From a plasmid: a DNA stretch of 64,000 nt. The stretch lies in the NCBI RefSeq assembly GCF_053078305.1, contig NZ_CP166875.1; one strand, written 5' to 3'. Positions within the stretch are counted from its first letter, which is position 1. Each line of letters begins with the position of its first letter. Below the pieces are notes generated by a model, which was given only the letters and a program-made list of their open reading frames with translations, made no database searches and was not told where the DNA came from. A program made the translations under genes and the position numbers. Positions 1 to 64,000 of this stretch are shown here, one piece after another.

Positions 1-407
1 GTGAAGGCGCCGGGCGTACCATTCAGCTGGTCAGCGATTTGCGCGGAACAGGAGAAACTGCCGGTGCATGGGAAACATCCACGCCTTACGAATCCCTGCT
101 GGTTTCCATCAGTCAGGCGGTTCGTGCCGGACAACTGCCAGAAGGCTGGTATCAGATCCCCGTGACAAAGGAAACCCTGCAGGCCCCTGCCGGAATGTCC
201 GCAAAAGCTGAAGCCGTATGGACGGGGAATCACCTGAAGATGGTGCGCTTTACCGTGGAAAATAAAACGCTGTCTGCGCTGAATATCCGGGAAAGTGACT
301 TCTGGCAGCCGGGAACCCGGGCGGTGATGTTCAGCCAGCCTGTCAGCCAGTTACTGGTCGCTGCCCGTATGGATGTGTACGTCATTCGTGACGGGGAGGG
401 CAACTGA
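1..407 (+). CDS. traK: TraK C-terminal part (5' end outside window)
   Basis: ORF immediately upstream of traB with ATGA overlap; position in F tra gene order. Confidence 0.55.
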
Positions 408-1837
408 TGGCCAGTATCAACACCATTGTGAAACGCAAGCAGTTCCTGTGGCTGGGGATTGTGATTGTCGGATCGGTATCAGCAATTGGTGGTGCGCTTT
501 ATCTGTCTGATATGGATATGTCCGGGAACACTGATGCCGTTGCAGGGCAGGAGCCTGTGCCGGATATGACCGGTGTTGTGGATACGACCTTTGATGACAA
601 GGTGCGTCAGCATGCCACCACAGAGATGCAGGTGACGGCGGCACAGATGCAGAAGCAGTATGAGGAAATCCGTCGTGAGATGGATGTTCTGAACAAACAG
701 CGTGGTGATGACCAGCGTCGCATTGAAAAGCTGGGGCAGGAGAATGCTGCGCTGGCAGAGCAGGTGAAAGCCCTGGGCGCGAATCCCGTTACAGTGACCG
801 GAGAGCCTGTGCCACAGATGCCGGCATCCCCTCCCGGTCCGGAGGGGGAGCCTCAGCCCGGTAATGCGCCCGTTGCTTTTCCACCGCAGGGGGCAGGTGC
901 AGTGCCACCGCCCACCGCGTTCTATCCGGGCAACGGAGCCACGCCGCCGCCACAGGTGACGTACCAGTCTGTGCCGGTGCCGAACCGGATACAGCGTAAA
1001 ACGTTCAGCTATGATGCTGGCACAAAGCAAACTCCGTCCCTGCCGTACATTCCGTCAGGCAGTTTTGCGAAAGCCATTCTGATTGAAGGGGCGGATGCCA
1101 ATGCTTCTGTCACCGGTAATGAATCCACGGTGCCGATGCAGCTGCGTATCACCGGTCTGGTGGAAATGCCGAACAGCAAAACCTATGACGCAACGGGATG
1201 CTTTGTTGGGCTGGAAGCCTGGGGGGATGTGTCCAGTGAGCGTGCCATCGTGCGTACCCGCAATATCAGCTGCCTGAAGGAGGGTAAAACCATCGATATG
1301 CCGGTTAAAGGGCATGTCAGCTTCCGGGGTAAAAACGGTATCAAGGGTGAAGTGGTGATGCGTAACGGCAAAATCCTCGGCTGGGCATGGGGCGCGGGAT
1401 TTGTTGACGGTATCGGTCAGGGAATGGAGCGCGCTTCCCAGCCGGCTGTCGGGCTGGGTGCCACTGCCGCTTACGGGGCCGGCGATGTCCTGAAAATGGG
1501 TATCGGTGGCGGTGCATCGAAAGCGGCACAGACACTCAGTGACTACTACATCAAACGCGCTGAGCAGTATCACCCGGTGATACCCATCGGGGCGGGTAAT
1601 GAAGTGACGGTGGTGTTCCAGGACGGTTTCCAGCTGAAAACCGTGGAAGAGATGGCGCTGGAGCAGGCTCAGGGGCAGGTGGAAGAGAGTAACCCGGGAA
1701 GTCCCGTGCCGAATCCGCCATCCGCAGAGAGTCACCTGAATGGTCTGAATACCGACCAGATGCTGAAGCAGCTGGGCGACCTGAATCCGCAGCAGTTTAT
1801 GGCCGGTGGTCAGGAAGGGGGCAACGATGGCAAATAA
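407..1837 (+). CDS. traB: TraB, T4SS inner-membrane/periplasmic component (VirB10-like), Pro-rich linker
   Basis: 476 aa, F TraB is ~475 aa; gene order traK-traB-traP; proline-rich central region. Confidence 0.9.
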   Translation: MASINTIVKRKQFLWLGIVIVGSVSAIGGALYLSDMDMSGNTDAVAGQEPVPDMTGVVDTTFDDKVRQHATTEMQVTAAQMQKQYEEIRREMDVLNKQRGDDQRRIEKLGQENAALAEQVKALGANPVTVTGEPVPQMPASPPGPEGEPQPGNAPVAFPPQGAGAVPPPTAFYPGNGATPPPQVTYQSVPVPNRIQRKTFSYDAGTKQTPSLPYIPSGSFAKAILIEGADANASVTGNESTVPMQLRITGLVEMPNSKTYDATGCFVGLEAWGDVSSERAIVRTRNISCLKEGKTIDMPVKGHVSFRGKNGIKGEVVMRNGKILGWAWGAGFVDGIGQGMERASQPAVGLGATAAYGAGDVLKMGIGGGASKAAQTLSDYYIKRAEQYHPVIPIGAGNEVTVVFQDGFQLKTVEEMALEQAQGQVEESNPGSPVPNPPSAESHLNGLNTDQMLKQLGDLNPQQFMAGGQEGGNDGK

Positions 1838-2411
1838 TACGTCGTCCAGTCAGGCGTGCCATACCGCCCGGTATGTTGTCGCCCGGGTTCTGCGTGGACT
1901 GTTCTGGTGTCTGAAATACACCGTCATTCTGCCACTGGCCACAATGGCCCTGATGGCGTTATTTGTTTTATGGAAGGACAACACCACACCAGGGAAATTA
2001 CTGGTTCAGGAAATTGACTTCATAAGACAAACAGCCCCTGCCGGGCAGTTTCCTGTAAGAGAATGTTTGCCTTCTCTGCCAGATCTTCCAGGAGCAGAAG
2101 AGAAAATCTGCCGTTACCGTGCTGCTGATGCTGCAGATTATGTCAGGGAGACTGACCGGTCACTGATGCAACTGGTCACCGCATTATGGGCAACACTGGC
2201 ACTGATGTATGTCTCGCTGGCAGCAATCACCGGGAAATATCTGGTGCGACCCGGAAAAATGAAATGTATCCGGGTGGTAACCGCAGATGAACATCTGAAG
2301 GAAGTTTATACGGAAGATGCTTCCCTGCCGGGAAAAATCAGGAAATGCCATGCTTATTTCCCTGATAACAGAACAAACAGAAACAACGGAGATAAAAATG
2401 AACATGCGTAA
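1827..2411 (+). CDS. traP: TraP inner-membrane protein
   Basis: size and position after traB; start overlaps traB stop; TM helix. Confidence 0.65.
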   Translation: MANNTSSSQACHTARYVVARVLRGLFWCLKYTVILPLATMALMALFVLWKDNTTPGKLLVQEIDFIRQTAPAGQFPVRECLPSLPDLPGAEEKICRYRAADAADYVRETDRSLMQLVTALWATLALMYVSLAAITGKYLVRPGKMKCIRVVTADEHLKEVYTEDASLPGKIRKCHAYFPDNRTNRNNGDKNEHA

Positions 2412-2592
2412 TATTCATGTTATTACGGCCCTCTCTGTACCGGATAAACGCATATCAGATGATTTTATGCATGCTGTTCTCAGTAACTGCACCACAGGAG
2501 TACTTCCTGCACCGGAGAAATTCGGTTCTGAGTCATTGCCGGACAATTTTACTATGACTGCTGTCGGTGTGATGAAGAATTCAGAAATATAA
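2398..2592 (+). CDS. trbD: TrbD small protein
   Basis: 64 aa ORF starting MNMRNIHV, position between traP and trbG. Confidence 0.6.
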   Translation: MNMRNIHVITALSVPDKRISDDFMHAVLSNCTTGVLPAPEKFGSESLPDNFTMTAVGVMKNSEI

Positions 2593-2603
2593 GGAACCCT
2601 TCG

Positions 2604-2855
2604 ATGAATAAGCTGGTTTCTGATGGCAGCGTCAAAAAAATAAATTATCCGGTGCTGTATGAGTCCGGAATAACACCTCCGTTATGTGAAGTCAGTGCAC
2701 CAGAACCTGATGCGGGTGGGAAACGCATTGTGGCATATGTTTATAAATCATCACGGAATACGGTTTTTGAAAATCCTGACATTGTAAAAACCTGTACGGT
2801 CAGGGATTTGAAGAATGATTTTGTGAACTGCGATGAGAAAGGTGAGGGACAATGA
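2604..2855 (+). CDS. trbG: TrbG
   Basis: 83 aa, same length as F TrbG; position upstream of traV. Confidence 0.6.
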   Translation: MNKLVSDGSVKKINYPVLYESGITPPLCEVSAPEPDAGGKRIVAYVYKSSRNTVFENPDIVKTCTVRDLKNDFVNCDEKGEGQ

Positions 2856-3367
2856 AACAGATTTCTTTATTTATTCCGCTGCTGGGGACGTTATTACTTT
2901 CCGGCTGTGCCGGAACAAACTCCGACTTTGAGTGTGATGCCACCACATCCGATACCTGTATGACGATGGAGCAGGCCAATGAGAAGGCCAAAAAACTGGA
3001 GCAGTCCTCAGAAGCAAAGCCGGTTGCGGCATCACTGCAGCGCCTGGCTGAAGGGAACTTCCGGACAATGCCGGTGCAGACCGTCACCGCGACCTCTCCG
3101 TCCGGCAGCAGACCTGCGGTGACGGCACTTCCGGAGCAGAAACTGCTGGCACCACGTCCGCTGTTTACCGCTGCCCGGGAAGTGAAAACGGTTGTTCCGG
3201 TCAGTTCAGTTGCACCGGTAATACCTCCCCGTCCGCTAAGAACGGGTGAGCAGACGGCAGCATTATGGATAGCGCCTTATATTGATAATCAGGATGTTTA
3301 TCATCAGCCATCCAGTGTGTTTTTTGTTATTAAACCGTCTGCGTGGGGAAAACCACGTATTAATTAA
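2852..3367 (+). CDS. traV: TraV outer-membrane lipoprotein of T4SS core
   Basis: 171 aa, lipobox LLLSGCAG, F gene order. Confidence 0.85.
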   Translation: MKQISLFIPLLGTLLLSGCAGTNSDFECDATTSDTCMTMEQANEKAKKLEQSSEAKPVAASLQRLAEGNFRTMPVQTVTATSPSGSRPAVTALPEQKLLAPRPLFTAAREVKTVVPVSSVAPVIPPRPLRTGEQTAALWIAPYIDNQDVYHQPSSVFFVIKPSAWGKPRIN

Positions 3368-3501
3368 CAGGCCCTGAAGTTGTATATCAGCCGGCAATGC
3401 CGGCGGGCTTTCTGTATTCAAAATCTGCCTGTAAAACGAGTGCCCTGTGCGTGAAAAGGGATGGGCGGTAGCGTGTCAGAACATGTCGGGAGGAATATTC
3501 C

Positions 3502-3723
3502 GTGAGTGATGAAGCCGATGAAGCATATTCAGTAACAGAACAACTGACCATGACAGGAATAAACCGGATACGCCAGAAAATAAATGTTCATGGTATTCCT
3601 GTTTATCTCTGTGAAGCATGCGGAAATCCTATTCCGGAAGCCCGGCGGAAAATATTTCCCGGTGTGACGTTGTGCGTTGAATGTCAGGCGTATCAGGAAA
3701 GGCAGAGGAAACACTATGCATAA
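3502..3723 (+). CDS. traR: TraR, DksA-like C4 zinc-finger protein
   Basis: 73 aa, CEACGNPIP...CVEC zinc-finger motif. Confidence 0.85.
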   Translation: MSDEADEAYSVTEQLTMTGINRIRQKINVHGIPVYLCEACGNPIPEARRKIFPGVTLCVECQAYQERQRKHYA

Positions 3724-4189
3724 ATCAGAAAATGAAAAAATAGATTCTATTCTGGATGAACATCAACAGATATATCGCAGACATAACCGAATAGATAACA
3801 TCCTGGCGTTTTTTGCGTGTATTGCATGGATTCCCTGTATTATTGCTGCGTTCGGCGTTGATGGTATATATCTGAAAATCCTGTTTGCGGTCCTTGCCTG
3901 CTGTGGTGCGGTATGCTTTTTTATTTTCTTCTTCACTCTCCTGCCGGAATCACTCATGGTCCTCAGCCGTCAGAGCCTGCTTCAGCTTATGCGTCTGACT
4001 GAAGACGTACCGGATGCGAGACAGGAACTGCTTAACCGTCTGCTGTCCGGTAAAAAACTGACTGGTCGGGATGAAAAGGATATCCGGCGTCTCTGGCAGG
4101 AGAAAGTGGATGCAATGCAGGAGTCTGCCACCCGTCAGCGTGAACAGGATACCATCCGGAAGTTTACTGAAGGGAATAAATCCGAATGA
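3716..4189 (+). CDS. hypothetical membrane protein (2 TM helices plus charged C-terminal helical domain)
   Basis: ORF start overlaps traR stop; hydrophobic segments; no recognised family. Confidence 0.45.
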   Translation: MHKSENEKIDSILDEHQQIYRRHNRIDNILAFFACIAWIPCIIAAFGVDGIYLKILFAVLACCGAVCFFIFFFTLLPESLMVLSRQSLLQLMRLTEDVPDARQELLNRLLSGKKLTGRDEKDIRRLWQEKVDAMQESATRQREQDTIRKFTEGNKSE

Positions 4190-4268
4190 AAATCTGCTGT
4201 GTTTTATAACCTCATAAGTTAACTGAAGGAGTATTCAGTGATTAATATTTCACTGGAGGTAATAAAGA

Positions 4269-4487
4269 ATGCATACCTTTATTTTTCTTGTGCTGATGAA
4301 AAATGTTGGCGGTGGCGGAAGCTGGAATGTTACCCCCATGCCAAATACGGACGTATGCGTGCAGGTTCTTCGGACAATCGAAGCACATGGAGGCAGGGGA
4401 TTTGGAAATACAGGGGAGTGTATTGAAGTTAAAACTAATGAACCTTTGAATAACGTGATGGAAACACTGAATGGTGGTGGGCTATGA
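4269..4487 (+). CDS. hypothetical small Gly-rich protein
   Basis: 72 aa ORF in traR-traC islet; weak. Confidence 0.25.
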   Translation: MHTFIFLVLMKNVGGGGSWNVTPMPNTDVCVQVLRTIEAHGGRGFGNTGECIEVKTNEPLNNVMETLNGGGL

Positions 4488-4514
4488 GTGCTTACTGCTT
4501 CGAAGGAAAATGAA

Positions 4515-4862
4515 ATGAAGTCGATATATTTAAAATATTTTCTGTCTTTTGTATTTGTTGGTGTTATGGCTATGATTGTATGTATTCCTTTTTACATCAT
4601 TTACCTTGCGCAACAACCTGCAACACCAGAACAACTGACAGAGATTTTACAGGAAACTCCCTGTGCAGCAGAAGCATTTCAGGAGACACTTAATTATCAG
4701 TCTGAACCTTTAACATTTGGTAAGGCAAATAAAATCGCATCAGAATGCAGAAAAAGAAATGAAATGGAAGAGGCGCGACGGGTAAGAGAAAACGAGCTCA
4801 ATAAGATACGCGAAAAACAACTTCAGGCATTAAGTGATGCTGATTCAGCAAAGGAACGTTAA
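4515..4862 (+). CDS. hypothetical single-pass membrane protein with coiled-coil C-terminus
   Basis: ORF with TM helix (FLSFVFVGVMAMIVCIPFYIIYL) and charged C-terminal region. Confidence 0.4.
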   Translation: MKSIYLKYFLSFVFVGVMAMIVCIPFYIIYLAQQPATPEQLTEILQETPCAAEAFQETLNYQSEPLTFGKANKIASECRKRNEMEEARRVRENELNKIREKQLQALSDADSAKER

Positions 4863-4992
4863 TTGTAATCCTGGTTTCCTGTTAAAAGCCTCCATCTCTT
4901 ATTTGTGCTGTGGTTTCAGAAATGGCACTGCGTGATATATCCACGCCACAGACTGATATTTTCCTTTTTTAAACGTACTAAGGAATACTCAT

Positions 4993-7623
4993 ATGAGTAA
5001 TAACCCACTTGAGGTCGTCACTCAGGCGGTCAATTCACTGCTGACCGCACTTAAATTACCGGATGAATCTGCTCAGGCTAATCAGATCCTCGGTGAGATG
5101 AACTTCCCGCAGTTCAGCCGTCTGCTGCCATACCGTGATTACAACCAGGAATCCGGTCTGTTCATGAATGACTCCACAATGGGCTTTATGCTGGAAGCCA
5201 TTCCCATCAATGGTGCGAATGAGACCATTGTGGAGGCTCTCGACCATATGCTGCGCACCAAACTGCCGCGCGGTATTCCGCTGTGTATCCATCTGATGTC
5301 CAGCCAGCTGGTTGGCGAGCGGATTGAGTACGGGCTGCGTGAGTTCTCCTGGTCAGGTGAACAGGCAGAACGGTTTAACGCCATTACCCGGGCCTATTAC
5401 ATGAAAGCCGCAGAAACACTGTTTCCGCTGCCGGAAGGGTTGAACCTGCCTCTGACCCTGCGCCATTACCGGGTGTTTATCTCGTACTGTTCTCCCTCGA
5501 AGAAAAAAAGCCGGGCCGACATTCTGGAAATGGAAAACCTGGTGAAAATCATCCGGGCGTCTCTGCAGGGAGCATATATCACCACGCAGACGGTGGATGC
5601 ACAGGCTTTCATCGATATTGTCGGGGAGATGATTAACCATAACCCGGACTCCCTGTACCCGAAAAGACGTCAGCTGGACCCGTATTCTGATTTGAATTAT
5701 CAGTGCGTGGAGGACAGTTTTGACCTGAAGGTCCGGGCAGATTACCTGACGCTGGGACTGCGTGAGAACGGCAGGAACAGCACTGCCCGCATCCTGAATT
5801 TCCATCTGGCCCGTAACCCGGAAATCGCCTTCCTGTGGAACATGGCCGACAACTACAGCAACCTGCTGAACCCGGAACTGTCCATCTCCTGCCCGTTCAT
5901 TCTGACGCTGACCCTGGTGGTGGAAGACCAGGTGAAAACCCACAGCGAAGCCAACCTGAAGTACATGGACCTGGAGAAAAAGTCGAAGACCTCCTATGCC
6001 AAATGGTTTCCGTCCGTGGAGAAAGAAGCGAAGGAGTGGGGGGAACTGCGTCAGCGGCTGGGCTCCGGTCAGTCTTCTGTCGTGTCCTACTTCCTCAACA
6101 TCACAGCATTCTGCAAGGACAATAATGAAACGGCACTGGAAGTGGAGCAGGATATCCTGAACAGCTTCCGTAAAAACGGTTTTGAACTGATTTCACCGCG
6201 CTTTAACCACATGCGCAATTTCCTGACCTGCCTGCCCTTTATGGCCGGGAAAGGGTTGTTTAAACAACTGAAAGAGGCCGGAGTGGTTCAGCGCGCAGAG
6301 AGCTTTAATGTGGCCAACCTGATGCCGTTAGTGGCGGATAACCCCCTGACGCCGGCAGGTCTGCTGGCACCCACCTACCGTAACCAGCTGGCGTTTATCG
6401 ATATTTTCTTCCGGGGGATGAATAACACCAACTACAACATGGCGGTCTGTGGCACTTCCGGGGCCGGTAAAACCGGGCTGATACAGCCACTTATCCGCAG
6501 TGTGCTGGACTCCGGGGGTTTTGCTGTGGTGTTCGACATGGGGGATGGCTACAAGTCCCTGTGTGAAAACATGGGGGGCGTATATCTGGACGGTGAAACC
6601 CTGCGCTTTAACCCGTTTGCGAACATCACCGATATTGACCAGTCAGCGGAGCGTGTCCGTGACCAGCTGTCGGTGATGGCCAGCCCCAACGGTAACCTGG
6701 ATGAAGTGCATGAAGGTCTGCTGCTGCAGGCGGTCAGGGCCTCCTGGCTTACCAGACAGAACCGGGCGCGTATTGATGACGTGGTGGATTTCCTGAAAAA
6801 CGCCCGGGATAACGACCAGTATGCCGAGTCCCCGACCATCCGCAGCCGTCTGGATGAAATGATAGTGCTGCTGGACCAGTACACAGCCAACGGTACTTAC
6901 GGCCAGTATTTTAACTCTGATGAACCGTCCCTGCGGGATGACGCAAAAATGGTGGTGCTGGAGCTGGGTGGACTGGAAGACCGTCCGTCCCTGCTGGTTG
7001 CGGTGATGTTCAGCCTTATCATTTACATCGAGAACCGGATGTACCGCACGCCGCGTAACCTCAAGAAACTGAACGTCATTGATGAGGGGTGGCGTCTGCT
7101 GGACTTCAAAAATCACAAGGTCGGTGAGTTTATTGAGAAAGGTTACCGTACCGCCCGCCGTCATACTGGTGCCTATATCACCATCACACAGAACATCGTC
7201 GACTTTGACTCTGACAAGGCCTCCAGTGCGGCCCGTGCGGCATGGGGTAACTCCTCCTACAAAATTATCCTCAAACAGAGTGCGAAGGAGTTCGCGAAAT
7301 ATAACCAGCTGTATCCGGACCAGTTCCTGCCACTGCAGCGCGACATGATTGGTAAGTTTGGTGCGGCCAAAGACCAGTGGTTCAGTTCCTTCCTGCTGCA
7401 GGTGGAAAACCACTCCTCCTGGCACCGTCTGTTTGTGGACCCGCTAAGCCGTGCCATGTACAGCTCTGACGGCCCGGATTTTGAGTTTGTGCAGCAGAAA
7501 CGTAAAGAGGGGCTGAGTATTCATGAGGCGGTGTGGCAGCTGGCGTGGAAGAAGTCAGGGCCGGAGATGGCTTCGCTGGAAGCATGGCTGGAAGAACATG
7601 AGAAATACAGGAGTGTTGCATGA
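4993..7623 (+). CDS. traC: TraC, VirB4-family T4SS ATPase
   Basis: 876 aa; Walker A GTSGAGKTG; F TraC is 875 aa. Confidence 0.95.
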   Translation: MSNNPLEVVTQAVNSLLTALKLPDESAQANQILGEMNFPQFSRLLPYRDYNQESGLFMNDSTMGFMLEAIPINGANETIVEALDHMLRTKLPRGIPLCIHLMSSQLVGERIEYGLREFSWSGEQAERFNAITRAYYMKAAETLFPLPEGLNLPLTLRHYRVFISYCSPSKKKSRADILEMENLVKIIRASLQGAYITTQTVDAQAFIDIVGEMINHNPDSLYPKRRQLDPYSDLNYQCVEDSFDLKVRADYLTLGLRENGRNSTARILNFHLARNPEIAFLWNMADNYSNLLNPELSISCPFILTLTLVVEDQVKTHSEANLKYMDLEKKSKTSYAKWFPSVEKEAKEWGELRQRLGSGQSSVVSYFLNITAFCKDNNETALEVEQDILNSFRKNGFELISPRFNHMRNFLTCLPFMAGKGLFKQLKEAGVVQRAESFNVANLMPLVADNPLTPAGLLAPTYRNQLAFIDIFFRGMNNTNYNMAVCGTSGAGKTGLIQPLIRSVLDSGGFAVVFDMGDGYKSLCENMGGVYLDGETLRFNPFANITDIDQSAERVRDQLSVMASPNGNLDEVHEGLLLQAVRASWLTRQNRARIDDVVDFLKNARDNDQYAESPTIRSRLDEMIVLLDQYTANGTYGQYFNSDEPSLRDDAKMVVLELGGLEDRPSLLVAVMFSLIIYIENRMYRTPRNLKKLNVIDEGWRLLDFKNHKVGEFIEKGYRTARRHTGAYITITQNIVDFDSDKASSAARAAWGNSSYKIILKQSAKEFAKYNQLYPDQFLPLQRDMIGKFGAAKDQWFSSFLLQVENHSSWHRLFVDPLSRAMYSSDGPDFEFVQQKRKEGLSIHEAVWQLAWKKSGPEMASLEAWLEEHEKYRSVA

Positions 7624-8006
7624 CCACAACGCAAAAAACGACTGATGTGACAGCCCGTCGACGCAGCCACTGGTGGTGGACGGTGCCGGGATGCCTGGCA
7701 ATGGTGTTACTGAACGCAGCCGTCAGTTACGGCATTGTCAGACTGAACACGCCGGTAACCGTCGCCTTCAACATGAAACAGACAGTGGATGCGTTTTTTG
7801 ACAGCGCCAGCCAGAAAAAACTGTCAGAAGCGCAGTCGAAGGCGCTGGCTGACCGTTTTAACGCGGCACTGGAGGCCAGTCTGCAGACGTGGCAGCAGAA
7901 GCACCACGCTGTCATTCTGGTGTCGCCTGCCGTGGTACAGGGGGCACCGGATATCACCCGTGAAATCCAGCAGGATATTGCCCGGCGAATGAGGGCAGAA
8001 CCATGA
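7620..8006 (+). CDS. trbI: TrbI
   Basis: 128 aa with TM helix, position after traC as in F. Confidence 0.8.
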   Translation: MTTTQKTTDVTARRRSHWWWTVPGCLAMVLLNAAVSYGIVRLNTPVTVAFNMKQTVDAFFDSASQKKLSEAQSKALADRFNAALEASLQTWQQKHHAVILVSPAVVQGAPDITREIQQDIARRMRAEP

Positions 8007-8635
8007 GATGCCGGGGGCTGATTGCCCTGCTGGTATGGGGGCAGAGTGTGGCTGCAGCTGATCTTGGCACCTGGGGGGATTTGTGGCCGGTAAAGGAGGC
8101 GGACATGCTGACGGTGATTATGCAGCGTCTGACAGCTCTGGAGCAGTCCGGAGAGATGGGCCGGAAAATGGATGCGTTTAAGGAGCGGGTGATCCGCAAC
8201 AGCCTGCGGCCCCCTGCCGTGCCCGGTATCGGTCGGACGGAGAAATACAGCAGCCGCCTGTTTGACCCGTCTGTCAGACTGGCTGCGGATATCCGGGATA
8301 ACGAAGGTCGTATCTTCGCCCGCCAGGGGGAGGTGATGAACCCGCTGCAGTATGTGCCTTTTAACCAGACACTGTATTTCATCAACGGTGATGATCCTGA
8401 GCAGATTGAATGGATGAAGCGCCAGACGCCTCCCACACTGGAGAGCAAAATTATCCTGGTGCAGGGCAGTATCCCGGAGATGCAGAAGGCTCTGGACAGT
8501 CGTGTTTACTTTGATCAGAACGGCGTGATCTGCCAGCGTCTCGGCATTGATCAGGTGCCGGCACGGGTGAGTGCTGTCAGTGGCGATCGTTTCCTGAAGG
8601 TGGAGTTTATTCCGGTCGGGGAGGGAGGGAAATGA
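8003..8635 (+). CDS. traW: TraW pilus assembly protein
   Basis: 210 aa with signal peptide, F gene order. Confidence 0.85.
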   Translation: MRCRGLIALLVWGQSVAAADLGTWGDLWPVKEADMLTVIMQRLTALEQSGEMGRKMDAFKERVIRNSLRPPAVPGIGRTEKYSSRLFDPSVRLAADIRDNEGRIFARQGEVMNPLQYVPFNQTLYFINGDDPEQIEWMKRQTPPTLESKIILVQGSIPEMQKALDSRVYFDQNGVICQRLGIDQVPARVSAVSGDRFLKVEFIPVGEGGK

Positions 8636-9624
8636 AACGGTGTATGTGGTTGTGTGTGGTTTTGCTGCTGACTGGCCATGTTCCCGCAGCCTCAGCGGAC
8701 GCTGCCTGTGAAGGGCGGTTTGTTAACCCGATCACGGATATCTGCTGGAACTGCATTTTTCCACTGTCGCTGGGCAGCACAAAAGTGAGTCAGGGGAAGG
8801 TGCCGGATACAATAAACCCGTCAATGCCGATCCAGTTCTGTCCTGCGCCACCGCCTGTATTTAAACGTATCGGGCTGGCTATTGGTTACTGGGAGCCGAT
8901 GGCACTGACGGATGTGACCCGCAGTCCGGGATGTATGGTAAATCTTGGAATAACAATCCCGGAGCTGGGGAAAACCGGGCAGGGAACGGCCAAAAAAGAC
9001 GACAAGCAGGTGAACGGGGCATTTTACCATGTTCACTGGTACAAATACCCGCTGACATACTGGCTGAGTATTATCACCTCAGCAGGATGTCTGATGGGCG
9101 GCGATATGGATATCGGGTACATCTCAGAAATTGACCCTACCTGGACAGACAGCAGTCTGACCACCATTCTCAACCCGGAAGCGGTCATCTTTGCAAATCC
9201 GATAGCACAGGGAGCCTGTGCGGTGGATGCCATTGCCAGTGCCTTTAACAAGCCGCTGGATATCCTGTTCTGGTGTGCCGGTTCGCAGGGCAGTATGTAT
9301 CCGTTTAATGGCTGGGTGAGCAATGAATCCAGTCCGTTGCAGTCATCCCTGCTGGTCAGTGAACGGATGGCGTTTAAGCTCCACCGTCAGGGAATGATAA
9401 TGAACAGCATCGGCGTGGATGTGGCTGTCTGTTATGAATATCCGTCGCCCATACTTCCCAAAGAGCGCTGGCGTTATCAGATGGTGAATATGTACCCGGA
9501 CAGCGGACAGTGCCATCCGTTCGGACGCAGTGTGATGCGCTGGGAGACGGGAAAAAATCCGCCCAACACAAAGAAAAACTTCGGTTACCTGATGTGGCGT
9601 AAACGTAACTGTGTGTTCCTGTAA
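8632..9624 (+). CDS. traU: TraU pilus assembly/DNA transfer protein
   Basis: 330 aa with signal peptide, Cys-rich, F gene order. Confidence 0.9.
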   Translation: MKRCMWLCVVLLLTGHVPAASADAACEGRFVNPITDICWNCIFPLSLGSTKVSQGKVPDTINPSMPIQFCPAPPPVFKRIGLAIGYWEPMALTDVTRSPGCMVNLGITIPELGKTGQGTAKKDDKQVNGAFYHVHWYKYPLTYWLSIITSAGCLMGGDMDIGYISEIDPTWTDSSLTTILNPEAVIFANPIAQGACAVDAIASAFNKPLDILFWCAGSQGSMYPFNGWVSNESSPLQSSLLVSERMAFKLHRQGMIMNSIGVDVAVCYEYPSPILPKERWRYQMVNMYPDSGQCHPFGRSVMRWETGKNPPNTKKNFGYLMWRKRNCVFL

Positions 9625-9637
9625 TCGGGAAAATGTG

Positions 9638-10180
9638 ATGCGCAACAGTAAAGTGCAACTTGTATCAATCCTCAGACAGGTCAGTCTTTCACTGAACACG
9701 GAGCCATTACGACAGTTTATCTCTCTGAGGGAGATTGCAGAAGAGACGGATCACGTCGCTGCTCGTTTGTCCGGAGGAAAACGGGTAACACCTGCACAAA
9801 TTTATGAATTGTGTGCACAGTTATGGATGGCCAGGATGAAGGCAGTTGAAGTTTATGGGCGACATTCTGATGTGGTGATGTCTCTGGAAAGACAGACTGA
9901 TTTACTTGAGGCTGCAGGCAACGTATTAAAACAACGCTGGTTTTACCGTCCGTGGGGATCATCAAAAGCATCTGTGATGCTGACAGGTATACTGGTGATC
10001 CCCGTATTTCTGGTTTTATCCGGATTGTTGAGTGCAGGGTATCCCGGGTTATTATGTATTACCGTATCCGGCTGTTATTTTTCCGGGATTGCCGCTTTTT
10101 CTTTGCGGGCTAAAGATCCAGTCGGGCTTTGCTGGTCTGTGTTCTGTTTTATTCTGCTATATCTGCTCCTGAAAAAATGA
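9638..10180 (+). CDS. hypothetical protein, soluble N-terminal domain plus C-terminal TM helices
   Basis: ORF directly after traU stop; not part of canonical F tra set; C-terminal hydrophobic helices. Confidence 0.4.
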   Translation: MRNSKVQLVSILRQVSLSLNTEPLRQFISLREIAEETDHVAARLSGGKRVTPAQIYELCAQLWMARMKAVEVYGRHSDVVMSLERQTDLLEAAGNVLKQRWFYRPWGSSKASVMLTGILVIPVFLVLSGLLSAGYPGLLCITVSGCYFSGIAAFSLRAKDPVGLCWSVFCFILLYLLLKK

Positions 10181-10908
10181 GATTAATTATTCTGCGTCTG
10201 AATAATGAATGCTCCGCCATTGCGATGTACTCTGAATCCATTGGGATGCCTCCTGCAGGAGAACAGTCTGTAGCGGGTTTTTCCCCCATACCTCAGATTC
10301 AGGACAATAGTTTCACAGAGTGGCGTCTTCCTTGCCTTTTCTTTATATAGTATACCTTTTTTTTTCAGGTTATTAGCTATTCTGTTTCGGATTCCGTGGC
10401 GCAGGATGTGAGACTGTAATGTGATCGTGTTATAAGACGGATAGCATAATATGAAATGTTCAATATTTCCGACAAGCTTGTCTGCGTTGATTCTTGAGGA
10501 TACTTTGACAGATGGTCTGGTAATATATTGTGGATGTATATCGATTCTCAGGCTGGATATAAAGGGGGTAAGATAAAGACCCGTAACAGGCGTTCTGAGC
10601 ATGGACGATGAGAAAAAGAACAGAAAAAACCATAGTGTAATTACAGATATCCCTGACCTGATAATTACAGAGTATATGTTTCCGCTGAAAGGTGAATAAT
10701 CTTTTTGTATCATCAGATGTATGATGGATGACAGTAAAAACAAAATAAAGCCAGCCGGGAATGGTCTTCTCAGAACTCTGAAAAAGAGACTGTTATTTAT
10801 GAAGCGAAAACGAAGCAGGACCGTTAACAACAGCGATAAGAATATCAGTATTATGACCATTTGCACTCCGAAACTGATACATGAACAGATGTTTAAGGGT
10901 GATATTAA

Positions 10909-19735: not shown

Positions 19736-22575
19736 ATGAAGTCTATGTGATTGCCGGTGGTGAGTGGTTGCGCAATAACCTGAACGCCATTGCCGCTTTT
19801 ATGGGGACCCGGACGTGGGATTCCATTGAAAAAATTGCGCTCACATTATCTGTTCTCGCAGTGGCTGTGATGTGGGTACAACGGCACAACGTGATGGATT
19901 TGCTGGGCTGGGTGGCCGTGTTTGTGCTTATCAGCCTGCTGGTTAATGTCCGCACATCGGTGCAGATTATTGATAACAGTGACCTGGTTAAGGTTCACCG
20001 GGTGGACAATGTGCCGGTCGGTCTGGCGATGCCACTTTCACTGACGACCCGTATCGGGCATGCGATGGTGGCCGGCTATGAGATGGTGTTCGCTCAGCCG
20101 GACAGCGCCACCTACAGCAAGACAGGCATGCTGTTCGGGGCGAACCTGATTGTGAAAAGCACCGATTTCCTGTCCCGGAATCCGGAAATCATCAATCTGT
20201 TTCAGGACTACGTCCAGAACTGCGTGCTGGGTGATATTTACCTGAACCATAAATACACGCTGGAAGACCTGATGGCCTCCTCTGACCCGTACACCATAAT
20301 CTTTTCTCAGCCCAGCCCTTTACGTCAGGTGCCGAATAATAATTACAGTTTTCTGCAAAGCTCAGAGCCGTTTGTGTCCTGTAAGGACGCATCCGTCGGA
20401 CTGAAGGATAAGCTGAATTTTGATACGAATACCGGAGGCAAGACCTGGAATTATTATGTGCAGCAGATATTTGGCGGCAGGCCGGACCCTGACCTGTTAT
20501 TCAGACAACTGGTGAGTGACAGTTACAGTTATTTCTACGGCTCCAGCCAGTCTGCCAGCCAGATTATGCGCCAGAACGTCACCATGAATGCCCTGAAAGA
20601 GGGTATCACCAGTAATGCGGCCCGTAACGGTGATACCGCCAGCCTGGTGAATCTGGCCACCACCTCATCGATGGAGAAACAGCGTCTGGCACATGTCTCC
20701 ATTGGTCATGTGCTGATGCGAAACCTGCCGATGGTACAGACCATTCTGGTGGGCATTACTATTGGTATCTTCCCGCTCCTGGTGCTGGCTGCGGTCTTCA
20801 ACAAACTGACGCTGTCCGTCCTGAAAGGCTATGTGTTTGCCCTGATGTGGTTCCAGACTTGGCCGTTGCTGTATGCCATCCTGAACAGTGCCATGACATT
20901 CTATGCGAAGCAGAACGGGGCTCCGGTCGTGCTCTCTGAACTCTCTCAGATACAGCTGAAATACTCCGACCTGGCATCAACCGCAGGTTATCTTTCAGCA
21001 ATGATCCCCCCTCTGTCATGGATGATGGTACGAGGCCTTGGTGCCGGATTTTCCAGCGTATACAGCCACTTTGCGTCTTCTTCCATCACGCCAACCGCCA
21101 GTGCGGCAGGCAGTGTGGTTGACGGTAATTACTCCTACGGCAACATGCAGACGAATAACGTGAACGGCTTCAGCTGGAGCACCAACAGCACCACGTCATT
21201 TGGTCAGATGACGCACCAGACCGGTAGTGGTGCAACCGCCACGCAGACCCGTGACGGCAGTATGGTGATGGACGCCAGTGGGGCAATGTCCCGTTTGCCG
21301 GTTGGTATTAATGCAACGCGTCAGATTGCAGCAGCGCAACAGGAAATGGCCCGGGAGTCGATGAATAAGGCGGAAAGTGCCCTGCATGGTTTCAGCAGCA
21401 GTATTGCCAGTGCCTGGAACACACTCAGCCAGTTTGGCTCTAACCGGGGAAGCAGTGATTCAGTCACCAGTGGCGCTGACAGCACGATGAGCGCGCAGGA
21501 CTCCATGATGGCCAGCCGTATGCGCAGTGCGGTGGAAAGCTATGCGAAGGCGCATAATATCAGCGATGAGCAGGCGACAAGAGAACTGGCATCCAGAAGT
21601 ACGAGAGGTTCTGCGGGGATGTATGGTGATGCTCATGCTGAATGGGGGGTTAAACCTAAAATTCTTGGTGTTGGTGGTGGCGCAGGTGTCAGAGGTGGTG
21701 GTAGGACAAGTATTGACTGGAATGATGAGGATGCGCATCAGGCCAGCAGTGGTTCACGGGCCAGCCATGATGCCCGTCATGATATTGATGCCAGAGCTAC
21801 ACAAGACTTTAAAGAAGCAAGCGATTACTTTACCAGTCGCAAGGTCAGTGAATCCGGCAGCCATACTGACAATAATGCCGATTCCAGGGTGGACCAGCTT
21901 TCTGCAGCCCTGAACTCAGCGAAACAGAGTTACGACCAGTACACGACGAATATGACCCGCAGCCATGAATATGCTGAAATGGCCTCCCGTACTGAAAGCA
22001 TGAGTGGGCAGATGAGTGAAGACCTGTCACAACAGTTTGCACAGTATGTGATGAAACACGCGCCGCAGGATGCAGAAGCTATTCTGACAAACACCAGTTC
22101 ACCGGAGATTGCAGAACGTCGTCGGGCAATGGCCTGGTCTTTTGTTCAGGAACAGGTACAGCCTGGTGTTGATAACGCCTGGCGTGAATCCCGTGGCGAT
22201 ATCGGTAAAGGAATGGAGAGCGTACCTTCGGGCGGTGGCAGCCAGGATATTATTGCAGACCATCAGGGGCATCAGGGTATTATTGAGCAAAGAACGCAGG
22301 ACAGTAATATCCGTAACGATGTGAAGCAGCAGGTTGATAATATGGTCACAGAATATCGGGGCAATATCGGGGATACTCAGAACAGCATCCACGGCGAGGA
22401 AAATATTGTAAGAGGGCAGTATTCTGAACTGCAAAATCACCATAAAACAGAGGCATTATCTCAGAATAATAAATATAATGAAGAAAAATCAGCTCAGGAA
22501 GGAATGCCCGGTGCTGACAGCCCACAGGAACTTATGAACAGGGCAAAAGAGTATCAGGATAAGTATAAGCAATAA
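19732..22575 (+). CDS. traG: TraG mating-pair stabilisation/entry-exclusion target (VirB6-like N-terminal domain)
   Basis: 947 aa, polytopic N-terminus, F TraG is 938 aa. Confidence 0.9.
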   Translation: MNEVYVIAGGEWLRNNLNAIAAFMGTRTWDSIEKIALTLSVLAVAVMWVQRHNVMDLLGWVAVFVLISLLVNVRTSVQIIDNSDLVKVHRVDNVPVGLAMPLSLTTRIGHAMVAGYEMVFAQPDSATYSKTGMLFGANLIVKSTDFLSRNPEIINLFQDYVQNCVLGDIYLNHKYTLEDLMASSDPYTIIFSQPSPLRQVPNNNYSFLQSSEPFVSCKDASVGLKDKLNFDTNTGGKTWNYYVQQIFGGRPDPDLLFRQLVSDSYSYFYGSSQSASQIMRQNVTMNALKEGITSNAARNGDTASLVNLATTSSMEKQRLAHVSIGHVLMRNLPMVQTILVGITIGIFPLLVLAAVFNKLTLSVLKGYVFALMWFQTWPLLYAILNSAMTFYAKQNGAPVVLSELSQIQLKYSDLASTAGYLSAMIPPLSWMMVRGLGAGFSSVYSHFASSSITPTASAAGSVVDGNYSYGNMQTNNVNGFSWSTNSTTSFGQMTHQTGSGATATQTRDGSMVMDASGAMSRLPVGINATRQIAAAQQEMARESMNKAESALHGFSSSIASAWNTLSQFGSNRGSSDSVTSGADSTMSAQDSMMASRMRSAVESYAKAHNISDEQATRELASRSTRGSAGMYGDAHAEWGVKPKILGVGGGAGVRGGGRTSIDWNDEDAHQASSGSRASHDARHDIDARATQDFKEASDYFTSRKVSESGSHTDNNADSRVDQLSAALNSAKQSYDQYTTNMTRSHEYAEMASRTESMSGQMSEDLSQQFAQYVMKHAPQDAEAILTNTSSPEIAERRRAMAWSFVQEQVQPGVDNAWRESRGDIGKGMESVPSGGGSQDIIADHQGHQGIIEQRTQDSNIRNDVKQQVDNMVTEYRGNIGDTQNSIHGEENIVRGQYSELQNHHKTEALSQNNKYNEEKSAQEGMPGADSPQELMNRAKEYQDKYKQ

Positions 22576-22590
22576 TGCTGGGTTTGGGAG

Positions 22591-23094
22591 ATGATAATGA
22601 AAAATTTAGCTCATGTTGCTCTGATAACTGTGATACAGCTCATTGCCTGTAATCTGGCTGATTGGGGGGGCGCTGAGACAGTTTTTATCCTGTGCTTTAT
22701 TGTACTATGGCAGGGATTGTTTATATGGTTGTTTTCTCAAATACGAAAAAAACGGCATGTGTCGGATGAGTTTAAATTCAGTAAAGGCGTTTGGTATATA
22801 CTGATGCCAGTATCTTCTTTATTCTCTCCGTTATTAAGCCTGATGACTTTTATCATTGGTACACTATACGAATTAAGGCGAGTTTGTGGTTGTGTAAGTG
22901 TAAGAGAATGGATGCAATCTCAGGTAAATGAAAACACCAATGAAGAATTGCATCTGGATTTTGATGATGTGAATTTTGATTATGTGGATTTTTATCGTAC
23001 TAATCCGGCAACAGGATTAGCTATGCATGGAGGATTTGATTCAGCAGGAAATACTTTTGGGACTTGTTGGCAGGACTATGATGATAGGCGATAA
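22591..23094 (+). CDS. traS: TraS entry exclusion inner-membrane protein
   Basis: hydrophobic ORF between traG and traT. Confidence 0.6.
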
Positions 23095-23125
23095 GAAAAC
23101 TGTAGCTTGTAATAAAGGTAATTTG

Positions 23126-23857
23126 ATGAAAACAAAAAAATTGATGATGGTTACCCTGGTCAGTTCCACTCTGGTCCTTTCAGGGTGTGGTGCGATGAGC
23201 ACAGCAATCAAGAAGCGTAATCTTGAAGTCAAAACTCAGATGAGTGAAACCATCTGGCTGGAGCCTTCCAGTGAACGCACCGTTTTCCTGCAAATCAAAA
23301 ACACATCTGACAAGGATATGAGTGGATTGCAGGCAAAAATCAGTGATGCCGTTAAAGCCAAAGGCTACCAGGTTGTGACCTCACCTGACAAGGCATACTA
23401 CTGGATCCAGGCCAATGTCCTGAAGGCAGACAAAATGGATTTGCGGGAGTCCCAGACCTGGCTGAACAGCGGTTATGAAGGTGCCATTGCCGGTGCAGCA
23501 TTGGGCACCGGCATCACAGGATATAACTCCAGCTCTGCCGGTGCGGCGCTGGGTGTAGGGATTGCCACAGGGTTGATTGGTATGGCTGCCGATGCAATGG
23601 TGGAGGATATCAACTACACCATGATCACGGATGTGCAGATTGCAGAGCGGACAACATCTAAAGTCAGAACTGATAATGTTGCTGCTCTCCGCCAGGGAAC
23701 CTCCGGTGCAAAAGTGCAGACCAGCACATCAACCGGAAATCAACATAAATACCAGACCCGTGTGGTATCTAATGCCAACAAGGTTAACCTGAAATTTGAA
23801 GAAGCGAAGCCTGTACTGGAAGACCAGCTGGCTAAATCCATCGCGAACATCCTGTAA
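23126..23857 (+). CDS. traT: TraT surface exclusion outer-membrane lipoprotein
   Basis: starts [38 protein letters not shown], lipobox, matches F TraT. Confidence 0.9.
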
Positions 23858-23916
23858 ATTACCCATCCGGCCCGGACAGATTGTACCGGGCCGATATTCC
23901 TGCCCCGGATGAATAC

Positions 23917-24177
23917 ATGAACCGTGCAGAATCTCGTCTCTCGCAGGTACTCTTTCTGCTGGGCTATGACAGTGAAAAGTATCCTGAGCATGTATGTCGG
24001 GAGTTATTAAAAGAACTTTACCGGTTTGCTGATGCAACCGGAGATTCTGAACTGGCCATAGCCTGCCAGAGATACCTGACAGCACTGGAACCGTTCTCTG
24101 CATATGAGATCGGCGTAAGCGCAACAGAATATCTTCCTGTGAGTGAATATCCGACCGGACGTCGCAGAAGAAAATAG
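23917..24177 (+). CDS. hypothetical small protein
   Basis: ORF in traT-traD islet, followed immediately by conserved structured element. Confidence 0.35.
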   Translation: MNRAESRLSQVLFLLGYDSEKYPEHVCRELLKELYRFADATGDSELAIACQRYLTALEPFSAYEIGVSATEYLPVSEYPTGRRRRK

Positions 24178-24249
24178 CTGACGCCTCGCGTTGCTCGTTG
24201 TCCAACCCCGGGAAGTAACAAAATAAATTTTGTCACTTCCCGGCGTTTC
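24178..24249 (+). repeat. conserved ~72-bp structured element (copy 1)
   Basis: CTGACGCCTCGCGTTGCTCGTTGTCCAACCCCGGG + 12-bp stem hairpin + CCCGGCGTTTC; second copy at 36456-36530. Confidence 0.6.
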
Positions 24250-24344
24250 CGAAATAAATATGAGAACACTGAACGGTTGTGCAAATTCTTTGTGCGACCG
24301 TGAAGTGTTGCCGGCGAAGCCGGAAGCTTCCGGAGAAAGTCATT

Positions 24345-25076
24345 ATGACATCAGACAATATCGCTGAATATGTTGGTGAGAATAATCAATTTACTGAGAA
24401 GCCTGTAACTGAATACTCCCCGGTGATACAGGATAATACAGCGACCACAAAAGATTATCTGTACAGCAATAATATTGATACTGACCTTTTAGTGGTTATC
24501 GGAGGGCTTATTGTTATATTGTTTCTCATGATGCTTGTCATGTACTTTATTAATTCTCTCAGGCATAAGGAATTAACTGAAATACTGACAAAAATATCTT
24601 TTCCTGAGAAATCCGGGAGCAATCCGCTTAAGCCGGAAGAGGGCCGCTGTAATTTGTTGTCCCTGTGTGTGCTGGCCCCGGTATTCTGTACCCCCAAAAA
24701 ACTGGCAGAAGTCTCCAGACAGATCATCGTGACCAGTGCGAAGGAAATTGCCTGGACGCCCGGGAGTAGCCGTATTGATGGTGAGCAGGAAGAAAATATT
24801 ACCTGGTCTCTGTCGTCACAGACTCATGCCGATAAATACGATCTCATCAATAAAACATCCCGTGTTTCTCCTGACAGTGGCCACTTTTATGAACCGGGCA
24901 CGGCTCTGGATTATCGTGAGCGGGTACGCCTTTTTGTTCAGATCCAGTATTCACACGAGAGTGACTGGTCTGAAATATTGCGCCTGACTGATATCGTGCT
25001 GGAAAAAGTTTCTTCCGGCAGACCAGCAGGCGGCTATCACCACCGGTATACAGGGTATACATGGTTTGTTCTGTGA
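24345..25076 (+). CDS. hypothetical single-pass membrane protein
   Basis: 244 aa ORF with one TM helix (LLVVIGGLIVILFLMMLVMYFI), no recognised family. Confidence 0.45.
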   Translation: MTSDNIAEYVGENNQFTEKPVTEYSPVIQDNTATTKDYLYSNNIDTDLLVVIGGLIVILFLMMLVMYFINSLRHKELTEILTKISFPEKSGSNPLKPEEGRCNLLSLCVLAPVFCTPKKLAEVSRQIIVTSAKEIAWTPGSSRIDGEQEENITWSLSSQTHADKYDLINKTSRVSPDSGHFYEPGTALDYRERVRLFVQIQYSHESDWSEILRLTDIVLEKVSSGRPAGGYHHRYTGYTWFVL

Positions 25077-25131
25077 ATGTATTCCACACCGCTCTTTTCT
25101 GCTCTGTACCTGACTTTACCGGAGTTTCATC

Positions 25132-27330
25132 ATGAGTTTTAACGCAAAGGATATGACCCAGGGCGGTCAGATTGCGTCCATGCGTATCCGCATGTTCAGC
25201 CAGATCGCCAATATCATGCTTTACTGCCTGTTTATTTTTTTCTGGATCCTCGTTGGTCTGGTTTTATGGGTAAAAATAAGCTGGCAGACGTTTGTGAACG
25301 GCTGTATTTACTGGTGGTGCACCACGCTGGAAGGCATGCGGGATTTAATCAGGTCCCAGCCGGTCTATGAGATCCAGTATTACGGCAAAACCTTCCGGAT
25401 GAACGCGGCTCAGGTACTGCATGATAAATACATGATCTGGTGCGGTGAGCAGCTATGGTCTGCATTCGTTCTGGCGTCTGTCGTGGCCCTGGTTATCTGC
25501 CTGATCACCTTCTTTGTTGTCTCCTGGATTCTGGGGCGTCAGGGTAAACAGCAGAGTGAAAATGAAGTCACAGGTGGTCGTCAGCTGACTGACAATCCGA
25601 AAGAGGTTGCCAGGATGCTGAAAAAAGACGGCAAGGACTCCGATATCCGGATTGGCGATCTGCCGATTATCCGGGATTCTGAAATCCAGAATTTCTGTCT
25701 GCACGGCACGGTCGGGGCCGGTAAGTCGGAAGTTATCCGTCGTCTGGCCAACTACGCCCGTCAGCGCGGTGATATGGTGGTGATTTATGACCGATCAGGG
25801 GAATTTGTTAAAAGTTACTATGACCCGTCCATCGATAATATCCTGAATCCGCTGGATGCCCGCTGTGCCGCCTGGGATTTGTGGAAGGAGTGCCTGACAC
25901 AGCCGGATTTTGATAATACGGCAAATACCCTGATCCCGATGGGCACAAAAGAAGACCCGTTCTGGCAGGGCTCAGGACGCACCATTTTTGCGGAAGCGGC
26001 GTACCTGATGCGTAATGACCCCAACCGCAGCTACAGCAAACTGGTGGATACACTACTCTCCATCAAAATTGAAAAACTGCGTACCTTCCTGCGTAACTCA
26101 CCGGCGGCCAACCTGGTGGAAGAGAAAATCGAGAAAACGGCGATTTCCATCCGTGCTGTGCTGACCAACTACGTGAAAGCCATCCGTTACCTGCAGGGGA
26201 TTGAGCATAATGGTGAGTCCTTCACCATCCGTGACTGGATGCGGGGTGTCCGTGAAGATAAGAAAAACGGCTGGCTGTTTATTTCGTCGAATGCCGACAC
26301 CCATGCTTCCCTGAAACCGGTGATCTCCATGTGGCTGTCCATCGCCATTCGTGGCCTGATGGCGATGGGGGAGAACCGTAACCGTCGTGTGTGGTTCTTC
26401 TGTGATGAGTTACCCACGTTACACAAACTGCCGGACCTGGTGGAGATCCTGCCGGAAGCCCGTAAGTTCGGTGGCTGTTATGTGTTCGGTATCCAGTCCT
26501 ATGCCCAGCTGGAAGATATCTACGGTGAGAAATCGGCAGCCTCGCTGTTTGACGTCATGAACACCCGTGCCTTTTTCCGTTCCCCCAGCCATAAGATTGC
26601 AGAGTTCGCTGCCGGTGAAATTGGTGAGAAAGAGCACCTGAAAGCCAGCGAGCAGTATTCCTACGGTGCTGATCCGGTACGTGACGGGGTATCGACCGGT
26701 AAGGATATGGAGCGCCAGACGCTGGTCAGTTATTCCGACATTCAGTCTCTGCCGGATCTGACCTGTTATGTCACCCTGCCCGGACCGTATCCGGCAGTAA
26801 AACTCTCCCTGAAATATCAGGCACGACCGAAGGTTGCTCCGGAGTTTATTCCGCGTGACATCAATCCTGAAATGGAGAACCGTCTGAGTGCCGTACTTGC
26901 CGCAAGGGAAGCAGAAGGTCGTCAGATGGCCAGCCTCTTCGAACCGGATGTCCCGGAGGTTGTTTCCGGAGAAGACGTGACTCAGGCTGAACAGCCGCAA
27001 CAGCCGCAACAGCCGCAACAGCCGCAACAGCCGCAACAGCCGCAACAGCCGGTGTCTCCTGCCATCAACGATAAGAAGTCAGATGCAGGTGTGAATGTTC
27101 CGGCAGGGGGGATCGAGCAGGAGCTGAAAATGAAACCGGAAGAAGAGATGGAACAGCAACTGCCACCCGGGATCAGTGAATCCGGTGAAGTGGTGGATAT
27201 GGCCGTTTATGAGGCATGGCAACGGGAGCAGAATCCGGATATCCAGCAGCAGATGCAGCGCCGTGAAGAGGTGAATATCAACGTGCACCGGGAGCGCGGG
27301 GAGGATGTTGAGCCGGGAGATGATTTCTGA
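25132..27330 (+). CDS. traD: TraD type IV coupling protein
   Basis: 732 aa, Walker [10 protein letters not shown]-terminal QPQ repeats as in F TraD. Confidence 0.95.
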
Positions 27331-30300
27331 TGTTGAGTTTCAGCGTTGTTAAATCGGCAGGCAGTGCCGGAAACTATTACACCGACAAGGATAATTACTA
27401 TGTGCTGGGTAGCATGGGGGAACGCTGGGCGGGCAAGGGGGCTGAACAGCTTGGGCTGCAGGGCAGTGTTGATAAGGATGTCTTTACCCGTCTTCTGGAG
27501 GGGAAGCTGCCGGACGGGGCGGATTTAAGCCGTATGCAGGATGGCAGTAATAAGCATCGTCCCGGCTATGACCTGACCTTCTCCGCCCCCAAAAGTGTCT
27601 CCATGATGGCCATGTTAGGTGGCGATAAGCGCCTGATTGATGCACATAATCAGGCCGTGGATTTTGCTGTCCGTCAGGTGGAGGCGCTGGCTTCCACACG
27701 GGTGATGACGGACGGACAGTCAGAAACGGTACTGACCGGTAATCTGGTGATGGCACTCTTTAACCACGACACCAGTCGCGATCAGGACCCACAGTTACAC
27801 ACGCATGCGGTGGTGGCTAATGTCACGCAGCATAACGGCGAATGGAAGACACTGAGCAGTGATAAAGTGGGGAAAACCGGTTTTTCCGAGAACGTGCTCG
27901 CGAACCGTATTGCGTTCGGGAAAATATATCAGAGTGAGTTACGTCAGCGCGTTGAGGCGCTGGGCTATGAAACTGAAGTGGTGGGTAAGCACGGTATGTG
28001 GGAGATGCCGGGCGTACCGGTGGAGGCCTTTTCCGGACGCTCACAGGCTATCCGGGAGGCCGTCGGGGAAGACGCCTCGCTGAAATCCCGGGATGTGGCG
28101 GCACTGGATACGCGAAAATCCAAACAGCACGTCGATCCTGAAGTCAGAATGGCTGAATGGATGCAGACGCTGAAGGAAACCGGGTTCGACATCCGGGCGT
28201 ATCGTGACGCGGCAGACCAACGGGCGGAGACCCGCACGCAGACACCCGGACCCGCTTCACAGGACGGGCCGGATGTGCAGCAGGCGGTGACACAGGCCAT
28301 TGCCGGATTAAGTGAACGAAAAGTGCAGTTCACGTACACGGACGTGCTGGCCAGGACGGTCGGCATACTGCCGCCGGAAGCCGGTGTGATTGAGCGGGCG
28401 CGTGCCGGTATCGATGAGGCCATCAGCCGTGAGCAGCTTATCCCCCTCGACCGTGAGAAGGGGCTGTTCACGTCCGGGATTCATGTGCTCGATGAGCTGT
28501 CCGTCCGGGCACTCAGTCGTGACATCATGAAACAGAACCGGGTGACTGTACATCCGGAGAAAAGTGTTCCCCGGACGGCCGGTTACAGCGATGCGGTCAG
28601 TGTTCTGGCACAGGATCGCCCGTCGCTGGCCATTGTGTCCGGGCAGGGCGGTGCAGCCGGGCAGCGTGAGCGGGTGGCTGAACTGGTCATGATGGCCCGG
28701 GAGCAGGGGCGGGAGGTGCAGATTATTGCCGCTGACCGTCGCTCACAGATGAACCTGAAGCAGGATGAACGGCTGTCCGGTGAACTGATAACCGGACGTC
28801 GTCAGCTGCTGGAAGGCATGCCCTTCACGCCGGGCAGTACCGTTATCGTCGACCAGGGCGAAAAACTCTCCCTGAAAGAGACGTTAACCCTGCTGGACGG
28901 TGCCGCACGTCATAACGTACAGGTCCTGATAACCGACAGCGGGCAGCGAACCGGTACAGGCAGTGCGCTGATGGCCATGAAGGATGCCGGGGTGAACATA
29001 TATCGCTGGCAGGGGGGAGAGCAGCGACCGGCAACCATCATCTGTGAACCGGACCGTAATGTCCGCTATGCCCGGCTGGCCGGAGATTTTGCGGCCAGCG
29101 TGAAAGCCGGAGAAGAGAGCGTGGCACAGGTCAGCGGAGTACGGGAACAGGCCATACTGACACAGGCCATTCGCAGTGAACTGAAAACGCAGGGCGTACT
29201 CGGGCAGAGGGAGGTGACCATGACGGTGCTGTCACCGGTCTGGCTGGACAGCCGGAGTCGTTATCTGCGGGATATGTACCGCCCGGGGATGGTGATGGAG
29301 CAGTGGAACCCGGAGACACGCAGTCATGACCGCTATGTTATCGACCGGGTGACAGCGCAGAGTCACAGCCTGACCCTGCGGGATGCGCAGGGCGAAACGC
29401 AGGTGGTGCGTATATCCTCCCTGGACAGCAGCTGGTCGTTGTTCCGGCCGGAAAAAATACCGGTGGCAGACGGCGAGCGTCTGAGGGTGACAGGGAAAAT
29501 TCCCGGACTCCGCGTCTCCGGCGGTGACCGCCTGCAGGTGGCATCCGTCAGTGAAGATGCGATGACGGTTGTTGTGCCGGGGCGGGCTGAACCGGCCACC
29601 CTGCCTGTGAGCGATTCACCGTTCACGGCACTGAAGCTGGAGAGCGGCTGGGTGGAAACGCCCGGGCATTCCGTCAGTGACAGTGCGAAGGTTTTTGCCT
29701 CCGTCACACAGATGGCAATGGACAACGCCACCCTGAACGGTCTGGCCCGCAGCGGTCGTGATGTCCGGCTGTATTCCTCACTGGATGAAACCCGTACTGC
29801 GGAAAAACTTGCCCGTCACCCCTCCTTTACGGTGGTTTCTGAGCAGATAAAGGCGCGTGCCGGTGAGACATTGCTGGAAACCGCTATCAGTCTGCAGAAA
29901 GCCGGGCTTCACACGCCGGCACAGCAGGCCATTCATCTGGCCCTTCCTGTGCTGGAAAGTAAAAACCTGGCCTTCAGCATGGTGGACCTGCTGACAGAGG
30001 CGAAGTCGTTTGCTGCAGAAGGAACCAGTTTTACTGAACTGGGAGGGGAAATCAATGCGCAGATAAAACGCGGTGATTTGCTGTATGTGGATGTGGCAAA
30101 AGGCTATGGCACAGGCCTGCTGGTTTCCCGTGCGTCGTATGAGGCAGAAAAGAGCATTCTTCGCCATATTCTCGAAGGTAAGGAGGCGGTCACGCCGCTG
30201 ATGGAGAGGGTACCCGGCGAACTCATGGAGACACTGACGTCGGGGCAGCGTGCCGCCACCCGCATGATACTGGAAACGTCCGACCGTTTCACGGTGGTGC

Positions 30301-32600
30301 AGGGTTATGCCGGTGTGGGTAAGACCACACAGTTCCGGGCGGTGATGTCAGCCGTGAAGATGCTGCCGGAGAGTGAGCGTCCCCGTGTCGTGGGGCTGGG
30401 CCCCACGCACCGTGCGGTCGGTGAGATGCGCAGCGCCGGCGTGGATGCACAGACACTGGCATCCTTTCTGCATGACACGCAGCTGCAGCAGCGCAGCGGA
30501 GAAACGCCGGATTTCAGCAACACGCTGTTCCTGCTCGATGAGAGCTCTATGGTGGGCAATACCGACATGGCACGGGCATACGCCCTGATTGCGGCCGGTG
30601 GTGGTCGTGCCGTGGCCAGCGGTGACACGGACCAGCTGCAGGCTATCGCGCCCGGTCAGCCTTTCCGTCTCCAGCAGACGCGCAGTGCTGCCGATGTGGT
30701 CATCATGAAGGAGATTGTGCGTCAGACGCCGGAACTGCGGGAGGCGGTATACAGCCTGATTAACCGGGATGTGGAAAGGGCACTGTCCGGGCTTGAGAGT
30801 GTGAAACCGTCTCAGGTGCCACGTCAGGAGGGCGCATGGGCACCGGAGCACTCCGTGACGGAGTTCAGTCACAGCCAGGAAGCGAAACTGGCAGAAGCGC
30901 AGCAGAAGGCGATGCTGAAAGGCGAGGCTTTTCCGGATGTCCCCATGACACTGTATGAAGCCATTGTCCGCGACTATACCGGCAGAACACCGGAAGCACG
31001 GGAGCAGACGCTGATTGTCACGCACCTGAATGAGGACCGGCGCGTACTGAACAGCATGATTCATGATGTACGGGAAAAGGCCGGTGAGCTGGGGAAAGAG
31101 CAGGTCATGGTGCCTGTCCTGAACACAGCGAATATACGTGACGGAGAGCTGCGTCGTCTCTCCACCTGGGAGACACATCGGGACGCACTTGCCCTGGTGG
31201 ATAATGTGTATCACCGGATTGCCGGTATCAGTAAGGATGACGGGCTGATAACCCTGGAGGATGCGGAAGGTAACACGCGGCTGATTTCGCCCCGGGAGGC
31301 GGTGGCTGAAGGTGTCACACTGTACACCCCGGACACCATCCGGGTGGGGACCGGTGACCGGATGCGCTTCACGAAGAGTGACCGGGAGCGCGGCTATGTG
31401 GCCAACAGCGTCTGGACGGTGATGGCGGTTTCCGGTGACAGTGTCACGCTTTCTGACGGACAGCAGACCCGGGTGATTCGCCCCGGCCAGGAGCAGGCAG
31501 AGCAACATATTGACCTGGCCTATGCCATCACCGCTCACGGTGCGCAGGGGGCGAGTGAAACCTTTGCCATCGCGCTTGAAGGCACGGAAGGTAACCGGAA
31601 ACAGATGGCCGGCTTTGAGTCAGCCTATGTGGCCCTGTCGCGTATGAAGCAGCATGTGCAGGTGTACACCGATAACCGTCAGGGCTGGACGGATGCCATC
31701 AGCAAAGCCGTACAGAAAGGAACGGCCCATGATGTGCTGGAGCCGGGGGCTGACCGGGAGGTCATGAATGCAGAGCGGTTGTTCAGTACGGCACGGGAGC
31801 TGCGGGATGTGGCAGCTGGCCGTGCTGTTCTCCGCCAGGCGGGACTGGCCGGGGGCGACAGTCCGGCACGGTTTATTGCACCGGGGCGCAAATATCCGCA
31901 GCCGTATGTGGCCCTGCCGGCTTTTGACCGTAACGGCAAGTCCGCCGGTATCTGGCTGAACCCACTGACCACGGATGACGGAAACGGGCTGCGGGGATTC
32001 AGTGGTGAAGGCCGGGTGAAAGGCAGCGGGGATGCGCAGTTTGTGGCCCTGCAGGGCAGCCGTAACGGCGAGAGCCTGCTGGCTGATAATATGCAGGATG
32101 GTGTCTGGATTGCCCGTGATAACCCCGACAGCGGTGTGGTGGTGAGAATCGCCGGTGAAGGTCGTCCGTGGAATCCCGGTGCCATCACCGGTGGCCGCGT
32201 GTGGGGGGATATCCCGGACAACAGCGTCCAGCCGGGGGCCGGAAACGGTGAGCCGGTCACGGCAGAGGTGCTGGCACAGCGGCAGGCTGAAGAGGACATC
32301 CGTCGTGAAACGGAACGCCGTGCGGATGAGATTGTCAGAAAAATGGCAGAGGAAAAACCTGACCAGCCGGATGGTAAAACAGAGCAGGCTGTCAGGGCTA
32401 TTGCCGGGCAGGAGCAGGACAGGGCTTCGTCATCAGAACGGGAAACTGCGCTGCCGGAAAGTGTGCTGCGTGAGTCTCAACGGGTGCAGGACGCTGTCCG
32501 GGAGGTTGCCCGGGAAAATCTGCTGCAGGAGCGACTTCAGCAGATGGAGCGGGATATGGTCCGTGACCTGCAGAAAGAGAAAACCCTGGGCGGAGACTGA
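27330..32600 (+). CDS. traI: TraI relaxase/helicase
   Basis: 1756 aa (F TraI is 1756 aa); N-terminal relaxase with HTH motif region, helicase Walker A GYAGVGKT. Confidence 0.95.
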   Translation: MLSFSVVKSAGSAGNYYTDKDNYYVLGSMGERWAGKGAEQLGLQGSVDKDVFTRLLEGKLPDGADLSRMQDGSNKHRPGYDLTFSAPKSVSMMAMLGGDKRLIDAHNQAVDFAVRQVEALASTRVMTDGQSETVLTGNLVMALFNHDTSRDQDPQLHTHAVVANVTQHNGEWKTLSSDKVGKTGFSENVLANRIAFGKIYQSELRQRVEALGYETEVVGKHGMWEMPGVPVEAFSGRSQAIREAVGEDASLKSRDVAALDTRKSKQHVDPEVRMAEWMQTLKETGFDIRAYRDAADQRAETRTQTPGPASQDGPDVQQAVTQAIAGLSERKVQFTYTDVLARTVGILPPEAGVIERARAGIDEAISREQLIPLDREKGLFTSGIHVLDELSVRALSRDIMKQNRVTVHPEKSVPRTAGYSDAVSVLAQDRPSLAIVSGQGGAAGQRERVAELVMMAREQGREVQIIAADRRSQMNLKQDERLSGELITGRRQLLEGMPFTPGSTVIVDQGEKLSLKETLTLLDGAARHNVQVLITDSGQRTGTGSALMAMKDAGVNIYRWQGGEQRPATIICEPDRNVRYARLAGDFAASVKAGEESVAQVSGVREQAILTQAIRSELKTQGVLGQREVTMTVLSPVWLDSRSRYLRDMYRPGMVMEQWNPETRSHDRYVIDRVTAQSHSLTLRDAQGETQVVRISSLDSSWSLFRPEKIPVADGERLRVTGKIPGLRVSGGDRLQVASVSEDAMTVVVPGRAEPATLPVSDSPFTALKLESGWVETPGHSVSDSAKVFASVTQMAMDNATLNGLARSGRDVRLYSSLDETRTAEKLARHPSFTVVSEQIKARAGETLLETAISLQKAGLHTPAQQAIHLALPVLESKNLAFSMVDLLTEAKSFAAEGTSFTELGGEINAQIKRGDLLYVDVAKGYGTGLLVSRASYEAEKSILRHILEGKEAVTPLMERVPGELMETLTSGQRAATRMILETSDRFTVVQGYAGVGKTTQFRAVMSAVKMLPESERPRVVGLGPTHRAVGEMRSAGVDAQTLASFLHDTQLQQRSGETPDFSNTLFLLDESSMVGNTDMARAYALIAAGGGRAVASGDTDQLQAIAPGQPFRLQQTRSAADVVIMKEIVRQTPELREAVYSLINRDVERALSGLESVKPSQVPRQEGAWAPEHSVTEFSHSQEAKLAEAQQKAMLKGEAFPDVPMTLYEAIVRDYTGRTPEAREQTLIVTHLNEDRRVLNSMIHDVREKAGELGKEQVMVPVLNTANIRDGELRRLSTWETHRDALALVDNVYHRIAGISKDDGLITLEDAEGNTRLISPREAVAEGVTLYTPDTIRVGTGDRMRFTKSDRERGYVANSVWTVMAVSGDSVTLSDGQQTRVIRPGQEQAEQHIDLAYAITAHGAQGASETFAIALEGTEGNRKQMAGFESAYVALSRMKQHVQVYTDNRQGWTDAISKAVQKGTAHDVLEPGADREVMNAERLFSTARELRDVAAGRAVLRQAGLAGGDSPARFIAPGRKYPQPYVALPAFDRNGKSAGIWLNPLTTDDGNGLRGFSGEGRVKGSGDAQFVALQGSRNGESLLADNMQDGVWIARDNPDSGVVVRIAGEGRPWNPGAITGGRVWGDIPDNSVQPGAGNGEPVTAEVLAQRQAEEDIRRETERRADEIVRKMAEEKPDQPDGKTEQAVRAIAGQEQDRASSSERETALPESVLRESQRVQDAVREVARENLLQERLQQMERDMVRDLQKEKTLGGD

Positions 32601-32619
32601 TACAGGAAGACAAACGCTG

Positions 32620-33366
32620 ATGACAACGGATAACACGAACACGACACGTAACGATTCACTGGCTGCCCGGACCGATACCTGGCTGCAGTCGTTGCTGGTC
32701 TGGTCACCCGGACAGCGGGATACCATCAAAACGGTGGCACTGGTGCTGATGGTGCTGGACCATGCAAACCGCATTCTGCATCTGGAGCAGACGTGGATGT
32801 TTCTGGCCGGGCGGGGCGCGTTTCCGCTGTTTGCGCTGGTCTGGGGACTGAATCTGTCCCGTCATGCGCATATCCGTCAGGCGTCCGTAAACCGCCTGTG
32901 GGGATGGGCTGTTGTGGCGCAGTTCGGGTACTTTCTGGCGGGATATCCGTGGTATGAGGGCAATATTCTGTTTGCCTTTGCGGTGGCAGCACAGATGCTG
33001 AAATGGTGTGAATATCACTCGCTGGTATGGTCAGTCAGTGCACTTACACTTCTGGTTCTCTGGTTCCCGTTATCTTCCACCAGTTACGGTGCTGTCGGGA
33101 TCATATTACTGATGCTCTGTCACAGGATATACAGGACGACGCACCTTTCTGTACGGAGCATGCTGGCGCTTTGTCTTTTCCCGGTCGTTGCTCTCGTTAA
33201 CCTGCAGGACAGCGTGACTGCCGCTGTCAGTGGTGTGTTAGTGACATACATGGTCGTCAGGATGGTATCCGGTATCCGGTGGCCTGCTGCCCGTTTCTGG
33301 CCGGCAGACTTTTTCCCGGTATTTTATGTCTGTCATCTCGCTGTGCTGGGAGTGATGGCCCTGTAG
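32620..33366 (+). CDS. traX: TraX pilin N-acetylase, polytopic membrane protein
   Basis: 248 aa from in-frame ATG after traI stop; matches F TraX length. Confidence 0.85.
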   Translation: MTTDNTNTTRNDSLAARTDTWLQSLLVWSPGQRDTIKTVALVLMVLDHANRILHLEQTWMFLAGRGAFPLFALVWGLNLSRHAHIRQASVNRLWGWAVVAQFGYFLAGYPWYEGNILFAFAVAAQMLKWCEYHSLVWSVSALTLLVLWFPLSSTSYGAVGIILLMLCHRIYRTTHLSVRSMLALCLFPVVALVNLQDSVTAAVSGVLVTYMVVRMVSGIRWPAARFWPADFFPVFYVCHLAVLGVMAL

Positions 33367-33445
33367 CAGGAAGCGCAAGAAAGCGGATGAACTGTGAAAG
33401 TCTTTTTGTTTAAATCAGAGCGCATTCAGGAAAAAACAGGAGCAG

Positions 33446-33817
33446 ATGATGAAAAAAATATTACTGGTGGCAGCCATTACGGGAATGTTCGTTCAGGGGG
33501 TATGGGCAAAATCAGATCAGCAAATCCGGGATGAGGCTAAAAATAATGTGATCACTGTTTCTCAGGTGAGTGACATGACGGAGGGGACCGGTGTGACGCT
33601 GAATGGTCAGATAGTGAAGCAACTGGCAGCCGAAGAGGATCATTTTGAACTCAGTGATGCATCAGGAAGTATTGTCATTGATGTCGATGATGAAGTATGG
33701 CGCCCGCTGGCCCTGAAAGCCGGAGATAAAGTTCAGGTTGTGGGAGAAGTGGATATTTCTGATGAGGGAAACCGGAAAGCCACGGTGGATGTACTGACTC
33801 TTGAGCGTCTTCGCTGA
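33446..33817 (+). CDS. periplasmic OB-fold protein (YgiW/BOF-like)
   Basis: signal peptide and sequence pattern of BOF family; inference from memory. Confidence 0.5.
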   Translation: MMKKILLVAAITGMFVQGVWAKSDQQIRDEAKNNVITVSQVSDMTEGTGVTLNGQIVKQLAAEEDHFELSDASGSIVIDVDDEVWRPLALKAGDKVQVVGEVDISDEGNRKATVDVLTLERLR

Positions 33818-33852
33818 TATGAACAACGGATACCGGTGAGGGCAGGTGAGTT

Positions 33853-34410
33853 ATGACAGAGCAGAAACGGCCAGTACTGACACTGAAACGAAGAACCGAC
33901 GTGGAAACACCGACCCGGAGCCGGAAAACCATCATCAATGTCACCACGCCACCAAAATGGAAGGTGAAAAAGCAGAAACTGGCGGAGAAGGCTGCCCGGG
34001 AAGCAGAGCTGGCGGCGAAGAAAGCACAGGCCAGACAGGCGCTGTCCATTTATCTGACGCTGCCCTCGCTGGATGAGGCGGTGAACACTCTGAAACCCTG
34101 GTGGCCGGGATTGTTTGACGGTAACACGCCCAGGCTTCTTGCCTGCGGTATCCGGGAGGTTTTACTGGATGAGGTGTCTCAGCGAAATATCCCGCTCTCT
34201 CATAAAAAACTCAGCCGGGCGCTGAAAGCCATCACCCGTTCGGAAAGTTATCTGTGCGCAATGAAAGCCGGCGCCTGCCGCTATGATACGGAAGGCTATG
34301 TGACAGAACATATCACACAGGAAGAAGAACAGTATGCGCAGGCGCGCCTGGAAAAGGTGCGCAGACAGAACCGGATCAAGGATGAGCTGCGGGCGATCCT
34401 GGCTGAATAA
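33853..34410 (+). CDS. finO: FinO RNA chaperone (fertility inhibition)
   Basis: 185 aa, basic N-terminus, matches remembered FinO. Confidence 0.9.
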
Positions 34411-34417
34411 TAAAAAC

Positions 34418-34438
34418 GCCCTCTGTATGACAGAGGGC
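34418..34438. terminator. hairpin GCCCTCTGT-ATG-ACAGAGGGC downstream of finO
   Basis: 9-bp perfect stem; A-tract 5' and no T-tract 3' on + strand, so may serve the opposite strand. Confidence 0.35.
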
Positions 34439-34562
34439 AACAGCGAAAAAATCGGGAAAACAGACATCCAGAGTTTTGATGGAGAAAAACACCCAACCGT
34501 TCAGGGATGTTTCATAATGTTTCTGACATAATCCGGGCGCCGGGTCAAGGGGGGGATAAAAA

Positions 34563-34766
34563 ATGGCTGTATCCAGTGGATTATCTGAGCACAGCGGTAT
34601 TTATCGCTATCAGCGCGTGGGGCGTCATGCCGTCCGTCAGGAGATTCGTGGCTTTTTCAGGGAAGCCGCTGAGGCCTGGCAGAATGCGGCCCGGCTGGCA
34701 CCCTGTGAAGCATGGCGGGATTTTGCCCTGAAGAGGGCATCTGCATGCCGGTGTAAGTGCCGATAA
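34563..34766 (+). CDS. hypothetical small basic protein
   Basis: 67 aa ORF with strong GGGGGGAT RBS; weak. Confidence 0.25.
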   Translation: MAVSSGLSEHSGIYRYQRVGRHAVRQEIRGFFREAAEAWQNAARLAPCEAWRDFALKRASACRCKCR

Positions 34767-35511
34767 AAATAACCCCCGTCGCGGAGCTCCGGGGGATCAG
34801 GCTTATATGGCAGATCGTTATTATTATTATTATAGTGGTGTAAGAAGGAGTTGCCCTGTCTTTCAAACGGACATCACAGAATTAACATATTTCACCTCCC
34901 GGGTAAGCCAGCAGGGATAAAAAATGTGATGAATTTCAAGAAGCAGGAGGTGACAGTGGCATGCATAACAGCAGGGTTATCCGGTGAATCTGACAGACAG
35001 CCGGGCTGTATTCGCGGCAGGATAAAGAAAAACCGGGAGATGACTCTCCCGGTCCGTCTTATCGCTAATCCCCTGAGCAGGGCATGTATGACTTATCTAT
35101 GACCATTATATTCAGCGCCACATCCGGTAGCCTGCGATATAACACAGTTATCCTGTCAGTAAGAGCAGGTATGATGAATACACGGAGATTAAAAATATAA
35201 TCTCCGTCACATGTTACCCCCGGAAACCGGTAACGCCGTCACGGGAAAGACGTGACAGAAAAAGCAGCCTCCGTTACTCCAGGTATCAGAAGGCTGAATA
35301 ATGCATGAGACTTTCTTTCTTATGTGTCTGGTCAGGCTGGCTGACCAGCGTTTTTAGTAACACATAGCCATATGTGTATTAAGCCACCTCATCTTATTTT
35401 GTTGAATTGATCACAATTCAACGGTTTATTTTTGGCGTGATGTGTGAGCCGTTATTCATCCCGGCATGGAATTCATGCAATAACGAAAAGTAATCAGTGA
35501 CGGAGAGTAAA

Positions 35512-35973
35512 ATGAAGAAATATATACCACTGGTATTATTTGTTTTTTCATGTCAGGTATTTTCTGCTGATATTCATGGACGGGTTGTGCGTGTTCTGGA
35601 TGGCGATACCATTGACGTTATGTTATCTCAGCATCCGGTGCGTGTCCGTCTTGTTAATATTGATGCACCTGAAAAGAAACAGGACTATGGCCGGTGGTCT
35701 GAAAAAATAATGAAATCTCTGGTTGCGGGAAAAACGGTTACTGTCACATATTTTCAGCGAGATCGTTATGGTCGTATTCTCGGGCAGGTTTATGCACCAG
35801 ACGGAATGAATGTTAATCAGTTTATGGTCCGTGCAGGCGCTGCATGGGTTTATGAGCAGTACAACACCGATCCTGTTCTTCCCGTCCTGCAGGGAGAAGC
35901 ACGACAGCAGAAACGTGGTCTGTGGGCAGACAGCGCTCCTGTTCCGCCCTGGGTATGGCGCTCACGGAAATAA
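35512..35973 (+). CDS. secreted thermonuclease-family (SNase-like) nuclease
   Basis: signal peptide; RVVRVLDGDTIDV...VRLVNIDAPE motif typical of staphylococcal-nuclease fold. Confidence 0.75.
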   Translation: MKKYIPLVLFVFSCQVFSADIHGRVVRVLDGDTIDVMLSQHPVRVRLVNIDAPEKKQDYGRWSEKIMKSLVAGKTVTVTYFQRDRYGRILGQVYAPDGMNVNQFMVRAGAAWVYEQYNTDPVLPVLQGEARQQKRGLWADSAPVPPWVWRSRK

Positions 35974-36060
35974 TGATATTTCTGTGGCTATTGAGTTCTC
36001 ATTGAAATGCGATATTTAAAAGTATGAAGCATATTACATTATTAACTTATTTCTCTGTTA

Positions 36061-36459
36061 ATGAAAGGTGAACAAATGAACTATCAGGCAGTATCAGAAT
36101 TAATCACATCGTCTAATCATAATGTTCTTATTGTGGGGGACTCAGCTTCTGAAGTTGATAGCTTTTTAAATAAACTGAATATTACTGATTATAAGTATTA
36201 TGATTTCAGCCAGATTTACAGTTGTTCTGACAGAACATTAAATGATTATGCGGTTATTTTTATCAGGGATGCACTGAACGCCAGTGAGCATATTATTATT
36301 TTTAATTGTACAGGATGGCCTGATTTGAATAATGAATCTGCCGTCATGCAGTTTGCCAGAGTGGCACGAAAATCAGGAAAACAACTGATAGTCGCAGTAA
36401 GAGAACAGGATATGAAAAAAATGGAAGCAGAGTTTGGAAGGATCATAAAAATCCACTGA
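36061..36459 (+). CDS. hypothetical protein with alternating strand/helix pattern
   Basis: 132 aa AT-rich ORF; followed immediately by second copy of structured element. Confidence 0.4.
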   Translation: MKGEQMNYQAVSELITSSNHNVLIVGDSASEVDSFLNKLNITDYKYYDFSQIYSCSDRTLNDYAVIFIRDALNASEHIIIFNCTGWPDLNNESAVMQFARVARKSGKQLIVAVREQDMKKMEAEFGRIIKIH

Positions 36460-36530
36460 CGCCTTCGCGTTGCTCAGTTGTCCAACCCCGGGGACGGGAA
36501 AAAGCAAGTTTTCCCCGCCCCCGGCGTTTC
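36456..36530 (+). repeat. conserved ~72-bp structured element (copy 2)
   Basis: same flanks as 24178-24249 with a different but self-complementary stem. Confidence 0.6.
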
Positions 36531-36681
36531 TGTAGTGAAAAGCGGGAAATGGAGGGAATGGTCAGTAACAGGGAATGTGGTATTATCGCGGCGGGTGTCT
36601 GAGCCTTTCTGGTTCAGGCAAGACGCAGGTACTAGAAATGCGAAGACCCCACTTGTTAATCCATTAACTCGTGAGGCCTGC

Positions 36682-36888
36682 ATGAAGTACTTGAACACTA
36701 CTGATTGTAGCCTCTTCCTTGCAGAGAGGTCAAAGTTTATGACGAAATATGCCCTTATCGGGTTGCTCGCCGTGTGCGCCACGGTGTTGTGTTTTTCACT
36801 GATATTCAGGGAACGGTTATGTGAGCTGAATATTCACAGGGGAAATACAGTGGTGCAGGTAACTCTGGCCTACGAAGCACGGAAGTAA
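36682..36888 (+). CDS. srnB: SrnB/PndA-type Hok-family type I toxin
   Basis: MKYLNTTDCSLFLAERSKFMTKYALIGLLAVCATVLCFSLIFRERLCELNIHRGNTVVQVTLAYEARK matches remembered SrnB. Confidence 0.8.
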   Translation: MKYLNTTDCSLFLAERSKFMTKYALIGLLAVCATVLCFSLIFRERLCELNIHRGNTVVQVTLAYEARK

Positions 36889-37171
36889 GCTGCCGGGCGG
36901 GGACGGAAGTCCCCGCTTTCCGGAAGTGTGAGGTATTTCAGGGGCAGACACCCGACATGCCAGAAACCGCCGGTCCCGCCCGGGGCCGGCACACAGGTTA
37001 AGGCATTTCCTGTTTTTCAGCCATTTCGCAACAAAAATCACATTAAACAACAGTAATCACCGTTGATTTGTGCGCCAACACAGATCTTCGTCACAATTCT
37101 CAAGTCGCTGATTTCAAAAAACTGTAGTATCCTCTGCGAAACGATCCCTGTTTGAGAATTGAGGAGGCGAG

Positions 37172-37432
37172 ATGTCGCAGACAGAAAATGCAGTGACTTC
37201 CTCATTGAGTCAAAAGCGGTTTGTGCGCAGAGGTAAGCCTATGACTGACTCTGAGAAACAAATGGCCGCTGTTGCAAGAAAACGTCTTACACACAAAGAG
37301 ATAAAAGTTTTTGTCAAAAATCCTCTGAAAGATCTCATGGTTGAGTACTGCGAGAGAGAGGGGATAACACAGGCTCAGTTCGTTGAGAAAATCATCAAAG
37401 ATGAACTGCAGAGACTGGATATACTAAAGTAA
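37172..37432 (+). CDS. copB: CopB (RepA2) transcriptional repressor of repA
   Basis: 86 aa, matches IncFII CopB; position upstream of copA/repA1. Confidence 0.85.
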
Positions 37433-37494
37433 AGACTTTACTTTGTGGCGTAGCATGCTAGATTACTGATCGTTTAAGGAATTTTGTGGCTGGC

Positions 37495-37585
37495 CACGCC
37501 ATAAGGTGGCAGGGAACTGGTTCTGATGTGGATGTACAGGAGCCAGAAAAGTGAAAACCCCGATAATCTTCTTTAACTTTGGCGA
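37495..37585 (-). ncRNA. copA: CopA antisense RNA (approximate bounds)
   Basis: region between copB and tap matches remembered R100 copA target sequence; bounds estimated. Confidence 0.55.
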
Positions 37586-37656
37586 GTGAGAAAGATTACC
37601 GGGGCCATCTAAAAACCGTATAGCCAACAATTCAGCTATGCGGGGAGTATAGTTAT

Positions 37657-37731
37657 ATGCCCGGAAAAGTTCAAGACTTCTTTCTGTGCTCGCTCCTTCT
37701 GCGCATTGTAAGTGCAGGATGGTGTGACTGA
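37657..37731 (+). CDS. tap: Tap (RepA6) leader peptide
   Basis: 24-codon [27 protein letters not shown] ending just after repA1 GTG start. Confidence 0.6.
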
Positions 37732-38581
37732 TCTTCAACAAACGTATTACCGCCAGGTAAAGAACCCGAATCCGGTGTTTACACCCCGTAAAGGTGCCGG
37801 AACGCTGAAGTTCTGCGAAAAACTGATGGAAAAGGCGGTGGGCTTCACCTCCCGTTTTGATTTCGCCATTCATGTGGCGCATGCCCGTTCGCGTGGTCTG
37901 CGTCGACGCATGCCACCGGTGCTGCGTCGACGGGCTATTGATGCGCTGCTGCAGGGGCTGTGTTTCCATTATGACCCGCTGGCCAACCGCGTCCAGTGTT
38001 CCATTACCACACTGGCCATTGAGTGCGGACTGGCGACAGAGTCCGGTGCAGGAAAACTCTCCATCACCCGGGCCACCCGGGCCCTGACGTTCCTGTCAGA
38101 GCTGGGACTGATTACCTACCAGACGGAATATGATCCGCTTATCGGGTGCTACATTCCGACCGATATCACGTTCACACCGGCGCTGTTTGCCGCCCTTGAT
38201 GTGTCTGAGGATGCAGTGGCAGCTGCGCGCCGCAGCCGTGTGGTATGGGAAAACAGACAGCGCAAAAAGCAGGGGCTGGATACCCTGGGTATGGATGAGC
38301 TGATAGCGAAAGCCTGGCGTTTTGTCCGTGAGCGTTTCCGCAGTTACCAGACAGAGCTTAAGTCCCACGGCATGAAACGTGCCCGTGCGCGCCGCGATGC
38401 AGGCAGAACCCGCCAGGACATTGTCACCCTGGTGAAACGGCAGCTGACGCGTGAAATCGCGGAAGGGCGTTTCCGGGGAAGCCTGGAGGCCGTGAAGCGC
38501 GAAATCGACCGTCGTGTGAAGGAACGCATGATAATGTCGCGTAACAACAACTACACACGGCTGGCCACTGCCTCCCCCTGA
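37724..38581 (+). CDS. repA1: RepA1 IncFII replication initiator (GTG start)
   Basis: [22 protein letters not shown]... near-identical to remembered R100 RepA1. Confidence 0.9.
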
Positions 38582-38599
38582 GTTTTACCTCATCTGAAT

Positions 38600-38900
38600 A
38601 ATCCGGCCTGCGCCGGAGGCATCTGCACGCCTGAAGCCTGTCAGCGAACAAAAAAACAGCACCACATACAAAAAACAATCTCATCATCCCGCTTCTGGTG
38701 CATCCGGCCCCCCTGTTTTCGATACAAAACATGCCTCACTGACGGGGAATTTTGCTTATCCACATTTAACTGCAAGGGACTTCCCCATAAAGTTACAACC
38801 GTTCATGTCATAAAGCGCCAGCCGCCAGCCTTACAGGGTGCAATGTATCTTTTAAACACCTGTTTATATCTCCTTTAAACCACTTAACTACATTCATTTA
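38600..38900. promoter_or_regulatory. oriR-type origin region with DnaA box TTATCCACA at 38756-38764
   Basis: DnaA box and AT-rich stretch downstream of repA1 as in R1/R100. Confidence 0.6.
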
Positions 38901-39157
38901 AAAAGAAAACCTATTCACTGCCTGTCCTGTGGACAGACAGATATGCACCTCCCACCGCAAGCGGCGGGCCCCGACCGGAGCCACTTTAGTTACAACACTC
39001 AGATACAACCACCAGAAAAACCCAAGTCCCGCGCAGAACTGAAACCACAAAGCCCCTCCTCATAACTGAAAAGCGGCCCCGCCCCGGCCCAAAGGGCCGG
39101 AACAGAGTCGCTTTTAATTATGAATGTTGTAACTATACTCCATCATTGCTGTCAGTA

Positions 39158-39427
39158 TTCTGGCTGGAAGTCCTCAGTACACGCTCGTAAGCGGCCCTCA
39201 CGGCCCGCTAACGCGGAGATACGCCCCGACTTCGGGTAAACCCTCGTCGGGACCACTCCGACCGCGCACATAAGCTCTATCATAGCTGACAGCGGGTATG
39301 GCTTTGCAGGGTGGGGATGGGTAAGGTGAAATCTATCAATCAGTACCGGCTTACGCCGGGCTTCGGCGGTTTTACTCCGGTATCACATGTAACCACAGCG
39401 TGCCGCCTTACATGCGCTGACGCGCAT
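39158..39427. repeat. 270-bp GC-rich structured segment, copy A (IncFII ori-downstream type)
   Basis: ~90% identical direct repeat of 41040-41310. Confidence 0.7.
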
Positions 39428-39516
39428 AAACAACAAGTTGCTACATTAGCTTACAGGTTAATTCACCTTGCATAAGATTAGCATATAGGTTAATGTTTAT
39501 CGAAATGGGAGGTCAT

Positions 39517-39846
39517 ATGTTTAGCGTTGTTTATCACCCGGAAGCCAGGGAAGAAGCCACAGCATTACCCATAAAAATCAGGGTGAAGTTTGACCGTCTC
39601 ATCAGCAAACTGGAATATGACGCCCGATTACTGCGGGAACCGGATACAAAGCCCCTGGGGGATGGACTTTTTGAGATCCGCACGATGGGGACGGACATAG
39701 CCAGAGGCATCTGGGTATACCACAAAGGCAATACCATCATCATGCTCCGGGTTTTCATCAAGAAGTCTCAGAAAACGCCAGCAAAAGAAATCGATCTCGC
39801 CAAAAAGCGGTTAGCGGAGGTACTTAATGAAACTGGTAAGCCATAA
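39517..39846 (+). CDS. HigB/RelE-family toxin
   Basis: toxin-first order followed by overlapping HTH gene. Confidence 0.65.
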   Translation: MFSVVYHPEAREEATALPIKIRVKFDRLISKLEYDARLLREPDTKPLGDGLFEIRTMGTDIARGIWVYHKGNTIIMLRVFIKKSQKTPAKEIDLAKKRLAEVLNETGKP

Positions 39847-40108
39847 AGAACTGCATAACGAGTGGATGCAGGACGACGAATATCGCGCTGCATGGCAGGA
39901 AGAAGAACGTAAGGAGAAACTCAGGGAGTTGCTTGCAGAATGGCGTAAGCATGACAATTTGACAAAAGCGCAGGTTGCTGAACGCATGGGGGTTACTCCT
40001 CCTGTTATTTCCCGCCTGGAAAACAACATCACTAAAGCCAGCATCGACACCCTGACTCGCTATGCCCATGCGTGCGGTATCAAAAAACCTGTTATTACGC
40101 TGTACTGA
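39827..40108 (+). CDS. HigA-like HTH-XRE antitoxin
   Basis: 93 aa, HTH motif LTKAQVAERMGVTPPVISRLEN. Confidence 0.65.
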   Translation: MKLVSHKELHNEWMQDDEYRAAWQEEERKEKLRELLAEWRKHDNLTKAQVAERMGVTPPVISRLENNITKASIDTLTRYAHACGIKKPVITLY

Positions 40109-40296
40109 ACTCTGCTCTATGGCTGCCAGTTCTGGAGAAATCAGTAACTAAATTTTAATTAGCTACGTTATGGTAAATCTGCCTGATGTGTCGATTTCTC
40201 TGAAAGTAATTCGGCTTCTGTGGGCTGCGTTTGCCTTGTGCCACCTGAATGTAATCACTATGATTAAATATGATTAACAACTAATCGGATATACAA

Positions 40297-40575
40297 ATGA
40301 AAAACAATACCGCACAGGCAACAAAAGTAATTACCGCGCATGTGCCATTACCTATGGCTGATAAAGTCGACCAGATGGCCGCCAGACTGGAACGCTCCCG
40401 GGGCTGGGTTATCAAACAGGCACTTTCTGCATGGCTTGCCCAGGAGGAGGAGCGTAATCGCCTGACGCTGGAAGCCCTGGACGATGTGATATCCGGACAG
40501 ATTATCGACCATCAGGCTGTACAGGCCTGGGCAGACAGCCTCAGTACTGACAATCCGTTACCGGTTCCACGCTGA
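40297..40575 (+). CDS. ribbon-helix-helix antitoxin (ParD/CopG-like)
   Basis: 92 aa upstream of and coupled to ParE-like ORF. Confidence 0.6.
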   Translation: MKNNTAQATKVITAHVPLPMADKVDQMAARLERSRGWVIKQALSAWLAQEEERNRLTLEALDDVISGQIIDHQAVQAWADSLSTDNPLPVPR

Positions 40576-40850
40576 TGGAACTGAAGTGGACCAGTAAGGC
40601 GCTTTCTGATTTGGCGCGGTTATATGATTTTCTGGTGCTGGCCAGTAAACCTGCCGCCGCCAGAATGGTACAGTCCCTGATACAGGCACCGGTCATTCTG
40701 TTAACTCATCCACGTATGGGAGAACAGTTGTTTCAGTTTGAACCCAGGGAGGTCAGACGGATTTTTGCTGGCGAGTACGAAATCCGTTACGAACTTAATG
40801 GGCTGCGTTTGGGAAACGTACAATATTGTACGGTTGCGCTATTGCGGTAG
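40575..40850 (+). CDS. ParE/RelE-family toxin
   Basis: 91 aa, ATGA overlap with antitoxin. Confidence 0.6.
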   Translation: MELKWTSKALSDLARLYDFLVLASKPAAARMVQSLIQAPVILLTHPRMGEQLFQFEPREVRRIFAGEYEIRYELNGLRLGNVQYCTVALLR

Positions 40851-41039
40851 GGTGTACTCCAACGCTATACGGTATTTGGCAGACCTTTAGGGACATGAGA
40901 TAACCTAAATGCAATAAGAGAAAAGCAATAACTTAAAGGCGATAGCTGATCACGATGAATCAATCAGTTACTTATCCGCATCGATTAAAAAATGCTCCTA
41001 ACGTACAATAATTCCGTTTCCCAAACCGACCCCTCAGTG

Positions 41040-41310
41040 TTCTGGCTGGAAGTCCTCAGTACACGCTCGTAAGCGGCCCTGACGGCCCGCTAACGCGGAG
41101 ATACGCCCCGACTTCGGGTAAACCCTCGTCGGGACCACTCCGACCGCGCACAGAAGCTCTCTCATGGCTGAAAGCGGGTATGGCTTAACAGGGTGGGAAT
41201 GGGATAGGCGAAATCTATCAATCAGTACCGGCTTACGCCGGGCTTCGGCGGTTTTACTCCGGTATCACATGTAACCACAGCGTACCGCCTTCCATGCCGC
41301 TGGCGCGGCA
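41040..41310. repeat. 270-bp GC-rich structured segment, copy B
   Basis: direct repeat of 39158-39427. Confidence 0.7.
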
Positions 41311-41385
41311 TATCATGGTGACGATATCTGAATCGTTATATACTGTGTATATACGTGGTAATGACGAGGTGATAAATGGCACAGG

Positions 41386-41469
41386 TTAATATGAGTTTAA
41401 GAATCGACGCTGAACTGAAGGATGCTTTTATGGGGTCAGCCTGGAATTCGGAAAATAAACCACGTTAAG
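41386..41469 (+). pseudogene. truncated RHH antitoxin remnant (MAQVNMSLRIDAELKDAF...)
   Basis: 27-codon ORF with RelB/ParD-like N-terminus, no toxin partner. Confidence 0.4.
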
Positions 41470-41640
41470 ACTATTTTTTAGCCAAATGACTGTCAGGAAT
41501 CCGGACGGTCGGAACATTTCGTACAGCCTTTACGTTCAGTGAGTTAGCTGGCCTGGATGTAACCACTCGTTCAACTCAATTCTCTTAGCGTGGGAAAATT
41601 TCCGTTTTCCAAGCGGACCCCTAGAAGAAGGGAAGCGATA

Positions 41641-42057
41641 TCAAGCCCAGGGATTAATAATTGATACTCCGGTTAATTCAAAATCACCAACATTTCTGGT
41701 TACAACCGTCATCCCATGTACCAGCGCCGTTGCTGCGATCAATGCGTCTCGTTCACTGCGCCTGTCGGGAACATGTAAACGAGAACAACGTAATGCAACC
41801 GCAGTATCTACAGGAAGTATCTTATCAGAAAACGCTGGTAACACATGCTGATCCATCCAAGAACGTAGCATAATCCCTTGTCGCATATCTCGACGTTCAA
41901 CTTGTAATATTCCCTGTTCAAGTTCCATTATGGAAATAACAGAAATAAAGAAATCTGCCGCATCTGTATGCAATACCCATTTTGCAACATTATTATCTAT
42001 ACGTCCTGTCCGAGCCTTCCGTAGCTCAGAGATAACATTAGTATCAAGAATATACAC
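41641..42057 (-). CDS. vagD: VapC/VagD PIN-domain toxin
   Basis: 138 aa, MYILDTNVISE PIN motif. Confidence 0.85.
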   Translation of the reverse strand: MYILDTNVISELRKARTGRIDNNVAKWVLHTDAADFFISVISIMELEQGILQVERRDMRQGIMLRSWMDQHVLPAFSDKILPVDTAVALRCSRLHVPDRRSERDALIAATALVHGMTVVTRNVGDFELTGVSIINPWA

Positions 42058-42311
42058 TATAAAAACTCCGCAGGTTTTAAACTAACCGTAATACGAGGCG
42101 GTTCAAATTCAACTGCATCAGCATCGGGCATCGCCAGAATGTCAATGAGAGTTCGTCGTTGTTGCGTCAATTTTCGGTATTCTTCGATACTAAGAAGTAC
42201 ATGTGCGGTTTTACCCCGATCAGTAATAAATACTGGACCATAATTCGTGGCGCGTTTGGCTCGAGTTACATCTTGATTAAGTTCCCGACTGGATAGGGTT
42301 GTAATCTTCAT
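42057..42311 (-). CDS. vagC: VapB/VagC antitoxin
   Basis: MKITTLSSRELNQDV..., overlaps toxin start. Confidence 0.8.
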   Translation of the reverse strand: MKITTLSSRELNQDVTRAKRATNYGPVFITDRGKTAHVLLSIEEYRKLTQQRRTLIDILAMPDADAVEFEPPRITVSLKPAEFL

Positions 42312-42424
42312 GCTGTTGCCTTTTGATGTATATAGGTACGTTACTACATTGTAGGGCATGAAATAGTACAATGCAAGAAATGTACTTGATTAGGGGTAGT
42401 CTTCGCCGCTTGTTGCTGTCAGAT

Positions 42425-42458
42425 ATTAATGCTAATGTATGCATACATTAGCATTAAT
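42425..42458. promoter_or_regulatory. 34-bp perfect palindrome ATTAATGCTAATGTATGCATACATTAGCATTAAT
   Basis: perfect dyad in divergent intergenic region. Confidence 0.45.
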
Positions 42459-42470
42459 GAGGGATGATAT

Positions 42471-42884
42471 GTGAGAGACAAAACCAGGGAGGCCATGCGG
42501 TTTTTTTTAGGCGGCAGGTGTTACACGGCTGAAAACCTTGAAAAGGATTATCTGGCTGAAGTTGCTAATTACAGTGACGACCGCTGGGAAGCACCCCAAC
42601 GCGCCGCACGTCTGGCAGCTGCCGTAAAGCGTTACAAGACATCAGAAATGCTGCGCTTTATTTTTGCTACCACTGCCTACGATCCCGATCCAGATTTAAC
42701 CCCGCTGACTGTGAGACGTTTGTGCAAGGCATTGTTCGGCAGAACAGGAAGCCAGTGGCTGGTTGTTGAAGTTTTTGGGGAGAAGGGGCGTCAGCACCGC
42801 AGCGCGGACAGCAATCCGGAGATGGTGGAAAAAGGGGGTTCGCGCCCATTTCCTCTAAAAGTCTCACCTTGCTTAGGTAATTAA
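42471..42884 (+). pseudogene. hypothetical ORF whose 3' end runs into the Tn3-family left IR
   Basis: ORF C-terminus encoded by IR sequence at 42834-42884. Confidence 0.35.
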
Positions 42885-42890
42885 TTGAAT

Positions 42891-43472
42891 TTATTTATAA
42901 AACGTTGCAATTTTAGCATCATTTTTTATTGTTCTTTTTAACCTGAAGTACGTCGATCGAGAGATACCTGTTTTTTCTGTCACACTGCCCAGAGATTCTC
43001 CCTGTGATATAAGCTCCAACGCTGTAGGCGTTCGTGGATGCTTCTTCCTGCCAAATTTTACGCCTGCGGCAAGTGCCGCTATTCTTCCGTCGTTTGTCCG
43101 CTCCAGAATACGCTCACGTTCCGCTTCAGCTACAGCAGCAAGGATTTGGATAACCATTTTGCCCATTGTCCCTTCTGTACTGAGACCGTTCTCCAGGAAC
43201 CGGATGGCGATCCCCTTTTTGTAACAGCTATCAACCACACGAATCATGTCAGCAGTGTTACGCCCCAGTCGGTCCATTTTTGTACAGATGATTACGTCGT
43301 CTTTCTCTGCACGGGCCAACAACCGCTGTAGTCCTTCCCGTTCATCAGTTGCGCCAGTCATCATATCCGTAAAAATACGATCTTCCCGTACCCCGGCATT
43401 TTTTAGCTCCGAGATTTGATGTGTTAGCTTCTGATGACTGGTTGATACCCGTGCATACCCCAATAACGCCAT
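42891..43472 (-). CDS. tnpR: serine-recombinase resolvase TnpR
   Basis: MALLGYARVSTSHQ catalytic Ser motif, C-terminal HTH. Confidence 0.85.
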   Translation of the reverse strand: MALLGYARVSTSHQKLTHQISELKNAGVREDRIFTDMMTGATDEREGLQRLLARAEKDDVIICTKMDRLGRNTADMIRVVDSCYKKGIAIRFLENGLSTEGTMGKMVIQILAAVAEAERERILERTNDGRIAALAAGVKFGRKKHPRTPTALELISQGESLGSVTEKTGISRSTYFRLKRTIKNDAKIATFYK

Positions 43473-43484
43473 TTTTAGTCTCAC

Positions 43485-43628
43485 TTATCGTTTTTGACAC
43501 TGCATGGTATCATAATGTACAAAATACGATTTTTGAAACCTGCTTTTATGCTGTTTTAGACAGGTATCAGATATCTTAATATTTGATACTAGCCATATTT
43601 AACAAATATTTAGCATTTTGGTAAATGT
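43485..43628. promoter_or_regulatory. res site region between tnpR and tnpA
   Basis: divergent intergenic region with TGTC..GACA-type dyads. Confidence 0.5.
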
Positions 43629-46600
43629 ATGCAGAAGTACAAGAAAAGAATTAGTATATTAACAAAAAGTGAAATAAATGAATTATATCAAGTCCCCTCT
43701 TTTAATCCTGTTGAAAGGGATGAGTTTTTTTCGCTGGATATCAGCCTTAAAAGAGAAATTGATAAAATAATAAATATAGAAAGCAGGGTGTATCTGATAT
43801 TAATAACAGGGTATTTCAGATATAAACCTGTGATTCCTGAATTTACATTAAAAGACGTAAAAAGGGATGTGAAATATATTATCCAGACATATTATAAAAA
43901 CGAAAGTACTAATCTCAATTTAAACATACCTAAAAGTACAAAGTACCGCCTTGTTAAACGAATGCTTTCTACTCTAGGATTTGAACAACTCACCCCATCT
44001 ATAAAAAATGAGTTAAGTGAACGTCTGAATGATGTTGCTACTATATGTATGGAACCAAAATATATTTTTGATGAATTACTTGCTTTTTTAGGACAGCGGC
44101 GTATAGCTCTTCCTGGATACAGTACTGTCCAGAACCTCGTTTCAGATGCTTTAAACTTTGAAAGGAAAAGGACAATTAATATTTTGTCAAAGAGAATTTA
44201 TCCTGCCACTGCACAAAAGATTACATCCATCATCCATGATGATGGAATATTAAATTCCATCAGGGGATATAATTATAGCACGAGAGACTTCTCAGCATCA
44301 GAAATAGAAAATGAATTAAGAACTCACAATGTGATAAGTAGTATTTACTATGAAATAAAAGATATAATTAATTCATTAGGTATATCCCAGGGAAACATGG
44401 AGTACTATGCAACTATCGTAAAACACAGTACAACATTCAGACTTAAGCGACACCCTAAATGGCAAGGAATACTTTATTTGTGCTGCTACTTGTACTTCAG
44501 ATACAGAGAGATAAATGATAAAATAATCACAGCCTTCAGATATTTAGTAAAAAAACATAAAGACGCTTCAGTTTTGTTTGCAAAAGCTCGGGCAACAGAG
44601 GAAATAGATCTAATAAATAAAAAGCTTAAGTTTGCGAGTAAAATATTTAACTTCTTCGTTGATAGTAACATTGAAGACAGCATCCCTTTTGGATATGTTC
44701 GTGAAAAGGTTTTTTCACTTATATCGAAAGATGATATGCATCTTGTGAGTGAATTTTTTGACAAAAATAAAATCGATGTAATTGAATATCAATGGCAGTA
44801 TATTGACAGCCATCACCTTAAGATCGCCAATTCAATCCGAAAGCTTTTTCTGGCTATAGATATAGTATATGACAACGAGAAGTCTGTTATTGGCCAGCAA
44901 ATTACTGCTGCCAAGGATGATCTCAGAGGAAAAGGAAAGCTGGATGCTAAGGATCTGAGGGTAATTCATCCATCCGAGAAAAATTACATTGTAAAAGAAG
45001 GAGAAATTAACACTCAACGATTCGAATTTCATATGTACAGCAGGGTATCTAACCATCTGGAAAACGGTGTCTTTTATGCTGCGGAGAGTGAACAAAACAA
45101 GAGACTGGAAGATGATCTCATAGAACGAAGTTACTGGCATAAGAATAAATCGATTTTGATAGAGAAAACAGGCCTTGAACGACTTATCACACCAATAACG
45201 CAGACTCTTAATGAGCTGGAGAATACCTTTAGCGATAAACTGGCTCGTATAACCATTGGAATAAACTCAGATGCTAATGAGTTTGTGAAAAAACAACCAC
45301 ACTCCAACAGATTACAGTGGAGTCTGGCCAGTAAAAAATGGAAGACCAGCATCGATAATCCGATTTACAATCAGATAAAAAATATCGGAATAGTTGACGT
45401 AATGAAGTATGTAAACAATGAGACGAATTTTTTGTCTGTGTTTAATGCCATATCATCCAGGAAAAATAATCTTGAAGCTGACTATAATGACCTTCTTGCC
45501 TGTATATTTGGTAATGGCGCAAATTATGGTGTTCACAGAATGGCATCTGCATCAGACCGTAGTATTGGAATACTACGTGATGTGAATGACAAATTCATTC
45601 GTCCAGAAACAACAGGAATGGCCAACACAGTAATATCTGATGCAATTGCAAATCTTTCTGTATATAAATACTGGACGATAAATGAAGATTCTCCATTTGG
45701 AAGTGTTGATGGGCAGAAGCACACTTGCAGAATAAATACATTTAAAGCCCGTTATTCTGCCAAGTATTTCAGAAAGGGGAAAGGGGTTTCTGCGATGACA
45801 CTGGTATCTAATCATGTGCCATTATCAACTGTGGTAATTTCTCCAAATGAATATGAAGGTCATTTTGCATTTGACTTGTTATATAACAACACCAGTGAAA
45901 TACAACCAAAGTCATTAGCGACTGACAATCATGGTATAAACAACGTTAATTTTGCGATTCTTGACATTTTTGGCTATCAGTTTTCACCACGTTATGCAAA
46001 ATTCAAGAAAATATTTAATGAATTATTTGATGTTATACTGGAGAGTGATAAACTCATTATAAAACTTAAAAAACAATTTAACTTTAAGCTCATTGAACAT
46101 GAATGGGAAAACATCCAACATATTATTTGTTCTTTAAGCAGAAAAACAACCATTCAAAGTACGGTTGTTAAGAAGTTATCTAATACAAAGCGTAGCAACA
46201 AGACATTAGCAGCACTTCGGGAGTATGACCGAGTTATAAAATGCATATATGTCCTGGATTATGCTGACAATAAAACCTTAAGGCAATTTGTGCAACAAGC
46301 ACTGAACAGAGGTGAAGCTTATCATCAACTAAGAAGAGCAATAGCATCAGTAAATGGAAATCAATTTCGCGGTGGTAATGACTACCAAATAGATCAATGG
46401 AACGACTGTGCGAGGTTAATAGCTAATTGTGTAATCTATTATAATTCAGCAATATTATCCAGGCTGGTCGAGAAATTTGAAAAAGAAAATAATAAAAAAG
46501 CGATAGATGTTCTGGCTAACTTATCCCCAGTAGCATGGAGACACATTCTCCTTGGAGGGAATTATTCTTTTGAAGATCAAGTTGCGATCACAAATTTGGA

Positions 46601-46667
46601 CAGTCTTTTGGAGGGAGTAGACCCACTAAGTGATATCGGAGATATTGAGTCCGAATATGACGGTTAA
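43629..46667 (+). CDS. tnpA: Tn3-family transposase TnpA
   Basis: 1012 aa, AT-rich, typical size for the family. Confidence 0.9.
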   Translation: MQKYKKRISILTKSEINELYQVPSFNPVERDEFFSLDISLKREIDKIINIESRVYLILITGYFRYKPVIPEFTLKDVKRDVKYIIQTYYKNESTNLNLNIPKSTKYRLVKRMLSTLGFEQLTPSIKNELSERLNDVATICMEPKYIFDELLAFLGQRRIALPGYSTVQNLVSDALNFERKRTINILSKRIYPATAQKITSIIHDDGILNSIRGYNYSTRDFSASEIENELRTHNVISSIYYEIKDIINSLGISQGNMEYYATIVKHSTTFRLKRHPKWQGILYLCCYLYFRYREINDKIITAFRYLVKKHKDASVLFAKARATEEIDLINKKLKFASKIFNFFVDSNIEDSIPFGYVREKVFSLISKDDMHLVSEFFDKNKIDVIEYQWQYIDSHHLKIANSIRKLFLAIDIVYDNEKSVIGQQITAAKDDLRGKGKLDAKDLRVIHPSEKNYIVKEGEINTQRFEFHMYSRVSNHLENGVFYAAESEQNKRLEDDLIERSYWHKNKSILIEKTGLERLITPITQTLNELENTFSDKLARITIGINSDANEFVKKQPHSNRLQWSLASKKWKTSIDNPIYNQIKNIGIVDVMKYVNNETNFLSVFNAISSRKNNLEADYNDLLACIFGNGANYGVHRMASASDRSIGILRDVNDKFIRPETTGMANTVISDAIANLSVYKYWTINEDSPFGSVDGQKHTCRINTFKARYSAKYFRKGKGVSAMTLVSNHVPLSTVVISPNEYEGHFAFDLLYNNTSEIQPKSLATDNHGINNVNFAILDIFGYQFSPRYAKFKKIFNELFDVILESDKLIIKLKKQFNFKLIEHEWENIQHIICSLSRKTTIQSTVVKKLSNTKRSNKTLAALREYDRVIKCIYVLDYADNKTLRQFVQQALNRGEAYHQLRRAIASVNGNQFRGGNDYQIDQWNDCARLIANCVIYYNSAILSRLVEKFEKENNKKAIDVLANLSPVAWRHILLGGNYSFEDQVAITNLDSLLEGVDPLSDIGDIESEYDG

Positions 46668-46733
46668 CAACATGATAAATAATGGTTTTTATGCTAAGAG
46701 TGAGACTTTTGGAGGAAATGGGCGCAGAACCCC

Positions 46734-46957
46734 TGTATCTGCCGTTCGGTTTTTGCACGAAGTTTTTCTGAGCTTTTACCGAACTGCATACGTTGCAGTT
46801 TCGCAACCAGCGCCTTCAGCCGGTTGATTTCGGAAGCATAAGCCGCCACCCGCTGTGAGAGCAGGCGGTTGTATTCAGCCATCTGGCGGATGGTGTCCTG
46901 TTGCGTCTGCAACAGTGCCCGCAGGCGGGCGTTCTCATGAGCAAGTGAGGTGTCCAT
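46734..46957 (-). pseudogene. IS66-family TnpC N-terminal fragment truncated by Tn3-family insertion
   Basis: leucine-zipper N-terminus MDTSLAHENARLRALL...; ORF ends at Tn IR. Confidence 0.7.
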
Positions 46958-46976
46958 ATCCTCACTTTACAACGGG

Positions 46977-47324
46977 TTATATGCGGATTCCAGCGCGTTC
47001 CGTTCGTTTCGGGTGCTTCCAGTTGATACCTTCAAGAAGCATGGATAACTGAGCCGGAGTAAGGTGCACCTTGCCGTCACGGGTGACTGGCCAGACGAAG
47101 CGGCCCCGCTCCAGGCGTTTGGTGAAGAGGCACAGTCCGTCACTGTCAGCCCACAACACTTTTATCTGGTCACCCCGGCGTCCGCGGAAGATGAACAGGT
47201 GTCCGGAGAACGGGTCATCCTTCAGGACGTTCTGAACTTTTGATGCCAGGCCGTTAAAGCCATTTCGCATATCGGTGATACCTGCAACCAGCCAGATACG
47301 CGAACCTGCAGGGAGAGATATCAT
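46977..47324 (-). CDS. IS66-family TnpB (orf2)
   Basis: 115 aa, typical IS66 orf2 size and sequence. Confidence 0.8.
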   Translation of the reverse strand: MISLPAGSRIWLVAGITDMRNGFNGLASKVQNVLKDDPFSGHLFIFRGRRGDQIKVLWADSDGLCLFTKRLERGRFVWPVTRDGKVHLTPAQLSMLLEGINWKHPKRTERAGIRI

Positions 47325-48001
47325 CAGTGGCTGCTCCCTTTTATTTCGCGGATAAGTGTCTGTAATAACGCCGGCGTCAGTTTACCTTTAAGCCTGAGAG
47401 TTCCGGCCGGCAGAACCAGCTCACAACACAGACTGTCGGACGGTGTATTTATCTGCTCTGGTTCCTGTGCGGGGGCCGGGATTTTATTATCCGGCTCCGG
47501 CGTTAACGTCACGGGAAGCAGTGCCGGCATATTTTTTCCGGAAGGCAGCAGGCCACCTTTCCGGTATTGATGGCGCCAGTTGAAGAGCAGGTTATCGTTG
47601 ATTCCGTTTTCCCGGGCGATCTGCGCCACACAGGCTCCGGGCTGCAGTGACTGCTCCACTAAGGCGATTTTAAACTCATAAGGGAAGTTGGGCCGCCGGG
47701 GACGTTTTTTTACCACGGGGGCTTCGGATATAACGGTGCTTTCAGGACGTACGACTGGTACCGTGGAAAATTGTCCGTAAAGGCAGGCATCAAGTTCCTG
47801 CTCCGACATGCCTGCGGGCAAAGGCCACGAAAGGCCAGCTCTCCGAAAGCGCACGAACATACTACAAACTGTTGATTTTGGTACACCCAGGCGACGCCCG
47901 GCCACAACCCGGGGTAAATGTTCTTCAAAGTGAAGACGTAAAGCTTCAGTGATCCAGGTCCGGTGTTTCATACGATAGTGTCCATTAAAAATGATGGACA
48001 T
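47324..48001 (-). CDS. IS66-family TnpA (orf1)
   Basis: contains KRPRRPNFPYEFKIALVEQSL...LLFNWRHQYR HTH region; start uncertain. Confidence 0.7.
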   Translation of the reverse strand: MSIIFNGHYRMKHRTWITEALRLHFEEHLPRVVAGRRLGVPKSTVCSMFVRFRRAGLSWPLPAGMSEQELDACLYGQFSTVPVVRPESTVISEAPVVKKRPRRPNFPYEFKIALVEQSLQPGACVAQIARENGINDNLLFNWRHQYRKGGLLPSGKNMPALLPVTLTPEPDNKIPAPAQEPEQINTPSDSLCCELVLPAGTLRLKGKLTPALLQTLIREIKGSSH

Positions 48002-48329
48002 TATTTTTGTAGAGCCGGAGGAAACAGACCAGACGGTTTAAATGAGCCGGTTACAAACAAATTCGCTTCATAAATTTCATAGTGCAGACCACATCCCCAA
48101 TGAGCCTGCTTTTCCAGCCTGCTGATCACCACATCAGCCCGGATAACATCAAAGGGATTGCGGGAATGAATATTACGAATAAAGCCATCGGTACGTGCTG
48201 CTGACATATTTCTGCCCATCTTTAATACACCTCTGTTTTTTGCCCCCATCATCTGTTGAGTTTCGGGAGCCGCGGTTTTGACGTTTTGCGGGGACCTGCC
48301 TTTTGTTCCCTCCGGTATTCACCATCACC

Positions 48330-48720
48330 TGTTTGAGAACCTTCGCCGCAAGGGGCATCACTGCCACGGCCGGAAACGACTGTCCGGGGGCAGACCGCAA
48401 AAGTTTTTGCCTGCTTTTGGGCAAAAAGTTTTGCGGGATGTGCATTTCACCCCTGGACTGGCGGAGACGGTTGTGGCTGTCTTTGCCCCCGGCGACAGGG
48501 GCTTAAACAGGTGTATGGCACCGGACACAACAACGGGCAGGGACCCGCCGCAACGACGAAGAGCGCGTGCGCGAAACGGCGTTGCCCCTTACATCCCGGC
48601 GGCCTTTTGCCGGGATGCCAGGAGCGCAGGCCACGGCGCGACAGAGGCGGCGCGACCGGAACGGTCGCTGCAAGCCCGGGGTTTCGCGTCAGGGATGGAA
48701 GCCCGCCAGGGCGGAGACAG
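48330..48720. promoter_or_regulatory. GC-rich hairpin repeat, copy 1 (candidate Frpo/ssi-type single-strand element)
   Basis: homologous to 53740-54010; core GAGCGCAGGCCACGGCGCGACA.AGGCGGCGCGACCG...CGGTCGCTGCAAGCCCGG. Confidence 0.5.
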
Positions 48721-49078
48721 CTTCGCTGGCTCCGTTCACGACAGCCCGCCCCGCCTGGGGGACGCCCGGAAAAGGCATAAGCAGGAGAACAACAAAACAG
48801 ACAATAATCAGGGCAGCAGTAATCAGAGTCAGAACAGGAGGAAAAAGAGAATAATCAAAGGGAAGGTGATGTGATTTCCGACAGGTCATAAACAGAGAAG
48901 GCGGGGGAAAAGAACGGGCGCCGCAGGCGCGCGTTCATCCCCGTTCCCGGAGGGAATCGGCCTTCCTGGCAGTCTGGTTGTTCATGCTGCTGCAATGTCA
49001 GCAAGGAGAAAGGGGCCACCGGCGAACCAGCAGCCCCTTTATAAAGGCGCTTCAGTGCAGTCAGACCAGCATCAGCCC

Positions 49079-49104
49079 TGAAAAGGCGGGCCTGCGCCCG
49101 CCTC
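49079..49104 (-). terminator. rho-independent terminator of hok transcript
   Basis: GGCGGGCGCAGGCCCGCC hairpin followed by T-tract on - strand. Confidence 0.6.
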
Positions 49105-49111
49105 CAGGTTG

Positions 49112-49270
49112 CTACTTACCGGATTCGTAAGCCATGAAAGCCGCCACCTCCCTGTATCCGTCTCTGTAACGAATCTCGCACAGCGATTTTCGTGTCAGAT
49201 AAGTAAATATCAACAGTGTGAGACACACAATCAACACACACCAGACAAGAGAGCTGCGTGGTAGTTTCAT
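49112..49270 (-). CDS. hok: Hok host-killing type I toxin; overlapping mok frame extends to 49411
   Basis: [52 protein letters not shown]. Confidence 0.85.
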
Positions 49271-49544
49271 GGCCTTCTTCTCCTTGCGCAAAGCGCGGTA
49301 AGAGGCTATCCTGATGTTGTCAGACATATGGGATGCCTCGTGGGTTAATGAAAAATTAACTACGGGGCTATCTTCTTTCTGCCACACAACACGGTAACAA
49401 ACCACCTTCACGTCATGAGGCAGAAAGCCTCAAGCGCCGGGCACATCATAGCCCATATACCTGCACGCTGACCACACTCACTTTTCCTGAAAATAACCCG
49501 CTCATTCAGGCTGTTTACGGGTAATCTGTGTGATTGTTGCCGCA

Positions 49545-50264
49545 TCACGCCGCCTCCCGGAGTTTGTTCGGCACCATCCACCGCTCCATCTCACGGACAG
49601 CGTGACCCGCCTCCCTTGCTGCCATACCTGCCTCTGCGATGACCTGCCAGAATGGCATATCCTGCCACTGCCAGCGTTCCATCCCGGCCAGTGACGGAAA
49701 ACGCTCACCCCACTGCCAGAACAGGGTTTCCAGGTCATGCTCTGCCACCCGGTCACTCCAGCGTGCATACCAGCTTCCGACTGTTTCCGGTGAATGGAAC
49801 GCCAGTTCGATTTCAGCCTGAGCGACCAGCGTCTGGTACGCACGGGCTTTCTGCTCTGCCTCCCGTGCCTGCTGGCGGCTGTACTTCTGCATGACCAGCA
49901 CGGATTTATGGCGACTGCGTTCCCTGACACGGAACCGCACCGACGGGAACAACCGCTCTGCTGCATCACCGGGAAGGGGAAGGAGGCAGACCTCGCCCTG
50001 TGTTTCAATCAGCACATCGACGGCATACAGCCACTGAGAACGGTTGCCGCGCAGTTCTTCTGCGGTCAGGGACGGCATGAAAAATCGCAGGTCAGACAGC
50101 GAAATCCTGCGGCTTCCGTTCAGACAGCGGAAAAACGCCCCCGCATACGGATATTCCGCCAGCGTGTTACCCTGGTGGCGGCGTTTTTCTGTCTCCGCCA
50201 CCGCCCGCCATGCGGCCTGTTGCTCTGTGCTGAGAGGAACCAGTGCCTGTGAACGTGCGCTCAT
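49545..50264 (-). CDS. psiA: PsiA plasmid SOS-inhibition protein
   Basis: 239 aa matching remembered F PsiA. Confidence 0.9.
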
Positions 50265-50695
50265 GCCTGACCTCCTTCCGCCATCAGGATATGGATGATG
50301 TCACTGACGCTGTATCCCTGTTCATCCAGTGATGCCGCCAGTGCCAGTGAATGGCTGACAGCTTCCGGTGCAAACCGCCGCTGCACCTGAACCACCGCAA
50401 ACGGCTCACCACCGGCATTCACCAGAACCAGCACCCAGACCTGAGAGACATCGCCCGGTGAACATAACGCCAGGTGAAAACGTTCGTGGGCAGGCGTGAA
50501 ACGGACCTGGACGGGGAAAAAGCCGCCGAACTCGCTGCCGTACTCGCCATTCATCGTCCAGTTGTCCGGCGCATCCAGTTCCCGCATCACGGCGTGTGTC
50601 AGCTCACGGCGTTCATCACTTCCGGCAGCCCGGATATCTTCATATTCCTGTGCGCTCATGGTCTGTAATACATTCAGGGTCAGTTCAGTTTTCAT
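50261..50695 (-). CDS. psiB: PsiB RecA inhibitor
   Basis: [66 protein letters not shown] matches F PsiB. Confidence 0.9.
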
Positions 50696-50749
50696 CACGG
50701 TATCTCCCTTGCTGCCGCCCCGTCTCCGGCGGGGCGGTGTGGTTGTTCA

Positions 50750-52708
50750 TCAGGCGGCATCAGCCAGGTTATCGGCGCGTTCAGTGGCATCCGTCTGTGG
50801 ACGTGGTGAACCCATCCAGCCAGGCACCCAGCGGTTGTCTTTCATGTGGAACTCTGCATGTTCAGCGGCATCGCCTTTCTTCATCTTCTCCGCGTCCCGT
50901 GCGGCACCGGACAGTCCGGCATCATTCAGGGCATCGATAATCTGCGGCTTTTTCAGGTGACCGAAGAAGTTTGCTTTTGTCGGCTGCCACCAGTCACGCA
51001 TGTGAAAGCCGATGGCGCTCTCCAGCGAGTCCAGCGGACTGCGTGACGTGTGACCATACTCGCGGGTCTGAACGCCGTGGATGCTGCACGCGGTGCAGAA
51101 ACTGAGCAGTGATAACAGCACGTCCTGGCTGAGTGACAGGAACGTCGTCATGTCCCGTGCCCATCCCTCCGGTAACAGGGCAGCAAGACGGGCTTTTTCT
51201 GCCATCATCGCCATGAATGCGGCACCGTCCTTCCCCGATGGCGCATCGCTGGTCAGCGAATAATGTTTACATTCCAGGCTGATTTGTGCTGGTTTACTGT
51301 ACGCTCCGCTGCCAAACACATTCAGGCAGAGCGTCCATGCCAGCAGTGCCAGAGATTTGTCCGGTTGCTGCATGAGTGCCGCCTGGACTGCCAGCGTGCG
51401 TTCGGAAGACATTTTCGTCAGCAGTGGCAGACTGATTTCCTCCACTGACGCTTTCTCCTGCACCTGTTCCGTGCGGTCAGCGTCGTCAGTCACGTCATCT
51501 TCACTGCGCAACTGCACACCACGCTGGACACACACATTACCGTAACGCCAGGACACCACCACGCCACTTCCGGCACGCATCTCCGGCGTCCACGCCCTGA
51601 CCTTCGCCATGCAGTCAATCAGCTTCATTTCTGCTGCCAGCAGGTCAGATTCCTCACACTGGTTTTCCAGCGCGTCGTAACGCATCATCAGTTCGTTCAG
51701 GCGTTCTTCTTCTGCCTCCGTCAGCACCGCTTCCGGCTCCGGCAGGTTGCGGTATGCCCGGGAATCTTCACGGCACTCACCGACAGGCTCCATGCGTCCG
51801 GCGCACCATTCCCAGCCTTCGGCTTCCCGAAGGTGTTCAGCGACAGCCTGGAGTTTTTCCAGCAGGGCGGCATCGAGCGCCACGCAGTCCACATAGCCAC
51901 CCTCGTCATCGCTGAACAAATCAGTACGCAGTTCGTCAGGTGAGAAAGCATCAGCCCCCACGAAGCGGAATTTAGTGTTGTCCTTCACCGCCACTTCACT
52001 TTCCGTAATCAGATTGCGGATAACCCGCACATCCGGTTTACCGCCCCATCCTGACTGGCAGGCCGCTTCAAACACCTGCACCTGACGCGCGGTGTCGTTC
52101 TCCAGCGCCAGCGCCTGACAGTGCTCGGTGGTGATGCGGTCTTCTGCCAGCGCATCGAGGATGACAGGCGCAAGGTCTGCCAGTTTCAGCATTCGCTGAA
52201 CGTGGCGGGGCGAATAACCCAGCAAATCACCGATTTGTGCAGGTGTTTTGCCTTCCTGCGCCATTGCACGGAATCCGGCAATCTGTTCGGCAGGGTGCAT
52301 ATCCCGACGATGACCGTTCTCGGTCATCGATGCGGCAGTCGCCAGCTCCTGCGGAATGACCTTCACACGGACAGGCCAGTCAACCTGAATGATGTCACGC
52401 TCTGCCAGCATGTTGAGTGCTGCCAGTCGGCGACCACCTGCGGCGACACCGTAACGGTCACCTGGCAGGGCATGAACAACCAGATTCTGTAACAGGCCGA
52501 CACCTTTAATGGAGTCCGCCAGTTCGCTGACGGACTCCGCAGAATACGGCACCGTGCGCACATTCAGCGGAGACTTAATCAGCGAGGCCAGCGGCACGCT
52601 CACTTCCTCCGTCTGCGCCAGCAGGGCCGACAGGACTGTTTCCTGCGTTTTTGCAGGTTTACGGCTGGATTTACGCTCCGTTTTTGCCTTAGACTCTGTA
52701 ACTGACAT
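50750..52708 (-). CDS. ParB-like nuclease domain protein of leading region
   Basis: ~652 aa with N-terminal ParB/Srx fold motif; position between ssb and psiB as in F. Confidence 0.8.
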   Translation of the reverse strand: MSVTESKAKTERKSSRKPAKTQETVLSALLAQTEEVSVPLASLIKSPLNVRTVPYSAESVSELADSIKGVGLLQNLVVHALPGDRYGVAAGGRRLAALNMLAERDIIQVDWPVRVKVIPQELATAASMTENGHRRDMHPAEQIAGFRAMAQEGKTPAQIGDLLGYSPRHVQRMLKLADLAPVILDALAEDRITTEHCQALALENDTARQVQVFEAACQSGWGGKPDVRVIRNLITESEVAVKDNTKFRFVGADAFSPDELRTDLFSDDEGGYVDCVALDAALLEKLQAVAEHLREAEGWEWCAGRMEPVGECREDSRAYRNLPEPEAVLTEAEEERLNELMMRYDALENQCEESDLLAAEMKLIDCMAKVRAWTPEMRAGSGVVVSWRYGNVCVQRGVQLRSEDDVTDDADRTEQVQEKASVEEISLPLLTKMSSERTLAVQAALMQQPDKSLALLAWTLCLNVFGSGAYSKPAQISLECKHYSLTSDAPSGKDGAAFMAMMAEKARLAALLPEGWARDMTTFLSLSQDVLLSLLSFCTACSIHGVQTREYGHTSRSPLDSLESAIGFHMRDWWQPTKANFFGHLKKPQIIDALNDAGLSGAARDAEKMKKGDAAEHAEFHMKDNRWVPGWMGSPRPQTDATERADNLADAA

Positions 52709-52773
52709 AGTTAGTACCTCCCAAAACGGTAATAATGATTGTCTGCCGGACGCGTTCCCGTCCGGCACCTCTC

Positions 52774-53049
<276 letters not shown>

Positions 53050-53064
53050 TCACAGTCAGGCCAG

Positions 53065-53592
53065 TCAGAACGGGATATCGTCTGAAAATCCGTAATCCTC
53101 CCCCTCCGGCGGCTGAGGCTGAGGCTCGGGCTGCGCGGCCTTACGTCCACGGCCTTTCGTTTTCGCGCCACTTTTTTTCGTCGCGTCAGCACTCTGTGGC
53201 TGCCCATTCTGCTGAGGCTGCGGTTGTGCCTGAGCGTTCTGCTGTGGTGCAATCCCCAGCATCTGCATGGTGCCCGTGGTCTTAACAAGAATTTCAGTGA
53301 CGTAACGGGTGATACCGTTATCTTCCCAGCTACGGGTTCGGAGTTGCCCCTCGATATAGACCTGCGCGCCCTTGCGCAGATATTCACCAGCCACTTCCGC
53401 GAGCTTGCCGAACAGCACCACGCGGTGCCATTCCGTCTGCTCCCGCATCTCCCCCGTCTTTTTGTCGCGCCAGCTTTCTGATGTGGCCACCTGCAGGTTT
53501 GCCACTGCGCCCCCGTTGGGGATGTAACGGACCTCCGGATCATTGCCCAGACGCCCGACGAGGATGACCTTGTTGATACCACGTGCACTCAT
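53065..53592 (-). CDS. ssb: plasmid single-stranded DNA-binding protein
   Basis: [25 protein letters not shown]-fold; acidic C-terminal tail DDIPF. Confidence 0.9.
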
Positions 53593-53739
53593 GAGAACCT
53601 CCTGACTGAAAGATGTGAGATAAACCGGATACCGGAGACGGGACGTTCATATGCCCCTTCAGAGGAGCGAAAGCTCCTCCTGCCGTCCACTTCTTCGGGG
53701 TTTCTCCCCGCAGTGGACCTTTCCGATGGGGGCCCGTTT

Positions 53740-54010
53740 ACCGCCTCACGGGACAGCTGTCCGGGGGCGGACGCAAAATTTTTTGCCGGGTTCATGGCTA
53801 AAAATTTTGTGGCCGGTATATCTTCCCCTGGACTGATGGAACGGGAGGTGGTTACGTCTGCCCCCCGGAAAGTCCACAGCGGGAAACAGGCCGCAGAGGT
53901 GGCGGCAGAAGAGGAGCGCAGGCCACGGCGCGACAAAGGCGGCGCGACCGTTCCGGTCGCTGCAAGCCCGGGTTTTCACGCATCGGACCGTAGCGACAGC
54001 CCGAAACCGC
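53740..54010. promoter_or_regulatory. GC-rich hairpin repeat, copy 2, upstream of ssb
   Basis: homologous to 48330-48720. Confidence 0.5.
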
Positions 54011-54292
54011 GCCAGCGGGTTCGGCGGAGACTGGCGGGTGCGCCAGCAGTTGCCTGTCGGAGTCGGGCCTGACGACCGGATGCCGCCAGGCAGCCGGGAG
54101 CCGAAGGGGCGCATGTGTAAGAAGGTTCTTTAACGACAGGTCTGTAACAGGTACTTCCTGAAACAACGCCTGTCACCAACAGGAAGGGTAACGGGCGACG
54201 CGCCAGCGTGGCCCGCATCCCTTCCGGCAGGCGCCAGCCTGCCAGGGGTTTTCGCGCGGGCTGACAGGCGGCCTCCACCGCCTACCCCTGTA

Positions 54293-54484
54293 TCACCTGT
54301 GCCTGCTGCCCTGAAGGATGTAGTGACCACCGAGGAAAACCGCCTGCTGATTCGCCACAAAATCACAGATTTCATCAACAATCTGCGCGGTGGTGAGCGG
54401 TTTCTGCCCCATTTCACGACGCCGCGCATTAATCACGGCTTTGTAATTGCGCAGAATTTCGCGGGTTTCCGTGCTGATATTCAT
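54293..54484 (-). CDS. hypothetical small protein
   Basis: 63 aa ORF. Confidence 0.35.
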   Translation of the reverse strand: MNISTETREILRNYKAVINARRREMGQKPLTTAQIVDEICDFVANQQAVFLGGHYILQGSRHR

Positions 54485-54903
54485 TACCCGTTCTCCCCGT
54501 CCAGCGCCTGACGCATTACCCGCATAATCTCACGTTCTTCCCTGACAAATGCGTCACCGTCGCCCCCGTTCTCGCTCCCTACAGCATGGAGGCGATAAAT
54601 TTCACTACCAGCCATCACCATCACTTTTTCCAGCAGCACCGCAGGGACTGTTACAAGACGGTTTACGCGCTTTTCCTCCATCAGTTCATTGACAATATCG
54701 GAAACAACTCTGTCACATGCGCCATATACAAAAGCATCGTCCAGCCGCTGCATGACGGTTTCCAGCTCATCGTCTGACAGGTTCCAGTCCCGGGCTATGT
54801 GGCGCACATCCCCGCGGGTCAGCACCACGGCAAAAACACATTCACTGTCCGGCACGTCTGTATTCAGCACTTCGCGGATAATTTCTTTAACAGTACAGTA
54901 CAT
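54484..54903 (-). CDS. hypothetical acidic protein (paralog of 56437-56871)
   Basis: shared LSD.E..TV..RL.D and VTVPA.LL motifs with 56437-56871 product. Confidence 0.5.
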   Translation of the reverse strand: MYCTVKEIIREVLNTDVPDSECVFAVVLTRGDVRHIARDWNLSDDELETVMQRLDDAFVYGACDRVVSDIVNELMEEKRVNRLVTVPAVLLEKVMVMAGSEIYRLHAVGSENGGDGDAFVREEREIMRVMRQALDGENG

Positions 54904-54949
54904 GTTCTCGTCTCCTTTACAGGGGCGGCATTGCCGCCCCGTCCGTTAA

Positions 54950-55375
54950 TCAGTCCAGTGCCGCGTAAATCGCGTTACATTCGGGGTGAAATTCGATGTG
55001 GCTCCACAACTGCGCATCGCGCATCCGGTAAAGCTGGGTCAGTCCTGCATCCCCGCTGTCGTGGTACAGCCACAACTGGCGGTTAATCACAAGGGAAGTC
55101 AGGATGATACCTGCGGCATCAGCACTCACAGTGCGGTCAAACCAGTTTTCACCGTTGACCAGATGAAAACGGTCGCCATCCGGCATCATGTAACCGCCAC
55201 CGTCCGGCAGGCGGATGAAATGCCAGAAGCCTCCCTGATATTCCGGCATCATTTTTTGCGCCAGCGCGTACACATACGCCTCGGCATACAGAAAATCGTT
55301 GCCAAACAGGTAAGGCAGAAAGGAGAGACGGTCGCACTCTTCAACGTTCAGAGTGACAGATTTCGCATACTGCAT
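54950..55375 (-). CDS. klcA: KlcA/ArdB-family anti-restriction protein
   Basis: 141 aa from [30 protein letters not shown]; family assignment from memory. Confidence 0.6.
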
Positions 55376-55621
55376 GGGATTTCCTCCGTTGTTCACATAT
55401 TCCGCGACACCGGGCGGTGCCGTGCCTCCAGAAAAGCCGGGCGATAAGGCGGGGATGCAAGGGCGCAAGGGAAGCCGCAGCCTGACGCACACGGCTGGCG
55501 GGAGTTGGAGGGTGAGACCGCGAAATCTGAGCGGGTGAACGACCGGAAAATCACGGCAGACGGGAAGGAGGGACCGGGTGACCGCCGCGTGCATTTTACC
55601 CTTGCATCCCCGCCAGCGTCA

Positions 55622-56392
55622 TCATTTCCGGATTTTCGCCAGTGCATCCGCCATGCTGCGGATTTCATCCCGTGCCTCCAGAACAACCTCCCGCAGAATA
55701 TCCCTGTCAAACCAGCGACGGGACGGTTCATCCGGTATACGCAGCACATCACAGACCAGACCACTGGCCAGGATATGCTCCACACACTCACAGACCAGGT
55801 ACATTTCCACCGCCGAAAAACGGGCGCCACGGTTCAGAATGGCATCGAGCACCACGGGCAGATTTTCGTCATCTTCATCAAGCCAGCAGGGGTAATCGCT
55901 TTCCTTCACGACCAGACGAAAGCGGCGCGTCTGGCGGGTCAGCAACGTCTGACCGGTGGTGGTCAGCGCCGCCCGGATACGCCGCGTATCTTCTGCCACC
56001 TGGTAACAGATGCTTCGTACTGCATTGCGCACCGCATCAAGAACTGCCCTGATTTCTTCCTCCGTCAGCCATTCACCGGCATACGGGAAAGACACCTGCG
56101 TTCCGTCTGCCGGAAGTACCGGCAGCGCCTGCCACTGGCTGCCGGACAGAACAAGTTCCGCTCCGGTTCCGGTCAGTTTCTGAATGGCGGAGGCCAGGTG
56201 CGGCGGCAGTACGCCATCATGGCGGCTGATAAGTAACGTCGCCAGCCGGGATATATCCAGTCGCACATAAATGCTGATCCAGCCCGGATAGTGCGGATTC
56301 AGTTGTTCAATATCCGTCTCTTCCGGCCAGCCCTGCGCCAGCAGCAGGTTACGGGCGTGGCGACAAACCAGTGCATTCAGCGTTTTGTTCAT
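55622..56392 (-). CDS. hypothetical protein
   Basis: 256 aa ORF from MNKTLNALV. Confidence 0.45.
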
Positions 56393-56436
56393 GATTAATG
56401 GTCTCCCTGAATCGCCGCCCGAAGGCGGCGATAACA

Positions 56437-56871
56437 TCAGTCGTTTTCGTGTGTGTTGTTTTTCAGCAGGGCGCGGGCCTGATTAACCACCGCCTGACGG
56501 CGGGTGACGCATTCCGGGACGACGAGGCCGTTATCACGGGCGTCCCACTCACGTTTCCACAGTGCCTGTTCGGCGGTCTGAATCAGGGACGCCAGCAGTT
56601 CAGCCGGGACGGTCACCTGGCGGTTTTCGCTCACGTTGCTGATAATCTCCATCGCCACGCCGGAAGAAATACCGGACTCAGTCCGCTGGTCTTCCGGGAT
56701 GTCCTCCAGGCGCACCAGGACGGTCCTGATTTCATGATCGGACAGGGAAATATCCATTCCGTCAGCGAGGGCCTGAATCTCTTCCGGGGACCAGACAACC
56801 AGCATCAACGGCGTGTCTCCCGGATACTTTACTGCCAGCGCCCGGCAGAGCGTTTCGCATGTTCCGTACAT
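56437..56871 (-). CDS. hypothetical acidic protein (paralog of 54484-54903)
   Basis: 144 aa, shared motifs with 54484-54903 product. Confidence 0.5.
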
Positions 56872-56882
56872 ACTCTCTCCCC

Positions 56883-57104
56883 TCAATCTTTGAAGCAGGA
56901 ATCCAGTTCCAGAATTTCGGTATATGCCTCCATCAGGAGGCGGTTTGCGCGAAACAGCGTCTGACGCACCAGACGTTCCGGCAGGGTGTCAGCATTAAAG
57001 CTGTACCGCCGCTCCATCTCATTCATGGTTGTACGCAGGTCGCACATGGCATTGGCCACCTCCGCCACTTCGGCGCGAAGGTTTTCATGTCCGGCATAGT
57101 TCAT
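56883..57104 (-). CDS. hypothetical small protein
   Basis: 73 aa ORF. Confidence 0.35.
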   Translation of the reverse strand: MNYAGHENLRAEVAEVANAMCDLRTTMNEMERRYSFNADTLPERLVRQTLFRANRLLMEAYTEILELDSCFKD

Positions 57105-57788
57105 TTACGCAGCCTCCGGCATAAACCAGTCATCATTTGCGGCCCCCTGCTGCATGGCCCGCTGTACGGCAGCCAGACGTTGCTGTCCGGCACGGTGATA
57201 CTGCTCAAGCAGCTCGATACCGATATACCGGCGTCCGGACTGGAGGGCGGCGACGCAGGTTGAGCCGCTGCCTGCAAACGGGTCCAGCACAATCGCGTTC
57301 GGATGTGTGAAGCTCTCAATCAGTGGTTGCAGGCTGGTAACGGGCTTTTCCGTCGGGTGATGGCGGTTGCCCGAATATTTCCAGCCCAGCACATCCGGCA
57401 GCGGGTTACGGGGCCGGGCCGGACTGCCCTTTGCCAGGATGTAAGCGCATTCGTGGCGGTACGCGACATACACAGATTTGGATGTGTAGTTTTTGGTGAA
57501 GACCAGGTGCCCAACCACGCTGAATCCGGCGCGTTTCCAGGCCGCCATAAAGCGGTCAATACGGTGCCAGCCGTAGAAGCTGACCATCAGCGCGTCTTTT
57601 TTGAGTACGCGGTACATCTCATTGCTGGCAGGTTGCAGCCAGTCATCATTAACGTCACCGGCAATGGTGCGCCCGGAACGGTCACGGAAACCGACGAGAT
57701 ATGGCGGATCGGTTAATATGAAATCAATGGCGTTATCAGGAATCGTGGCCATAACACGCACGCAGTCACCCAGGATAAAACGGGACAT
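57105..57788 (-). CDS. orphan N6-adenine DNA methyltransferase
   Basis: DPPY catalytic motif, FAGSGSTCVAA AdoMet-binding motif, no adjacent restriction enzyme. Confidence 0.8.
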   Translation of the reverse strand: MSRFILGDCVRVMATIPDNAIDFILTDPPYLVGFRDRSGRTIAGDVNDDWLQPASNEMYRVLKKDALMVSFYGWHRIDRFMAAWKRAGFSVVGHLVFTKNYTSKSVYVAYRHECAYILAKGSPARPRNPLPDVLGWKYSGNRHHPTEKPVTSLQPLIESFTHPNAIVLDPFAGSGSTCVAALQSGRRYIGIELLEQYHRAGQQRLAAVQRAMQQGAANDDWFMPEAA

Positions 57789-58171
57789 AACAGCTCCTTC
57801 TCTTACAGAGGGCACCGGGAGGGCACCCCTGTGGTGCCCGTTCCCCGCTGCCTGTGGGCTGTACACCGCGTCCGGTAACGGGTCAGGCCGACCGTGGAAT
57901 ACCGCAGCCGTCGTCTTTTTGACGGCAAGGTTATGCCGCGAAAGCGGCTTGAAGGGCGTTCATCAGAAAAGGGCGACGGGCTGGCGTACACTGTCACCGA
58001 CGCCAGCCGGGAGCGGTAAAAGCGCCCGTCCCGTGCCCGGCCGGACGCGGGACACTGACCACAGGCAGCGTTTATGCCGCGCCGCATCAGCCGGCGCAGT
58101 AAAAAGAGGAGCACAGCGACATCCTTTACCGGAAAAGAAACGGGCGGTTGCCCGCCCGTCTCCGTCATACT

Positions 58172-59098
58172 TCATCCGCCATAATGCGCCACCTTGTCGA
58201 CTATCCACGCAGGTCCGGTGACTTCCGGCAGCTCATCGTCATCTGTCGGGGAAGACCATTCCAGTTCCCCCCACAGCACATCAACGAGCTCTCCGCGCTC
58301 ATACAACTGCCAGCCACAGAAATCACAGCCCTGTTCGGCATACCAGTGCTCCAGCGTGCAGCTGAAACGGCGGCTTAATTCTGCAATAACGTCGCTTTCC
58401 GGCTGACACCACGGCGTGTCGAAATCAACCTGAATGAAGTTGTCTCCCTGACTACTGATATTCACCTCATACCCCACAGGCCACTTCACGCCATACCGTT
58501 CCGTATACCAGTGATATGCAGAAGGAACACCGTTCAGAACACCACCGTTAAAGCCATTCACTTCAACATCCAGGCGGGTCGGCAGAACCGTCAGCAGGTC
58601 AAACGGCATGGTTTTTTCCGGCAGTACGTTGTCACACAGACGGTTCCACCACACCGATACATCCTCGTTACTCCAGAAGCCACACCAGTCACCTCTTTTT
58701 GCGGTGAAAAGTGCGGTGATGGTATCCCTGACATCGTCCGGTAATCCTTTCCAGCGACGCTGTCCAGTACCGCTCTGCAGCCAGAGTTCATGCAGCATCA
58801 GGCAGTTTTGCTCATCCAGCAGTACACCGTCCTGCAGGTGTGTCAGCCAGCGGGTGAACGCGATATTCTCCGGCGATACAACGCCACGTCCGGCAGCCGT
58901 CAGTCCGGGGCATGGTTCAAACCGCACATCTTCAGTGGTCTGCAGAAGTCCGGCACTTCCGGCCAGAAACAGCTGAATACCTTCATTTGTGGCGCGGCGA
59001 TAAAGCGGTGTGACTGCACCGCTGGCCAGTCGTTTAATCTCAGCAATCTGTGCCGGTTCACCAGAAAAATGCATACGATTTGAGCACCAGTTTGGCAT
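58172..59098 (-). CDS. hypothetical Cys/Trp-rich protein
   Basis: 309 aa from MPNWCSNRMHF; no recognised catalytic motif. Confidence 0.45.
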   Translation of the reverse strand: MPNWCSNRMHFSGEPAQIAEIKRLASGAVTPLYRRATNEGIQLFLAGSAGLLQTTEDVRFEPCPGLTAAGRGVVSPENIAFTRWLTHLQDGVLLDEQNCLMLHELWLQSGTGQRRWKGLPDDVRDTITALFTAKRGDWCGFWSNEDVSVWWNRLCDNVLPEKTMPFDLLTVLPTRLDVEVNGFNGGVLNGVPSAYHWYTERYGVKWPVGYEVNISSQGDNFIQVDFDTPWCQPESDVIAELSRRFSCTLEHWYAEQGCDFCGWQLYERGELVDVLWGELEWSSPTDDDELPEVTGPAWIVDKVAHYGG

Positions 59099-59450
59099 GG
59101 GAATTCTCCTCTCACATGCGGCCTCCATCAGGCCGTGCCGCACCTGTAACCGGGCGACCGCATACGAATGCAGGTGCGGCCCCGAAGCCGCATCGCGTGG
59201 AGGAGGAACGACGAAACGTGACCGGGTGAGGAGGCTGGCGACAGCGACACACTTGCATCGGATGCAGCCCGGTTAACGTGCCGGCACGGCCTGGGTAACC
59301 AGGTATTTTATTCACAGAACCGTGCGCAAAATGCTGTGGATAAGCTGGACACAGCAGTCCACAGCAGGCATACAGCCACCCCCTCAGAGAATTGAGCGTT
59401 TTTTAGTCACAATAATGACATTTGACTGTGTGGATTCAGTTATTAGAATG

Positions 59451-59466
59451 CTGTATATACATACAG
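59451..59466 (+). promoter_or_regulatory. LexA box CTGTATATACATACAG upstream of impC
   Basis: matches CTGT-N8-ACAG SOS box consensus. Confidence 0.75.
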
Positions 59467-59489
59467 CAATAGAAAAGGGAGATGAGAAC

Positions 59490-59738
59490 ATGATCCGCAT
59501 TGAAATTCTTTTCGACCGCCAGAGCACAAAAAACCTCAAATCAGGCACACTTCAGGCGCTACAGAATGAAATCGAACAACGTCTGAAACCACACTACCCG
59601 GAAATCTGGCTGCGTATAGACCAGGGCAGCGCCCCGTCTGTATCTGTCACAGGAGCCCGCAACGACAAGGATAAAGAACGTATCCTGTCTCTGCTGGAAG
59701 AAATCTGGCAGGACGACAGCTGGCTGCCTGCAGCATGA
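59490..59738 (+). CDS. impC: ImpC
   Basis: 82 aa MIRIEILFDRQSTKN...; first gene of impCAB. Confidence 0.75.
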   Translation: MIRIEILFDRQSTKNLKSGTLQALQNEIEQRLKPHYPEIWLRIDQGSAPSVSVTGARNDKDKERILSLLEEIWQDDSWLPAA

Positions 59739-60172
59739 GTACCGTTTATCACCGTCCGGCTGACCCTTCAGGCGATGACAGTTACGTGCGACCGTTGTTT
59801 GCCGATCGTTGCCAGGCCGGTTTTCCTTCGCCTGCCACTGATTATGCTGAGCAGGAACTGGATCTGAACAGCTATTGCATCAGCAGACCTGCAGCCACCT
59901 TCTTTCTGCGCGCCAGCGGTGAATCGATGAACCAGGCTGGCGTGCAGAATGGTGATCTGCTGGTAGTGGACAGGGGCGAAAAACCACAACACGGGGACAT
60001 CGTTATCGCTGAGATCGACGGTGAGTTCACCGTCAAACGACTGCTGTTGCGCCCACGCCCGGCACTGGAGCCGGTTTCAGACAGCCCGGAATTCCGCACA
60101 CTGTATCCGGAAAACATCTGTATTTTTGGTGTTGTCACTCACGTGATACACAGGACGCGGGAGTTACGCTGA
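59735..60172 (+). CDS. impA: ImpA/UmuD-like self-cleaving mutagenesis protein
   Basis: 145 aa, LexA-like S24 peptidase motif GESM...K. Confidence 0.85.
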   Translation: MSTVYHRPADPSGDDSYVRPLFADRCQAGFPSPATDYAEQELDLNSYCISRPAATFFLRASGESMNQAGVQNGDLLVVDRGEKPQHGDIVIAEIDGEFTVKRLLLRPRPALEPVSDSPEFRTLYPENICIFGVVTHVIHRTRELR

Positions 60173-61446
60173 TGTTTGCACTGGCTGATATCAACAGTTT
60201 CTACGCCTCATGTGAAAAAGTTTTCCGCCCGGACCTTCGCAACGAACCGGTCATCGTACTCAGCAATAACGATGGCTGTGTGATCGCGCGCAGCCCGGAG
60301 GCAAAAGCCCTTGGCATCAGAATGGGGCAGCCCTTGTTTCAGGTGAGACAAATGCGCCTGGAGAAGAAAATACATGTATTTTCCAGCAATTATGCGCTGT
60401 ACCACAGCATGAGCCAACGGGTCATGGCTGTTCTGGAGTCGCTTTCTCCCGCAGTTGAGCCCTACTCAATTGATGAAATGTTTATTGATTTGCGGGGGAT
60501 AAATCATTGCATCTCTCCGGAGTTTTTTGGTCATCAGCTCAGGGAACAGGTAAAGAGCTGGACAGGACTCACCATGGGGGTGGGCATTGCGCCTACAAAA
60601 ACGCTGGCTAAAAGTGCACAGTGGGCAACAAAGCAATGGCCACAGTTTTCCGGTGTGGTCGCGCTGACGGCAGAAAACCGTAATCGGATCTTGAAGCTAC
60701 TGGGACTGCAGCCAGTTGGTGAGGTCTGGGGAGTAGGACACAGACTGACGGAAAAGCTGAATGCGCTGGGTATTAACACAGCACTGCAGCTGGCGCAGGC
60801 TAACACGGCATTCATCCGGAAAAACTTCAGCGTCATTCTTGAGCGTACGGTACGCGAACTCAACGGCGAGTCCTGCATATCCCTGGAAGAAGCACCACCG
60901 GCAAAACAGCAGATTGTCTGTAGTCGCAGTTTTGGTGAACGAATCACAGACAAAGATGCCATGCACCAGGCTGTTGTTCAGTATGCAGAGCGGGCCGCAG
61001 AGAAACTACGTGGGGAGCGTCAGTATTGCCGGCAGGTGACGACATTTGTACGGACATCCCCCTTTGCAGTAAAAGAACCCTGTTACAGCAATGCCGCTGT
61101 GGAAAAGCTTCCATTGCCCACACAGGACAGCCGGGACATTATTGCCGCCGCATGCAGAGCCTTAAACCATGTCTGGCGTGAAGGGTACCGCTATATGAAG
61201 GCAGGAGTCATGCTGGCTGATTTCACACCATCGGGTATAGCGCAGCCGGGATTATTTGATGAAATCCAGCCCCGTAAAAACAGTGAAAAGTTAATGAAAA
61301 CACTCGATGAACTGAACCAGTCGGGAAAAGGGAAAGTGTGGTTTGCGGGGCGAGGAACCGCCCCTGAATGGCAAATGAAACGGGAAATGTTGAGTCAGTG
61401 TTATACAACTAAATGGCGAGATATTCCCCTGGCCAGGCTGGGTTAG
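60172..61446 (+). CDS. impB: ImpB/UmuC-like Y-family DNA polymerase
   Basis: 424 aa, MFALADINSFYASCE N-terminus typical of UmuC. Confidence 0.85.
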   Translation: MFALADINSFYASCEKVFRPDLRNEPVIVLSNNDGCVIARSPEAKALGIRMGQPLFQVRQMRLEKKIHVFSSNYALYHSMSQRVMAVLESLSPAVEPYSIDEMFIDLRGINHCISPEFFGHQLREQVKSWTGLTMGVGIAPTKTLAKSAQWATKQWPQFSGVVALTAENRNRILKLLGLQPVGEVWGVGHRLTEKLNALGINTALQLAQANTAFIRKNFSVILERTVRELNGESCISLEEAPPAKQQIVCSRSFGERITDKDAMHQAVVQYAERAAEKLRGERQYCRQVTTFVRTSPFAVKEPCYSNAAVEKLPLPTQDSRDIIAAACRALNHVWREGYRYMKAGVMLADFTPSGIAQPGLFDEIQPRKNSEKLMKTLDELNQSGKGKVWFAGRGTAPEWQMKREMLSQCYTTKWRDIPLARLG

Positions 61447-61447
61447 T

Positions 61448-61864
61448 TCAGTCATCTCCGAACATATTTTCAGCGTTTCTTCTGGTCTGGTCTTCACCGT
61501 CATTTCTCGACAGACTCTGCTCTGTAAGAGGAGTACTGCAATCCACAGACGTATGGAGACCAGATTGTTTTTCCAGTAATTCAAGCAATTTCTTTTCAAC
61601 CGAAAAAGCACCTGGTATCACGCTGGAAATCACCTTATTAATATCATCCAGAGTCGTATTTTCTGTCAGTAACTCCGATATCAGCAAAGGAAGACGTTTA
61701 TCTATAGCTGCAAACGCCGCACCAGTAACTAACATCGCGCGCATGAAACGTCCCCGCTCCTTCAGTTTTTCATTTGCAATGAGCTCATCTGCTATCTTAT
61801 CTCCTGTCCGTTCATCCGGGAAAAGTTCAAATGAGCAGCGTCTGGATTTATTTTCATCACTCAT
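61448..61864 (-). CDS. parR: ParR/StbB centromere-binding adaptor
   Basis: 138 aa downstream of parM, similar to R1 ParR. Confidence 0.7.
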   Translation of the reverse strand: MSDENKSRRCSFELFPDERTGDKIADELIANEKLKERGRFMRAMLVTGAAFAAIDKRLPLLISELLTENTTLDDINKVISSVIPGAFSVEKKLLELLEKQSGLHTSVDCSTPLTEQSLSRNDGEDQTRRNAENMFGDD

Positions 61865-62837
61865 TAGTCACACCACCTTTCATTTTTATCATTCCCATGA
61901 CTAAATCAAACTGCGGGGATGAGCTCAGATAAAAGCGCTCATCAGGAACCTTAGTCAGGTTCTTCACAGCCTCGGCCACAATTTCAGCCCCACCACCAAC
62001 ACACATTACATGTGTATAGTCGGTGAAACGGCTGATGACATCATTAACTCGTTTAATAAGCAACTTCTGCCGTTCATTGATAACATTAATGATAGACTCA
62101 CGCTGTTCAGCATTATAAATGCGACGGGAAAGGTAGTCAGGTTCATTACGGTGCACAATGATATTGTCAGCCTGGAATGAGCTCACTCTTGTATTAGCAT
62201 GTACAGCCATCTGTTCCTTAACCCCGGATGTAATCAGGGACACGCCGATATTCGGATCACACCAGGTTTTTGTAATCCCTGTCATTTTGCTACGAACATG
62301 CGACACATCAAGAGTTGTACCACCGAGATCTACGATCAAAAGGGATTCATCATCCTCAAGCCCCGCAAGAACACTGAAACCAGCGGGAATACTTTCAGGA
62401 AGAACGGAAACACTGCGAATAACAAATGCATCACTCCCCTGCACCCGTACTTCACGCATCACATTTTTTTTCTTTCTTTCAATGTTTTGCTTATTTTTCT
62501 GATTGTTGGCGTCAAGGTATTCAGAGATCGGCAATGTGACGATGACATCAACAGGCTGCGCTTTCAGGCCGGTCTGCTGTAGCGCATGCTGAATGGCCAC
62601 AACATTCACATCACTGTACTGATAGCGTGTTTCAGTCGTTACGACAGCATCAGCACTTAATGGATCAAATGAAAACTTCTCGCCGTCGATCTCGTAATTA
62701 GCCGGGGCAGCATCATCCAGTAAACTAAAAGACCATTCCGGTTTAAAGCTGTTAGGGCTGATTAACGTTTTCACGTCACCATCCTCCAACCAGGCAAGTT
62801 TAATGTTGGTAGAACCATCATCAATAAAGATTTTCAT
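61857..62837 (-). CDS. parM: ParM/StbA actin-like segregation ATPase
   Basis: MKIFIDDGSTNIKLAW... clear similarity to R1 ParM. Confidence 0.85.
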   Translation of the reverse strand: MKIFIDDGSTNIKLAWLEDGDVKTLISPNSFKPEWSFSLLDDAAPANYEIDGEKFSFDPLSADAVVTTETRYQYSDVNVVAIQHALQQTGLKAQPVDVIVTLPISEYLDANNQKNKQNIERKKKNVMREVRVQGSDAFVIRSVSVLPESIPAGFSVLAGLEDDESLLIVDLGGTTLDVSHVRSKMTGITKTWCDPNIGVSLITSGVKEQMAVHANTRVSSFQADNIIVHRNEPDYLSRRIYNAEQRESIINVINERQKLLIKRVNDVISRFTDYTHVMCVGGGAEIVAEAVKNLTKVPDERFYLSSSPQFDLVMGMIKMKGGVTNE

Positions 62838-63100
62838 AACCAGTCTCCGTTGCTCATAAACAAATAGAAAAAACAAACATGCTTCATACATGCAATGTAT
62901 ATTTAATTATAATGAAAAAATGGTCTTTCTGAAAGGAGAAATACAACATAAAAACACGATAAATTGCATGTGCATTGTACACACAACTTTAAGACCAGAG
63001 GAAATCATAGATACAAAAACATTATGAAGGTTATATGTAATACATAAATGCAATATAAAAACATCTTTGACATCATGGTTCAGGTTAAGGGAAAAGGAAT
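62838..63100. promoter_or_regulatory. candidate parC-like centromere/promoter region
   Basis: AT-rich region upstream of parM with reiterated ATGCAAT/ACATGC motifs. Confidence 0.35.
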
Positions 63101-63250
63101 GACATGGTGAAACTGAGAGGAAAGGAAAGCGGTGACGAATCATGTCACCATAAACAGAAAGATGTCTAATGGGGACTCTTTAGGTACGTGAAGAATCCCC
63201 ATAACGCATTTAAAAGACACACATCAGATACCCTTAAGGTATCCGATAGT

Positions 63251-63559
63251 TTATTGACCTATTGCACCATCACGTTCAAGCTTCTCTCTTATAGCCTCAA
63301 TAATATATGAGCTAAAATCCAGAGATGTTTTACTGGTCGCTTTAAGTTCCGCATGAGCTTCAAAATACGACAGCGGTATGGCCTTAAGATTCTTAGCCTT
63401 CGTCCTGGCAGCCACGGGACGACCTGAAACTTCCTCTGCACCTTCATTTGGCTGAGACGGGGCTGTTGCTGTTACGGCAGAAGAAGAAGTTTGTAATCTG
63501 GCAGAATCCACCAGGTTTTTCAGTTTTTCAGCCTGTGCACTAAATTTCGCTTTGCTCAT
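63251..63559 (-). CDS. candidate ribbon-helix-helix partition protein (ParG-like)
   Basis: 102 aa, C-terminal pattern consistent with RHH fold; inference only. Confidence 0.35.
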   Translation of the reverse strand: MSKAKFSAQAEKLKNLVDSARLQTSSSAVTATAPSQPNEGAEEVSGRPVAARTKAKNLKAIPLSYFEAHAELKATSKTSLDFSSYIIEAIREKLERDGAIGQ

Positions 63560-63645
63560 GAGATAACCAAGGATGTTTGTTAGATACTTAAAAGATATCC
63601 ATTAAAAGCCCAAAGGATACTATATGGATACCCAATAGATACACC

Positions 63646-64000
63646 TTACTGTTTGTTATTTTCAATCAGATGATTGATTTCTTCGATCAGGGCAATAACT
63701 TCCTTACCTCCTGCCGAATAGCGCCCATGAACAGACTCAGTGATTCCCATCCCAGTCTCAATGACATCCTCAAATTCTGCACGAGCAGAAATGCGGCTCT
63801 TCATCAGTTTCAGATGTTTGAACGATGGCAGGATTGCATCAAGCTTAGGGAATTTCTTCTTGTTAGGATTAACTTTACAGAGATACAGGTGAGCAGTTAT
63901 ATCGGTCCCCATGATAGAGCTGATTTCGTCCAGTACTCCATCAAAATGCATCAAACCAATACGTTCAGTCAGGGAGTCTTTTGAAGGGACAATAACGCAG
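63646..64000 (-). CDS. candidate ParA-type ATPase, C-terminal part (N-terminus outside window)
   Basis: C-terminal sequence pattern resembles ParA/ParF; open to window edge. Confidence 0.35.
   Translation of the reverse strand, partial: CVIVPSKDSLTERIGLMHFDGVLDEISSIMGTDITAHLYLCKVNPNKKKFPKLDAILPSFKHLKLMKSRISARAEFEDVIETGMGITESVHGRYSAGGKEVIALIEEINHLIENNKQ

Follow-up and report, generated by a model that had tools for sequence, protein, structure and literature searches.

Intact and truncated toxin-antitoxin modules in a mosaic region beside the IncFII replicon of an Escherichia coli plasmid

The stretch of DNA analyzed here, 64,000 nucleotides of a plasmid (contig NZ_CP166875.1; hereafter the window), carries four ORFs on the same strand across positions 39517-40850. 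They form two head-to-tail pairs, a higB-like gene followed by a higA-like gene and then a parD-like gene followed by a parE-like gene. An arrangement of this kind raises the questions of whether two type II toxin-antitoxin (TA) modules share one inserted segment, whether both of their toxins are usable, and whether the pairs serve plasmid stability or act against phages. Our analyses indicate that the locus, which adjoins the origin of replication on an E. coli plasmid of the IncFII group, is ordinary plasmid mosaicism and not a new system.

Two toxin-antitoxin pairs beside an IncFII replicon

The ORFs and their Pfam matches agree with the original prediction of two type II pairs, one higBA-like and one parDE-like, lying head-to-tail (Table 1). 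The further modules that it listed were also found. The vagCD operon is situated on the minus strand at 41641-42311, 791 bp (0.79 kb) past parE, with VagC being 84 aa according to the gene calls in related drafts. The two type I loci elsewhere in the window are of the hok/sok type, as shown by Rfam matches to sok at 36593-36749 and 49268-49439, each with Hok/SrnB-like peptides alongside.

A 275-bp direct repeat flanks the two type II pairs on either side, its two copies having ~95% identity to each other. Copy A ends at CGCTGACGCGCAT and, on the minus strand, forms nested hairpins (z = -3.0). This replicon end is present as a single copy in at least 5000 plasmids and we take it to be, probably, the primase "G-site" region of R1/R100, a label for which we found no support in the literature. 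Copy B matches pUTI89 at 97% and p77 at 94%, as against about 91-92% for copy A.

Table 1. Features of the region beside the IncFII replicon, in window coordinates.
Feature	Position	Strand	Evidence or remark
CopA antisense RNA	37549-37639		
IncFII repA	37712..38581	+	NCBIfam incFII_RepA E 2.9e-175; TA modules just downstream of replicon
Copy A, 275-bp direct repeat	39152..39427	.	Conserved distal end of IncFII basic replicon
Two copies of ATTAGCNTANAGGTTAAT, 32 bp apart	39445..39494	+	Putative HigA operators / higBA promoter region
higB-like toxin, 109 aa, intact	39517..39846	+	Pfam Gp49 (PF05973) E 6.9e-23
higA-like XRE-HTH antitoxin, 93 aa	39827..40108	+	Pfam HTH_3 (PF01381) E 1.7e-13
Direct repeat ATGATTAA-AT-ATGATTAA upstream of parD	40260..40277	+	Putative RHH operator (inferred)
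parD-like ribbon-helix-helix antitoxin, 92 aa, intact	40297..40575	+	Pfam RHH_1 E 1.1e-10
parE', chimeric ORF, 91 aa	40575..40850	+	Pfam ParE_toxin (PF05016) E 1.4e-11
TIME-A, 234-bp Tn3-derived miniature element, no ORF	40800..41033	+	Imperfect terminal inverted repeats
Copy B, 275-bp replicon-end repeat	41034..41307	.	Other IncFII lineage than copy A
yacA', first 19 codons of YacA (ParD-I) antitoxin gene and upstream region	41376..41433	+	p77 yacAB alignment
TIME-B, 190-bp miniature element	41432..41621	+	Tn21/IMU-like 38-bp inverted repeats
vagD, VapC-type PIN toxin, intact	41641..42057	-	Pfam PIN E 2.7e-13
vagC, Phd/YefM-type antitoxin	42057..42311	-	Pfam PhdYeFM_antitox E 5.2e-9

The higB-like product covers positions 4-89 of the 90 in the Gp49 profile, that is, its full length, and is identical (100%) to WP_000493283.1, which is found on at least 1000 contigs. 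Its nearest solved structure is HigB 6af3 (27 bits, E 2.7e-5). A Shine-Dalgarno motif, GGGAGG, is located ahead of higB at 39507-39512, and the toxin gene is followed in the same orientation by the higA-like ORF, also on at least 1000 contigs, with which it overlaps by 20 nt. The two copies of ATTAGCNTANAGGTTAAT are the only matches to this sequence in the whole window, and both are kept in a Klebsiella version of the cassette despite its differing flanks. None of the HigB-, HigA-, ParD- and ParE-like proteins had an equivalog in NCBIfam; the best-matching NCBIfam toxin subfamily for higBA scored 16.9, below its cut-off of 62.85. The activities of these proteins are what we infer from their families. 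On that basis the most likely function of HigBA would be post-segregational killing, in which labile HigA neutralizes HigB, and HigB, as a presumed ribosome-dependent mRNase, would arrest plasmid-free segregants. HigA would also repress its own operon at the two operator repeats.

The suggestion that such pairs might act as anti-phage units found no support, as PADLOC-DB v2 returned only weak matches to generic domains for HigB and HigA. The HigB match to NsnC (E 4e-6) spanned 53 of its 293 positions, HigA matched generic HTH models, and ParD, ParE', VagC and VagD had no match in that database.

The parE-like gene ends in a miniature element

The parD-like protein is 98-100% identical to the alleles of pO157 and pFHI, has the CopG-family antitoxin 7etr_A as its nearest solved structure, and is preceded by a region that, from 40230 on, is common to pO157. 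The parD stop and parE start overlap at 40572-40577 (ATGA-type). On closer alignment the parE-like gene proved to be disrupted, an outcome that the original prediction had itself named as refuting it, and the view that both toxins are usable therefore fails for parE. Genuine parE sequence covers codons 1-76 (40575-40802), and codons 77-91 together with the stop come from the left inverted repeat of the miniature element TIME-A; the conserved tail QTIYVLRLWHTRENR is thereby swapped for LRLGNVQYCTVALLR. We refer to this chimera as ParE'.

Several comparisons place the breakpoint. Only positions 1-71 of the 89 in the Pfam ParE_toxin profile are matched, and the sequence departs from the intact allele of pO157, as from that of a Shiga toxin-producing E. 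coli (STEC) plasmid, exactly after codon 76. Up to base 40801 the window and the STEC plasmid agree at 99.5%, and the STEC parE then runs on to its conserved end. Among 45 homologs, all of 91 aa and 74-87% identical, ten of the last 15 residues (Y80, L82, R83, L84, W85, H86, T87, R88, E89, and R91) are invariant or at least 90% conserved. No other intact parE was found in the window. The chimeric protein is nevertheless widespread, being present on 999 contigs, and RefSeq labels it as a toxin (WP_000421250.1).

AF2 models the intact allele with a pLDDT of 82.8 and assigns residues 78-86 to the last strand. The 22 best structural matches to this model, with TM values of about 0.7, are ParE-type toxins without exception, and the fold favors ParE over RelE. 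The model of ParE' is worse (pLDDT 64.3, pTM 0.48), with confidence collapsing in the sheet, and the complete ParE fold, an α-hairpin plus a three-stranded sheet with a C-terminal strand, is not present. The replacement peptide is hydrophobic and AF2 draws strands there at low confidence, so it could in principle mimic a strand.

Related toxins indicate what such a loss may entail. VcParE2 1-81, in which β4 is lost, is non-toxic, while deletions of the tail only leave it toxic (bioRxiv 10.1101/2025.07.24.666505). Because the disordered C-terminal tail of VcParE2 is dispensable, our argument concerns the loss of a β-strand and not of a tail. C-terminally truncated ParE-I (YacB) is also non-toxic (PMC6614396), and a truncation of Caulobacter ParE1 lowers toxicity, as cited in PMC6813445. 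Judged from these homologs, which have only about 20-28% sequence identity, the ParE' product is most likely non-toxic, which would leave ParD as an orphan antitoxin and repressor.

Miniature elements at the junctions and recurrence of the pieces

TIME-A and TIME-B have the size (50-500 bp) and the Tn3-family-related inverted repeats of Tn3-derived miniature elements (TIMEs), lack a transposase gene, and occur as multiple dispersed copies in differing contexts; the 5-bp (sometimes 6-bp) target direct repeats expected at both ends are missing from the window copies. TIME-A and MITESen1, a Tn3-derived miniature transposon, are collinear, with 66% identity and a 22-bp gap. TIME-A occurs in 1669 plasmid records, near full length in 457 of them, and a 100% identical copy is present elsewhere in CP027641.1. 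Its window copy is flanked by TTAAT on the left and TCAGT on the right, with no target-site duplication. Since a perfect 5-bp duplication was absent at all six TIME-A-family copies examined, the evidence for its mobility consists of its inverted repeats, the dispersal of its copies and the MITESen1 homology.

The inverted repeats of TIME-B agree with each other at 29 of 38 positions and with the IMU left repeat at 30 of 38. Related sequence was matched in at least 5000 records, for the most part only partially, and a 5-bp duplication, ATGTT, flanks a 285-bp relative on both sides. The window copy again has no target-site duplication (flanks TTTAT left, TAGAA right). As neither element has one, we consider that TIME-A and TIME-B mark recombination or deletion junctions and not simple insertions. 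The resident Tn3-family transposon (42834-46733) was rejected as a source of cognate transposase because its inverted repeats are unlike those of either TIME.

TIME-B also cuts yacA', the remainder of yacA being missing, and the yacB toxin gene is absent from the window. The functional TA load is thus lower than it appears, because yacAB, a ParE-family module, survives only as a 19-codon stub. The heavy addiction-module loading proposed for this plasmid consequently holds only in part: TA-rich IncF plasmids are real and already documented (PMC7326226), but here parE is broken and yacAB is a stub. Counts of addiction modules per plasmid are likewise inflated when annotation labels the truncated ParE' a normal toxin.

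The pieces of the region recur in other plasmids, largely apart from one another. In pO157, base 39427 is joined directly to 40230, so that parDE immediately follows the replicon, and relative to that plasmid higBA is an 802-bp insert. A Klebsiella plasmid has higBA alone, and elsewhere either module occurs by itself, or the two stand in tandem but lack the second repeat. Among the 72,556 plasmids of PLSDB, the tandem higBA-parDE junction was detected in only 7, with ~1400 having parDE only and ~1290 higBA only, and the junction of TIME-A with copy B was in none. The stretch from 36576 to 42833 of the window is common to four independent draft genomes at ~99% identity. CP027641.1 has the yacA'::TIME-B::vagD junction, at 99.6% identity to the window, along with intact higBA-parDE; it was rejected as a direct ancestor because its second repeat copy begins only at window base 41225. 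Where a single inserted segment had been proposed, we therefore find a miniature transposon and no fewer than three pieces that were acquired separately, joined at Tn3-type miniature elements.

We consider it very probable that the region downstream of the IncFII replicon (repA, oriR and the 275-bp end) is a variable slot which holds differing TA cassettes in different plasmids. In this plasmid the slot contains an intact HigBA-type operon, then a ParDE-type operon that has decayed, its toxin gene cut after codon 76 by the MITESen1-like TIME-A, and finally a second IncFII replicon-end fragment with the yacA stub, cut by the TIME-B that abuts intact vagCD.

Alternative readings and comparison with known systems

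Could ParE' still be toxic despite its new C-terminus, so that both modules function and together form a twofold type II unit for addiction or abortive infection? The ORF is still 91 aa long with its ATGA-type overlap with parD intact, RefSeq annotates the product as a toxin, and the allele is widespread. Its N-terminal α-hairpin, which in VcParE2 bears the key gyrase-contact residue (bioRxiv 10.1101/2025.07.24.666505), is also intact. However, the last core strand and ten conserved residues are gone, equivalent truncations abolish toxicity (VcParE2, YacB) or lower it (Caulobacter ParE1), confidence in the ParE' model collapses in the sheet, and no PADLOC defense family was matched; we regard this reading as very unlikely. 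It is also very unlikely that the 1.6-kb segment between the repeats, or the piece bounded by the two TIMEs, moves as one unit, whether by acting as a composite transposon or by way of a circular intermediate produced when the repeats recombine. The flanking ~95% identical 275-bp direct repeats would permit this and TIME-bounded composites are documented (PMC13367494), but the pieces are found separately elsewhere, TIME-A and TIME-B have inverted repeats of differing types, there are no flanking target duplications, and the junction of TIME-A with copy B is absent from PLSDB.

The abundance of the chimeric allele could mean that it is tolerated or even useful and not merely decaying. An intact parD next to an inactive parE might be retained by selection as an anti-addiction (immunity) cassette against the ParE of competing IncF plasmids, in which case the lineage could displace plasmids with intact parDE or survive their loss. 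This proposal, which we consider unlikely, is consistent with the intact parD and its retained upstream region, the absence of a second intact parE from the window, the 999 contigs, and the roughly 1400 PLSDB plasmids in which an intact module of this parDE type occurs. On the other hand, the lineage is young, with ~99% identity among copies, so the retention of parD needs no selection, and the abundance of the allele may simply mirror a successful host clone. A broader and equally doubtful extension would make the slot a turnover site at which Tn3-derived miniature elements repeatedly break and re-join TA cassettes, with both ParE-family (gyrase-poison type) toxins silenced, the RNase-type HigBA and VagCD left intact, and orphan ParD perhaps kept as immunity against the parDE of those competitors. 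If it is true that orphan ParD protects in this way, the locus would provide an elegant case of anti-addiction in nature.

The variable slot with intact HigBA, a ParDE operon decayed through TIME-A, and a TIME-cut replicon-end fragment beside vagCD remains the reading that we prefer. The main value of the analysis is a correction: WP_000421250.1 is labeled a normal toxin in RefSeq, yet it is a transposon-truncated chimera on about 1000 contigs. Unannotated miniature Tn3-type elements, which are easily missed, are present at every novel junction here and explain the mosaic.

Type II TA modules beside the IncFII basic replicon are familiar from kis/kid (parD) of R1 and pemIK of R100, which occupy the same position and belong to another toxin family (MazF/Kid-type). 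The higBA-like pair resembles the HigBA family (Rts1 HigBA; Streptococcus pneumoniae HigBA, PDB 6AF3) in its gene order with the toxin first, its overlapping genes, its small Gp49/HigB-type toxin of the RelE superfamily, its XRE helix-turn-helix antitoxin and its upstream operator-like repeats, although the sequence similarity of the window toxin to HigB 6AF3 is only distant. The parDE-like pair is arranged as in the intact pO157/STEC allele, SoParE-CopG (7ETR) and PaParE (6XRW), with an RHH antitoxin upstream of an overlapping 91-aa PF05016 toxin, but unlike them it lacks toxin residues 77-91, including the last β-strand, lost to a transposon end. Its antitoxin differs from RK2 ParD (PF09386) and PrpA (PF03693) in being RHH_1, with RelB3_C in the precomputed matches; PF09386, which was not matched, accounts for only about 1% of ParE partners (PMC7848731). 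Copy-number control by the antitoxin in the manner of PrpA was ruled out, PrpA being PF03693 and IncFII having no such iterons.

YacAB, the ParDE-I of IncI/IncF plasmids (Kamruzzaman and Iredell, 2019, PMC6614396), is represented here by a relic and not a module, the likeness to p77 being the yacA upstream region and first 19 codons right after the second replicon-end copy. TIME-B has no match to any of the four published TIMEs beyond the inverted repeats. Both TIME-A and TIME-B nevertheless resemble published Tn3-derived TIMEs in being non-coding, in having ~38-bp GGGG-initiated inverted repeats of the Tn3 family, and in being dispersed on enterobacterial plasmids.

Toxin–antitoxin genes and their setting

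The window comes from a conjugative E. coli plasmid of the IncF group, with the CopA antisense RNA directly upstream of repA and tra antisense RNAs elsewhere. Downstream of repA, four ORFs lie in one orientation at 39517-40850. The original prediction listed two type II toxin–antitoxin pairs, vagCD and two type I loci, and as reading frames this listing was correct.

Features of the window
Feature	Coordinates	Size	Strand	Details
SrnB- and Hok-associated sok RNAs	36593-36749; 49268-49439			SrnB-like and Hok peptides adjoin
IncFII repA	37712-38581			NCBIfam E 2.9e-175
higB-like toxin	39517-39846	109 aa		Gp49/HigB-type, Pfam PF05973, E 6.9e-23, profile positions 4-89/90
higA-like antitoxin	39827-40108	93 aa		XRE helix-turn-helix, Pfam PF01381, E 1.7e-13
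parD-like antitoxin	40297-40575	92 aa		ribbon-helix-helix, Pfam PF01402, E 1.1e-10
parE-like ORF	40575-40850	91 aa		ParE_toxin, Pfam PF05016, E 1.4e-11
TIME-A	40800-41033	234 bp		imperfect inverted repeats, one per end: GGGCTGCGTTTGGGAAACGTACAATATTGTACGG and GGGGTCGGTTTGGGAAACGGAATTATTGTACGTTAGG (the latter given as the reverse complement)
TIME-B	41432-41621	190 bp		38-bp inverted repeats GGGGTCAGCCTGGAATTCGGAAAATAAACCACGTTAAG and GGGGTCCGCTTGGAAAACGGAAATTTTCCCACGCTAAG, 29/38 positions matching
vagD (PIN) and vagC (Phd/YefM)	41641-42311		opposite to the four ORFs	791 bp from the four ORFs
Tn3-family inverted repeats	42834-42855; 46712-46733			3 mismatches
Serine resolvase	42891-43484		-	
DDE_Tnp_Tn3 transposase	43629-46667	1012 aa	+	

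Disruption of the parE toxin gene

Both toxins had been taken as usable, but closer alignment revealed that parE is disrupted after residue 76. Up to that residue (…YELNG) the protein equals the alleles of pO157 and the STEC plasmid p_STEC1585_2, beyond which it has LRLGNVQYCTVALLR where the others keep the conserved QTIYVLRLWHTRENR; the Pfam match ends at profile position 71/89. DNA identity with the STEC plasmid is 99.5% over 38500-40801, and homology ends at 40801. A frameshift was ruled out as the source of the altered end: the 3' part of the ORF now consists of the terminal inverted repeat belonging to the inserted element, TIME-A, a Tn3-derived inverted-repeat miniature element (TIME). 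That chimeric and intact parE both encode 91 aa is a coincidence.

Ten of the 15 C-terminal positions (Y80, L82, R83, L84, W85, H86, T87, R88, E89, and R91) are invariant or ≥90% conserved among 45 homologs found across many Proteobacteria, each 91 aa long and 74-87% identical, and the window allele retains R91 alone. When the intact allele was modeled with AlphaFold (pLDDT 82.8), a two-helix hairpin was followed by strands 60-65, 68-75, and 78-86, so the breakpoint removes the last core strand; the 22 solved structures that best match this model are without exception toxins of the ParE type (TM ~0.7), with RelE and YoeB ranking behind. The chimeric product, ParE', models far worse (pLDDT 64.3, pTM 0.48, ~50 in the sheet region), which is no more than soft evidence. 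In VcParE2 the disordered tail is dispensable and toxicity is gone once much of β4 is deleted (bioRxiv 10.1101/2025.07.24.666505), C-terminally truncated ParE-I/YacB (201/282 bp) is non-toxic (PMC6614396), and toxicity and solubility of Caulobacter ParE1 drop on C-terminal truncation, as cited in PMC6813445. These experiments on relatives agree with the strand loss and the modeling, and on this combined basis we judge that ParE' is very probably not a functional toxin. One of the two toxins would accordingly be a mis-annotated pseudogene, a correction to the public annotation.

parD is intact and retains the pO157-type upstream region with its ATGATTAA-AT-ATGATTAA repeat; no other parE or yacB was found within the window. 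Based on family knowledge, the parD product would be made together with inert ParE'. In another plasmid, NZ_CP045714.1 (2569-3300), RefSeq carries ParE' as an ordinary toxin (WP_000421250.1) and begins parD at an ATA codon where other alleles have ATG; past the shared junction are nested TIME ends, first the left repeat of MITESen1 in reverse complement and then another repeat-like sequence.

A mosaic joined at TIMEs

Typical IncFII plasmids have a single 275-bp segment at the distal end of the replicon, ending CGCTGRCGCG (at least 5000 records match), past which the sequence differs among plasmids. In pO157 this end runs straight into parDE, with window base 39427 meeting base 40230, and higBA is therefore an 802-bp insert relative to pO157. 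The slot holds yacAB in p77 and tandem higBA-parDE with intact parE in STEC plasmids, and the higBA cassette (39445-40108) also occurs on a Klebsiella plasmid in an unrelated context. Of 72,556 PLSDB plasmids, 7 contain the higA-to-parD junction, ~1400 carry this parDE alone and ~1290 this higBA alone. The sole PLSDB plasmid with the parE::TIME-A junction is pFHI_NMBU_11_02, and the junction of TIME-A with the second 275-bp copy (copy B) is absent from all PLSDB plasmids. As ParE' occurs on 999 contigs and four independent NCBI draft assemblies match 36576-42833 at ~99% identity, the architecture is neither private nor artefactual.

TIME-A contains no ORF and is present, unannotated, in 1669 PLSDB records; CP027641.1 holds a 100% identical copy at another location. 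By its sequence TIME-A is a TIME of the MITESen1 family: it aligns collinearly with the published MITESen1 (Gomi & Yano 2026, PMC13367494, Table S2), 66% identical globally and interrupted by a single 22-bp gap, whereas identity to IS101, TIME244, and IMU is only ~50%. It is thus a divergent, previously unannotated MITESen1 relative. In six plasmids from a sampled match listing, TIME-A-like copies end at query position 209, within the right inverted repeat; in the sole one examined (NZ_CP035124.1, 1501-2802) an IS110-family transposase gene begins ~80 bp past the break. IS4321/IS5075 target Tn21-family repeats, and this arrangement resembles such targeting.

Directly right of TIME-A, copy B (41034-41307) is 97% identical to pUTI89 and 94% to p77, with copy A lower at about 91-92%. 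As in p77, it runs on into the yacA upstream region and yacA codons 1-19 (41376-41432), and yacA breaks off where TIME-B begins. yacAB, a ParDE-I module studied experimentally (PMC6614396), is here a relic, a further correction being that a third ParE-family module is a stub. Each 275-bp copy also has a 43-aa minus-strand ORF (39152-39283 and 41034-41165), called a hypothetical protein in some drafts; it sits in hairpin-rich sequence (minus strand, z = -3.0) and is probably not a gene.

TIME-B, separated by 19 bp from the stop codon of vagD, matches none of the four published TIMEs, with 30/38 positions of its left repeat matching that of IMU. Full-length relatives are ~285 bp, and one on an E. 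albertii plasmid has a perfect 5-bp ATGTT duplication at both flanks; such a duplication is a Tn3-family signature. Target duplications are absent at TIME-A (TTAAT left, TCAGT right) and TIME-B (TTTAT, TAGAA) in the window.

The pairs had been described as sharing one inserted segment; instead we found a patchwork of pieces that occur separately elsewhere, stitched together at unannotated TIMEs. Because every novel junction is a TIME end without target duplication, the likeliest origin appears to be recombination between TIME copies, or deletion/inversion by intramolecular replicative transposition. A MITESen1-type element lies ~20 bp past the conserved replicon end (…TGACGCGCAT) of a Klebsiella grimontii IncFII plasmid (NZ_CP056688.1, ~215-497), so TIMEs seem to be drawn to this slot beyond the present lineage as well.

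At 42834-46733 lies a small but complete transposon of the Tn3 family that has no flanking duplication (AAAAA, TGTAT) and interrupts an ORF of 155 aa in related drafts, giving a chimeric 137-aa ORF (42471-42884).

Predicted activities and known counterparts

A good Shine-Dalgarno sequence (GGGAGG, 39507-39512) precedes higBA, as do two 18-bp quasi-palindromic ATTAGCNTANAGGTTAAT repeats (39445-39462 and 39477-39494) with no other copy in the window, kept in the Klebsiella cassette despite differing flanks; these repeats are probably HigA operators. The pair would be expected from family knowledge to mediate classical post-segregational killing through a HigB-type, ribosome-dependent RNase. Upstream of vagC by ~115 bp is a perfect 34-nt palindrome (42425-42458, ATTAATGCTAATGTATG/CATACATTAGCATTAAT), found in pFHI_NMBU_11_02 and p77 as well and possibly the vagCD operator. 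Across the 2.8 kb of 39517-42311, with four type II modules or relics, the ParE-family pair (parDE, yacAB) is inactivated and the RNase-type pair (higBA, vagCD) intact, a split that may be chance.

The suggested anti-phage abortive-infection role is pure speculation, as the six proteins of higBA, parDE and vagCD match no defence-system model. It is also unlikely, in our estimation, that the orphan ParD provides anti-addiction immunity and TIMEs drive cassette turnover in the slot.

The nearest solved relative of the higB-like toxin is S. pneumoniae HigB (6af3, E 2.7e-5), and no solved structure is close to the higA-like antitoxin. IncF plasmids with multiple toxin–antitoxin systems are well documented (PMC7326226), and all components described here are of known kinds, already in public databases under family-level names.

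Follow-up and report, generated by a model that had tools for sequence, protein, structure and literature searches.

The window, by which is meant the whole stretch of 64,000 nt of plasmid DNA analyzed here (contig NZ_CP166875.1 of assembly GCF_053078305.1), holds four toxin-antitoxin (TA) loci within 3 kb next to the origin of its resident IncFII replicon, namely a Gp49/HTH_3 pair, CopG-ParE', yacA' and phd-vapC (Table 1). These loci are distributed behind two copies of the segment located downstream of the IncFII oriR, which form a 264-bp direct repeat (copies A and B), each followed by a different TA gene set. Since the copies are only 95% identical (41034–41297 against 39152–39415), they should stem from different plasmid lineages. 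Copy B starts at the base directly after the outer end of a miniature element, TIME-1, and is 91–96% identical to the segment after repA in three comparison loci (L001, L004, and L005). A preliminary description, made from the letters alone, had noticed an orphan truncated antitoxin gene behind this second repeat copy, and its placement is correct.

Table 1. Features of the TA region and its surroundings, with positions in the window.
Feature	Position	Strand	Description
CopA RNA	37549–37639		Resident IncFII replicon
repA	37712–38581		Resident IncFII replicon
Repeat copy A	39152–39415	+	oriR-downstream segment of the resident IncFII replicon
Gp49/HigB-like toxin and HTH_3 antitoxin genes	39493–40108		117 aa (Pfam Gp49, 81 bits) and 93 aa; intact, directly after copy A
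CopG antitoxin gene	40297–40575		Intact
parE' toxin gene	40575–40801	+	Truncated at about codon 75 of 91 by the TIME-1 IR-L
TIME-1	40800–41033	+	234-bp MITESen1-like miniature element joining truncated parE to copy B
Repeat copy B	41034–41297	+	IncFII oriR-downstream segment, left boundary of the TA slot
yacA upstream region	41294–41375	+	Contiguous with yacA in all intact comparators
17-bp palindrome	41337–41353		TATATACTGTGTATATA; putative YacA operator
Chimeric ORF	41376–41468	+	yacA codons 1–19, then 11 codons and TAA from the TIME-2 IR-L
yacA remnant	41376–41433	+	Codons 1–19 (MAQVNMSLRIDAELKDAFM) and 1 nt
TIME-2	41432–41621	+	190-bp Tn3-derived inverted-repeat miniature element, short form
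TIME-2 IR-L	41432–41469	+	GGGGTCAGCCTGGAATTCGGAAAATAAACCACGTTAAG; 38-bp Tn3-family terminal inverted repeat
TIME-2 IR-R	41584–41621	-	GGGGTCCGCTTGGAAAACGGAAATTTTCCCACGCTAAG; outer end at 41621
vapC	41641–42057	-	PIN-domain toxin (Pfam PIN, 51 bits), convergent with the yacA stub
phd/yefM-type antitoxin gene of vapC	42057–42311	-	Annotated 84-aa form; Pfam PhdYeFM_antitox; annotation in L003
Compact Tn3-family transposon	42834–46733		Own 38–40-bp repeats (GGGGTTCTGCGCCCATTTCC...)
tnpR	42891–43484	-	Resident Tn3-family transposon
tnpA	43629–46667	+	Resident Tn3-family transposon

The TA slot that follows the oriR-downstream segment is occupied by different modules in different plasmids, including yacAB (L001, L007, and L008), CopG-ParE (L005) and an inverted phd-vapC (L004). 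The combination of a Gp49/HigB-like toxin and HTH antitoxin, followed by CopG-ParE, is found in L006 as well as in the window after copy A, where the Gp49/HTH_3 pair and its counterpart in pSTEC2018_166-a share 99% identity. A hairpin lies between the conserved segment and the variable slot (41294–41311 and 39410–39427 in the window, 3262–3279 in L004). Its stem is kept by paired changes (ATGCCGC..GCGGCAT, ATGCGC..GCGCAT, and ATGTCGC..GCGACAT), and it may represent a terminator or a recombination boundary. The ParE toxin gene of the window is damaged: the match to the intact parE of L005 and L006 breaks off at 40801, the Pfam ParE_toxin match extends from profile position 1 to 71 of 89, and the reading frame ends with 15 codons encoded by TIME-1, leaving the CopG antitoxin probably with a dead ParE toxin. 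TIME-1 is 76% identical to MITESen1 over 229 aligned positions (MITESen1 sequence: PMC13367494, Table S2). No target duplication was found around it, and a 100% identical TIME-1 is present in another context in pSTEC2018_166-a (L017).

The ORF that follows copy B is chimeric. Counted from the authentic YacA ATG at 41376 it comprises 30 codons (MAQVNMSLRIDAELKDAFMGSAWNSENKPR and a stop codon), of which codons 20–30 and the TAA are the IR-L of a second miniature element, TIME-2, read in frame; the tail reads ...FMGSAWNSENKPR. The preliminary description had reported a 27-codon ORF at 41386–41469. The ORF does exist, but those coordinates are one base too high and the frame they define is full of stops, whereas translation of 41385–41468 yields 27 codons and a stop (VNMSLRIDAELKDAFMGSAWNSENKPR), the first of which, GTT, is no start codon. 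The label “RelB/ParD-like N-terminus” was a fair one. Of the 58 nt at 41376–41433, all 58 are those of yacA, an agreement far above chance, and YacA is a RelB/DinJ-like ribbon-helix-helix (RHH) protein. The 58/58 match is to yacA of Escherichia albertii pEA13_1 (L001) and E. coli pRHB25-C13_3 (L008), and 57/58 bases agree with yacA of pECOS88 (L007). An identity search with a 605-bp query around the ORF matched more than 5000 plasmid records; window positions 41036–41433 align with 96–98% identity (E = 0) to plasmids whose matching gene bears the annotation “type II toxin-antitoxin system antitoxin YacA.” Over the 342 bp 5' of the yacA start (41034–41375), identity to the DNA upstream of yacA elsewhere is 96–98%. 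Intact yacA in E. coli genomes matches the window exactly up to base 41433, where the match ends. The ORF is unannotated by PGAP, and no model of Pfam or NCBIfam matched the 30-aa peptide, which is too short for such searches. We are nearly certain that the ORF is a 5' stub of yacA cut at the end of a TIME; as such, it is an ordinary pseudogene of an already known antitoxin, which annotators can label as a yacA fragment.

The full-length homolog that the preliminary description proposed to look for in related plasmids was found. Intact yacA measures 270 bp (89 aa) and overlaps yacB (92 aa), both genes following repA and the oriR-downstream segment in L001, L007, and L008. YacB matches Pfam ParE_toxin with 63 bits and the NCBIfam RelE/StbE models; full-length YacA gives sub-threshold RelB/DinJ and RHH matches only (Pfam and NCBIfam). 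A tblastn search with YacA retrieved 2179 PLSDB records, most of them with an intact YacA N-terminus, and yacAB is located downstream of the IncFII oriR in thousands of plasmids. The module has been described as over-represented on ColV/ColBM plasmids, near colicin genes (PMC4707298). Intact YacAB modules and the stub agree in the first 19 codons, in the sequence preceding them and in being placed behind the IncFII oriR-downstream segment; in contrast, only 21% of the antitoxin gene survives and the toxin gene is missing. Homology stops after codon 19, well short of the full 89 aa with the C-terminal region that define the YacA family. The absence of a partner toxin, as well as the loss of a TA module claimed on its basis, are borne out across the 64-kb window: the best tblastn match of YacB has E = 6, and neither the 3' part of yacA nor the exonuclease gene (exo) usually found after yacB was detected. 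A different kind of damage is known from Shigella pWR100 (pINV), where a frameshift in yacB leaves a full-length orphan YacA (PMC7354431; PMC9455713), whereas the antitoxin gene itself is destroyed in the window.

The endpoints of the loss can be placed to the base. On the left, yacA homology stops after nt 57–58 of the gene (41432/41433), where a 38-bp inverted repeat of the Tn3 family begins with its outer GGGG, the two bases GG at 41432–41433 being common to yacA and the repeat; on the right, the endpoint is the outer end of the TIME-2 IR-L. This repeat is unique in the window, with 0 occurrences expected by chance. IR-L and IR-R agree at 29 of 38 positions and follow the pattern GGGG...ACGYTAAG. 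The TIME-2 copy of the window carries no transposase or resolvase gene, only chance ORFs of at most 31 aa, and lacks 96 internal bp that are found in copies of 284–286 bp, the missing segment being flanked by ATC microhomology. The 284-bp form contains a TGTCCGAAAT...TGTACA motif that looks like a resolvase subsite, and the 96-bp segment may on this resemblance hold a res site. Compared with named TIMEs, IR-L matches the IRL of IMU at 30/38 and that of TIME244 at 29/38 positions, the Tn21-subgroup type being closest. IR-R agrees at 36/38 positions with the terminal repeat after a truncated Tn3-family tnpA in Klebsiella pneumoniae pIT-422-FIIFIB, the product of which is 75% identical to a protein labeled Tn2501 transposase and 68% identical to the ISPa38 family. 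A Tn2501/ISPa38-like TnpA is thus a candidate helper for TIME-2.

The far end of TIME-2 abuts the 3' end of phd-vapC, with the junction CCCC|TAGAAGAAGGGAAGCG (vapC). VapC is annotated as a VapC family toxin in L003 and L004, and its antitoxin scores 23.7 bits with the NCBIfam model phd_fam (cutoff 20.8). Upstream of the phd/vapB antitoxin gene lies a perfect 35-bp palindrome (42425–42459), which recurs in STEC plasmids, attracts spurious sub-threshold Rfam mir-155 matches and probably serves the phd-vapC operon as operator or terminator. Further right, an ORF that STEC plasmids have in intact form (WP_001562850.1) is split by the resident Tn3-family transposon. The flanks of this transposon, GAAAA on one side and TGTAT on the other, form no 5-bp duplication. 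On the right, colinearity with the uninterrupted site is lost, which implies a further rearrangement at that end. TA pairs carried inside Tn3-family transposons next to res/tnpR have been described (Lima-Mendez et al. 2020, PMC7157771), and the window resembles these cases in having Tn3-family ends close to type II TA genes of the ParE, Gp49/HigB, and PIN classes. However, the published pairs are passengers inside the transposon. In the window, every TA gene is external to the repeats, element ends have damaged two of these genes, and the tnpR-tnpA transposon resident there is free of TA genes.

TIME-2 copies with the same ends and different flanks are present in L001, L005, L008, L012, and L013. 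In L001, yacA-yacB and 8 nt of exo are followed by TIME-2 and cvi, and in L008 yacA-yacB and 672 nt of exo are followed by TIME-2 and unrelated DNA. A cbi-side region, TIME-2 and cvi succeed one another in L005, L014, L015, L018, and L019; among the YacAB comparators, TIME-2 lies between yacAB or the cbi region and cvi. In pLAO40 (L012), TIME-2 lies in inverse orientation within the palindrome of the yacA operator; it occurs in an IncK2/Z plasmid context in L013 and is missing from the yacAB-exo region of pECOS88, which represents the “empty” backbone. The cvi-linked copies have a common right flank and different left flanks (L001 compared with L005, L014, and L015). All left flanks of TIME-2 are AT-rich pentamers (TTATG, TTATG, AATAA, and ATGTA). 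From its varied flanks, TIME-2 would appear to be mobile.

By blastn, DNA related to TIME-2 was found in at least 4926 PLSDB records, often in at least two places per record, 556 of them covering at least 80% of the element; the features annotated under every match were “none” or unrelated genes. The right 120 bp alone recur, 98% identical, on a very large number of IncF plasmids from E. coli, Klebsiella, Salmonella, and Shigella. A scan of species-representative genomes with the inner 29-mer of IR-L returned one locus only, a hybrid fragment beside pemIK on a contig of Escherichia sp. MOD1-EC7003 (L016), which is uninformative on target duplications. There, the left 105 bp of TIME-2 are fused at a CGAAATCGTAC motif to another Tn3-type terminal repeat (1659–1800), and this hybrid is located directly beside pemI-pemK, another TA pair at the end of a TIME. 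A second composite, in plasmid C of E. coli M11 (L010, 2415–2680), consists of the right two-thirds of TIME-2 followed by two nested Tn3-type repeat ends (..GCGGACCCC and ..CAAACTGACCCC).

Like published TIMEs (PMC4133298; PMC13367494), TIME-2, at 190–286 bp, is free of transposase genes, bounded by 38-bp GGGG...TAAG ends, plasmid-borne and present in multiple contexts. It has Tn3-type repeats of about 38 bp, a length below 500 bp and sequence breaks that fall exactly at the repeat ends in six contexts with distinct flanks. The 5-bp target-site duplication expected around some copies of a TIME was absent from all six of these independent contexts, which form a small sample with a bias toward rearranged parts of plasmids. 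In its interior, TIME-2 resembles none of IS101, IMU, MITESen1, and TIME244 (sequences from PMC13367494, Table S2), with global alignment scores of 12–34, compared with 90 for TIME-1 against MITESen1. The published work screened for resistance-gene structures (PMC4133298; Gomi & Yano 2026, PMC13367494), whereas the junctions of TIME-2 are next to TA genes. TIME-2 apparently represents an unnamed and unannotated TIME family which is unlike the four named TIMEs compared and widespread on plasmids.

How yacA came to be truncated is best considered across the yacAB-exo backbone as a whole. Four independent junctions in this backbone fall exactly on the outer base of TIME-2, in the yacA operator, at yacA nt 57, at exo nt 8 and at exo nt 672. 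In the three with direct orientation (exo nt 672 in L008, exo nt 8 in L001, and yacA nt 57 in the window), IR-L points toward the yacAB side. This pattern argues for a truncation anchored on a transposon end and against random deletion, because the same element ends at different depths of one backbone without target-site duplications. The loss thus appears to have been made by a transposase acting on the end of TIME-2. A precedent is given by a Tn3-family element, Tn1331delta::IS26 in pAAC154-type plasmids, in which sequential deletions at both ends, attributed to intramolecular transposition, removed the target-site duplications and truncated a neighboring gene on one side and then on the other (PMC5142620). 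Both cases share a deletion exactly at the end of an element, a lost target duplication and a truncated neighbor gene. In the published case, however, ancestor and products were sequenced from one plasmid pool and the element is autonomous, whereas the ancestor of the TIME-2 arrangement was not found and TIME-2 needs a transposase in trans.

As the most likely route we favor a “cis” pathway of intramolecular replicative transposition, at about even odds of being right. TIME-2 would first have been resident next to vapC, and its end would then have attacked, in leftward direction, a TTATG site within yacA on the same molecule. The DNA between the two would have been excised as a circle and lost along with the left target duplication of TIME-2, the transposase being supplied in trans by a cognate Tn21/Tn2501-like transposon. 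A missing target duplication is to be expected under this route, because an end-adjacent deletion replaces one flank together with its duplication. The predicted ancestor, in which yacAB precedes TIME-2 and vapC, was searched for with a chimeric query of yacB, spacer, TIME-2 and the end of vapC, and no PLSDB record covers at least 80% of it. Against the cis route, the outer 5–12 bases of IR-L differ among copies, which could be decayed ends. The right flanks also differ among the backbone series of L008, L001, and the window, which calls for more than one event per lineage. No cognate TIME-2 transposase is encoded in the window. The resident Tn3-family transposon was considered as a helper and rejected, as its repeats match those of TIME-2 at 9–15 of 38 positions and its TnpA is 26% identical to the candidate helper.

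The main rival reading, possible albeit rather unlikely, is that TIME-2 was instead inserted in codon 19 of yacA with a TTATG duplication and subsequently recombined with a second copy next to vapC, the intervening DNA being deleted or swapped. Partner copies would have been at hand, given the abundance of TIME-2-like DNA in PLSDB and its frequent presence at several places in one record, and the window copy joins an outer IR-L sequence like that of L001 with an IR-R like that of L008, as a recombinant might. The motif of the 284-bp form, a putative resolvase subsite, would also suit such an exchange. This route requires three events, two insertions and an exchange, as opposed to two for a cis-deletion, and the three junctions in the same orientation would arise in roughly one of four cases under independent insertions. 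Moreover, the junction of TIME-2 with vapC always has the yacA stub as its left flank in PLSDB, and the reciprocal junction of IR-R (...CCAAGCGGACCCC) with the rest of yacA (TTATGGCCGCTGCAAAAAGC) was not found there. Four rows that appeared to cover this reciprocal junction in full turned out to come from intact plasmids, where non-colinear pieces, yacA and an element further downstream, had been joined. Recombination between TIME copies has, on the other hand, been proposed for MITESen1 structures without direct repeats (PMC13367494).

A deletion independent of the element, caused by replication slippage or illegitimate recombination at the GG microhomology and coinciding with the repeat end by accident, is very improbable. 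The 2-nt GG overlap at the junction is what such an event would leave, and the 96-bp internal deletion of TIME-2 with its ATC microhomology indicates that deletions of this type do occur here; nevertheless, the endpoint is the exact outer base of the repeat at four junctions of the backbone and again at the TIME-1/parE junction 630 bp upstream, while chance placement within 1 bp over about 1 kb is estimated at roughly 0.2–0.3% per event.

The scar is shared with other plasmids. The junction of yacA', TIME-2 and vapC recurs with 98.8% identity over 41225–42833, 28 PLSDB records encode exactly the same 30-aa product, and the junction is found in 5 of 5426 complete E. coli genomes, all of which are human STEC. 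On the STEC plasmids it is located about 24 kb from the repA-HigB-like-CopG-ParE block, with other DNA left of 41225, and the resident Tn3-family transposon is absent. Since these plasmids carry the junction in different surroundings, the scar predates the present arrangement of the window, which as a whole is reproduced by no database record. Salmonella NZ_CP082930, the closest-looking plasmid for the 8.4-kb region, was set aside as it aligns in non-colinear pieces. An inverted fragment of the exonuclease gene lies just left of the oriR-B/yacA' segment in STEC plasmids (26380–26739 in pSTEC2018_166-a), which hints at an inversion in the history of the STEC lineage.

The stub retains an intact upstream region, a Shine-Dalgarno-like GAGGTGA directly 5' of the ATG at 41376 and the start codon. 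Promoter activity may accordingly be supposed from its upstream region, although a simple scan of 41000–42500 gave no hit to the sigma-70 consensus. A search of 37000–43000 against Rfam found the CopA of the replicon only and nothing at the stub. In RelB/ParD-type antitoxins, the C-terminal region binds the toxin and completes the dimeric fold. The 19 residues of the stub correspond to the first strand and part of helix 1 of the RHH domain, and the C-terminal 70 residues are absent. The stub is predicted to be inactive because the toxin-binding residues are missing, a prediction drawn from domain logic; almost certainly it is non-functional, able neither to repress nor to neutralize YacB, and only marks an event. 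That the ORF is a yacA stub at the end of a TIME and at the same time without function is very probable as a joint statement.

A working peptide is accordingly a most improbable reading, whether it acted as a mini-antitoxin or repressor, countered addiction to incoming yacAB plasmids or carried the secretion signal of the YacA N-terminus. Its expression signals are those just named, the ORF recurs in the PLSDB records and the five STEC genomes, and the full-length orphan YacA of Shigella has been reported as a substrate of type III secretion (PMC7354431). The identity of the stub across records is, however, uninformative on selection, because all copies descend from one inherited junction and independent conservation is lacking. 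Furthermore, 11 of the 30 residues are set by the transposon repeat, an orphan or anti-addiction antitoxin would be an intact one whereas 19 of 89 codons are present, and the peptide is neither matched by family models nor annotated. A chance ORF without homolog, the outcome under which the preliminary description would have been overturned, is excluded by the 58/58 nt identity to yacA and the conserved upstream synteny, since a full-length YacA homolog exists at the same plasmid position.

The stub had also been taken to support a history of module replacement at this site. In substance this was right, as the occupants of the slot vary, but neither a plain deletion nor a clean one-for-one swap describes it. 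To judge from the arrangement of the DNA, the slot would have been remodeled by stacking of copies A and B and by erosion at transposon ends, without clean cassette exchange. The stub alone matters little; its value is that of a scar of remodeling at the ends of tiny non-autonomous Tn3-type elements by the IncFII origin. More speculatively, and with considerable doubt, TIME-2 might be an undescribed Tn3-derived element, widespread and unannotated on plasmids of the IncF/IncI complex, which together with MITESen1-like elements provides the main breakpoints for shuffling, stacking and inactivating TA cassettes by the IncFII origin. If this were true, plasmid addiction modules would generally be turned over through such elements, and the stubs of yacA and parE would be two outcomes of that process. 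Annotation pipelines leave such TIMEs unmarked. Their recognition would account for many hitherto unexplained breakpoints in the IncF plasmids of virulence and resistance, those of STEC and ColV type included, and would improve plasmid typing based on TA loci such as yacAB (PMC9455713).

Follow-up and report, generated by a model that had tools for sequence, protein, structure and literature searches.

An intact, cargo-free Tn3-family transposon with flanks of unrelated origin in an F-type plasmid

An F-type plasmid carries an intact, cargo-free, 3.9-kb "selfish" Tn3-family transposon whose flanks come from unrelated places and show no target-site duplication, and whose right junction is shared with a second assembly in which the left junction differs. 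The window refers to the whole stretch of plasmid DNA that was analysed, 64,000 nucleotides of contig NZ_CP166875.1 (assembly GCF_053078305.1). At a probability of roughly 0.7, we favor an origin in two events, in which an older insertion into the tnpC gene of ISCro1 was followed by a later event that replaced the left flank; we infer from the comparisons described below which event came first and what kind of event the second was. The hybrid-flank copy thus represents ordinary plasmid reshuffling at what is apparently an unnamed element.

Structure of the transposon

The element comprises two terminal inverted repeats (IRL and IRR), two divergent genes and the region between them:

42834-46733, plus strand: complete Tn3-family transposon, IRL-tnpR-res-tnpA-IRR, without passenger genes, 3,900 bp
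42834-42871, plus strand: IRL, left terminal inverted repeat, GGGGGTTCGCGCCCATTTCCTCTAAAAGTCTCACCTTG
42891-43472, minus strand: tnpR, serine resolvase, 193 aa, catalytic Ser10 in YARVSTSHQ
43473-43628, no strand: putative res, the tnpR/tnpA divergent intergenic region, 28% GC
43564-43589, no strand: putative res subsite I (crossover site), an inverted repeat, GTATCAGATAT-CTTA-ATATTTGATAC
43629-46667, plus strand: tnpA, Tn3-family DDE transposase, 1012 aa, reading frame unbroken
46696-46733, minus strand: IRR, right terminal inverted repeat

The ends were placed at 42834 and 46733 because other copies bear perfect duplications at precisely those termini. The terminal inverted repeats are ~38 bp long and begin with GGGG, a Tn3-family trait (GGGGG.. 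on the left, GGGG.. on the right). Gapped alignment yields a 34-35-bp core with one mismatch and one or two indels, and a 40-nt inverted pair (42828-42867 and 46700-46739) displays 85% complementarity. The window contains exactly two instances of the core GCGCCCATTTCCTCYAAAAGTCYCAC, compared with none expected from shuffles, and a search of the window for a second copy of the transposon returned just these two repeats. Since only ~20-30 bp separate the genes from the repeats, the transposon has no cargo. Its GC content is 36.3% (34.5% in tnpA and 46.7% in tnpR), compared with 50.9% for the window. An earlier note on this DNA had described a compact, cargo-free Tn3-family transposon that is AT-rich relative to the plasmid, and both descriptions are borne out by this inventory.

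TnpA harbors the Pfam domains DUF4158 and DDE_Tnp_Tn3 (E 5e-117) and scores 605 bits against the NCBIfam model transpos_Tn3 (cut-off 500); as a large DDE transposase of Tn3 type (~1000 aa), it belongs to the family. A QLxxLR-like DnaN-binding (clamp-binding) motif was absent from TnpA. TnpR matches the Pfam Resolvase domain (E 5e-38), and its entire length can be aligned with gamma-delta resolvase 1GDT (49% identity, E 3e-51). The intergenic region is a putative res by comparison with the Tn3/gamma-delta layout. It contains promoter-like hexamers for both tnpR and tnpA and a sole strong inverted repeat of 26 bp, just past which homology to the tnpR-only modules of Hafnia and Serratia plasmids stops; position, repeat and homology break together suggest that this is res.

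Other copies and distribution

Perfect target duplications, nine of 5 bp and one of 6 bp, flank ten other copies at precisely these termini, and on this ground a 5-bp target-site duplication can be assigned to the element. Nine of these copies are near-identical to that of the window (at most two mismatches over 3,900 bp), and the remaining one, L007, is a relative at 87% identity with a perfect 38-bp inverted repeat pair. The set includes all four copies whose neighboring genes look chromosomal. These genuine duplications are A+T-rich (AACAT, TATTA, GAATA, TATCT and others). Duplications are missing in 8 of 18 copies from independent records.

Copies identical to that of the window (100%) are present on pFHI_NMBU_11_01 and pFHI_NMBU_11_03, so that FHI_NMBU_11 bears the transposon on two of its plasmids; RM9973 matches it at three places, spread over two plasmids. 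The exact TnpA protein was recorded in 594 blocks of a public assembly index, 290 of which hold it exclusively on 2-5-kb contigs. Among GTDB representative genomes, the exact IRR gave no match and the degenerate repeat core gave one, in Serratia. Literature queries by inverted repeat sequence, protein accessions and element name returned nothing, and the lineage is apparently unnamed and annotated just generically. Widespread and multi-copy, the transposon is apparently active, and the intact copy studied here is probably still so.

Flanks of unrelated origin

The sequences adjoining the two ends belong to different interrupted genes:

42471-42833, plus strand: left flank, codons 1-121 of a hypothetical ORF (155 codons in all; intact in relatives)
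46734-48054, minus strand: right flank, remnant of ISCro1 (IS66 family), tnpC cut after codon 75
46734-46957, minus strand: ISCro1 tnpC, first 75 codons
46977-47324, minus strand: ISCro1 tnpB
47324-48001, minus strand: ISCro1 tnpA
48054: ISCro1 terminus ..GGTTAC, outer end of the right flank

The pentamers at the ends are AAAAA on the left (42829-42833) and TGTAT on the right (46734-46738), and no matching 5-bp duplication appeared at any shift of the ends. On the left, the hypothetical ORF, located ~4.2 kb downstream of RepFII repA, is interrupted at ..GGTGGAAAAA/GGGGG, and the resulting chimeric ORF runs into IRL and ends at 42884. The empty site, ...GGTGGAAAAA/ATGGCTGCC, is found with an intact 155-aa ORF in four relatives (L008-L010 and L041), and L041 also matches the upstream context (repA, two toxin-antitoxin pairs, PIN/Phd and the intact ORF) at 98.75% identity. 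On the right, the junction reads ..CCCC/TGTATCTGCC. The DNA of 46732-48054 is 99.8-100% identical to elements annotated as ISCro1, which together with the tnpA-tnpB-tnpC set (Pfam HTH_Tnp_1, TnpB_IS66 and LZ_Tnp_IS66) identifies the remnant as ISCro1. Intact ISCro1 is present in L011, L026 and L027, and in the F plasmids L026 and L027 it lies 54-268 bp off the site occupied in the window.

The earlier note had reported differing pentamers without a target-site duplication, one end inside an IS66 tnpC and the other inside an unrelated ORF, all of which was confirmed on realignment; its right pentamer was also correct, and its left one, AAAAG, was one base off. It had further proposed looking for the missing 3' portion of tnpC elsewhere on the replicon. 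Across the window, neither the missing tnpC portion (..GTGCTTCC; 3' part ..ATACAGGAAGCACAGG) nor the ORF continuation ATGGCTGCC.. was found, each being absent also from the opposite end of the transposon.

Junctions in other assemblies and gene order

Contig JPQG01000008.1 of GCA_000736735.1 matches window positions 42834-62708 and 50172-64000 with 0 mismatches over 19,875 bp and 13,829 bp, respectively. It departs from the window exactly at the IRL terminus, where it continues into a ProQ/UvrD region that is unbroken in IncK2/Z plasmids; the left pentamer there is ATATT, likewise without a duplication, indicating that this left flank is also derived. Since the right junction is common to both assemblies and the left one differs, the right junction is probably older and the left one variable and probably secondary, an order that comes from one comparison. 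The left junction of the window recurs in the draft assembly GCA_026420205.1, which was found through the 137-aa left chimeric ORF and whose contig ends 111 bp into the transposon, the behavior expected of a multi-copy repeat. By look-up, the 87-aa right chimeric ORF had no record, and neither junction is represented in PLSDB or among the RefSeq complete E. coli genomes. A search for the reciprocal junction (IRR/AAAAA-ORF 3' part, or IRL/tnpC 3' part) found none. The predicted 436-aa, 5'-truncated TnpC, looked up in two allelic forms, was nowhere found adjoining the transposon; the matches were ISCro1 copies that were frameshifted, cut by IS1 or interrupted otherwise. The exact TraB, PsiA and ANR-regulator alleles proved too common to lead upstream of the window.

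In all 16 of 16 relatives, ssb-psiB-psiA-hok..DUF932-SLT-traM..traB are co-oriented. In the window, by comparison, tra/finO/repA (plus strand) and ISCro1'-hok-psiA-psiB-ssb (minus strand) converge on the transposon, and a simple deletion in the canonical F layout therefore cannot yield the join. The right-hand segment is as similar to IncK/Z-type backbones as to F backbones, so that an argument from an inverted F leading region is not conclusive. The closest relatives differ by side: the left shares 97-98% identity with STEC IncF plasmids, the right ~94% with IncK2/Z-type plasmids; the tra region of relatives is 99.8-99.97% identical to that of the window. Two candidates were rejected. ISCro1 matches in IncK plasmids had appeared to mark the same insertion site and were an artefact of joined matches, the IS being located elsewhere; a single inversion from the pFHI_NMBU_11_01 layout failed because IRR, not IRL, abuts the ORF there, at a different position.

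Proposed origin of the hybrid flanks

In the standard Tn3-family model, TnpA acts on the ~38-bp ends to form a cointegrate with a 5-bp target duplication, and TnpR resolves the cointegrate at res. TnpR would probably also repress the divergent promoters. That the flanks derive from unrelated places points to a rearrangement at the left end after the original insertion. In the two-event origin that we favor, the transposon would first have inserted into ISCro1 tnpC, creating the IRR junction ..CCCC/TGTATCTGCC; a later break at or inside the transposon would then have swapped out the sequence left of IRL, leaving the 5' part of the hypothetical ORF as the left flank. This second step could have followed either of two routes. 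Transposase may have moved the IRL end to a new intramolecular target, giving an adjacent deletion or inversion, or two copies, on an F-type plasmid and on an ISCro1-bearing segment, may have recombined homologously or at res and traded flanks. A long-lived unresolved cointegrate is made less likely by the intact tnpR and putative res. Precedent exists (PMC5142620) both for adjacent deletions by Tn3-family elements in which duplications are lost and for recombination at Tn5403 that exchanges flanks.

The strongest competing account, with a chance somewhat short of even, is that a resident copy underwent one round of intramolecular replicative transposition. The "cis" pathway of this reaction would delete adjacent DNA and leave one copy, and its "trans" pathway would invert the intervening DNA and leave a second, inverted copy outside the window, predicted ~7 kb upstream of the window start. 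Both junctions coincide with the inverted repeat termini, both pentamers are A+T-rich and resemble genuine target duplications, and the convergence of tra/rep with the leading region fits an inversion relative to the relatives. The product would also be stable, because Tn3-type resolvases do not act on res sites in inverted orientation. However, Tn3-family target immunity disfavors intramolecular events, the orientation excludes a deletion from the canonical F layout, and recombination between two independent insertions would yield an identical final structure. Of the earlier note's interpretation, the view that the junctions do not reflect one simple insertion stands, whereas the more specific claim of a transposon-mediated deletion or inversion is not established, the right junction being shared and the left one differing. 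Intramolecular events of this kind do have a precedent (PMC5142620).

That two copies, one in the F-plasmid ORF and one adjoining ISCro1, mediated an exchange of flanks or a fusion of replicons is on balance somewhat less likely. It could have proceeded by a homologous crossover in the transposon plus a second one in shared backbone, or by cointegration, and a cointegrate formed by transposition into the ORF predicts exactly the observed ORF5'-AAAAA/IRL..IRR/ISCro1. GCA_000736735.1 matches the window without a difference as far as the IRL terminus and is unrelated to it past that point, each side of the window has its own closest relatives, and exchange by homologous recombination is documented for Tn5403 (PMC5142620). 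By contrast, none of the collections searched contains a simple insertion at this site, intact TnpR and res should resolve a direct-repeat cointegrate, and the second copy is not visible in the window.

An assembly chimera, in which the flanks of two identical copies were mis-joined across the 3.9-kb repeat, is improbable. Such an error could arise, for example, if one genome held both a simple insertion in the F-plasmid ORF and a copy flanked by ProQ and ISCro1. The transposon is indeed multi-copy in many genomes (FHI_NMBU_11 and RM9973 among them), about half of the index blocks hold TnpA solely on element-sized contigs, and GCA_026420205.1, the draft that has this left junction, breaks off inside the element. 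GCA_000736735.1 links the same transposon and right flank, without mismatches, to another left flank, and, the window aside, PLSDB and the RefSeq complete E. coli genomes offer no record that links its left and right flanks. However, the 137-aa chimeric ORF is unrecorded for GCA_000736735.1, so that the two configurations seem to come from different isolates; real hybrid-flank copies are common, as the 8 of 18 copies without duplications indicate; and a mis-join would imply two plasmids fused in one contiguous record of more than 64 kb. A simple insertion with later mutation of the 5-bp duplication, which has the A+T-rich flanks in its favor and nothing more, can be dismissed, because the flanks are two different interrupted genes whose continuations (ATGGCTGCC.. 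and ..GTGCTTCC) are absent from the window.

The two-event origin leaves Tn3-family biology as currently understood unchallenged. The junction marks a recombination point between plasmid segments of different histories, F-type tra and RepFII on one side and ISCro1, leading region, umuDC, stb, colicin Ia and RepFIB on the other, and is thus both a useful marker for tracing the assembly history of a multi-replicon plasmid and a spot prone to assembly error. We also considered, as a speculative and rather unlikely extension, that the lineage strongly prefers the few kb immediately downstream of IncFII-family replication genes, often with duplication-less junctions, and has repeatedly fused and reshuffled F-type and I-complex plasmid backbones; if so, the copy in the window would mark one of these fusions. 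Plasmid annotation would gain from naming the transposon and noting its apparent habit of adjoining IncFII-type replicons.

Relation to named Tn3-family systems

The earlier note had pointed to Tn5403-like elements, a likeness that holds for architecture and fails for sequence. Tn5403, a cryptic element of Klebsiella plasmids, shares the cargo-free order IR, tnpR (leftward), res (putative here), tnpA (rightward), IR, as well as GGGG termini and a similar size (~3.66 kb in L077 versus 3.90 kb here). In contrast, TnpA is 23% identical over 418 aa, confined to the C-terminal DDE domain (E 3e-27), TnpR is 28% identical, the inverted repeats are dissimilar beyond GGGG and a CTWAG motif, and Tn5403, judged from its ends, is GC-rich compared with 36% GC here. 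The element therefore fits the Tn5403 group in layout (~3.7-3.9 kb, cargo-free) and not in close TnpA, TnpR or inverted repeat kinship.

With Tn3 and gamma-delta (Tn1000), the element shares a TnpR that aligns over its full length, including with the Tn3 resolvase, with Ser10 conserved, the divergence of tnpR and tnpA around a res that is putative here, and an expected duplication of 5 bp; it is much shorter than gamma-delta, has no extra genes and encodes a remote TnpA. Tn4430, which serves as the structural reference for Tn3-family TnpA, uses a tyrosine recombinase (TnpI/IRS) instead of a serine resolvase. Its relation to the element is a distant one in sequence, with TnpA residues 450-983 matching Tn4430 TnpA (PDB 7QD4 and 7QD8, E ~5e-37; 6e-37 for 7QD4). 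A role in plasmid reshuffling is known for Tn5403 (PMC5142620), and the resistance-plasmid cases of He et al. 2016 (PMC5142620) likewise miss one or both duplications, which was ascribed to intramolecular transposition or to homologous recombination at the element; those cases were rebuilt from complete plasmid series, whereas here no partner junction was found. The closest named TnpA found was that of IS3000/Tn3000-type elements (33.5% identity, full-length, residues 4-1002), and of the unnamed TnpA proteins beyond its own group, the closest (53.5%) is encoded on a Photobacterium damselae plasmid.

Organization of the element

The element had been described in the earlier note as a compact Tn3-family transposon without cargo, and this description holds: only a resolvase and a transposase gene lie between its inverted repeats, with no space left for cargo.

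42834-46733, Tn3-family element, 3,900 bp, with terminal inverted repeats at both ends
42891-43472, minus strand, tnpR, serine resolvase of 193 aa (Pfam Resolvase)
43564-43589, inverted repeat GTATCAGATAT-CTTA-ATATTTGATAC, the only strong one in the tnpR/tnpA spacer region
43629-46667, plus strand, tnpA, transposase of 1012 aa (DUF4158 and DDE_Tnp_Tn3 domains)

In a gapped alignment the ends share a core of 34-35 bp, broken by a single mismatch and one or two indels, that opens with GGGGG on the left (IRL) and GGGG on the right (IRR); these repeats do not occur again inside the window. Over its whole length the resolvase aligned with 1GDT, the gamma-delta resolvase (49% identity, Ser10 kept), and the transposase, a relative of Tn4430 TnpA, scored above the NCBIfam transpos_Tn3 cut-off. 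Of the defining features of the Tn3 family, the element has the large DDE transposase, the terminal repeats and, in other copies, the 5-bp target duplication, together with a serine resolvase and a putative res. It is AT-rich relative to its surroundings, as had been noted (36.3% GC against 50.9% for the window), and is a mosaic in GC content, with 46.7% in tnpR and 34.5% in tnpA; the spacer between these divergent genes is 156 bp long with 28% GC.

By analogy with the Tn3 family, TnpA would most likely bind the terminal repeats and, cutting the target with a 5-bp stagger, drive replicative transposition, after which TnpR would resolve the cointegrate at a putative res. We propose 43564-43589 as site I of this res, as the spacer has no other strong palindrome and module homology ends right after this one. 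In tnpR-res modules that lack tnpA (Hafnia/Serratia plasmids, 88% identity), homology stops directly after site I, and the same spacer also contains the change in GC content from the tnpR to the tnpA module; both fit a module exchange at or near res. The occurrence of tnpA-less modules, together with the GC jump from 47% to 34%, indicates a probable res-site hybrid of two modules. The IRL-tnpR-res module alone (window 42834-43590; nt 8-757 of the element) was found at about 88% identity in small Hafnia, Serratia, Citrobacter and E. coli plasmids (L048:5008-5758 and matches H14-H23), and in L048 it adjoins an IncFII-like repA. Promoter-like hexamers of tnpA overlap putative site I and those of tnpR lie upstream of it; because shuffled sequence has such hexamers at least as often, they hint only faintly at gamma-delta-like autoregulation.

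Boundaries and flanking genes

The termini were compared with 17 other full-length copies, 7 from PLSDB and 10 from public assemblies encoding an exactly identical transposase. Perfect 5-bp duplications abut exactly these termini in 9/17 (AACAT, TATTA, TTATT, GAATA, TATCT, AGATA, TATTT, TTATT and GTATA), and one further copy (L018:2200-2205 and 6106-6111) carries a 6-bp duplication, AAAAGA, against the usual length of 5 bp. Each of the ten public-assembly copies has no more than two differences from the window copy in 3,900 bases, which points to recent activity of the element. With the ends fixed by the other copies, the window flanks are AAAAA (left) and TGTAT (right), so that the left pentamer reported earlier, AAAAG, was one base off; the reported lack of a target-site duplication survived realignment of the ends, since no shift makes the flanks match. 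A decayed duplication was excluded, as the flanks are two different interrupted genes whose missing parts, including the 3' portion of tnpC that the earlier note proposed to seek on the replicon, are absent from the 64-kb window.

These genes correspond to the IS66 tnpC and unrelated ORF named previously. The left flank retains codons 1-121 of a 155-codon hypothetical ORF (no match in Pfam or NCBIfam), which in relatives runs uninterrupted through the junction point as ..GGTGGAAAAA|ATGGCTGCC... At 98.75% identity, locus L041 shares the upstream context of the window: RepFII repA, two toxin-antitoxin pairs and PIN/Phd, followed by the ORF without interruption. On the right the element abuts ISCro1 (IS66 family), of which tnpA, tnpB and 75 codons of tnpC are left, at 99.8-100% identity to intact copies.

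A perfect 34-bp palindrome, ATTAATGCTAATGTATGCATACATTAGCATTAAT, lies directly upstream of the hypothetical ORF (window 42425-42458) and matches more than 1,000 PLSDB records. In intact loci a second copy lies directly downstream (L008:7126-7159 and 7667-7701), giving the ORF the appearance of a cassette of some 600 bp. Two copies of a repeat, each about 260-400 bp long and about 90% identical, occur downstream of repA: at window 39170-39428, directly upstream of the toxin-antitoxin modules, and at 41034-41433, between the RelB/ParE and PIN/Phd pairs. Homologues of this repeat contain the transposon junctions of loci L004 and L005. The 8 bp beside the ISCro1 terminus (window 48055-48062, AAACAAAT) are almost the same as the 8-bp duplication AAACAAAC at an unrelated insertion of ISCro1 into an IncK plasmid (L011:4321-4328), which may reflect ISCro1 target preference or chance.

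Nature of the second event

The unrelated flanks bear out the earlier view that the locus is not one simple insertion; its choice of a transposon-mediated deletion or inversion is not narrowed to a specific mechanism, as three fit. Tn3-family precedents exist for adjacent deletion, inversion and copy-copy recombination alike (PMC5142620). An inversion with two inverted copies would result from intramolecular replicative transposition in trans, and an adjacent deletion with one copy left from the same process in cis; recombination between two copies would exchange flanks or fuse replicons. The local picture is one and the same.

Gene orientation bears on this choice. In 16/16 loci sharing the window's TraB or PsiA allele, ssb-parB-psiB-psiA-hok..DUF932-SLT-traM..traB is co-oriented and contiguous; three of these are 99.8-99.97% identical to window 1-11.8 kb, yet window 49539-51455 aligns with their psiA-parB block in the opposite direction. 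Comparing window 1-42833 with 46734-64000, tra/finO/repA (+) and the truncated ISCro1-hok-psiA-psiB-parB-ssb (-) instead converge on the transposon. The convergent orientation and the retained ISCro1 part, which is the part that a simple deletion in a canonical F plasmid would have removed, exclude such a deletion. The layout fits an inversion, or two distinct backbones having been joined. The right segment is roughly as similar to IncK/Z backbones (about 94%) as to F backbones, and may not be this plasmid's own leading region; inversion is therefore not preferred over fusion or exchange.

In locus L050 the right-hand segment continues with an integrase, DUF6404, microcin, colicin Ia and a Rep3-type (FIB-like) replicon. 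Tn3-type resolvases act on directly repeated res sites only, so a direct-repeat cointegrate with intact TnpR and res should be short-lived; single-copy and inverted-copy products would be stable. Neither a second copy within the window nor a reciprocal junction, sought in the window and by look-ups of the predicted 5'-truncated TnpC, was found. The full replicon was likewise absent from the collections searched, which included PLSDB and RefSeq complete E. coli genomes.

A shared right junction and a variable left junction

Exact-protein look-ups identified JPQG01000008.1 (GCA_000736735.1), which matches window 50172-64000 (13,829 bp) and window 42834-62708 (19,875 bp) with zero mismatches. Because its identity ends exactly at the IRL outer base, the IRR-ISCro1 junction is the common one and the IRL junction the varying one. 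Past IRL, this assembly has A+T-rich sequence and then genes for a ProQ/FinO-family protein and a UvrD helicase; its copy likewise lacks a duplication (ATATT / TGTAT). IncK2/Z plasmids, pJNE170426-2 among them, carry the ProQ/UvrD sequence unbroken at 2.7 kb downstream of repA, in an orientation that fits a transposon-adjacent deletion of such a backbone. Joining to the hypothetical ORF was a separate event in the window lineage, and probably a later one.

The left junction of the window recurs independently in draft GCA_026420205.1, in a contig 99.8% identical to window 32472-42944 that stops 111 bp inside the element; a second contig matches window 56257-64000 with one mismatch. A contig end at this position suggests that the genome has at least two copies of the element. 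In about half of the public assembly index blocks, the transposase is solely on element-sized contigs.

A mis-join in the source record is improbable. The element is an exact 3.9-kb repeat in many genomes, and in GCA_000736735.1 another left flank is joined to an element and right flank identical to those of the window; however, no record of the chimeric left ORF exists for that assembly, and hybrid-flank copies are common among independent records (8/18).

Relation to known elements

The proposed comparison with Tn5403 held for layout and failed for sequence: against annotated Tn5403 (L077), TnpA shares 23% identity in the DDE domain only, TnpR 28%, and the inverted repeats are unlike. Across PLSDB, TnpA relatives outside its own group were a Photobacterium plasmid protein (53.5%), IS3000 (33.5%), Tn4401 (29%) and TnAs1/TnAs3 (about 21%). 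PGAP labels the transposase 'Tn3 family transposase' only, and we found no name for the element, and no paper citing its inverted repeats or accessions, in the part of the literature that was searched; we provisionally call it unnamed. The element is a Tn3-family member with a rearrangement of a well-known kind, and its biology is ordinary for plasmids.

Distribution, neighbors and derivatives

Plasmid-borne copies lie about 1.3-4.5 kb from an IncFII-family repA in the window, L001, L004, L016, L018, L019 and at the IncK2/Z reference ProQ site. Most repA-proximal copies lack duplications, whereas copies with chromosomal-looking neighbor genes have them in 4/4, a clustering read from a small, non-random sample (window 38600-42850 and loci L001, L004, L005, L006, L016, L018, L019, L022 and L075) that offers a modest lead. 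Tn3-family members prefer origin- or terminus-proximal regions (PMC11417375). Three different junctions fall inside the same 468-bp hypothetical ORF: at window 42833, 16 bp further in L022 (same orientation, 95%-identical allele), and at window-equivalent 42570 in L001, through IRR.

A different Tn3-family element (988-aa TnpA; 207-aa resolvase with HTH_7 domain; L051:11449-15054 and L017:1-1030) adjoins the same point in two other assemblies, window-equivalent 67707, about 3.7 kb past the right end, and is absent there in the plasmid identical to the window. In L017:1928-6105 (GCA_001902685.1), a 277-bp left-end copy (IRL and the tnpR 3' end) directly precedes a full copy, which may represent either insertion into, or rearrangement with, another copy despite expected target immunity.

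The junction query matched 780 listed E. coli genome records. Among these, many pAA-type plasmids, including O104:H4 pAA, match the left end of the element at about 97%, with internal structure read in L049 alone. There, p266917_2_01 carries a 630-bp internally deleted derivative (L049:3007-3636) in which nt 1-593 are fused to the last 42 nt, retaining both inverted repeats and losing the tnpR N-terminus; its flanks are AAGAT / ATAAT, without a duplication at that locus, and it resembles a Tn3-derived miniature element (TIME).

Follow-up and report, generated by a model that had tools for sequence, protein, structure and literature searches.

On this F-like plasmid the distal part of the leading region, from ssb to hok, ends at an insertion sequence that is itself cut short at a Tn3-family transposon, in the place where F carries its oriT-proximal leading genes. 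A preliminary description, made from the DNA letters and open reading frames, had taken the segment at 46734-48062 for a truncated IS66-family element and had left two fates for those genes, namely that they were lost or that they were displaced. Here we ask what the insertion sequence is, how it came to be cut, and which of the two fates fits the surrounding plasmid. The window, i.e. the whole stretch of DNA that was analysed, comprises 64,000 nucleotides (64 kb) of contig NZ_CP166875.1, and all positions refer to it.

Based on comparison with intact copies, the insertion sequence was identified as ISCro1. The remnant, its genes and the gene into which it was inserted are as follows.

46734-48054, minus strand: remnant of ISCro1 (IS66 family), 1,321 bp, from the tnpA-side terminal repeat to tnpC codon 75, 100% identical to intact copies.
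48033-48054, minus strand: tnpA-side terminal inverted repeat of ISCro1, GTAACCGGCTCATTTAAACCGT on the minus strand, with the ends taken from three intact copies.
47324-48001, minus strand: ISCro1 tnpA (orf1), 225 aa, intact, identical to the annotated TnpA of pF95-3 (Pfam HTH_Tnp_1, E 8.6e-15).
46977-47324, minus strand: ISCro1 tnpB (orf2), 115 aa, intact, identical to the annotated TnpB of pF95-3 (Pfam TnpB_IS66, E 4.7e-40).
46694-46957, minus strand: truncated tnpC, 75 of 523 native codons, then 12 read-through codons and a stop within the transposon inverted repeat.
48055-48219, minus strand: leading-region gene cut by ISCro1, first 55 of 107 codons, 100% identical to pF95-3, where the gene is intact.

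The alignment to the intact ISCro1 copies of pF95-3 and pEC-10 showed 100% identity over 1,323 bp and ran from 46732/46734 to 48054, the bases 46732-46733 being common to ISCro1 and the transposon inverted repeat. In PLSDB, 1,019 records covered at least 80% of the ISCro1 segment, under the annotation 'IS66-like element ISCro1 family'. Judged from these alignments the match is far above chance expectation, and the earlier assignment to the IS66 family holds. ISCro1 was first listed in Citrobacter rodentium ICC168 (PMC3072379) and has been called a member of the IS66 family (PMC8764528).

The ends of the element were set from three intact copies with 8-bp target duplications (AAACAAAC, GGATATCT and TATTCACC), which gave a full length of 2,699 bp; intact ISCro1 terminates with ...GAGCCGGTTAC. 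On this basis the tnpA-side terminus (GTAAC...) is position 48054. The preliminary description had placed the right end 8 bp too far, at 48062: positions 48055-48062 (AAACAAAT) are the sole surviving copy of the 8-bp ISCro1 target and lie outside the insertion sequence. The remnant retains 1,321 bp, the tnpA-side 49%, and about 1,378 bp are gone, including the tnpC-side end. A search for that other end found no further ISCro1 DNA in the whole 64-kb window; the tnpC-side terminal repeat is absent throughout, and of the two terminal repeats of an IS66 element one is left.

TnpA and TnpB agree with the proteins of the intact pF95-3 ISCro1 in every residue, and their order, tnpA (HTH) and tnpB (TnpB_IS66) upstream of tnpC, is that of the IS66 accessory genes. 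Comparison of the translation with full-length TnpC placed the truncation after 75 of 523 codons, at the Tn3-family inverted repeat. The earlier reading of orf1 and orf2 as intact and of orf3 as stopping after about 75 codons was thus correct. Pfam detected in the truncated TnpC the LZ_Tnp_IS66 N-terminal domain only, and none of the DDE catalytic domain of an IS66 transposase is left in the remnant. With the second terminal repeat lost, and also the DDE domain and zinc-finger part of TnpC, this copy cannot move alone; the segment is an immobile remnant of an IS66-family member, and the tnpC fragment is to be annotated as a pseudogene.

The left neighbour of the remnant is a cryptic Tn3-family transposon, which on its own left side abuts another interrupted gene.

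42834-46733, plus strand: cryptic Tn3-family element, 3,900 bp, 36.3% G+C, bounded by terminal inverted repeats, a hybrid copy without target duplication.
42891-43472, minus strand: tnpR, serine resolvase, 193 aa (Pfam Resolvase, E 5e-38).
43629-46667, plus strand: tnpA, Tn3-family DDE transposase, 1,012 aa (Pfam DDE_Tnp_Tn3, E 5.3e-117, and DUF4158).
42561-42833, plus strand: hypothetical gene downstream of IncFII repA, cut, first 91 of 130 codons as aligned to the intact gene in pSTEC639_5.

The spacer between tnpR and tnpA occupies 43473-43628, and tnpR is annotated as a recombinase in p2RM9973 and in the pFHI_NMBU_11 plasmids. Two marks of the Tn3 family were found, the large DDE_Tnp_Tn3 transposase and terminal repeats of about 38 bp starting with GGGG; the repeats are imperfect and form 40-nt arms, 85% complementary, at 42828-42867 and 46700-46739. 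A few plasmids of E. coli, E. albertii and Salmonella carry copies of the transposon at 99.4-100% identity. Additionally, the exact transposase was recorded in 594 blocks of a large assembly collection, 290 of them on 2-5 kb contigs only, the pattern expected when a repeat is present in many copies. AT-rich duplications of 5 bp are found on both sides of nine other copies (TATTA, AACAT, AAAGA, GAATA, TATCT, AGATA, TATTT, TTATT and GTATA), and because of these duplications the ends of the transposon could be fixed at 42834 and 46733. The copy in the window has the left flank AAAAA and the right flank TGTAT, which are mismatched and are both AT-rich like genuine targets. No 5-bp target duplication, the mark of a simple insertion, is present around it, and since its two flanks differ, this copy is not a simple insertion. 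A transposon copy with two unrelated flanks is the textbook mark of a rearrangement through the element, and the hybrid copy described here flags such a structural rearrangement.

Both flanks of the transposon are cut genes, and neither remainder is present in the window. On the left, the repA-side gene is cut by the left inverted repeat of the transposon, and the 3' part of this 130-aa gene is absent from the window. The remainder of orf3 was likewise said not to continue across the transposon, and this was confirmed, the opposite flank being the different cut gene near repA. The stretch 33629-46733, with finO, repA, the cut gene and the transposon in full, recurs at 100.000% identity in a 104.8-kb contig of GCA_000736735.1, which departs from the window precisely at the right inverted repeat. 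Past this repeat it resumes the same small gene from the equivalent of window 42708, with a 126-bp duplication that contains one SNP, and its transposon copy is likewise a hybrid without target duplication. Because the left junction is 100% identical in this contig and the divergence begins only at the right repeat, the left junction is shared and older; the two sequences indicate that right-hand flanks have been swapped at this transposon within the lineage. In contig JAGUIY010000020.1 a seeming breakpoint at 42833 was rejected as a mere alignment end, the gene being intact there.

The rearrangement becomes visible in the orientation of the larger blocks on the two sides of the transposon and the ISCro1 remnant.

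1-38581, plus strand: F-type tra operon from traK (partial) to traX, then finO and IncFII repA, from open reading frames and relatives.
33853-34410, plus strand: finO.
37712-38581, plus strand: IncFII repA.
48231-48788, minus strand: Frpo1-type repeat, matching the F repeat between hok and ygeA, 89% identical to both F repeats.
49112-53592, minus strand: distal leading block, from open reading frames and 95.5% identity to F 58.6-64.0 kb.
49112-49270, minus strand: hok.
49545-50264, minus strand: psiA.
50261-50698, minus strand: psiB.
50750-52768, minus strand: parB-like gene.
53065-53592, minus strand: ssb.

The window begins within traK, with TraK residues 109-242 at window 3-404 (tblastn), and the tra operon looks intact from there to traX. 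Contig DAZFSQ010000019.1 matches the plus strand of window 1-11394 at 99.965% identity, and window 29996-39428 matches pSTEC639_5, a carrier of traX, finO and repA. The segment of F from 58.6 to 64.0 kb aligned to window 53583-48231 in reverse orientation, with 95.5% identity over 5.4 kb, and PsiA is 100% identical to that of relatives. The order in F is ssb, parB-like gene, psiB, psiA, hok, Frpo1 repeat, ygeA (95 aa), DUF932, SLT, traM and traJ, on one strand except for SLT, which is on the opposite one. The preliminary description was therefore right that the oriT-proximal leading genes of F lie beyond hok, as ygeA, DUF932, SLT, oriT and traM are found there. Frpo1 has been placed upstream of ygeA/ygeB and Frpo2 upstream of ssb (PMC9849209).

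The one-strand arrangement of F was found in all ten contigs with an identical TraB and in all ten with an identical PsiA. The window has the ssb-to-hok block on one strand and tra, finO and repA on the other; F and 20 of 20 relatives have all of them on a single strand. Accordingly, the tra part of the closest relative matches the plus strand of the window and its psi block the minus strand. The block in the window has the gene content and the gene order of an F-like leading region, with neither the same-strand arrangement nor the adjacency to oriT.

The genes that should follow were searched for with tblastn, and DUF932, SLT, TraM, TraJ, TraY, TraA, TraL, TraE and two small leading ORFs of the closest relative gave no match in the window. 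The relatives that are 99.97-100% identical at the tra start of the window carry traE...traM-oriT-SLT-DUF932 directly upstream; in contigs DAZFSQ010000019.1 and DBHFEZ010000024.1 the order leading away from the traK 5' end is traE, traL, traA, traY, traJ, traM, oriT, SLT and DUF932. Because the window starts in traK and relatives carry them there, we place the missing genes to the left of the window; oriT, traM-traE, SLT and DUF932 most likely lie just off its left edge.

The opposed strands, together with the mismatched transposon flanks, argue for a displacement, via inversion or fusion, and against a deletion, since a deletion keeps the relative orientation of the retained parts and cannot give this layout. 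Of 'lost or displaced', the second part is favoured over the first by the orientation against 20 of 20 relatives and by the missing target duplication.

Our preferred reading, which we hold to be probable, is that the segment between the two junction sites was inverted through the transposon. ISCro1 would have inserted at AAACAAAT in the 107-aa gene beyond the Frpo1-type repeat, facing oriT; the cut after codon 55 is seen by comparison with pF95-3. The Tn3-family element, already present in the repA-side gene, would have made a genuine second junction at TGTAT in tnpC, after codon 75. A single event could account for this, namely replicative transposition within one molecule in the inverting orientation; alternatively, a second insertion could have come first and homologous (RecA) recombination between the inverted copies afterwards. 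Either route would yield two inverted transposon copies, on each of which an old flank is paired with a new one, and the copy in the window would be a hybrid of the older repA-side junction at its left end and the tnpC junction at its right end. Tn3-family elements cause inversions and deletions by intramolecular replicative transposition. Inverted res sites are no substrate of Tn3-family resolvases, so that the inverted product would persist.

The inversion makes definite predictions for the remainder of the plasmid. The reciprocal region, probably just left of the window, should contain the 3' 1.38 kb of ISCro1, the remaining part of the small gene, a ygeA-like gene, DUF932, SLT, oriT and traM-traE. 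Beside it a second transposon copy is predicted, inverted, with its other end abutting the 3' part of the repA-side gene. One junction would read ...GCTGATTCGCTCCTGTGCTTCCTGTAT followed directly by GGGGGTTCGCGCCCATTTCC..., joining the 3' part of tnpC to a left-type inverted repeat with TGTAT repeated. The other would read ...GGGCGCAGAACCCC followed directly by AAAAAATGGCTGCCAGATATCG..., joining a right-type inverted repeat to the 3' part of the repA-side gene. The predicted reciprocal junction had no match in RefSeq complete E. coli, GTDB representative genomes or JGI metagenomes, which counts against the inversion. Similarly, the window's own transposon/tnpC junction had no match in these three collections or in PLSDB, and exact-protein searches with the 87-aa TnpC fusion ORF and with two versions of the ISCro1-interrupted small ORF gave no matches.

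The psi block is 93-98% identical to that of relatives, and in none of them are the tra part and the leading block both nearly identical to those of the window, which speaks against the inversion in so far as it leaves room for two parental plasmids. A fusion of replicons via the transposon, i.e. a cointegrate of two F-like plasmids with two directly repeated copies, would give the same hybrid-flank signature with any relative orientation of the parts. It could have arisen by replicative transposition from a tra/IncFII plasmid into the tnpC of an ISCro1 within the other plasmid's leading region, or by recombination of two copies; the window would then be one junction, with the oriT-proximal genes of the other plasmid at the second. 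The contig of GCA_000736735.1 joins the same left junction to another backbone via a homologous gene, which resembles a two-plasmid exchange. The leading block is 98% identical to the closest tra relatives as against 99.97% for the tra part; however, F-like leading regions are mosaic in general, so that this difference is weak evidence. A fusion would also need two tra and two leading regions, whereas the 64-kb window has one of each. Directly repeated copies of a Tn3-family element are expected to be resolved, and with a tnpR that appears intact the two copies of such a cointegrate should have been. We therefore consider a fusion unlikely, while keeping it as the chief alternative to the inversion.

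We judged it improbable that the junction is an artefact of assembly, i.e. a mis-join via the 3.9-kb repeat that combined the flanks of two copies, each of them in truth simply inserted and flanked by a 5-bp duplication of its own. Many genomes have several copies of the element, as the 290 of 594 blocks on 2-5 kb contigs suggest, an otherwise 100% identical contig leaves the same transposon by a different exit, and the junction in the window is unique across all collections searched. However, the leading and tra/rep blocks must join somewhere and the window offers no other path, and the contig of the relative is also a hybrid without target duplication, so that real exchanges do occur at this element; direct signs of an assembly error were absent. 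Simple loss, in which the transposon or an adjacent deletion took the 3' part of ISCro1, ygeA, DUF932, SLT, oriT and sequence beyond, agrees with the absence of all of these from the window and with the adjacent deletions that intramolecular transposition of Tn3-family elements can in general produce, but it is very improbable, since a simple deletion by the transposon is ruled out by the leading block being inverted relative to tra/rep in comparison with F and the 20 relatives, and the tra operon, which appears whole between traK and traX, is 99.97-100% identical to relatives with traM, oriT and SLT directly upstream.

The site of the ISCro1 insertion was compared with other plasmids. In the window the insertion sequence interrupts a small gene, 177 bp downstream of the Frpo1-type repeat, and points to oriT. 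Intact copies were found between hok/Frpo1 and DUF932 in pF95-3 (NZ_OY754457), pESBL3171-IncF (NZ_MW390526) and pEC-10 (NZ_CP065204), with the target duplications GGATATCT, TGAATACC and TATTCACC, respectively. These insertions are independent, because each plasmid has its own intact 8-bp duplication, and for the same reason a derivation of the position in the window from the pF95-3 insertion via an adjacent deletion was discarded as unneeded. We also considered an orientation preference of ISCro1 downstream of Frpo1, a single-strand promoter, with the consequence that the transposase genes would be switched on once the element entered a recipient. ISCro1 faces oriT in three PLSDB plasmids and in the window, and 12 records, with several spacings, have the opposite orientation, on which the idea was rejected. 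The region downstream of Frpo1 is simply a recurrent landing zone of ISCro1, with no orientation bias.

The direct importance of the locus, a further scar of nested mobile elements in an F-like plasmid, is small. In practical terms, leading-region genes are not to be assumed next to oriT in this replicon. It is possible, although we regard it as doubtful, that this is a single, still-conjugative plasmid with an inversion, in which the leading region is split. In that case the oriT-proximal part (the ygeA-like gene, DUF932 and SLT) would still enter the recipient first, and the Frpo2-ssb-psiB-psiA-hok-Frpo1 block would arrive late and as the non-template strand, so that it would not be expressible from single-stranded DNA. 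Such a plasmid would offer a natural variant in which to test the weight that early anti-SOS and SSB expression carries in the wild. If the inversion is real and the plasmid transfers, it would bear on recent work on the expression of leading genes from single-stranded DNA. Leading-region genes are reported to be so arranged that the incoming single strand can be transcribed, and in experiments with an anti-CRISPR placed in F both position and strand made a difference (PMC11541004). Deletion of Frpo2 from F led to no significant change in conjugation efficiency, and deletion of Frpo1 or ygeA lowered it (PMC9849209).

In comparison with known systems, nothing here is a new kind of element, and what is seen is ordinary mobile-element biology that is already known. 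The transposon resembles passenger-free Tn3-family transposons with tnpR and tnpA, in its DDE_Tnp_Tn3 transposase, its divergent serine resolvase and its GGGG repeats of about 34-38 bp. The annotations retrieved give it no ISfinder-type name and say only 'Tn3 family transposase'. The ISCro1 remnant is like intact ISCro1 in its 100% nucleotide identity over 1,321 bp, its repeat starting with GTAAC and its order tnpA-tnpB-tnpC, and unlike it in having no DDE transposase domain, no TnpC zinc-finger part and no second terminal repeat. The ISCro1 copies of pF95-3, pESBL3171-IncF and pEC-10 have the same orientation and lie within about 0.5 kb of the site in the window; unlike in the window, the insertion sequence is complete in these plasmids and is followed by DUF932, SLT, traM and tra as normal. 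In F (NC_002483) the leading region runs Frpo2-ssb-yfjA-yfjB(parB-like)-psiB-psiA-flm/hok-Frpo1-ygeA-ygeB(DUF932)-orf169(SLT)-oriT. In contrast to F, the leading block of the window is opposed to the tra strand and ends at ISCro1, 177 bp beyond the Frpo1-type repeat, without ygeA, DUF932, SLT and oriT, whereas within window 48231-53583 the gene order is the same as in F.

Over 13.1 kb (33629-46733 in the window) the sequence was 100.000% identical to the public contig L027 (GCA_000736735.1, JPQG01000009.1; positions 1-13500), and the identity ran through the final base of the Tn3-family element. Past the transposon, L027 resumes in the same small gene downstream of the IncFII repA, at the equivalent of window position 42708, so that the gene carries a 126-bp duplication across the transposon with one SNP between the copies. 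The L027 transposon is a second hybrid copy without target duplication, so the Tn3-family element serves IncFII-type plasmids as a hub for recombination.

A copy 99.97% identical to the element was observed in plasmid pFHI_NMBU_11_01 (NZ_CP045713.1; 6003-9902), where it adjoins an IncFII repA region in reverse orientation. Its flanks, ATTAA on the left and AATTA on the right, also lack a target duplication, and this arrangement may represent another rearrangement through the element. Additionally, derivatives of about 636 bp that kept both ends and part of tnpR (PLSDB matches H119-H125) were found in several E. coli plasmids, including those of O104:H4 strains (e.g. NC_018666.1). These resemble non-autonomous copies of the element with internal deletions.

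Several independent ISCro1 insertions were found in F-like leading regions, in a zone of approximately 0.5 kb in the vicinity of the Frpo1-type repeat and of the first gene downstream, in the window and in three comparison sequences (L003, L039 and L004):

Window 48055-48800, ISCro1 insertion zone
L003 8324-8600, ISCro1 insertion zone
L039 6201-6260, ISCro1 insertion zone
L004 7087-7102/9794-9801, ISCro1 insertion zone

This zone is a recurrent ISCro1 target. No orientation bias was detected among the best 5,000 PLSDB matches, with ISCro1 pointing towards oriT in 3 records and in the opposite direction in 12.

Two direct repeats were identified in the window:

39152-39428 and 41034-41312, 279 bp, 93.9% identical, toxin-antitoxin region downstream of the IncFII repA
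9497-9624 and 11416-11543, 128 bp, 94.5% identical, after traU

The former suggests that modules of the toxin-antitoxin region are duplicated or mosaic. The latter flanks about 1.8 kb on both sides, and relatives carry a short additional TraU-like ORF at this site; the 1.8 kb is therefore probably an insertion inside the tra operon with the traU 3' end duplicated.

Past the leading block, on its ssb side, the following genes were located:

Within 57105-61446, DNA methyltransferase (NF010253, E 4e-146)
Within 57105-61446, umuD/umuC-like polymerase V pair (E 8e-42 and 7e-238)

Together, they are typical extended leading-region cargo.

Follow-up and report, generated by a model that had tools for sequence, protein, structure and literature searches.

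A leading-region gene block opposed in strand to an F-type transfer operon across a Tn3-family transposon

Results

In the analyzed window, a stretch of 64,000 nucleotides of plasmid contig NZ_CP166875.1, a leading-region gene block and an F-type transfer operon were found on opposite strands. It is very probable that the two are connected solely through one copy of a 3.9 kb Tn3-family transposon, and that the join is a recombination joint. Judged by nucleotide identity, the window is the left flank of one contig of E. coli 48 (contig 9), the transposon, and the right flank of a second contig of that strain (contig 8), and the linkage is an ordinary recombination or assembly joint and no new plasmid design.

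The + strand carries the genes from traK to traX, finO and RepFII, while a complete leading-region gene set (DUF1281, methylase, antirestriction, ssb, ParB-like, psiB, psiA and hok/sok) is on the - strand. The transfer operon (1..33366, +) extends from the 3' end of traK to traX and includes traB (407-1837), traC (4993-7623), traG (19732-22575), traD (25132-27330) and traI (27330-32600), all on the + strand; it was recognized from its ORFs and from the Pfam labels on the identical contig 9 (TraF...TraH, TraG, TraS, TraT, TraD, TraI, TraX, FinO and IncFII RepA). The segment 33853..38581 (+) holds finO, a nuclease, a hok/sok-like locus, copB (37172-37432, +) and the repA1 region (repA1 of RepFII, 37712-38581, +). 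Rfam models detected the AS-traI, AS-traG and CopA RNAs antisense to the transfer and replication genes (CopA at 37549-37639, -). Identity to plasmid pFHI_NMBU_11_02 (NZ_CP045714.1) was 99.97% over positions 1-6399 and 98.5% from finO to repA1. Low-GC ORFs inside tra, together with ORF137' next to vapB, had no family match in NCBIfam.

Among the block genes, all on the - strand, NCBIfam models identified the hok toxin (49270 to 49112, 125 bits), psiA (50264 to 49545, PsiA, 419 bits), psiB (50695 to 50261, PsiB, 277 bits), a ParB-family protein (ParB-like, 52708 to 50750) and ssb (53592 to 53065, plasmid SSB, 382 bits); the mok/sok region, up to 49439, was recognized by Rfam (sok 49268-49439, -, 87 bits) and DUF905 (53007 to 52774) by Pfam. 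The distal leading-region genes (54293..59098, -), labelled by Pfam on the identical public contig, comprise 63-aa and 139-aa ORFs, an Antirestrict/KlcA-like gene (55375 to 54950, Pfam), a 256-aa ORF, DUF1380, YubE, a DNA methylase (N6_N4; 57788 to 57105; NCBIfam PRK13699 and Pfam), a 70-aa ORF and DUF1281 (59098 to 58172, Pfam). They are followed by impC (DinI-like), impA (umuD-like) and impB (umuC-like) at 59490..61446 on the + strand, divergent from the block, an arrangement shared with the reference plasmids, and by stbB (61864 to 61448), parM (62837 to 61857) and a 102-aa ORF (63559 to 63251) on the - strand.

The first-pass annotation had placed the block at 49112-59143. Its core was recovered, but the extent proved too narrow: the co-oriented segment begins at 48057, taking in an Frpo-like hairpin and an ORF fragment at coordinates lower than hok, and the inverted synteny goes on via impCAB (+), stbB and parM (-) to the window end and beyond, where ParA, an integrase, a colicin Ia remnant and a Rep_3 initiator follow. 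The ORF fragment (48057..48216, -) is a 5' part interrupted by ISCro1 and forms the oriT-proximal end of the remaining leading region; it had no homologue in the reference loci compared, and its candidate identity as a DUF932 N-terminus was ruled out by blastp and tblastn. The Frpo/ssi-like long hairpin downstream of hok (48240..48900, -; ssDNA fold z = -9.6) is homologous to three dispersed repeats in the leading region of pFHI_NMBU_11_02 and has a 69 nt core in common with a copy at 53912-53980. A second one lies upstream of ssb (53600..54180, -; ssDNA fold z = -8.6) and belongs to repeat family D1/D2. By alignment, both candidate Frpo/ssi hairpins appear to occupy the ssi-repeat positions of the reference plasmids.

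In about seven reference plasmids (pVTB933v-2, NZ_CP178658.1; pFHI_NMBU_11_02; four further F-like contigs; two I-complex plasmids, compared with nikAB) the block genes are co-oriented with tra or nikAB, which agrees with the norm that the first-pass annotation had assumed for F-like plasmids. Its observation that block and tra are on opposite strands in the window was likewise confirmed by NCBIfam, Rfam, Pfam and ORF strands. The oriT of pFHI_NMBU_11_02 carries the nic-region sequence ...CACCACCAAAAGCACCACACAC... on the tra-sense strand, so the nicked and transferred strand is the complement of the tra-sense strand, and the T-strand in the window would therefore be the sense strand of the block, as had been reasoned from the letters alone. 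Gene set and internal order of the block (DUF1281, methylase, antirestriction, ssb, DUF905, ParB-like, psiB, psiA, hok/sok) are those of F-like leading regions (F, R100, pVTB933v-2 and pFHI_NMBU_11_02), which also have Frpo/ssi-like hairpin repeats before ssb and after hok; in pVTB933v-2, impCAB, stbB-parM, parA and an integrase are on the distal side, as beside the block. In these references, however, the leading region is on the tra strand and runs on through small ORFs, DUF932 and SLT into oriT and traM, whereas in the window it is on the opposite strand and ends in an ISCro1 remnant and the transposon, followed by RepFII instead of oriT. I-complex plasmids (IncI1 and IncK2/Z; pEC345, NZ_CP094198.1; pJNE170426-2, NZ_AP027219.1) have the same co-oriented module (parM/stbB - impCAB - DUF1281 ... 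ssb - ParB - psiB - psiA) at ~94% nucleotide identity, yet there psiA is followed by ardA and then oriT-nikAB, while the window has the F-like hok/sok and lacks an oriT. With matches above the curated NCBIfam and Pfam cut-offs, the block holds the gene set of a functional conjugative leading region (F/I-type). The template-strand orientation expected of such a region was absent, the block being on the - and tra on the + strand, and so was a position beside oriT on the first-entering side, the oriT-proximal end of the block being cut by the ISCro1 remnant and transposon and abutting RepFII.

The orientation switches from tra-linked to block-linked DNA at a single site, the transposon (42835..46733, +; 3,899 bp). 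All three features of the Tn3 family (inverted repeats of ~38 bp, a DDE Tn3-type transposase and a serine resolvase) were found: the terminal inverted repeats of 38-40 bp start with GGGG, the transposase (43629-46667, +) matched Pfam DUF4158 and DDE_Tnp_Tn3, and the divergent resolvase (43472 to 42891, -) matched Pfam Resolvase. Tn3-family replicative transposons (Tn3, gamma-delta/Tn1000) cause cointegrates, inversions and adjacent deletions. The window element is also like them in that identical copies stand at rearrangement joints and the 5 bp duplication is lost at recombinant copies; it differs in that one copy only is visible, the second copy and the reciprocal flanks that define the type of event being outside the window. 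The discrete 3.9 kb unit recurs, 100% identical, in other plasmids and chromosomes. Its flanks in the window are AAAAG and TGTAT, i.e. a 5 bp target-site duplication is absent, and no pairing of the four flanks known from contigs 8 and 9 (AAAAG, ACTGT, TATTG, TGTAT) yields one, which points to recombination or rearrangement after insertion.

To the left of the transposon there is a patchwork flank (39493..42834, mixed strands; 100% identical to contig 9) with relE/HTH and RHH/parE' genes, the 3' end of parE being replaced near 40800, a 279 bp second copy of the RepFII ori-flank (41034-41312), vapC/vapB (41641-42371, -) and an ORF160-family gene cut by the transposon (42471-42834, +). The right end adjoins a truncated ISCro1 of the IS66 family (ISCro1', 46734..48054, -; Pfam TnpB_IS66) that retains the left end with tnpA (47971 to 47324, -), tnpB (47324 to 46977, -) and the first ~74 codons of tnpC (tnpC'), the latter cut by the transposon. 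Only the left part of the intact ISCro1 is represented, at 99.92% identity over 1,323 bp, and by its structure ISCro1' is a remnant, not an active element. ISCro1 had already severed the leading region from its oriT side, and the transposon abuts what is left of it. Neither unique sequence nor a 5 bp duplication links vapBC/ORF137' to ISCro1' in the window. By megablast, the Tn-ISCro1' junction had no match in the plasmid collection, and no record with most of 40000-64000 was found in that collection plus complete E. coli genomes; one representative genome per species gave 0 exact matches to the junction, and the chimeric 87-aa tnpC' product had no exact-protein match. A junction of ISCro1 beside the leading region that seemed common to IncI1 plasmids was rejected, as the ISCro1 of those plasmids is located within impB and the match was a composite of separate pieces.

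The exact ParB-like protein of the block was found in one public assembly only, that of E. coli 48 (GCA_000736735.1), on contig 8, and the exact TraI on contig 9 of the same assembly. Window positions 17330-46733 are 100.000% identical to contig 9 and positions 42834-62708 are 100.000% identical to contig 8, reversed; the two ranges overlap exactly at the transposon, of which both contigs carry identical 3,899 bp copies. A switch at this element is what marks the window linkage as an ordinary recombination or assembly joint. Contig 9 (105 kb) reads tra/RepFII-Tn-NUDIX cargo in a pFHI_NMBU_11_02-like F backbone, with a right flank of the transposon unlike that of the window (transposase lookup), and contig 8 (151 kb) reads Rep_3 - colicin Ia' - parA/parM - impCAB - block - ISCro1' - Tn - IncK2/Z-type ProQ/UvrD. 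The Rep_3 initiator lies ~9 kb past the window end on the block side, and RepFII is on the tra side. On contig 9 the transposon is flanked by a 126 bp duplication from two alleles of its target gene, which indicates an earlier crossing-over in the transposon; the distance from repA to traC is 72.1 kb there vs. 73.6 kb in pFHI_NMBU_11_02, a size that would leave room for a leading region belonging to the F backbone. Exact ParM, TraB, ProQ, UvrD and 586-aa hydrolase sequences were too widespread, or had similar places collapsed, to place contigs 8 and 9. An end-to-end junction of the two contigs (a 256 kb replicon with its break inside traC), in which the remaining 10.4 kb of contig 8 could just hold oriT-traM...traC', was considered unlikely and numerological: it requires UvrD to end exactly at the edge of the retrieved locus and leaves no space for the missing part of ISCro1. 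No exact-protein match was obtained for a hypothetical 81-aa product of a TraC gene cut at a contig end.

Crossing-over inside the transposon between the contig-8 and contig-9 contexts would produce the window linkage, and the orientation of the block relative to tra would then be an accident of the relative orientation of the two copies. Such a crossover may have taken place in vivo, as a cointegrate or, if both copies were in one molecule, as an inversion, or in silico. The linkage runs across the 3.9 kb repeat, whose flanks are joined differently in a second, independent assembly with identical DNA. Misassembly across the IS66/Tn junction, a caveat already raised in the first-pass annotation, gains weight from the fact that the join depends on traversal of a repeat common to two contigs. 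An assembly chimera, in which two separate plasmids each carried the transposon and the block was inverted in silico only, is possible, if somewhat unlikely. Both halves are 100.000% identical to two contigs of one strain, with the switch exactly within the identical repeat, and each draft contig runs through the transposon with >10 kb of flank on both sides. Tn3-family cointegrates with an intact resolvase are expected to resolve quickly, and in a real cointegrate two direct copies would be present, both with a resolvase gene that looks intact (193 aa). The older E. coli 48 draft could equally be the wrong assembly, however, and contig 9, itself recombinant at the transposon, indicates that real exchange occurs there.

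The same flanks, with identical transposon copies and halves matching contigs 8 and 9, would also be left by a real cointegrate of an F-like plasmid of contig-9 type with a second plasmid of contig-8 type (a Rep_3 replicon with a colicin Ia remnant and an IncK2/Z-type segment), arising either by homologous recombination between the copies or as an intermediate of transposition. Both the content and the size of contig 9 agree with those of a complete 108.7 kb F plasmid, and contig 8 carries a Rep_3 initiator of its own as well as a flank of I-complex backbone. Multireplicon plasmids are common within IncF, and two rep genes are no proof of two plasmids. Moreover, direct res sites and an intact resolvase should resolve the fusion, leaving it a minority form unless stabilised, and the reciprocal joint is outside the window. 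We consider a real cointegrate unlikely.

An inversion of the block by IS66 or the Tn3-family element had been proposed in the first-pass annotation. Both elements are indeed at the breakpoint, but the idea that the plasmid's own leading region was simply inverted in place was not supported, because the block is 92.6-96.4% identical to the leading region of pFHI_NMBU_11_02 vs. 98.5-99.97% for the F backbone, and because block and tra are on separate E. coli 48 contigs. An identity of 93-96% does not by itself prove a foreign origin of the block, since F-like leading regions are mosaic. The ParB-like protein of pFHI_NMBU_11_02 was absent from E. coli 48 by exact-protein lookup. A broader form of inversion, in which inverted transposon copies within one large multireplicon plasmid flipped the arc with its own leading region, by recombination between the copies or by intramolecular replicative transposition into ISCro1 tnpC, would make draft and window two isomers; we hold it to be decidedly unlikely. 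In the draft orientation (tra +, block +) the copies are mutually inverted and a flip gives exactly the window, whose gene order is the canonical circle with the rep-to-oriT arc reversed (compared with pVTB933v-2); as resolution does not act on inverted res sites, either isomer would be stable. Nevertheless, the draft places the copies on two contigs (105 and 151 kb), of which contig 9 has the look of an entire plasmid of the pFHI_NMBU_11_02 type; contig 8 lacks the exact TraI, contig 9 lacks the exact ParB-like protein, and the block is of another lineage than the F backbone.

No F-type or I-type oriT homologue was found in the window, where BLAST and nic-motif searches gave chance-level matches only. 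A second oriT or relaxase, the other way out offered in the first-pass annotation, was thus not borne out within the window, although indirect support came from the other flank of the transposon on contig 8, which is 100% identical to IncK2/Z plasmids, where ProQ, leading region and nikAB are co-oriented. The block might then be correctly oriented for an I-complex (IncK2/Z-type) oriT/nikAB on the contig-8 backbone, from which its template strand would be transferred. Block and ProQ/UvrD have the same orientation on contig 8; these ProQ/UvrD genes are 100% identical to those of pJNE170426-2, where they are on one strand with the leading region and nikAB. This flank, however, is known over 2 kb only, and the exact UvrD was not on contig 8 among the matches listed, where similar places are collapsed; the window linkage parts the block from the IncK2/Z flank and holds no oriT, and even on contig 8 at least ~25 kb, including ISCro1' and the transposon, would separate the block from an oriT of this kind. 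A second transfer system served by the block is accordingly improbable.

Discussion

Leading-region genes are oriented so that the transferred strand is their template (PMC11541004). From this rule, a recombination joint within the transposon, whether made in a cell or in an assembler, would leave a block unable to serve the F oriT as a leading region expressed early. With that oriT upstream of traM, the block would enter the recipient late and as the non-template strand, and its predicted Frpo-type single-strand promoters would lie on the strand retained by the donor. We infer that, so arranged, it cannot supply SSB, PsiB or anti-restriction functions early in transfer from the F oriT, consistent with the loss of early expression anticipated in the first-pass annotation. 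The leading region of the F backbone itself, if it has one, is outside the window.

Protection was measurably lost in F variants engineered to carry an Frpo-driven gene within the lagging region or on the complementary strand (Samuel et al. 2024, PMC11541004). Their wrong-strand, distal position has the same geometry as that of the block for F-oriT transfer; the constructs were deliberate and concerned single genes, whereas the window arrangement is known from sequence and may not exist in cells. That the joint is real and stable, with the block as sole leading region of an F-like plasmid that still transfers efficiently, seems to us highly improbable. If true, it would be a natural case in which a plasmid can do without expressing ssb, psiB and anti-restriction genes early from the single strand, or achieves the same by another route, for example protein delivered by the donor or a second oriT, of I type, acting on the same molecule.

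No part of the arrangement would surprise a plasmid specialist; it is ordinary. Its lesson is one of caution: the 'wrong-strand' leading region hinges on one 3.9 kb repeat common to two plasmid contexts of one strain, and orientation-based conclusions on plasmid biology need repeat-spanning linkage to be verified first. If the joint is real, the window would parallel in nature what Samuel et al. 2024 engineered in F, the same anti-defence and SOS-inhibition genes being located outside the leading position and on the wrong strand, and the Tn3-family element would be a recurrent crossover point between F-type and I-complex backbones.

Gene content and orientation of the leading-region block

The content of the window was that of a segment of an F-like plasmid, with the transfer genes, from the 3' end of traK to traX, on the + strand, and after them finO, a nuclease, a hok/sok-type locus, copB, repA1 (RepFII) and two toxin-antitoxin pairs. 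Rfam models placed the RNAs CopA, AS-traG and AS-traI antisense to these genes; AS-traG (20472-20557), AS-traI (30179-30255) and a further antisense RNA, AS-pc02 (35193-35335), all on the - strand, scored above gathering. The type I toxin-antitoxin locus beside RepFII (36478-36888, + strand; Rfam sok at 36593-36749) is a second hok/sok-type locus, distinct from that of the block described below and on the tra strand. Within the transfer operon, a low-GC island was observed between traU and trbC (approximately 9611-12100; about 40% vs. about 52% around it), containing four ORFs of 189, 263 (opposite strand), 148 and 110 aa, for none of which an NCBIfam family was found.

From 48057 to at least 63559, a separate module was found with its sense opposite to tra. 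On the - strand, this block comprises in order an ORF fragment, a Frpo-like hairpin, hok/sok, psiA, psiB, a ParB-like gene, DUF905 and ssb, then a second Frpo-like hairpin, two small ORFs, an antirestriction gene and a 256-aa ORF, and more distally DUF1380, YubE, a DNA methylase and DUF1281; beyond these are impCAB on the + strand and stbB-parM on the - strand. Gene identities within the block are secure, since Hok, PsiA, PsiB and the plasmid SSB all exceeded the NCBIfam curated cut-offs. The two Frpo-like elements had single-stranded DNA folding z values of -8.6 and -9.6.

The orientation of the block relative to tra is unusual. In all of the reference plasmids examined (pVTB933v-2, pFHI_NMBU_11_02, four further F-like contigs and two I-complex plasmids), leading-region genes were on the strand of tra or nikAB, and the observation made in the first-pass annotation is confirmed. 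One of these references, the F-like plasmid pVTB933v-2, also has the impCAB-parM-parA distal module. Moreover, leading-region genes of the references run on into oriT, whereas the block has none: searched by BLAST and by motif for oriT regions of the F and I types, the window gave no oriT at any position.

The transposon at the switch point

Orientation changes at one place between RepFII and the block, namely a Tn3-family transposon of 3,899 bp (42835-46733) with inverted repeats of 38-40 bp that begin with GGGG; it encodes a serine resolvase and a DDE transposase. The pentamers beside it differ (AAAAG on the left vs. TGTAT on the right), and the element is therefore not a simple insertion. 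Its right end cuts tnpC of ISCro1 (IS66 family), of which only the left 1,323 bp remain, 99.92% identical to the intact element. An earlier insertion of ISCro1 into an ORF immediately below the hok-distal Frpo element had left a 5' fragment (MSAARTDGFIRNIHSRNPFDVIRADVVISRLEKQAHWGCGLHYEIYEANL...; 48057-48216, - strand) without counterpart in any retrieved F-like or I-complex leading region. As a result of this insertion and of the cut made by the transposon, the block lacks everything normally located between hok and oriT.

To the left of the transposon the sequence is likewise pieced together, from a parE whose 3' end was replaced, vapBC and an ORF160-family gene that has been cut. A 279 bp direct repeat (94% identity) occurs just 3' of repA1 (39152-39428) and again at 41034-41312; this second copy of the RepFII ori flank lies after parE, the 3' end of which is replaced near 40800, and it is the mark of a further joint, formed by recombination with a second FII-type backbone. 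A perfect 34 bp palindrome (ATTAATGCTAATGTATGCATACATTAGCATTAAT) at 42425-42458, in the interval from vapB to the cut ORF160-family gene, may serve as an operator or a divergent promoter site.

Sequences identical to the transposase and to the 193-aa resolvase were present in many plasmid and chromosomal contexts of other E. coli assemblies, reindeer STEC strains included, and two plasmids of strain FHI_NMBU_11 carry the whole transposon with 100% nucleotide identity, suggesting that the element is spreading actively.

Origin of the joint

No record holding most of 40000-64000 was found in the plasmid collection or among complete E. coli genomes, and the junction between the transposon and the ISCro1 remnant was absent from both; scanning one representative genome per species for exact matches gave no copy of this junction either. 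An exact-protein lookup in an index of 153 billion genes assigned the ParB-like protein of the block (50750-52708) to one contig only, JPQG01000008.1 (contig 8, 151 kb) of the draft assembly GCA_000736735.1 from the STEC strain E. coli 48, and the exact TraI of the window was located in the same assembly on another contig, JPQG01000009.1 (contig 9, 105 kb). BLAST alignments showed 100.000% identity between 17330-46733 and contig 9, and between 42834-62708 and contig 8 in reverse. The overlap of the two matches is exactly the transposon, present on both contigs as identical 3,899 bp copies, and the window therefore consists of the contig 9 flank on the left, then the transposon, then the contig 8 flank on the right.

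To the right of the transposon, contig 9 continues into the remainder of the ORF160-family gene, NUDIX, dNK, radical-SAM and further cargo, which is syntenic with and 99.5% identical to that of the F-like plasmid pFHI_NMBU_11_02. On contig 8, the transposon has ProQ-UvrD on its other side, with 100% identity to plasmids of the IncK2/Z type such as pJNE170426-2, and past the right end of the window there are parA, an integrase, a colicin Ia remnant and then a Rep_3 initiator.

Three observations argue for a crossover at the transposon. First, no pairing of the four known flank pentamers gives a duplication. Second, the contig 9 transposon lies between the two copies of a 126 bp direct duplication of its ORF160-family target gene (13106-13231 of the retrieved contig 9 locus vs. 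42708-42833 of the window), of which the left and right copies are about 95% and about 99.4% identical to pFHI_NMBU_11_02; as these are two different alleles, an earlier crossover inside the transposon is indicated. Third, identity to pFHI_NMBU_11_02 is 98.5-99.97% for the F backbone of the window, but only 92.6-96.4% between the block and the leading region of that plasmid. The linkage of tra and block thus appears to be a crossover inside a repeat common to two plasmid contexts of one strain, and not an inversion with breakpoints in unique DNA. The block would be a leading region, now truncated, that came from a second backbone and was joined to the F backbone at the transposon, and its orientation relative to tra would have been set by chance. 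The interpretation in the first-pass annotation is partly supported: the Tn3-family and IS66 elements are indeed at the breakpoint, but that the plasmid simply inverted a leading region of its own is not the preferred explanation.

The block also appears to be a rare lineage, as suggested by the few exact matches to its proteins: ImpB (60172-61446) was found on contig 8 and in one other assembly, and the alleles of the 256-aa ORF (55622-56392), the methylase (57105-57788) and DUF1281 (58172-59098) were, among the retrieved loci, exact only on contig 8. StbB, ParM and a 102-aa ORF beside the block are very common alleles.

The joint may have arisen from assembly across the transposon repeat, or may represent a real cointegrate of contig-8-type and contig-9-type plasmids. 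Cointegrates with directly repeated res sites and an intact Tn3-family resolvase should resolve; a true cointegrate here would have such repeats and an apparently intact resolvase, and each of the E. coli 48 draft contigs runs through the transposon with long flanks. Both points favour an artefact or a minority form, and misassembly at the IS66/transposon junction, of which the earlier annotation itself had warned, is a live explanation. Alternatively, inverted transposon copies in one large replicon may flip the arc between them, the draft representing the canonical form and the window the other isomer; however, the copies are on separate contigs, the exact TraI is exclusive to contig 9 and the exact ParB-like protein to contig 8, and both the content and the size of contig 9 match those of a complete plasmid of 108.7 kb. 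Overall, the arrangement is either an ordinary recombination joint at a transposon of a mosaic plasmid or an artefact of assembly at such a joint.

Consequences for transfer

Leading-region anti-defence, SSB, methylase and toxin-antitoxin genes are reported to be encoded exclusively with the transferred strand as template, and protection by a Frpo-driven gene was far weaker once the gene had been moved to the complementary strand or into the lagging region (Samuel et al. 2024, PMC11541004). The strand logic of the first-pass annotation was right in this respect: the nic-region motif of the pFHI_NMBU_11_02 oriT is on the complement of the tra-sense strand, so that genes on the tra strand have the transferred strand as their template. 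Whether the window is a chimera, a cointegrate or an isomer, the block is distal as seen from the oriT that lies upstream of traM, and it occupies the non-template strand; both Frpo-like hairpins would be on the strand not transferred from the F oriT. A second transfer system, on the contig 8 backbone, in which the block would be correctly oriented is possible: the block is co-oriented there with an IncK2/Z-type segment, and in relatives of that segment a leading region and nikAB share this strand. For transfer from the F oriT, the published orientation rule (PMC11541004) gives no reason to expect that this copy of the block would express its ssb, psiB, psiA, anti-restriction and methylase genes early from the single strand, in agreement with the loss of early expression proposed initially.

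Follow-up and report, generated by a model that had tools for sequence, protein, structure and literature searches.

Five uncharacterized genes flanking klcA belong to the standard F/IncI1 leading-region gene set, here in a rearranged copy with a shortened promoter spacer

The closest described relatives of the locus analyzed here are the leading regions of the F plasmid and of pESBL/IncI1 plasmids. In the survey of Samuel et al. (2024), the five gene families considered below rank 6, 7, 10, 11, and 14 among the leading-region-enriched families, are all labeled 'Uncharacterized', and are among the 15 largest uncharacterized families of leading regions. Their two operons are reported to be induced in new recipients or transconjugants (Wen 2025), where transcription starts at hairpin promoters formed on single-stranded DNA (Wen 2025; Fraikin 2026); a class-3 promoter of this kind is located 5′ of the gene for the M.EcoGIX methylase (Wen 2025). 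Deletion of the klcA-operon promoter in F lowers plasmid entry, and only into restricting hosts, the affected strains being HS, IAI1, B, and ED1a (Fraikin 2026). The pESBL methylase homolog has activity on single-stranded DNA and confers protection from EcoGIII and EcoRI, the F homolog of KlcA (YfgB) is reported to be 93% identical to R64 ArdB (Fraikin 2026), and both KlcA/ArdB and the methylase are reported to function on their own. In the pESBL TnSeq experiment, none of the five neighboring genes was required for plasmid maintenance or for conjugation into K-12. An establishment role for these genes has been proposed in print; the earlier note's observation of an uncharacterized gene cluster around klcA is therefore correct but already known.

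The window is a 64,000-nucleotide stretch of plasmid DNA (contig NZ_CP166875.1 of assembly GCF_053078305.1). The five ORFs around klcA are found on the same strand as ssb and psiB, as the earlier note described, and at the positions listed in Table 1. Their description as preceding the methyltransferase gene holds for the coordinates, which are lower, but not for the order of transcription, in which the methylase gene comes first. The genes form two modules, methylase > yubE > DUF1380 > yubG and klcA > DUF1380 > orf63, each conserved and centered on a proven anti-restriction gene. The corresponding part of the F leading region (yfeA-yffB-ssp2-yfgB plus two genes; NC_002483, 54.1-57.9 kb) has identical gene order and gene lengths with ~90% DNA identity, and the pESBL/IncI1 genes Hp9, Hp10, Hp11 (YchA), KlcA/ArdB, Hp12, and Hp13 (the counterpart of orf63) correspond to the window set one to one. 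The same order is present in R100 and in Klebsiella plasmids, and the block occurs in >5000 plasmids; together, the five ORFs are the standard gene set of F/IncI1 leading regions.

Table 1 Features of the klcA region in the window.
Feature	Coordinates	Strand	Remarks
orf63	54293-54484	-	63 aa, basic, pI 9.6; last gene of the klcA operon
Diverged DUF1380 (YcjA/YcgC/YubJ type)	54484-54903	-	139 aa, pI 4.5, net charge -12; directly 3′ of klcA
klcA/ardB anti-restriction gene	54950-55375	-	141 aa; known member of its operon
Shortened yubG-klcA spacer, class-2 (ssp2-type) hairpin promoter remnant	55376-55621		
yubG/ychA/ycfA (yffB in F)	55622-56392	-	256 aa; last gene of the methylase operon
DUF1380 (YubF/YfcB/YcgB type)	56437-56871	-	144 aa, pI 4.6, net charge -10
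yubE (PF27407)	56883-57104	-	73 aa; ATG abuts the methylase TAA stop
Orphan DNA adenine methyltransferase (M.EcoGIX / F YfeA type)	57105-57788	-	NF010253, E=3e-146
Highly structured spacer upstream of the methylase gene, class-3 (ssp3-type) promoter position	57789-58171		

All five ORFs are genes rather than chance reading frames, since they are intact in 7 of 7 relatives on plasmids from four genera, have dN/dS values of 0.09-0.7 that indicate purifying selection, and are each preceded by a Shine-Dalgarno-like sequence or by a coupled stop/start. For yubG, the ORF at 55622-56437 would encode 271 residues, and the likely start is M16 at 56392, which follows a GGGAGA Shine-Dalgarno sequence; the 15-residue N-terminal extension covers a small GC hairpin and is probably untranslated. 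The klcA product matches the anti-restriction family PHROG 10132 (E=4e-20), is annotated as an antirestriction protein in relatives, and has a dN/dS of 0.04-0.14 against the 7 relatives.

The products of the two genes that the earlier note called diverged paralogs do align with each other (BLASTP 28% identity over 116 residues, E=1e-8), and a 20-sequence alignment showed the two subfamilies to be collinear from end to end, with 17 invariant columns that include the motifs picked out in that note. The Pfam DUF1380 profile (PF07128) covers residues 1-136 of the 144-aa protein (E=1e-52) and residues 1-103 of the 139-aa protein, the latter at only E=1.2e-3. Both match PHROG 9024 (E=2e-4 for the 139-aa protein), many of the 385 homologs of the shorter protein bear the DUF1380 name, and NCBI gives that name to a protein 99% identical to it. 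Given the end-to-end alignment, the paralog match, the shared PHROG, and the NCBI naming, sequence comparison assigns the 139-aa protein to a divergent DUF1380 subfamily. Its dN/dS is ~0.3 in the 7 relatives; the DUF1380 proteins are acidic, as are KlcA and PsiB, and evolve faster than klcA and the methylase gene. The family is narrow, because a profile search with both subfamilies gained only about 20 further proteins. A tblastn search of phage genomes returned no match, which leaves a phage origin of DUF1380 unsupported. A 156-aa protein encoded upstream of YubG in distant loci is at most weakly similar to the N-terminal region of DUF1380 (hhalign probability 5-35%).

YubG belongs to an orphan alpha/beta family that is confined to Enterobacterales plasmids and has no Pfam entry. 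It matches PHROG 8919 over 255 of 259 positions (E=2e-131), and its confident structure model (pLDDT 92) superimposes on the YchA, NgrC, and YubG entries of AFDB with Foldseek TM-scores of 0.9-0.97 and on none of the solved structures searched. A few members of the family (10 of 3556) carry 'ArdA' labels in Samuel et al. (2024), which may reflect fused or mis-clustered ORFs. The 73-aa protein returned nothing directly from the Pfam library. Its assignment to YubE (PF27407) is indirect but consistent: it is 44-53% identical to ORFs at the same position in two distant loci (L014 and L013) that bear precomputed PF27407:YubE hits, read-through fusions with 96% identity to the window protein match PF27407 plus PF07128, and the gene is annotated yubE in OZ026791. 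It also matches PHROG 4830 (E=2e-33), and its dN/dS against the 7 relatives is 0.14-0.29. The orf63 product had no Pfam, NCBIfam, or PDB match, although its gene is well conserved (dN/dS 0.09-0.14 in the 7 relatives), with an ATG that shares bases with the stop codon of the DUF1380 gene before it. A related ORF with 52% identity follows ardA in locus L011, and another with 47% identity is present in L013; family size and position suggest that orf63 is probably family 6 of Samuel et al. (2024).

The description of the five proteins as uncharacterized holds after library searches: none of them could be placed in a functional family of NCBIfam, PADLOC, or Pfam, PHROGs gave only families of 'unknown function', and single-sequence and profile searches of PDB yielded noise only. 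Sequence and fold searches detected no likeness to a known anti-defence protein, DNA mimic, enzyme, or regulator. ArdA, Ocr, and KlcA/ArdB are likewise small, acidic, and encoded in an early-entering region, but neither DUF1380 nor YubG resembles them in sequence or fold. DNA mimicry, for which the earlier note had proposed structure prediction, is not borne out, as there was no ArdA/Ocr-type mimic and no informative fold match among the models, of which that of DUF1380 has moderate confidence (pTM 0.44). The proposal in that note that these genes are candidate inhibitors of host immunity is reasonable and already published, yet inhibition of a defence system by any of the five was found neither here nor in the searchable literature. 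We infer an anti-defence accessory role from the operon partners, from the early induction of the homologs, and from the enrichment of the families in leading regions.

The modules are kept across deep divergence, in the loci L009, L011, L013, and L014, and are also found apart, split at the hairpin (H127-H130). The succession of klcA and DUF1380 is present in L009 and L013, and the methylase-YubE-DUF1380 adjacency also recurs in distant loci. Other arrangements occur: L014 has klcA without the second DUF1380, L011 has ardA and orf63 without DUF1380, and YubG stands beside the 156-aa gene, without the methylase, in L009 and L011. The copy number of DUF1380 and YubG differs between plasmids.

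Two features set this copy apart, a 167-bp deletion and a rearrangement of the block, and these are its only unusual ones. In alignments, the yubG-klcA spacer measures 243 nt in the window versus 410-415 nt in relatives, and the F intergenic hairpin (between yffB and yfgB) matches that of the window apart from the missing 167 bp. The junction lies inside the sole remaining copy of an 11-bp repeat, GCTGGCGGGGA (55607-55617). The lost piece comprises the outer arm of the ssp2-type hairpin, about half of it, including a TAAGAT -10-like box, the box positions being our own reading of the sequence rather than those of a published figure. Whereas the hairpin of an intact relative has a folding energy of -106.9 kcal/mol (z=-4.65), the window remnant folds no better than shuffled sequences (z=0.16), so that the window lacks a class-2 (ssp2-type) single-strand promoter of the kind kept in full by relatives. 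Terminator-like hairpins lie within the missing piece in F and CP129253, and none is left in the window. The junction was absent from the inspected full-length matches in PLSDB and E. coli genomes, and among the records searched the deletion is private to this copy; hairpins can also drop out of a sequence during assembly or cloning. The deletion, between the 11-bp repeats, has taken both terminators after yubG along with the outer arm of ssp2. The only remaining routes to transcription of klcA, DUF1380, and orf63 are therefore read-through out of the methylase operon and a weak promoter-like sequence located at the junction. That sequence, a sigma-70-like site scoring 9/12, was not counted as a promoter, since ~2 such sites are expected by chance in the scanned region. 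The spacer upstream of the methylase gene folds strongly as DNA (-110.8 kcal/mol, z=-6.82; 0 of 100 shuffles fold as well), and by structure and placement it is a putative ssp3-type promoter.

The flanks of the block (impCAB, parM-type partition genes, and IS66 beside hok) are like those of IncI1 relatives, with about 94% identity. Past psiA, pESBL retains ardA, oriT, and nikAB, whereas the window has, beyond hok, a truncated IS66, a Tn3-family transposase gene, IncFII repA, and, encoded on the other strand, the 3′ end of an F-type tra operon. In F, the tra and leading genes are co-oriented; here the only tra operon visible in the window runs opposite to the block, and IS66 and Tn3 separate the block from oriT, so within the window it neither adjoins oriT nor has the transferred strand as its template. 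The leading-region setting assumed in the earlier note thus stands for the gene set, which is the standard F/IncI type, but the inversion, the separation from oriT, and the partial loss of the klcA hairpin promoter make it doubtful for this copy. The block may have ceased to function as a leading region in this plasmid, and the deletion and rearrangement probably weaken its early expression.

We favor, with evenly balanced confidence, the reading that the five genes encode non-enzymatic accessory factors of early establishment, arranged in two hairpin-promoted modules. According to the F and pESBL literature, the incoming single strand forms hairpin promoters (ssp3 and ssp2) from which each module is expressed for a short time in the new recipient, and loss of ssp2 lowers establishment in restriction-bearing hosts. 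The five proteins would most likely bind host or plasmid proteins and thereby widen or adjust the protection that counters restriction or other defences, and the DUF1380 pair would derive from an old duplication with one copy tied to each module. We count dispensability for maintenance and for transfer into K-12 as support for such a conditional role. A more specific proposal, possible but tentative, is that the small, acidic, helical DUF1380 proteins, which diversify rapidly and are duplicated or lost between plasmids, and YubG, with its confidently predicted fold that has no solved relative, form a new class of protein inhibitors of host defence or of host factors acting on incoming single-stranded DNA, each DUF1380 extending the range of its partner anti-restriction gene.

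The shared early operons and their zygotic induction (Wen 2025) would also suit establishment factors that are not aimed at defence and act instead on host physiology, the SOS response, single-strand protection, or second-strand synthesis in the first minutes after entry. That none of the five has an anti-defence homology fits this explanation, as does the leading-region ParB-like protein YfjB, which is reported to reprogram the host rather than to block defences. We nevertheless consider it rather improbable, given that an anti-restriction gene is at the core of each module, that this linkage survives to 24-28% identity, and that removing the klcA-operon promoter has an effect in restricting hosts alone (Fraikin 2026). 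The tight stop/start coupling of methylase with yubE and of DUF1380 with orf63, and the recurrence of the methylase-YubE-DUF1380 and KlcA-DUF1380 adjacencies in distant loci, could also point to dedicated partners, YubE and DUF1380 serving as a chaperone, activator, or targeting subunit of the single-strand methylase and the second DUF1380 and orf63 as a cofactor or regulator of KlcA; orf63 is found after either klcA or ardA, which agrees with this. Such partnerships are unlikely in view of the loci in which YubG lacks the methylase or klcA lacks DUF1380. Since M.EcoGIX and KlcA/ArdB are both reported to be functional alone, the five neighbors are not obligate partners.

Last, the ORFs might be decaying or selfish passengers without current function, including a toxin-antitoxin-like pair formed by the acidic 139-aa and basic 63-aa products. 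Their dispensability in pESBL TnSeq and the rearranged block with its damaged promoter in this copy are what such passengers would show, but the genes are intact and selected in plasmids of four genera and are present in thousands of records, and no toxin-antitoxin or defence model in NCBIfam or PADLOC matched them, which makes this explanation very improbable. The candidate toxin-antitoxin pair was rejected, as orf63 also directly follows klcA or ardA without DUF1380.

In summary, accessory factors of early establishment in two anti-restriction modules remain our preferred reading of the five genes, which are carried, in E. coli, Klebsiella, Salmonella, and Shigella, by thousands of plasmids associated with resistance and virulence. 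Any of the five that did block a barrier in the host would help to determine plasmid host range and could be targeted to limit the spread of resistance.

The window carries a minus-strand gene series at 49.5-59.2 kb, in which five ORFs around klcA, described in an earlier note (54293-57104) as uncharacterised candidate inhibitors of host immunity, are present exactly where that note placed them. The real start of the 271-aa ORF from 56437 is most likely its 16th codon, because the ATG at 56392 has a GGGAGA Shine-Dalgarno, a small GC hairpin lies in the 45 nt before it, and the annotated length in most relatives is 256-258 aa. Upstream of the methylase stands another uncharacterised leading-region family, of DUF1281/YccB type, whose product is strongly acidic (net charge -21) with 9 cysteines.

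Features of the window, the minus-strand series being listed in its own order; dN/dS values are from seven related plasmids (F-like, IncI1, from Klebsiella, Salmonella and Shigella)
Feature	Position	Strand	dN/dS
F-type tra operon (TraD, TraI, TraX)	1-33.4 kb	+	
TraD	25132-27330	+	
TraI	27330-32600	+	
IncFII repA	37712-38581, after tra operon		
Tn3-family transposase	43629-46667, after repA		
IS66 without large transposase gene	46977-48001, before hok		
DUF1281/YccB-type gene (PHROG 37043)	59098-58172 (ORF from 59143)	-	
Structured spacer	57789-58175		
Orphan adenine methylase	57788-57105, after DUF1281-type gene	-	0.05-0.18 (comparison)
73-aa ORF (yubE)	after methylase	-	0.14-0.29
144-aa DUF1380 protein	after yubE	-	0.3-0.7
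256-aa protein (YubG)	start 56392, after 144-aa gene	-	0.24-0.33
klcA	after yubG	-	0.04-0.14 (comparison)
139-aa DUF1380-like protein	after klcA	-	about 0.3
63-aa ORF (orf63)	after 139-aa gene	-	0.09-0.14
Structured spacer, ~700 nt	53593-54295, after orf63, before ssb		
ssb, DUF905 gene, 672-aa ParB-like gene, psiB, psiA, hok	end of series, in this order	-	
impCAB-type error-prone polymerase operon	59322-61446	+	
parM/stbA-like partition pair	61448-62891	-	

The suggestion that two of the products are diverged paralogs was borne out: the 144-aa and 139-aa proteins are 28% identical (E=1e-8), each has matches to Pfam DUF1380 and PHROG 9024, and they can be aligned end to end, with 17 invariant columns. 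The DUF1380 protein is acidic (pI about 4.5) and its model is all-helical with moderate confidence (pLDDT 75, pTM 0.44), the fold matches being generic helical hairpins. The YubG family comprises only 184 clusters out of 1.84 billion representatives; its model shows two alpha/beta lobes with high confidence (pLDDT 91.8, pTM 0.84), for which the fold search returned no meaningful PDB match and AFDB matches confined to its own family, in Enterobacterales. The 73-aa ORF is a member of the recently defined YubE family PF27407, and orf63 is small and basic, with no relatives of known function detected. Searches of NCBIfam, PADLOC and PDB sequences gave no match for any of the five proteins.

Distant loci and single-module plasmids divide the gene set into two modules, methylase-yubE-DUF1380-yubG and klcA-DUF1380-orf63, each anchored on an anti-restriction gene. 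The architecture is kept in loci whose YubG homologs are 24-39% identical (L009, L011, L013 and L014). L014 reads methylase, YubE, DUF1380, YubG, gap, KlcA and 63-aa ORF, DUF1380 being absent after klcA; L013 has the same order but carries YubG twice, with klcA followed by two DUF1380 copies; L009 reads DUF1281, 156-aa gene, YubG, gap, KlcA and DUF1380; and L011 reads 156-aa gene, YubG, gap, ArdA and an orf63 homolog. Single-module plasmids also exist among the matches to the block (H127-H130), and their break point is the hairpin. From the distant architectures, orf63 follows the class-2 position (that of the hairpin promoter before klcA) with either klcA or ardA as effector, and the copy numbers of DUF1380 and YubG are fluid between plasmids. 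The tandem YubG paralogs and DUF1380 genes of L013 lie at 5799-7789 and 9082-9940, with DUF1380 copies totalling three. The 156-aa protein upstream of the distant YubG homologs (5220-5690 in L009, 3608-4078 in L011) gave weak local hhalign matches to residues 1-55 of DUF1380 (probability 35% at E=4e-4, and 5% at E=9e-3), and the two may have a common domain.

The 3-kb block occurs at ≥90% identity in at least 5000 PLSDB plasmids, and F, R100 and pESBL have identical gene content and order. Supplementary Table 1 of Samuel et al. 2024 ranks DUF1380 (YcgB/YfcB/YubF) 7, YchA/YcfA/YubG 10, YfcA, which adjoins the methylase, 11, and YcjA/YcgC/YubJ 14; the rank 6 family is probably orf63, judged from size and position. 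All five ranks are tagged "Uncharacterized" there, and an anti-defence relation is proposed for many such families. The klcA and M.EcoGIX operons are strongly induced in pESBL and F transconjugants, driven by single-strand hairpin promoters of new classes, for which start sites were mapped (Wen et al. 2025). In F, ssp2, the promoter that precedes the klcA homolog, additionally stalls second-strand synthesis, a stall resolved by UvrD, and deletion of the promoter reduces transfer to hosts that are non-isogenic or restricting (Fraikin et al. 2026). In a pESBL TnSeq study, the homologs of the five genes (Hp9-Hp13) were non-essential for maintenance and dispensable for transfer to a K-12 recipient. 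Two window spacers, 53593-54295 and 57789-58175, fold as single-stranded DNA far beyond shuffled controls (z=-9.85 and z=-6.82) and occupy the places of Frpo/ssp1-type and ssp3-type promoters in F and pESBL.

In the window, yubG and klcA are separated by a 243-nt spacer, compared with 410-415 nt in eight relatives, F among them, 167 bp being absent (within 55376-55621). In the relatives these 167 bp lie between two copies of an 11-bp direct repeat, GCTGGCGGGGA; the window retains a single copy (55607-55617), and loss between short direct repeats is a pattern typical of slippage. Two terminator-like hairpins downstream of yubG are missing with this DNA, as is the outer arm of the long klcA hairpin; on our own reading, that arm bears a TAAGAT -10-like box facing a mismatched bubble. 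Against shuffled controls, folding of the intact region gave z=-4.65, whereas the window remnant gave z=0.16. We infer that neither the class-2 promoter nor its roadblock still works in this copy, and klcA, DUF1380 and orf63 would now be transcribed by read-through from the methylase operon. The deletion junction was found in no inspected full-length match (72,556 PLSDB plasmids and 5,426 complete E. coli genomes); these cross it only as two pieces, i.e. with extra DNA present. It is possible that the deletion is an assembly or cloning artefact at the hairpin. The junction creates a sigma-70-like site (55593-55622, minus strand; ATGACG-18-TAAAAT, 9/12 matches), the only one in 53-59.4 kb; we rejected it as promoter evidence since the match is too weak and chance alone would give about 2 such sites.

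The setting is also rearranged. In F, the leading genes have the same orientation as the tra genes and are templated by the transferred strand, whereas in the window the block (49545-59143) is inverted relative to the tra operon, with repA, the Tn3-family transposase and IS66 between them. If transfer starts at the oriT upstream of the window's tra operon, the strand that enters would thus be the sense one, and the block genes could not be driven from hairpin promoters. Transfer in reversed orientation strongly reduced methylase protection (Fomenkov et al.). No oriT adjoins the block within the window, and a second one beyond it is possible. Given its IncI1-like flanks, the block is possibly a leading region of IncI1 type that has been displaced. 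Directly beyond it lies the impCAB-type operon, followed by the partition pair, as in IncI1 relatives.

The best-supported reading, which holds about half of our confidence, is that the five proteins may be non-enzymatic accessory factors of two early anti-restriction operons; they would act within the first minutes after entry, and their effects would depend on the recipient's defences. Modular synteny is the strongest support for a role in entry and restriction evasion, though still only as guilt by association. The remaining confidence is shared by three readings. The proteins could act as dedicated partners to the methylase and KlcA, whose genes anchor the modules, or could serve establishment in ways unconnected with defence. 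That they have no current function is unlikely: all five ORFs are uninterrupted in 7/7 related plasmids, with the dN/dS values tabulated.

In summary, the earlier finding is accurate, but the genes are catalogued "known unknowns" of a textbook locus, the searchable literature assigns no function to any of the five proteins, and the anti-defence interpretation is an already published hypothesis. To this we add the confirmed paralogy, a modular synteny that persists in deeply diverged loci, the orphan YubG fold, and the private deletion and inversion of this copy.
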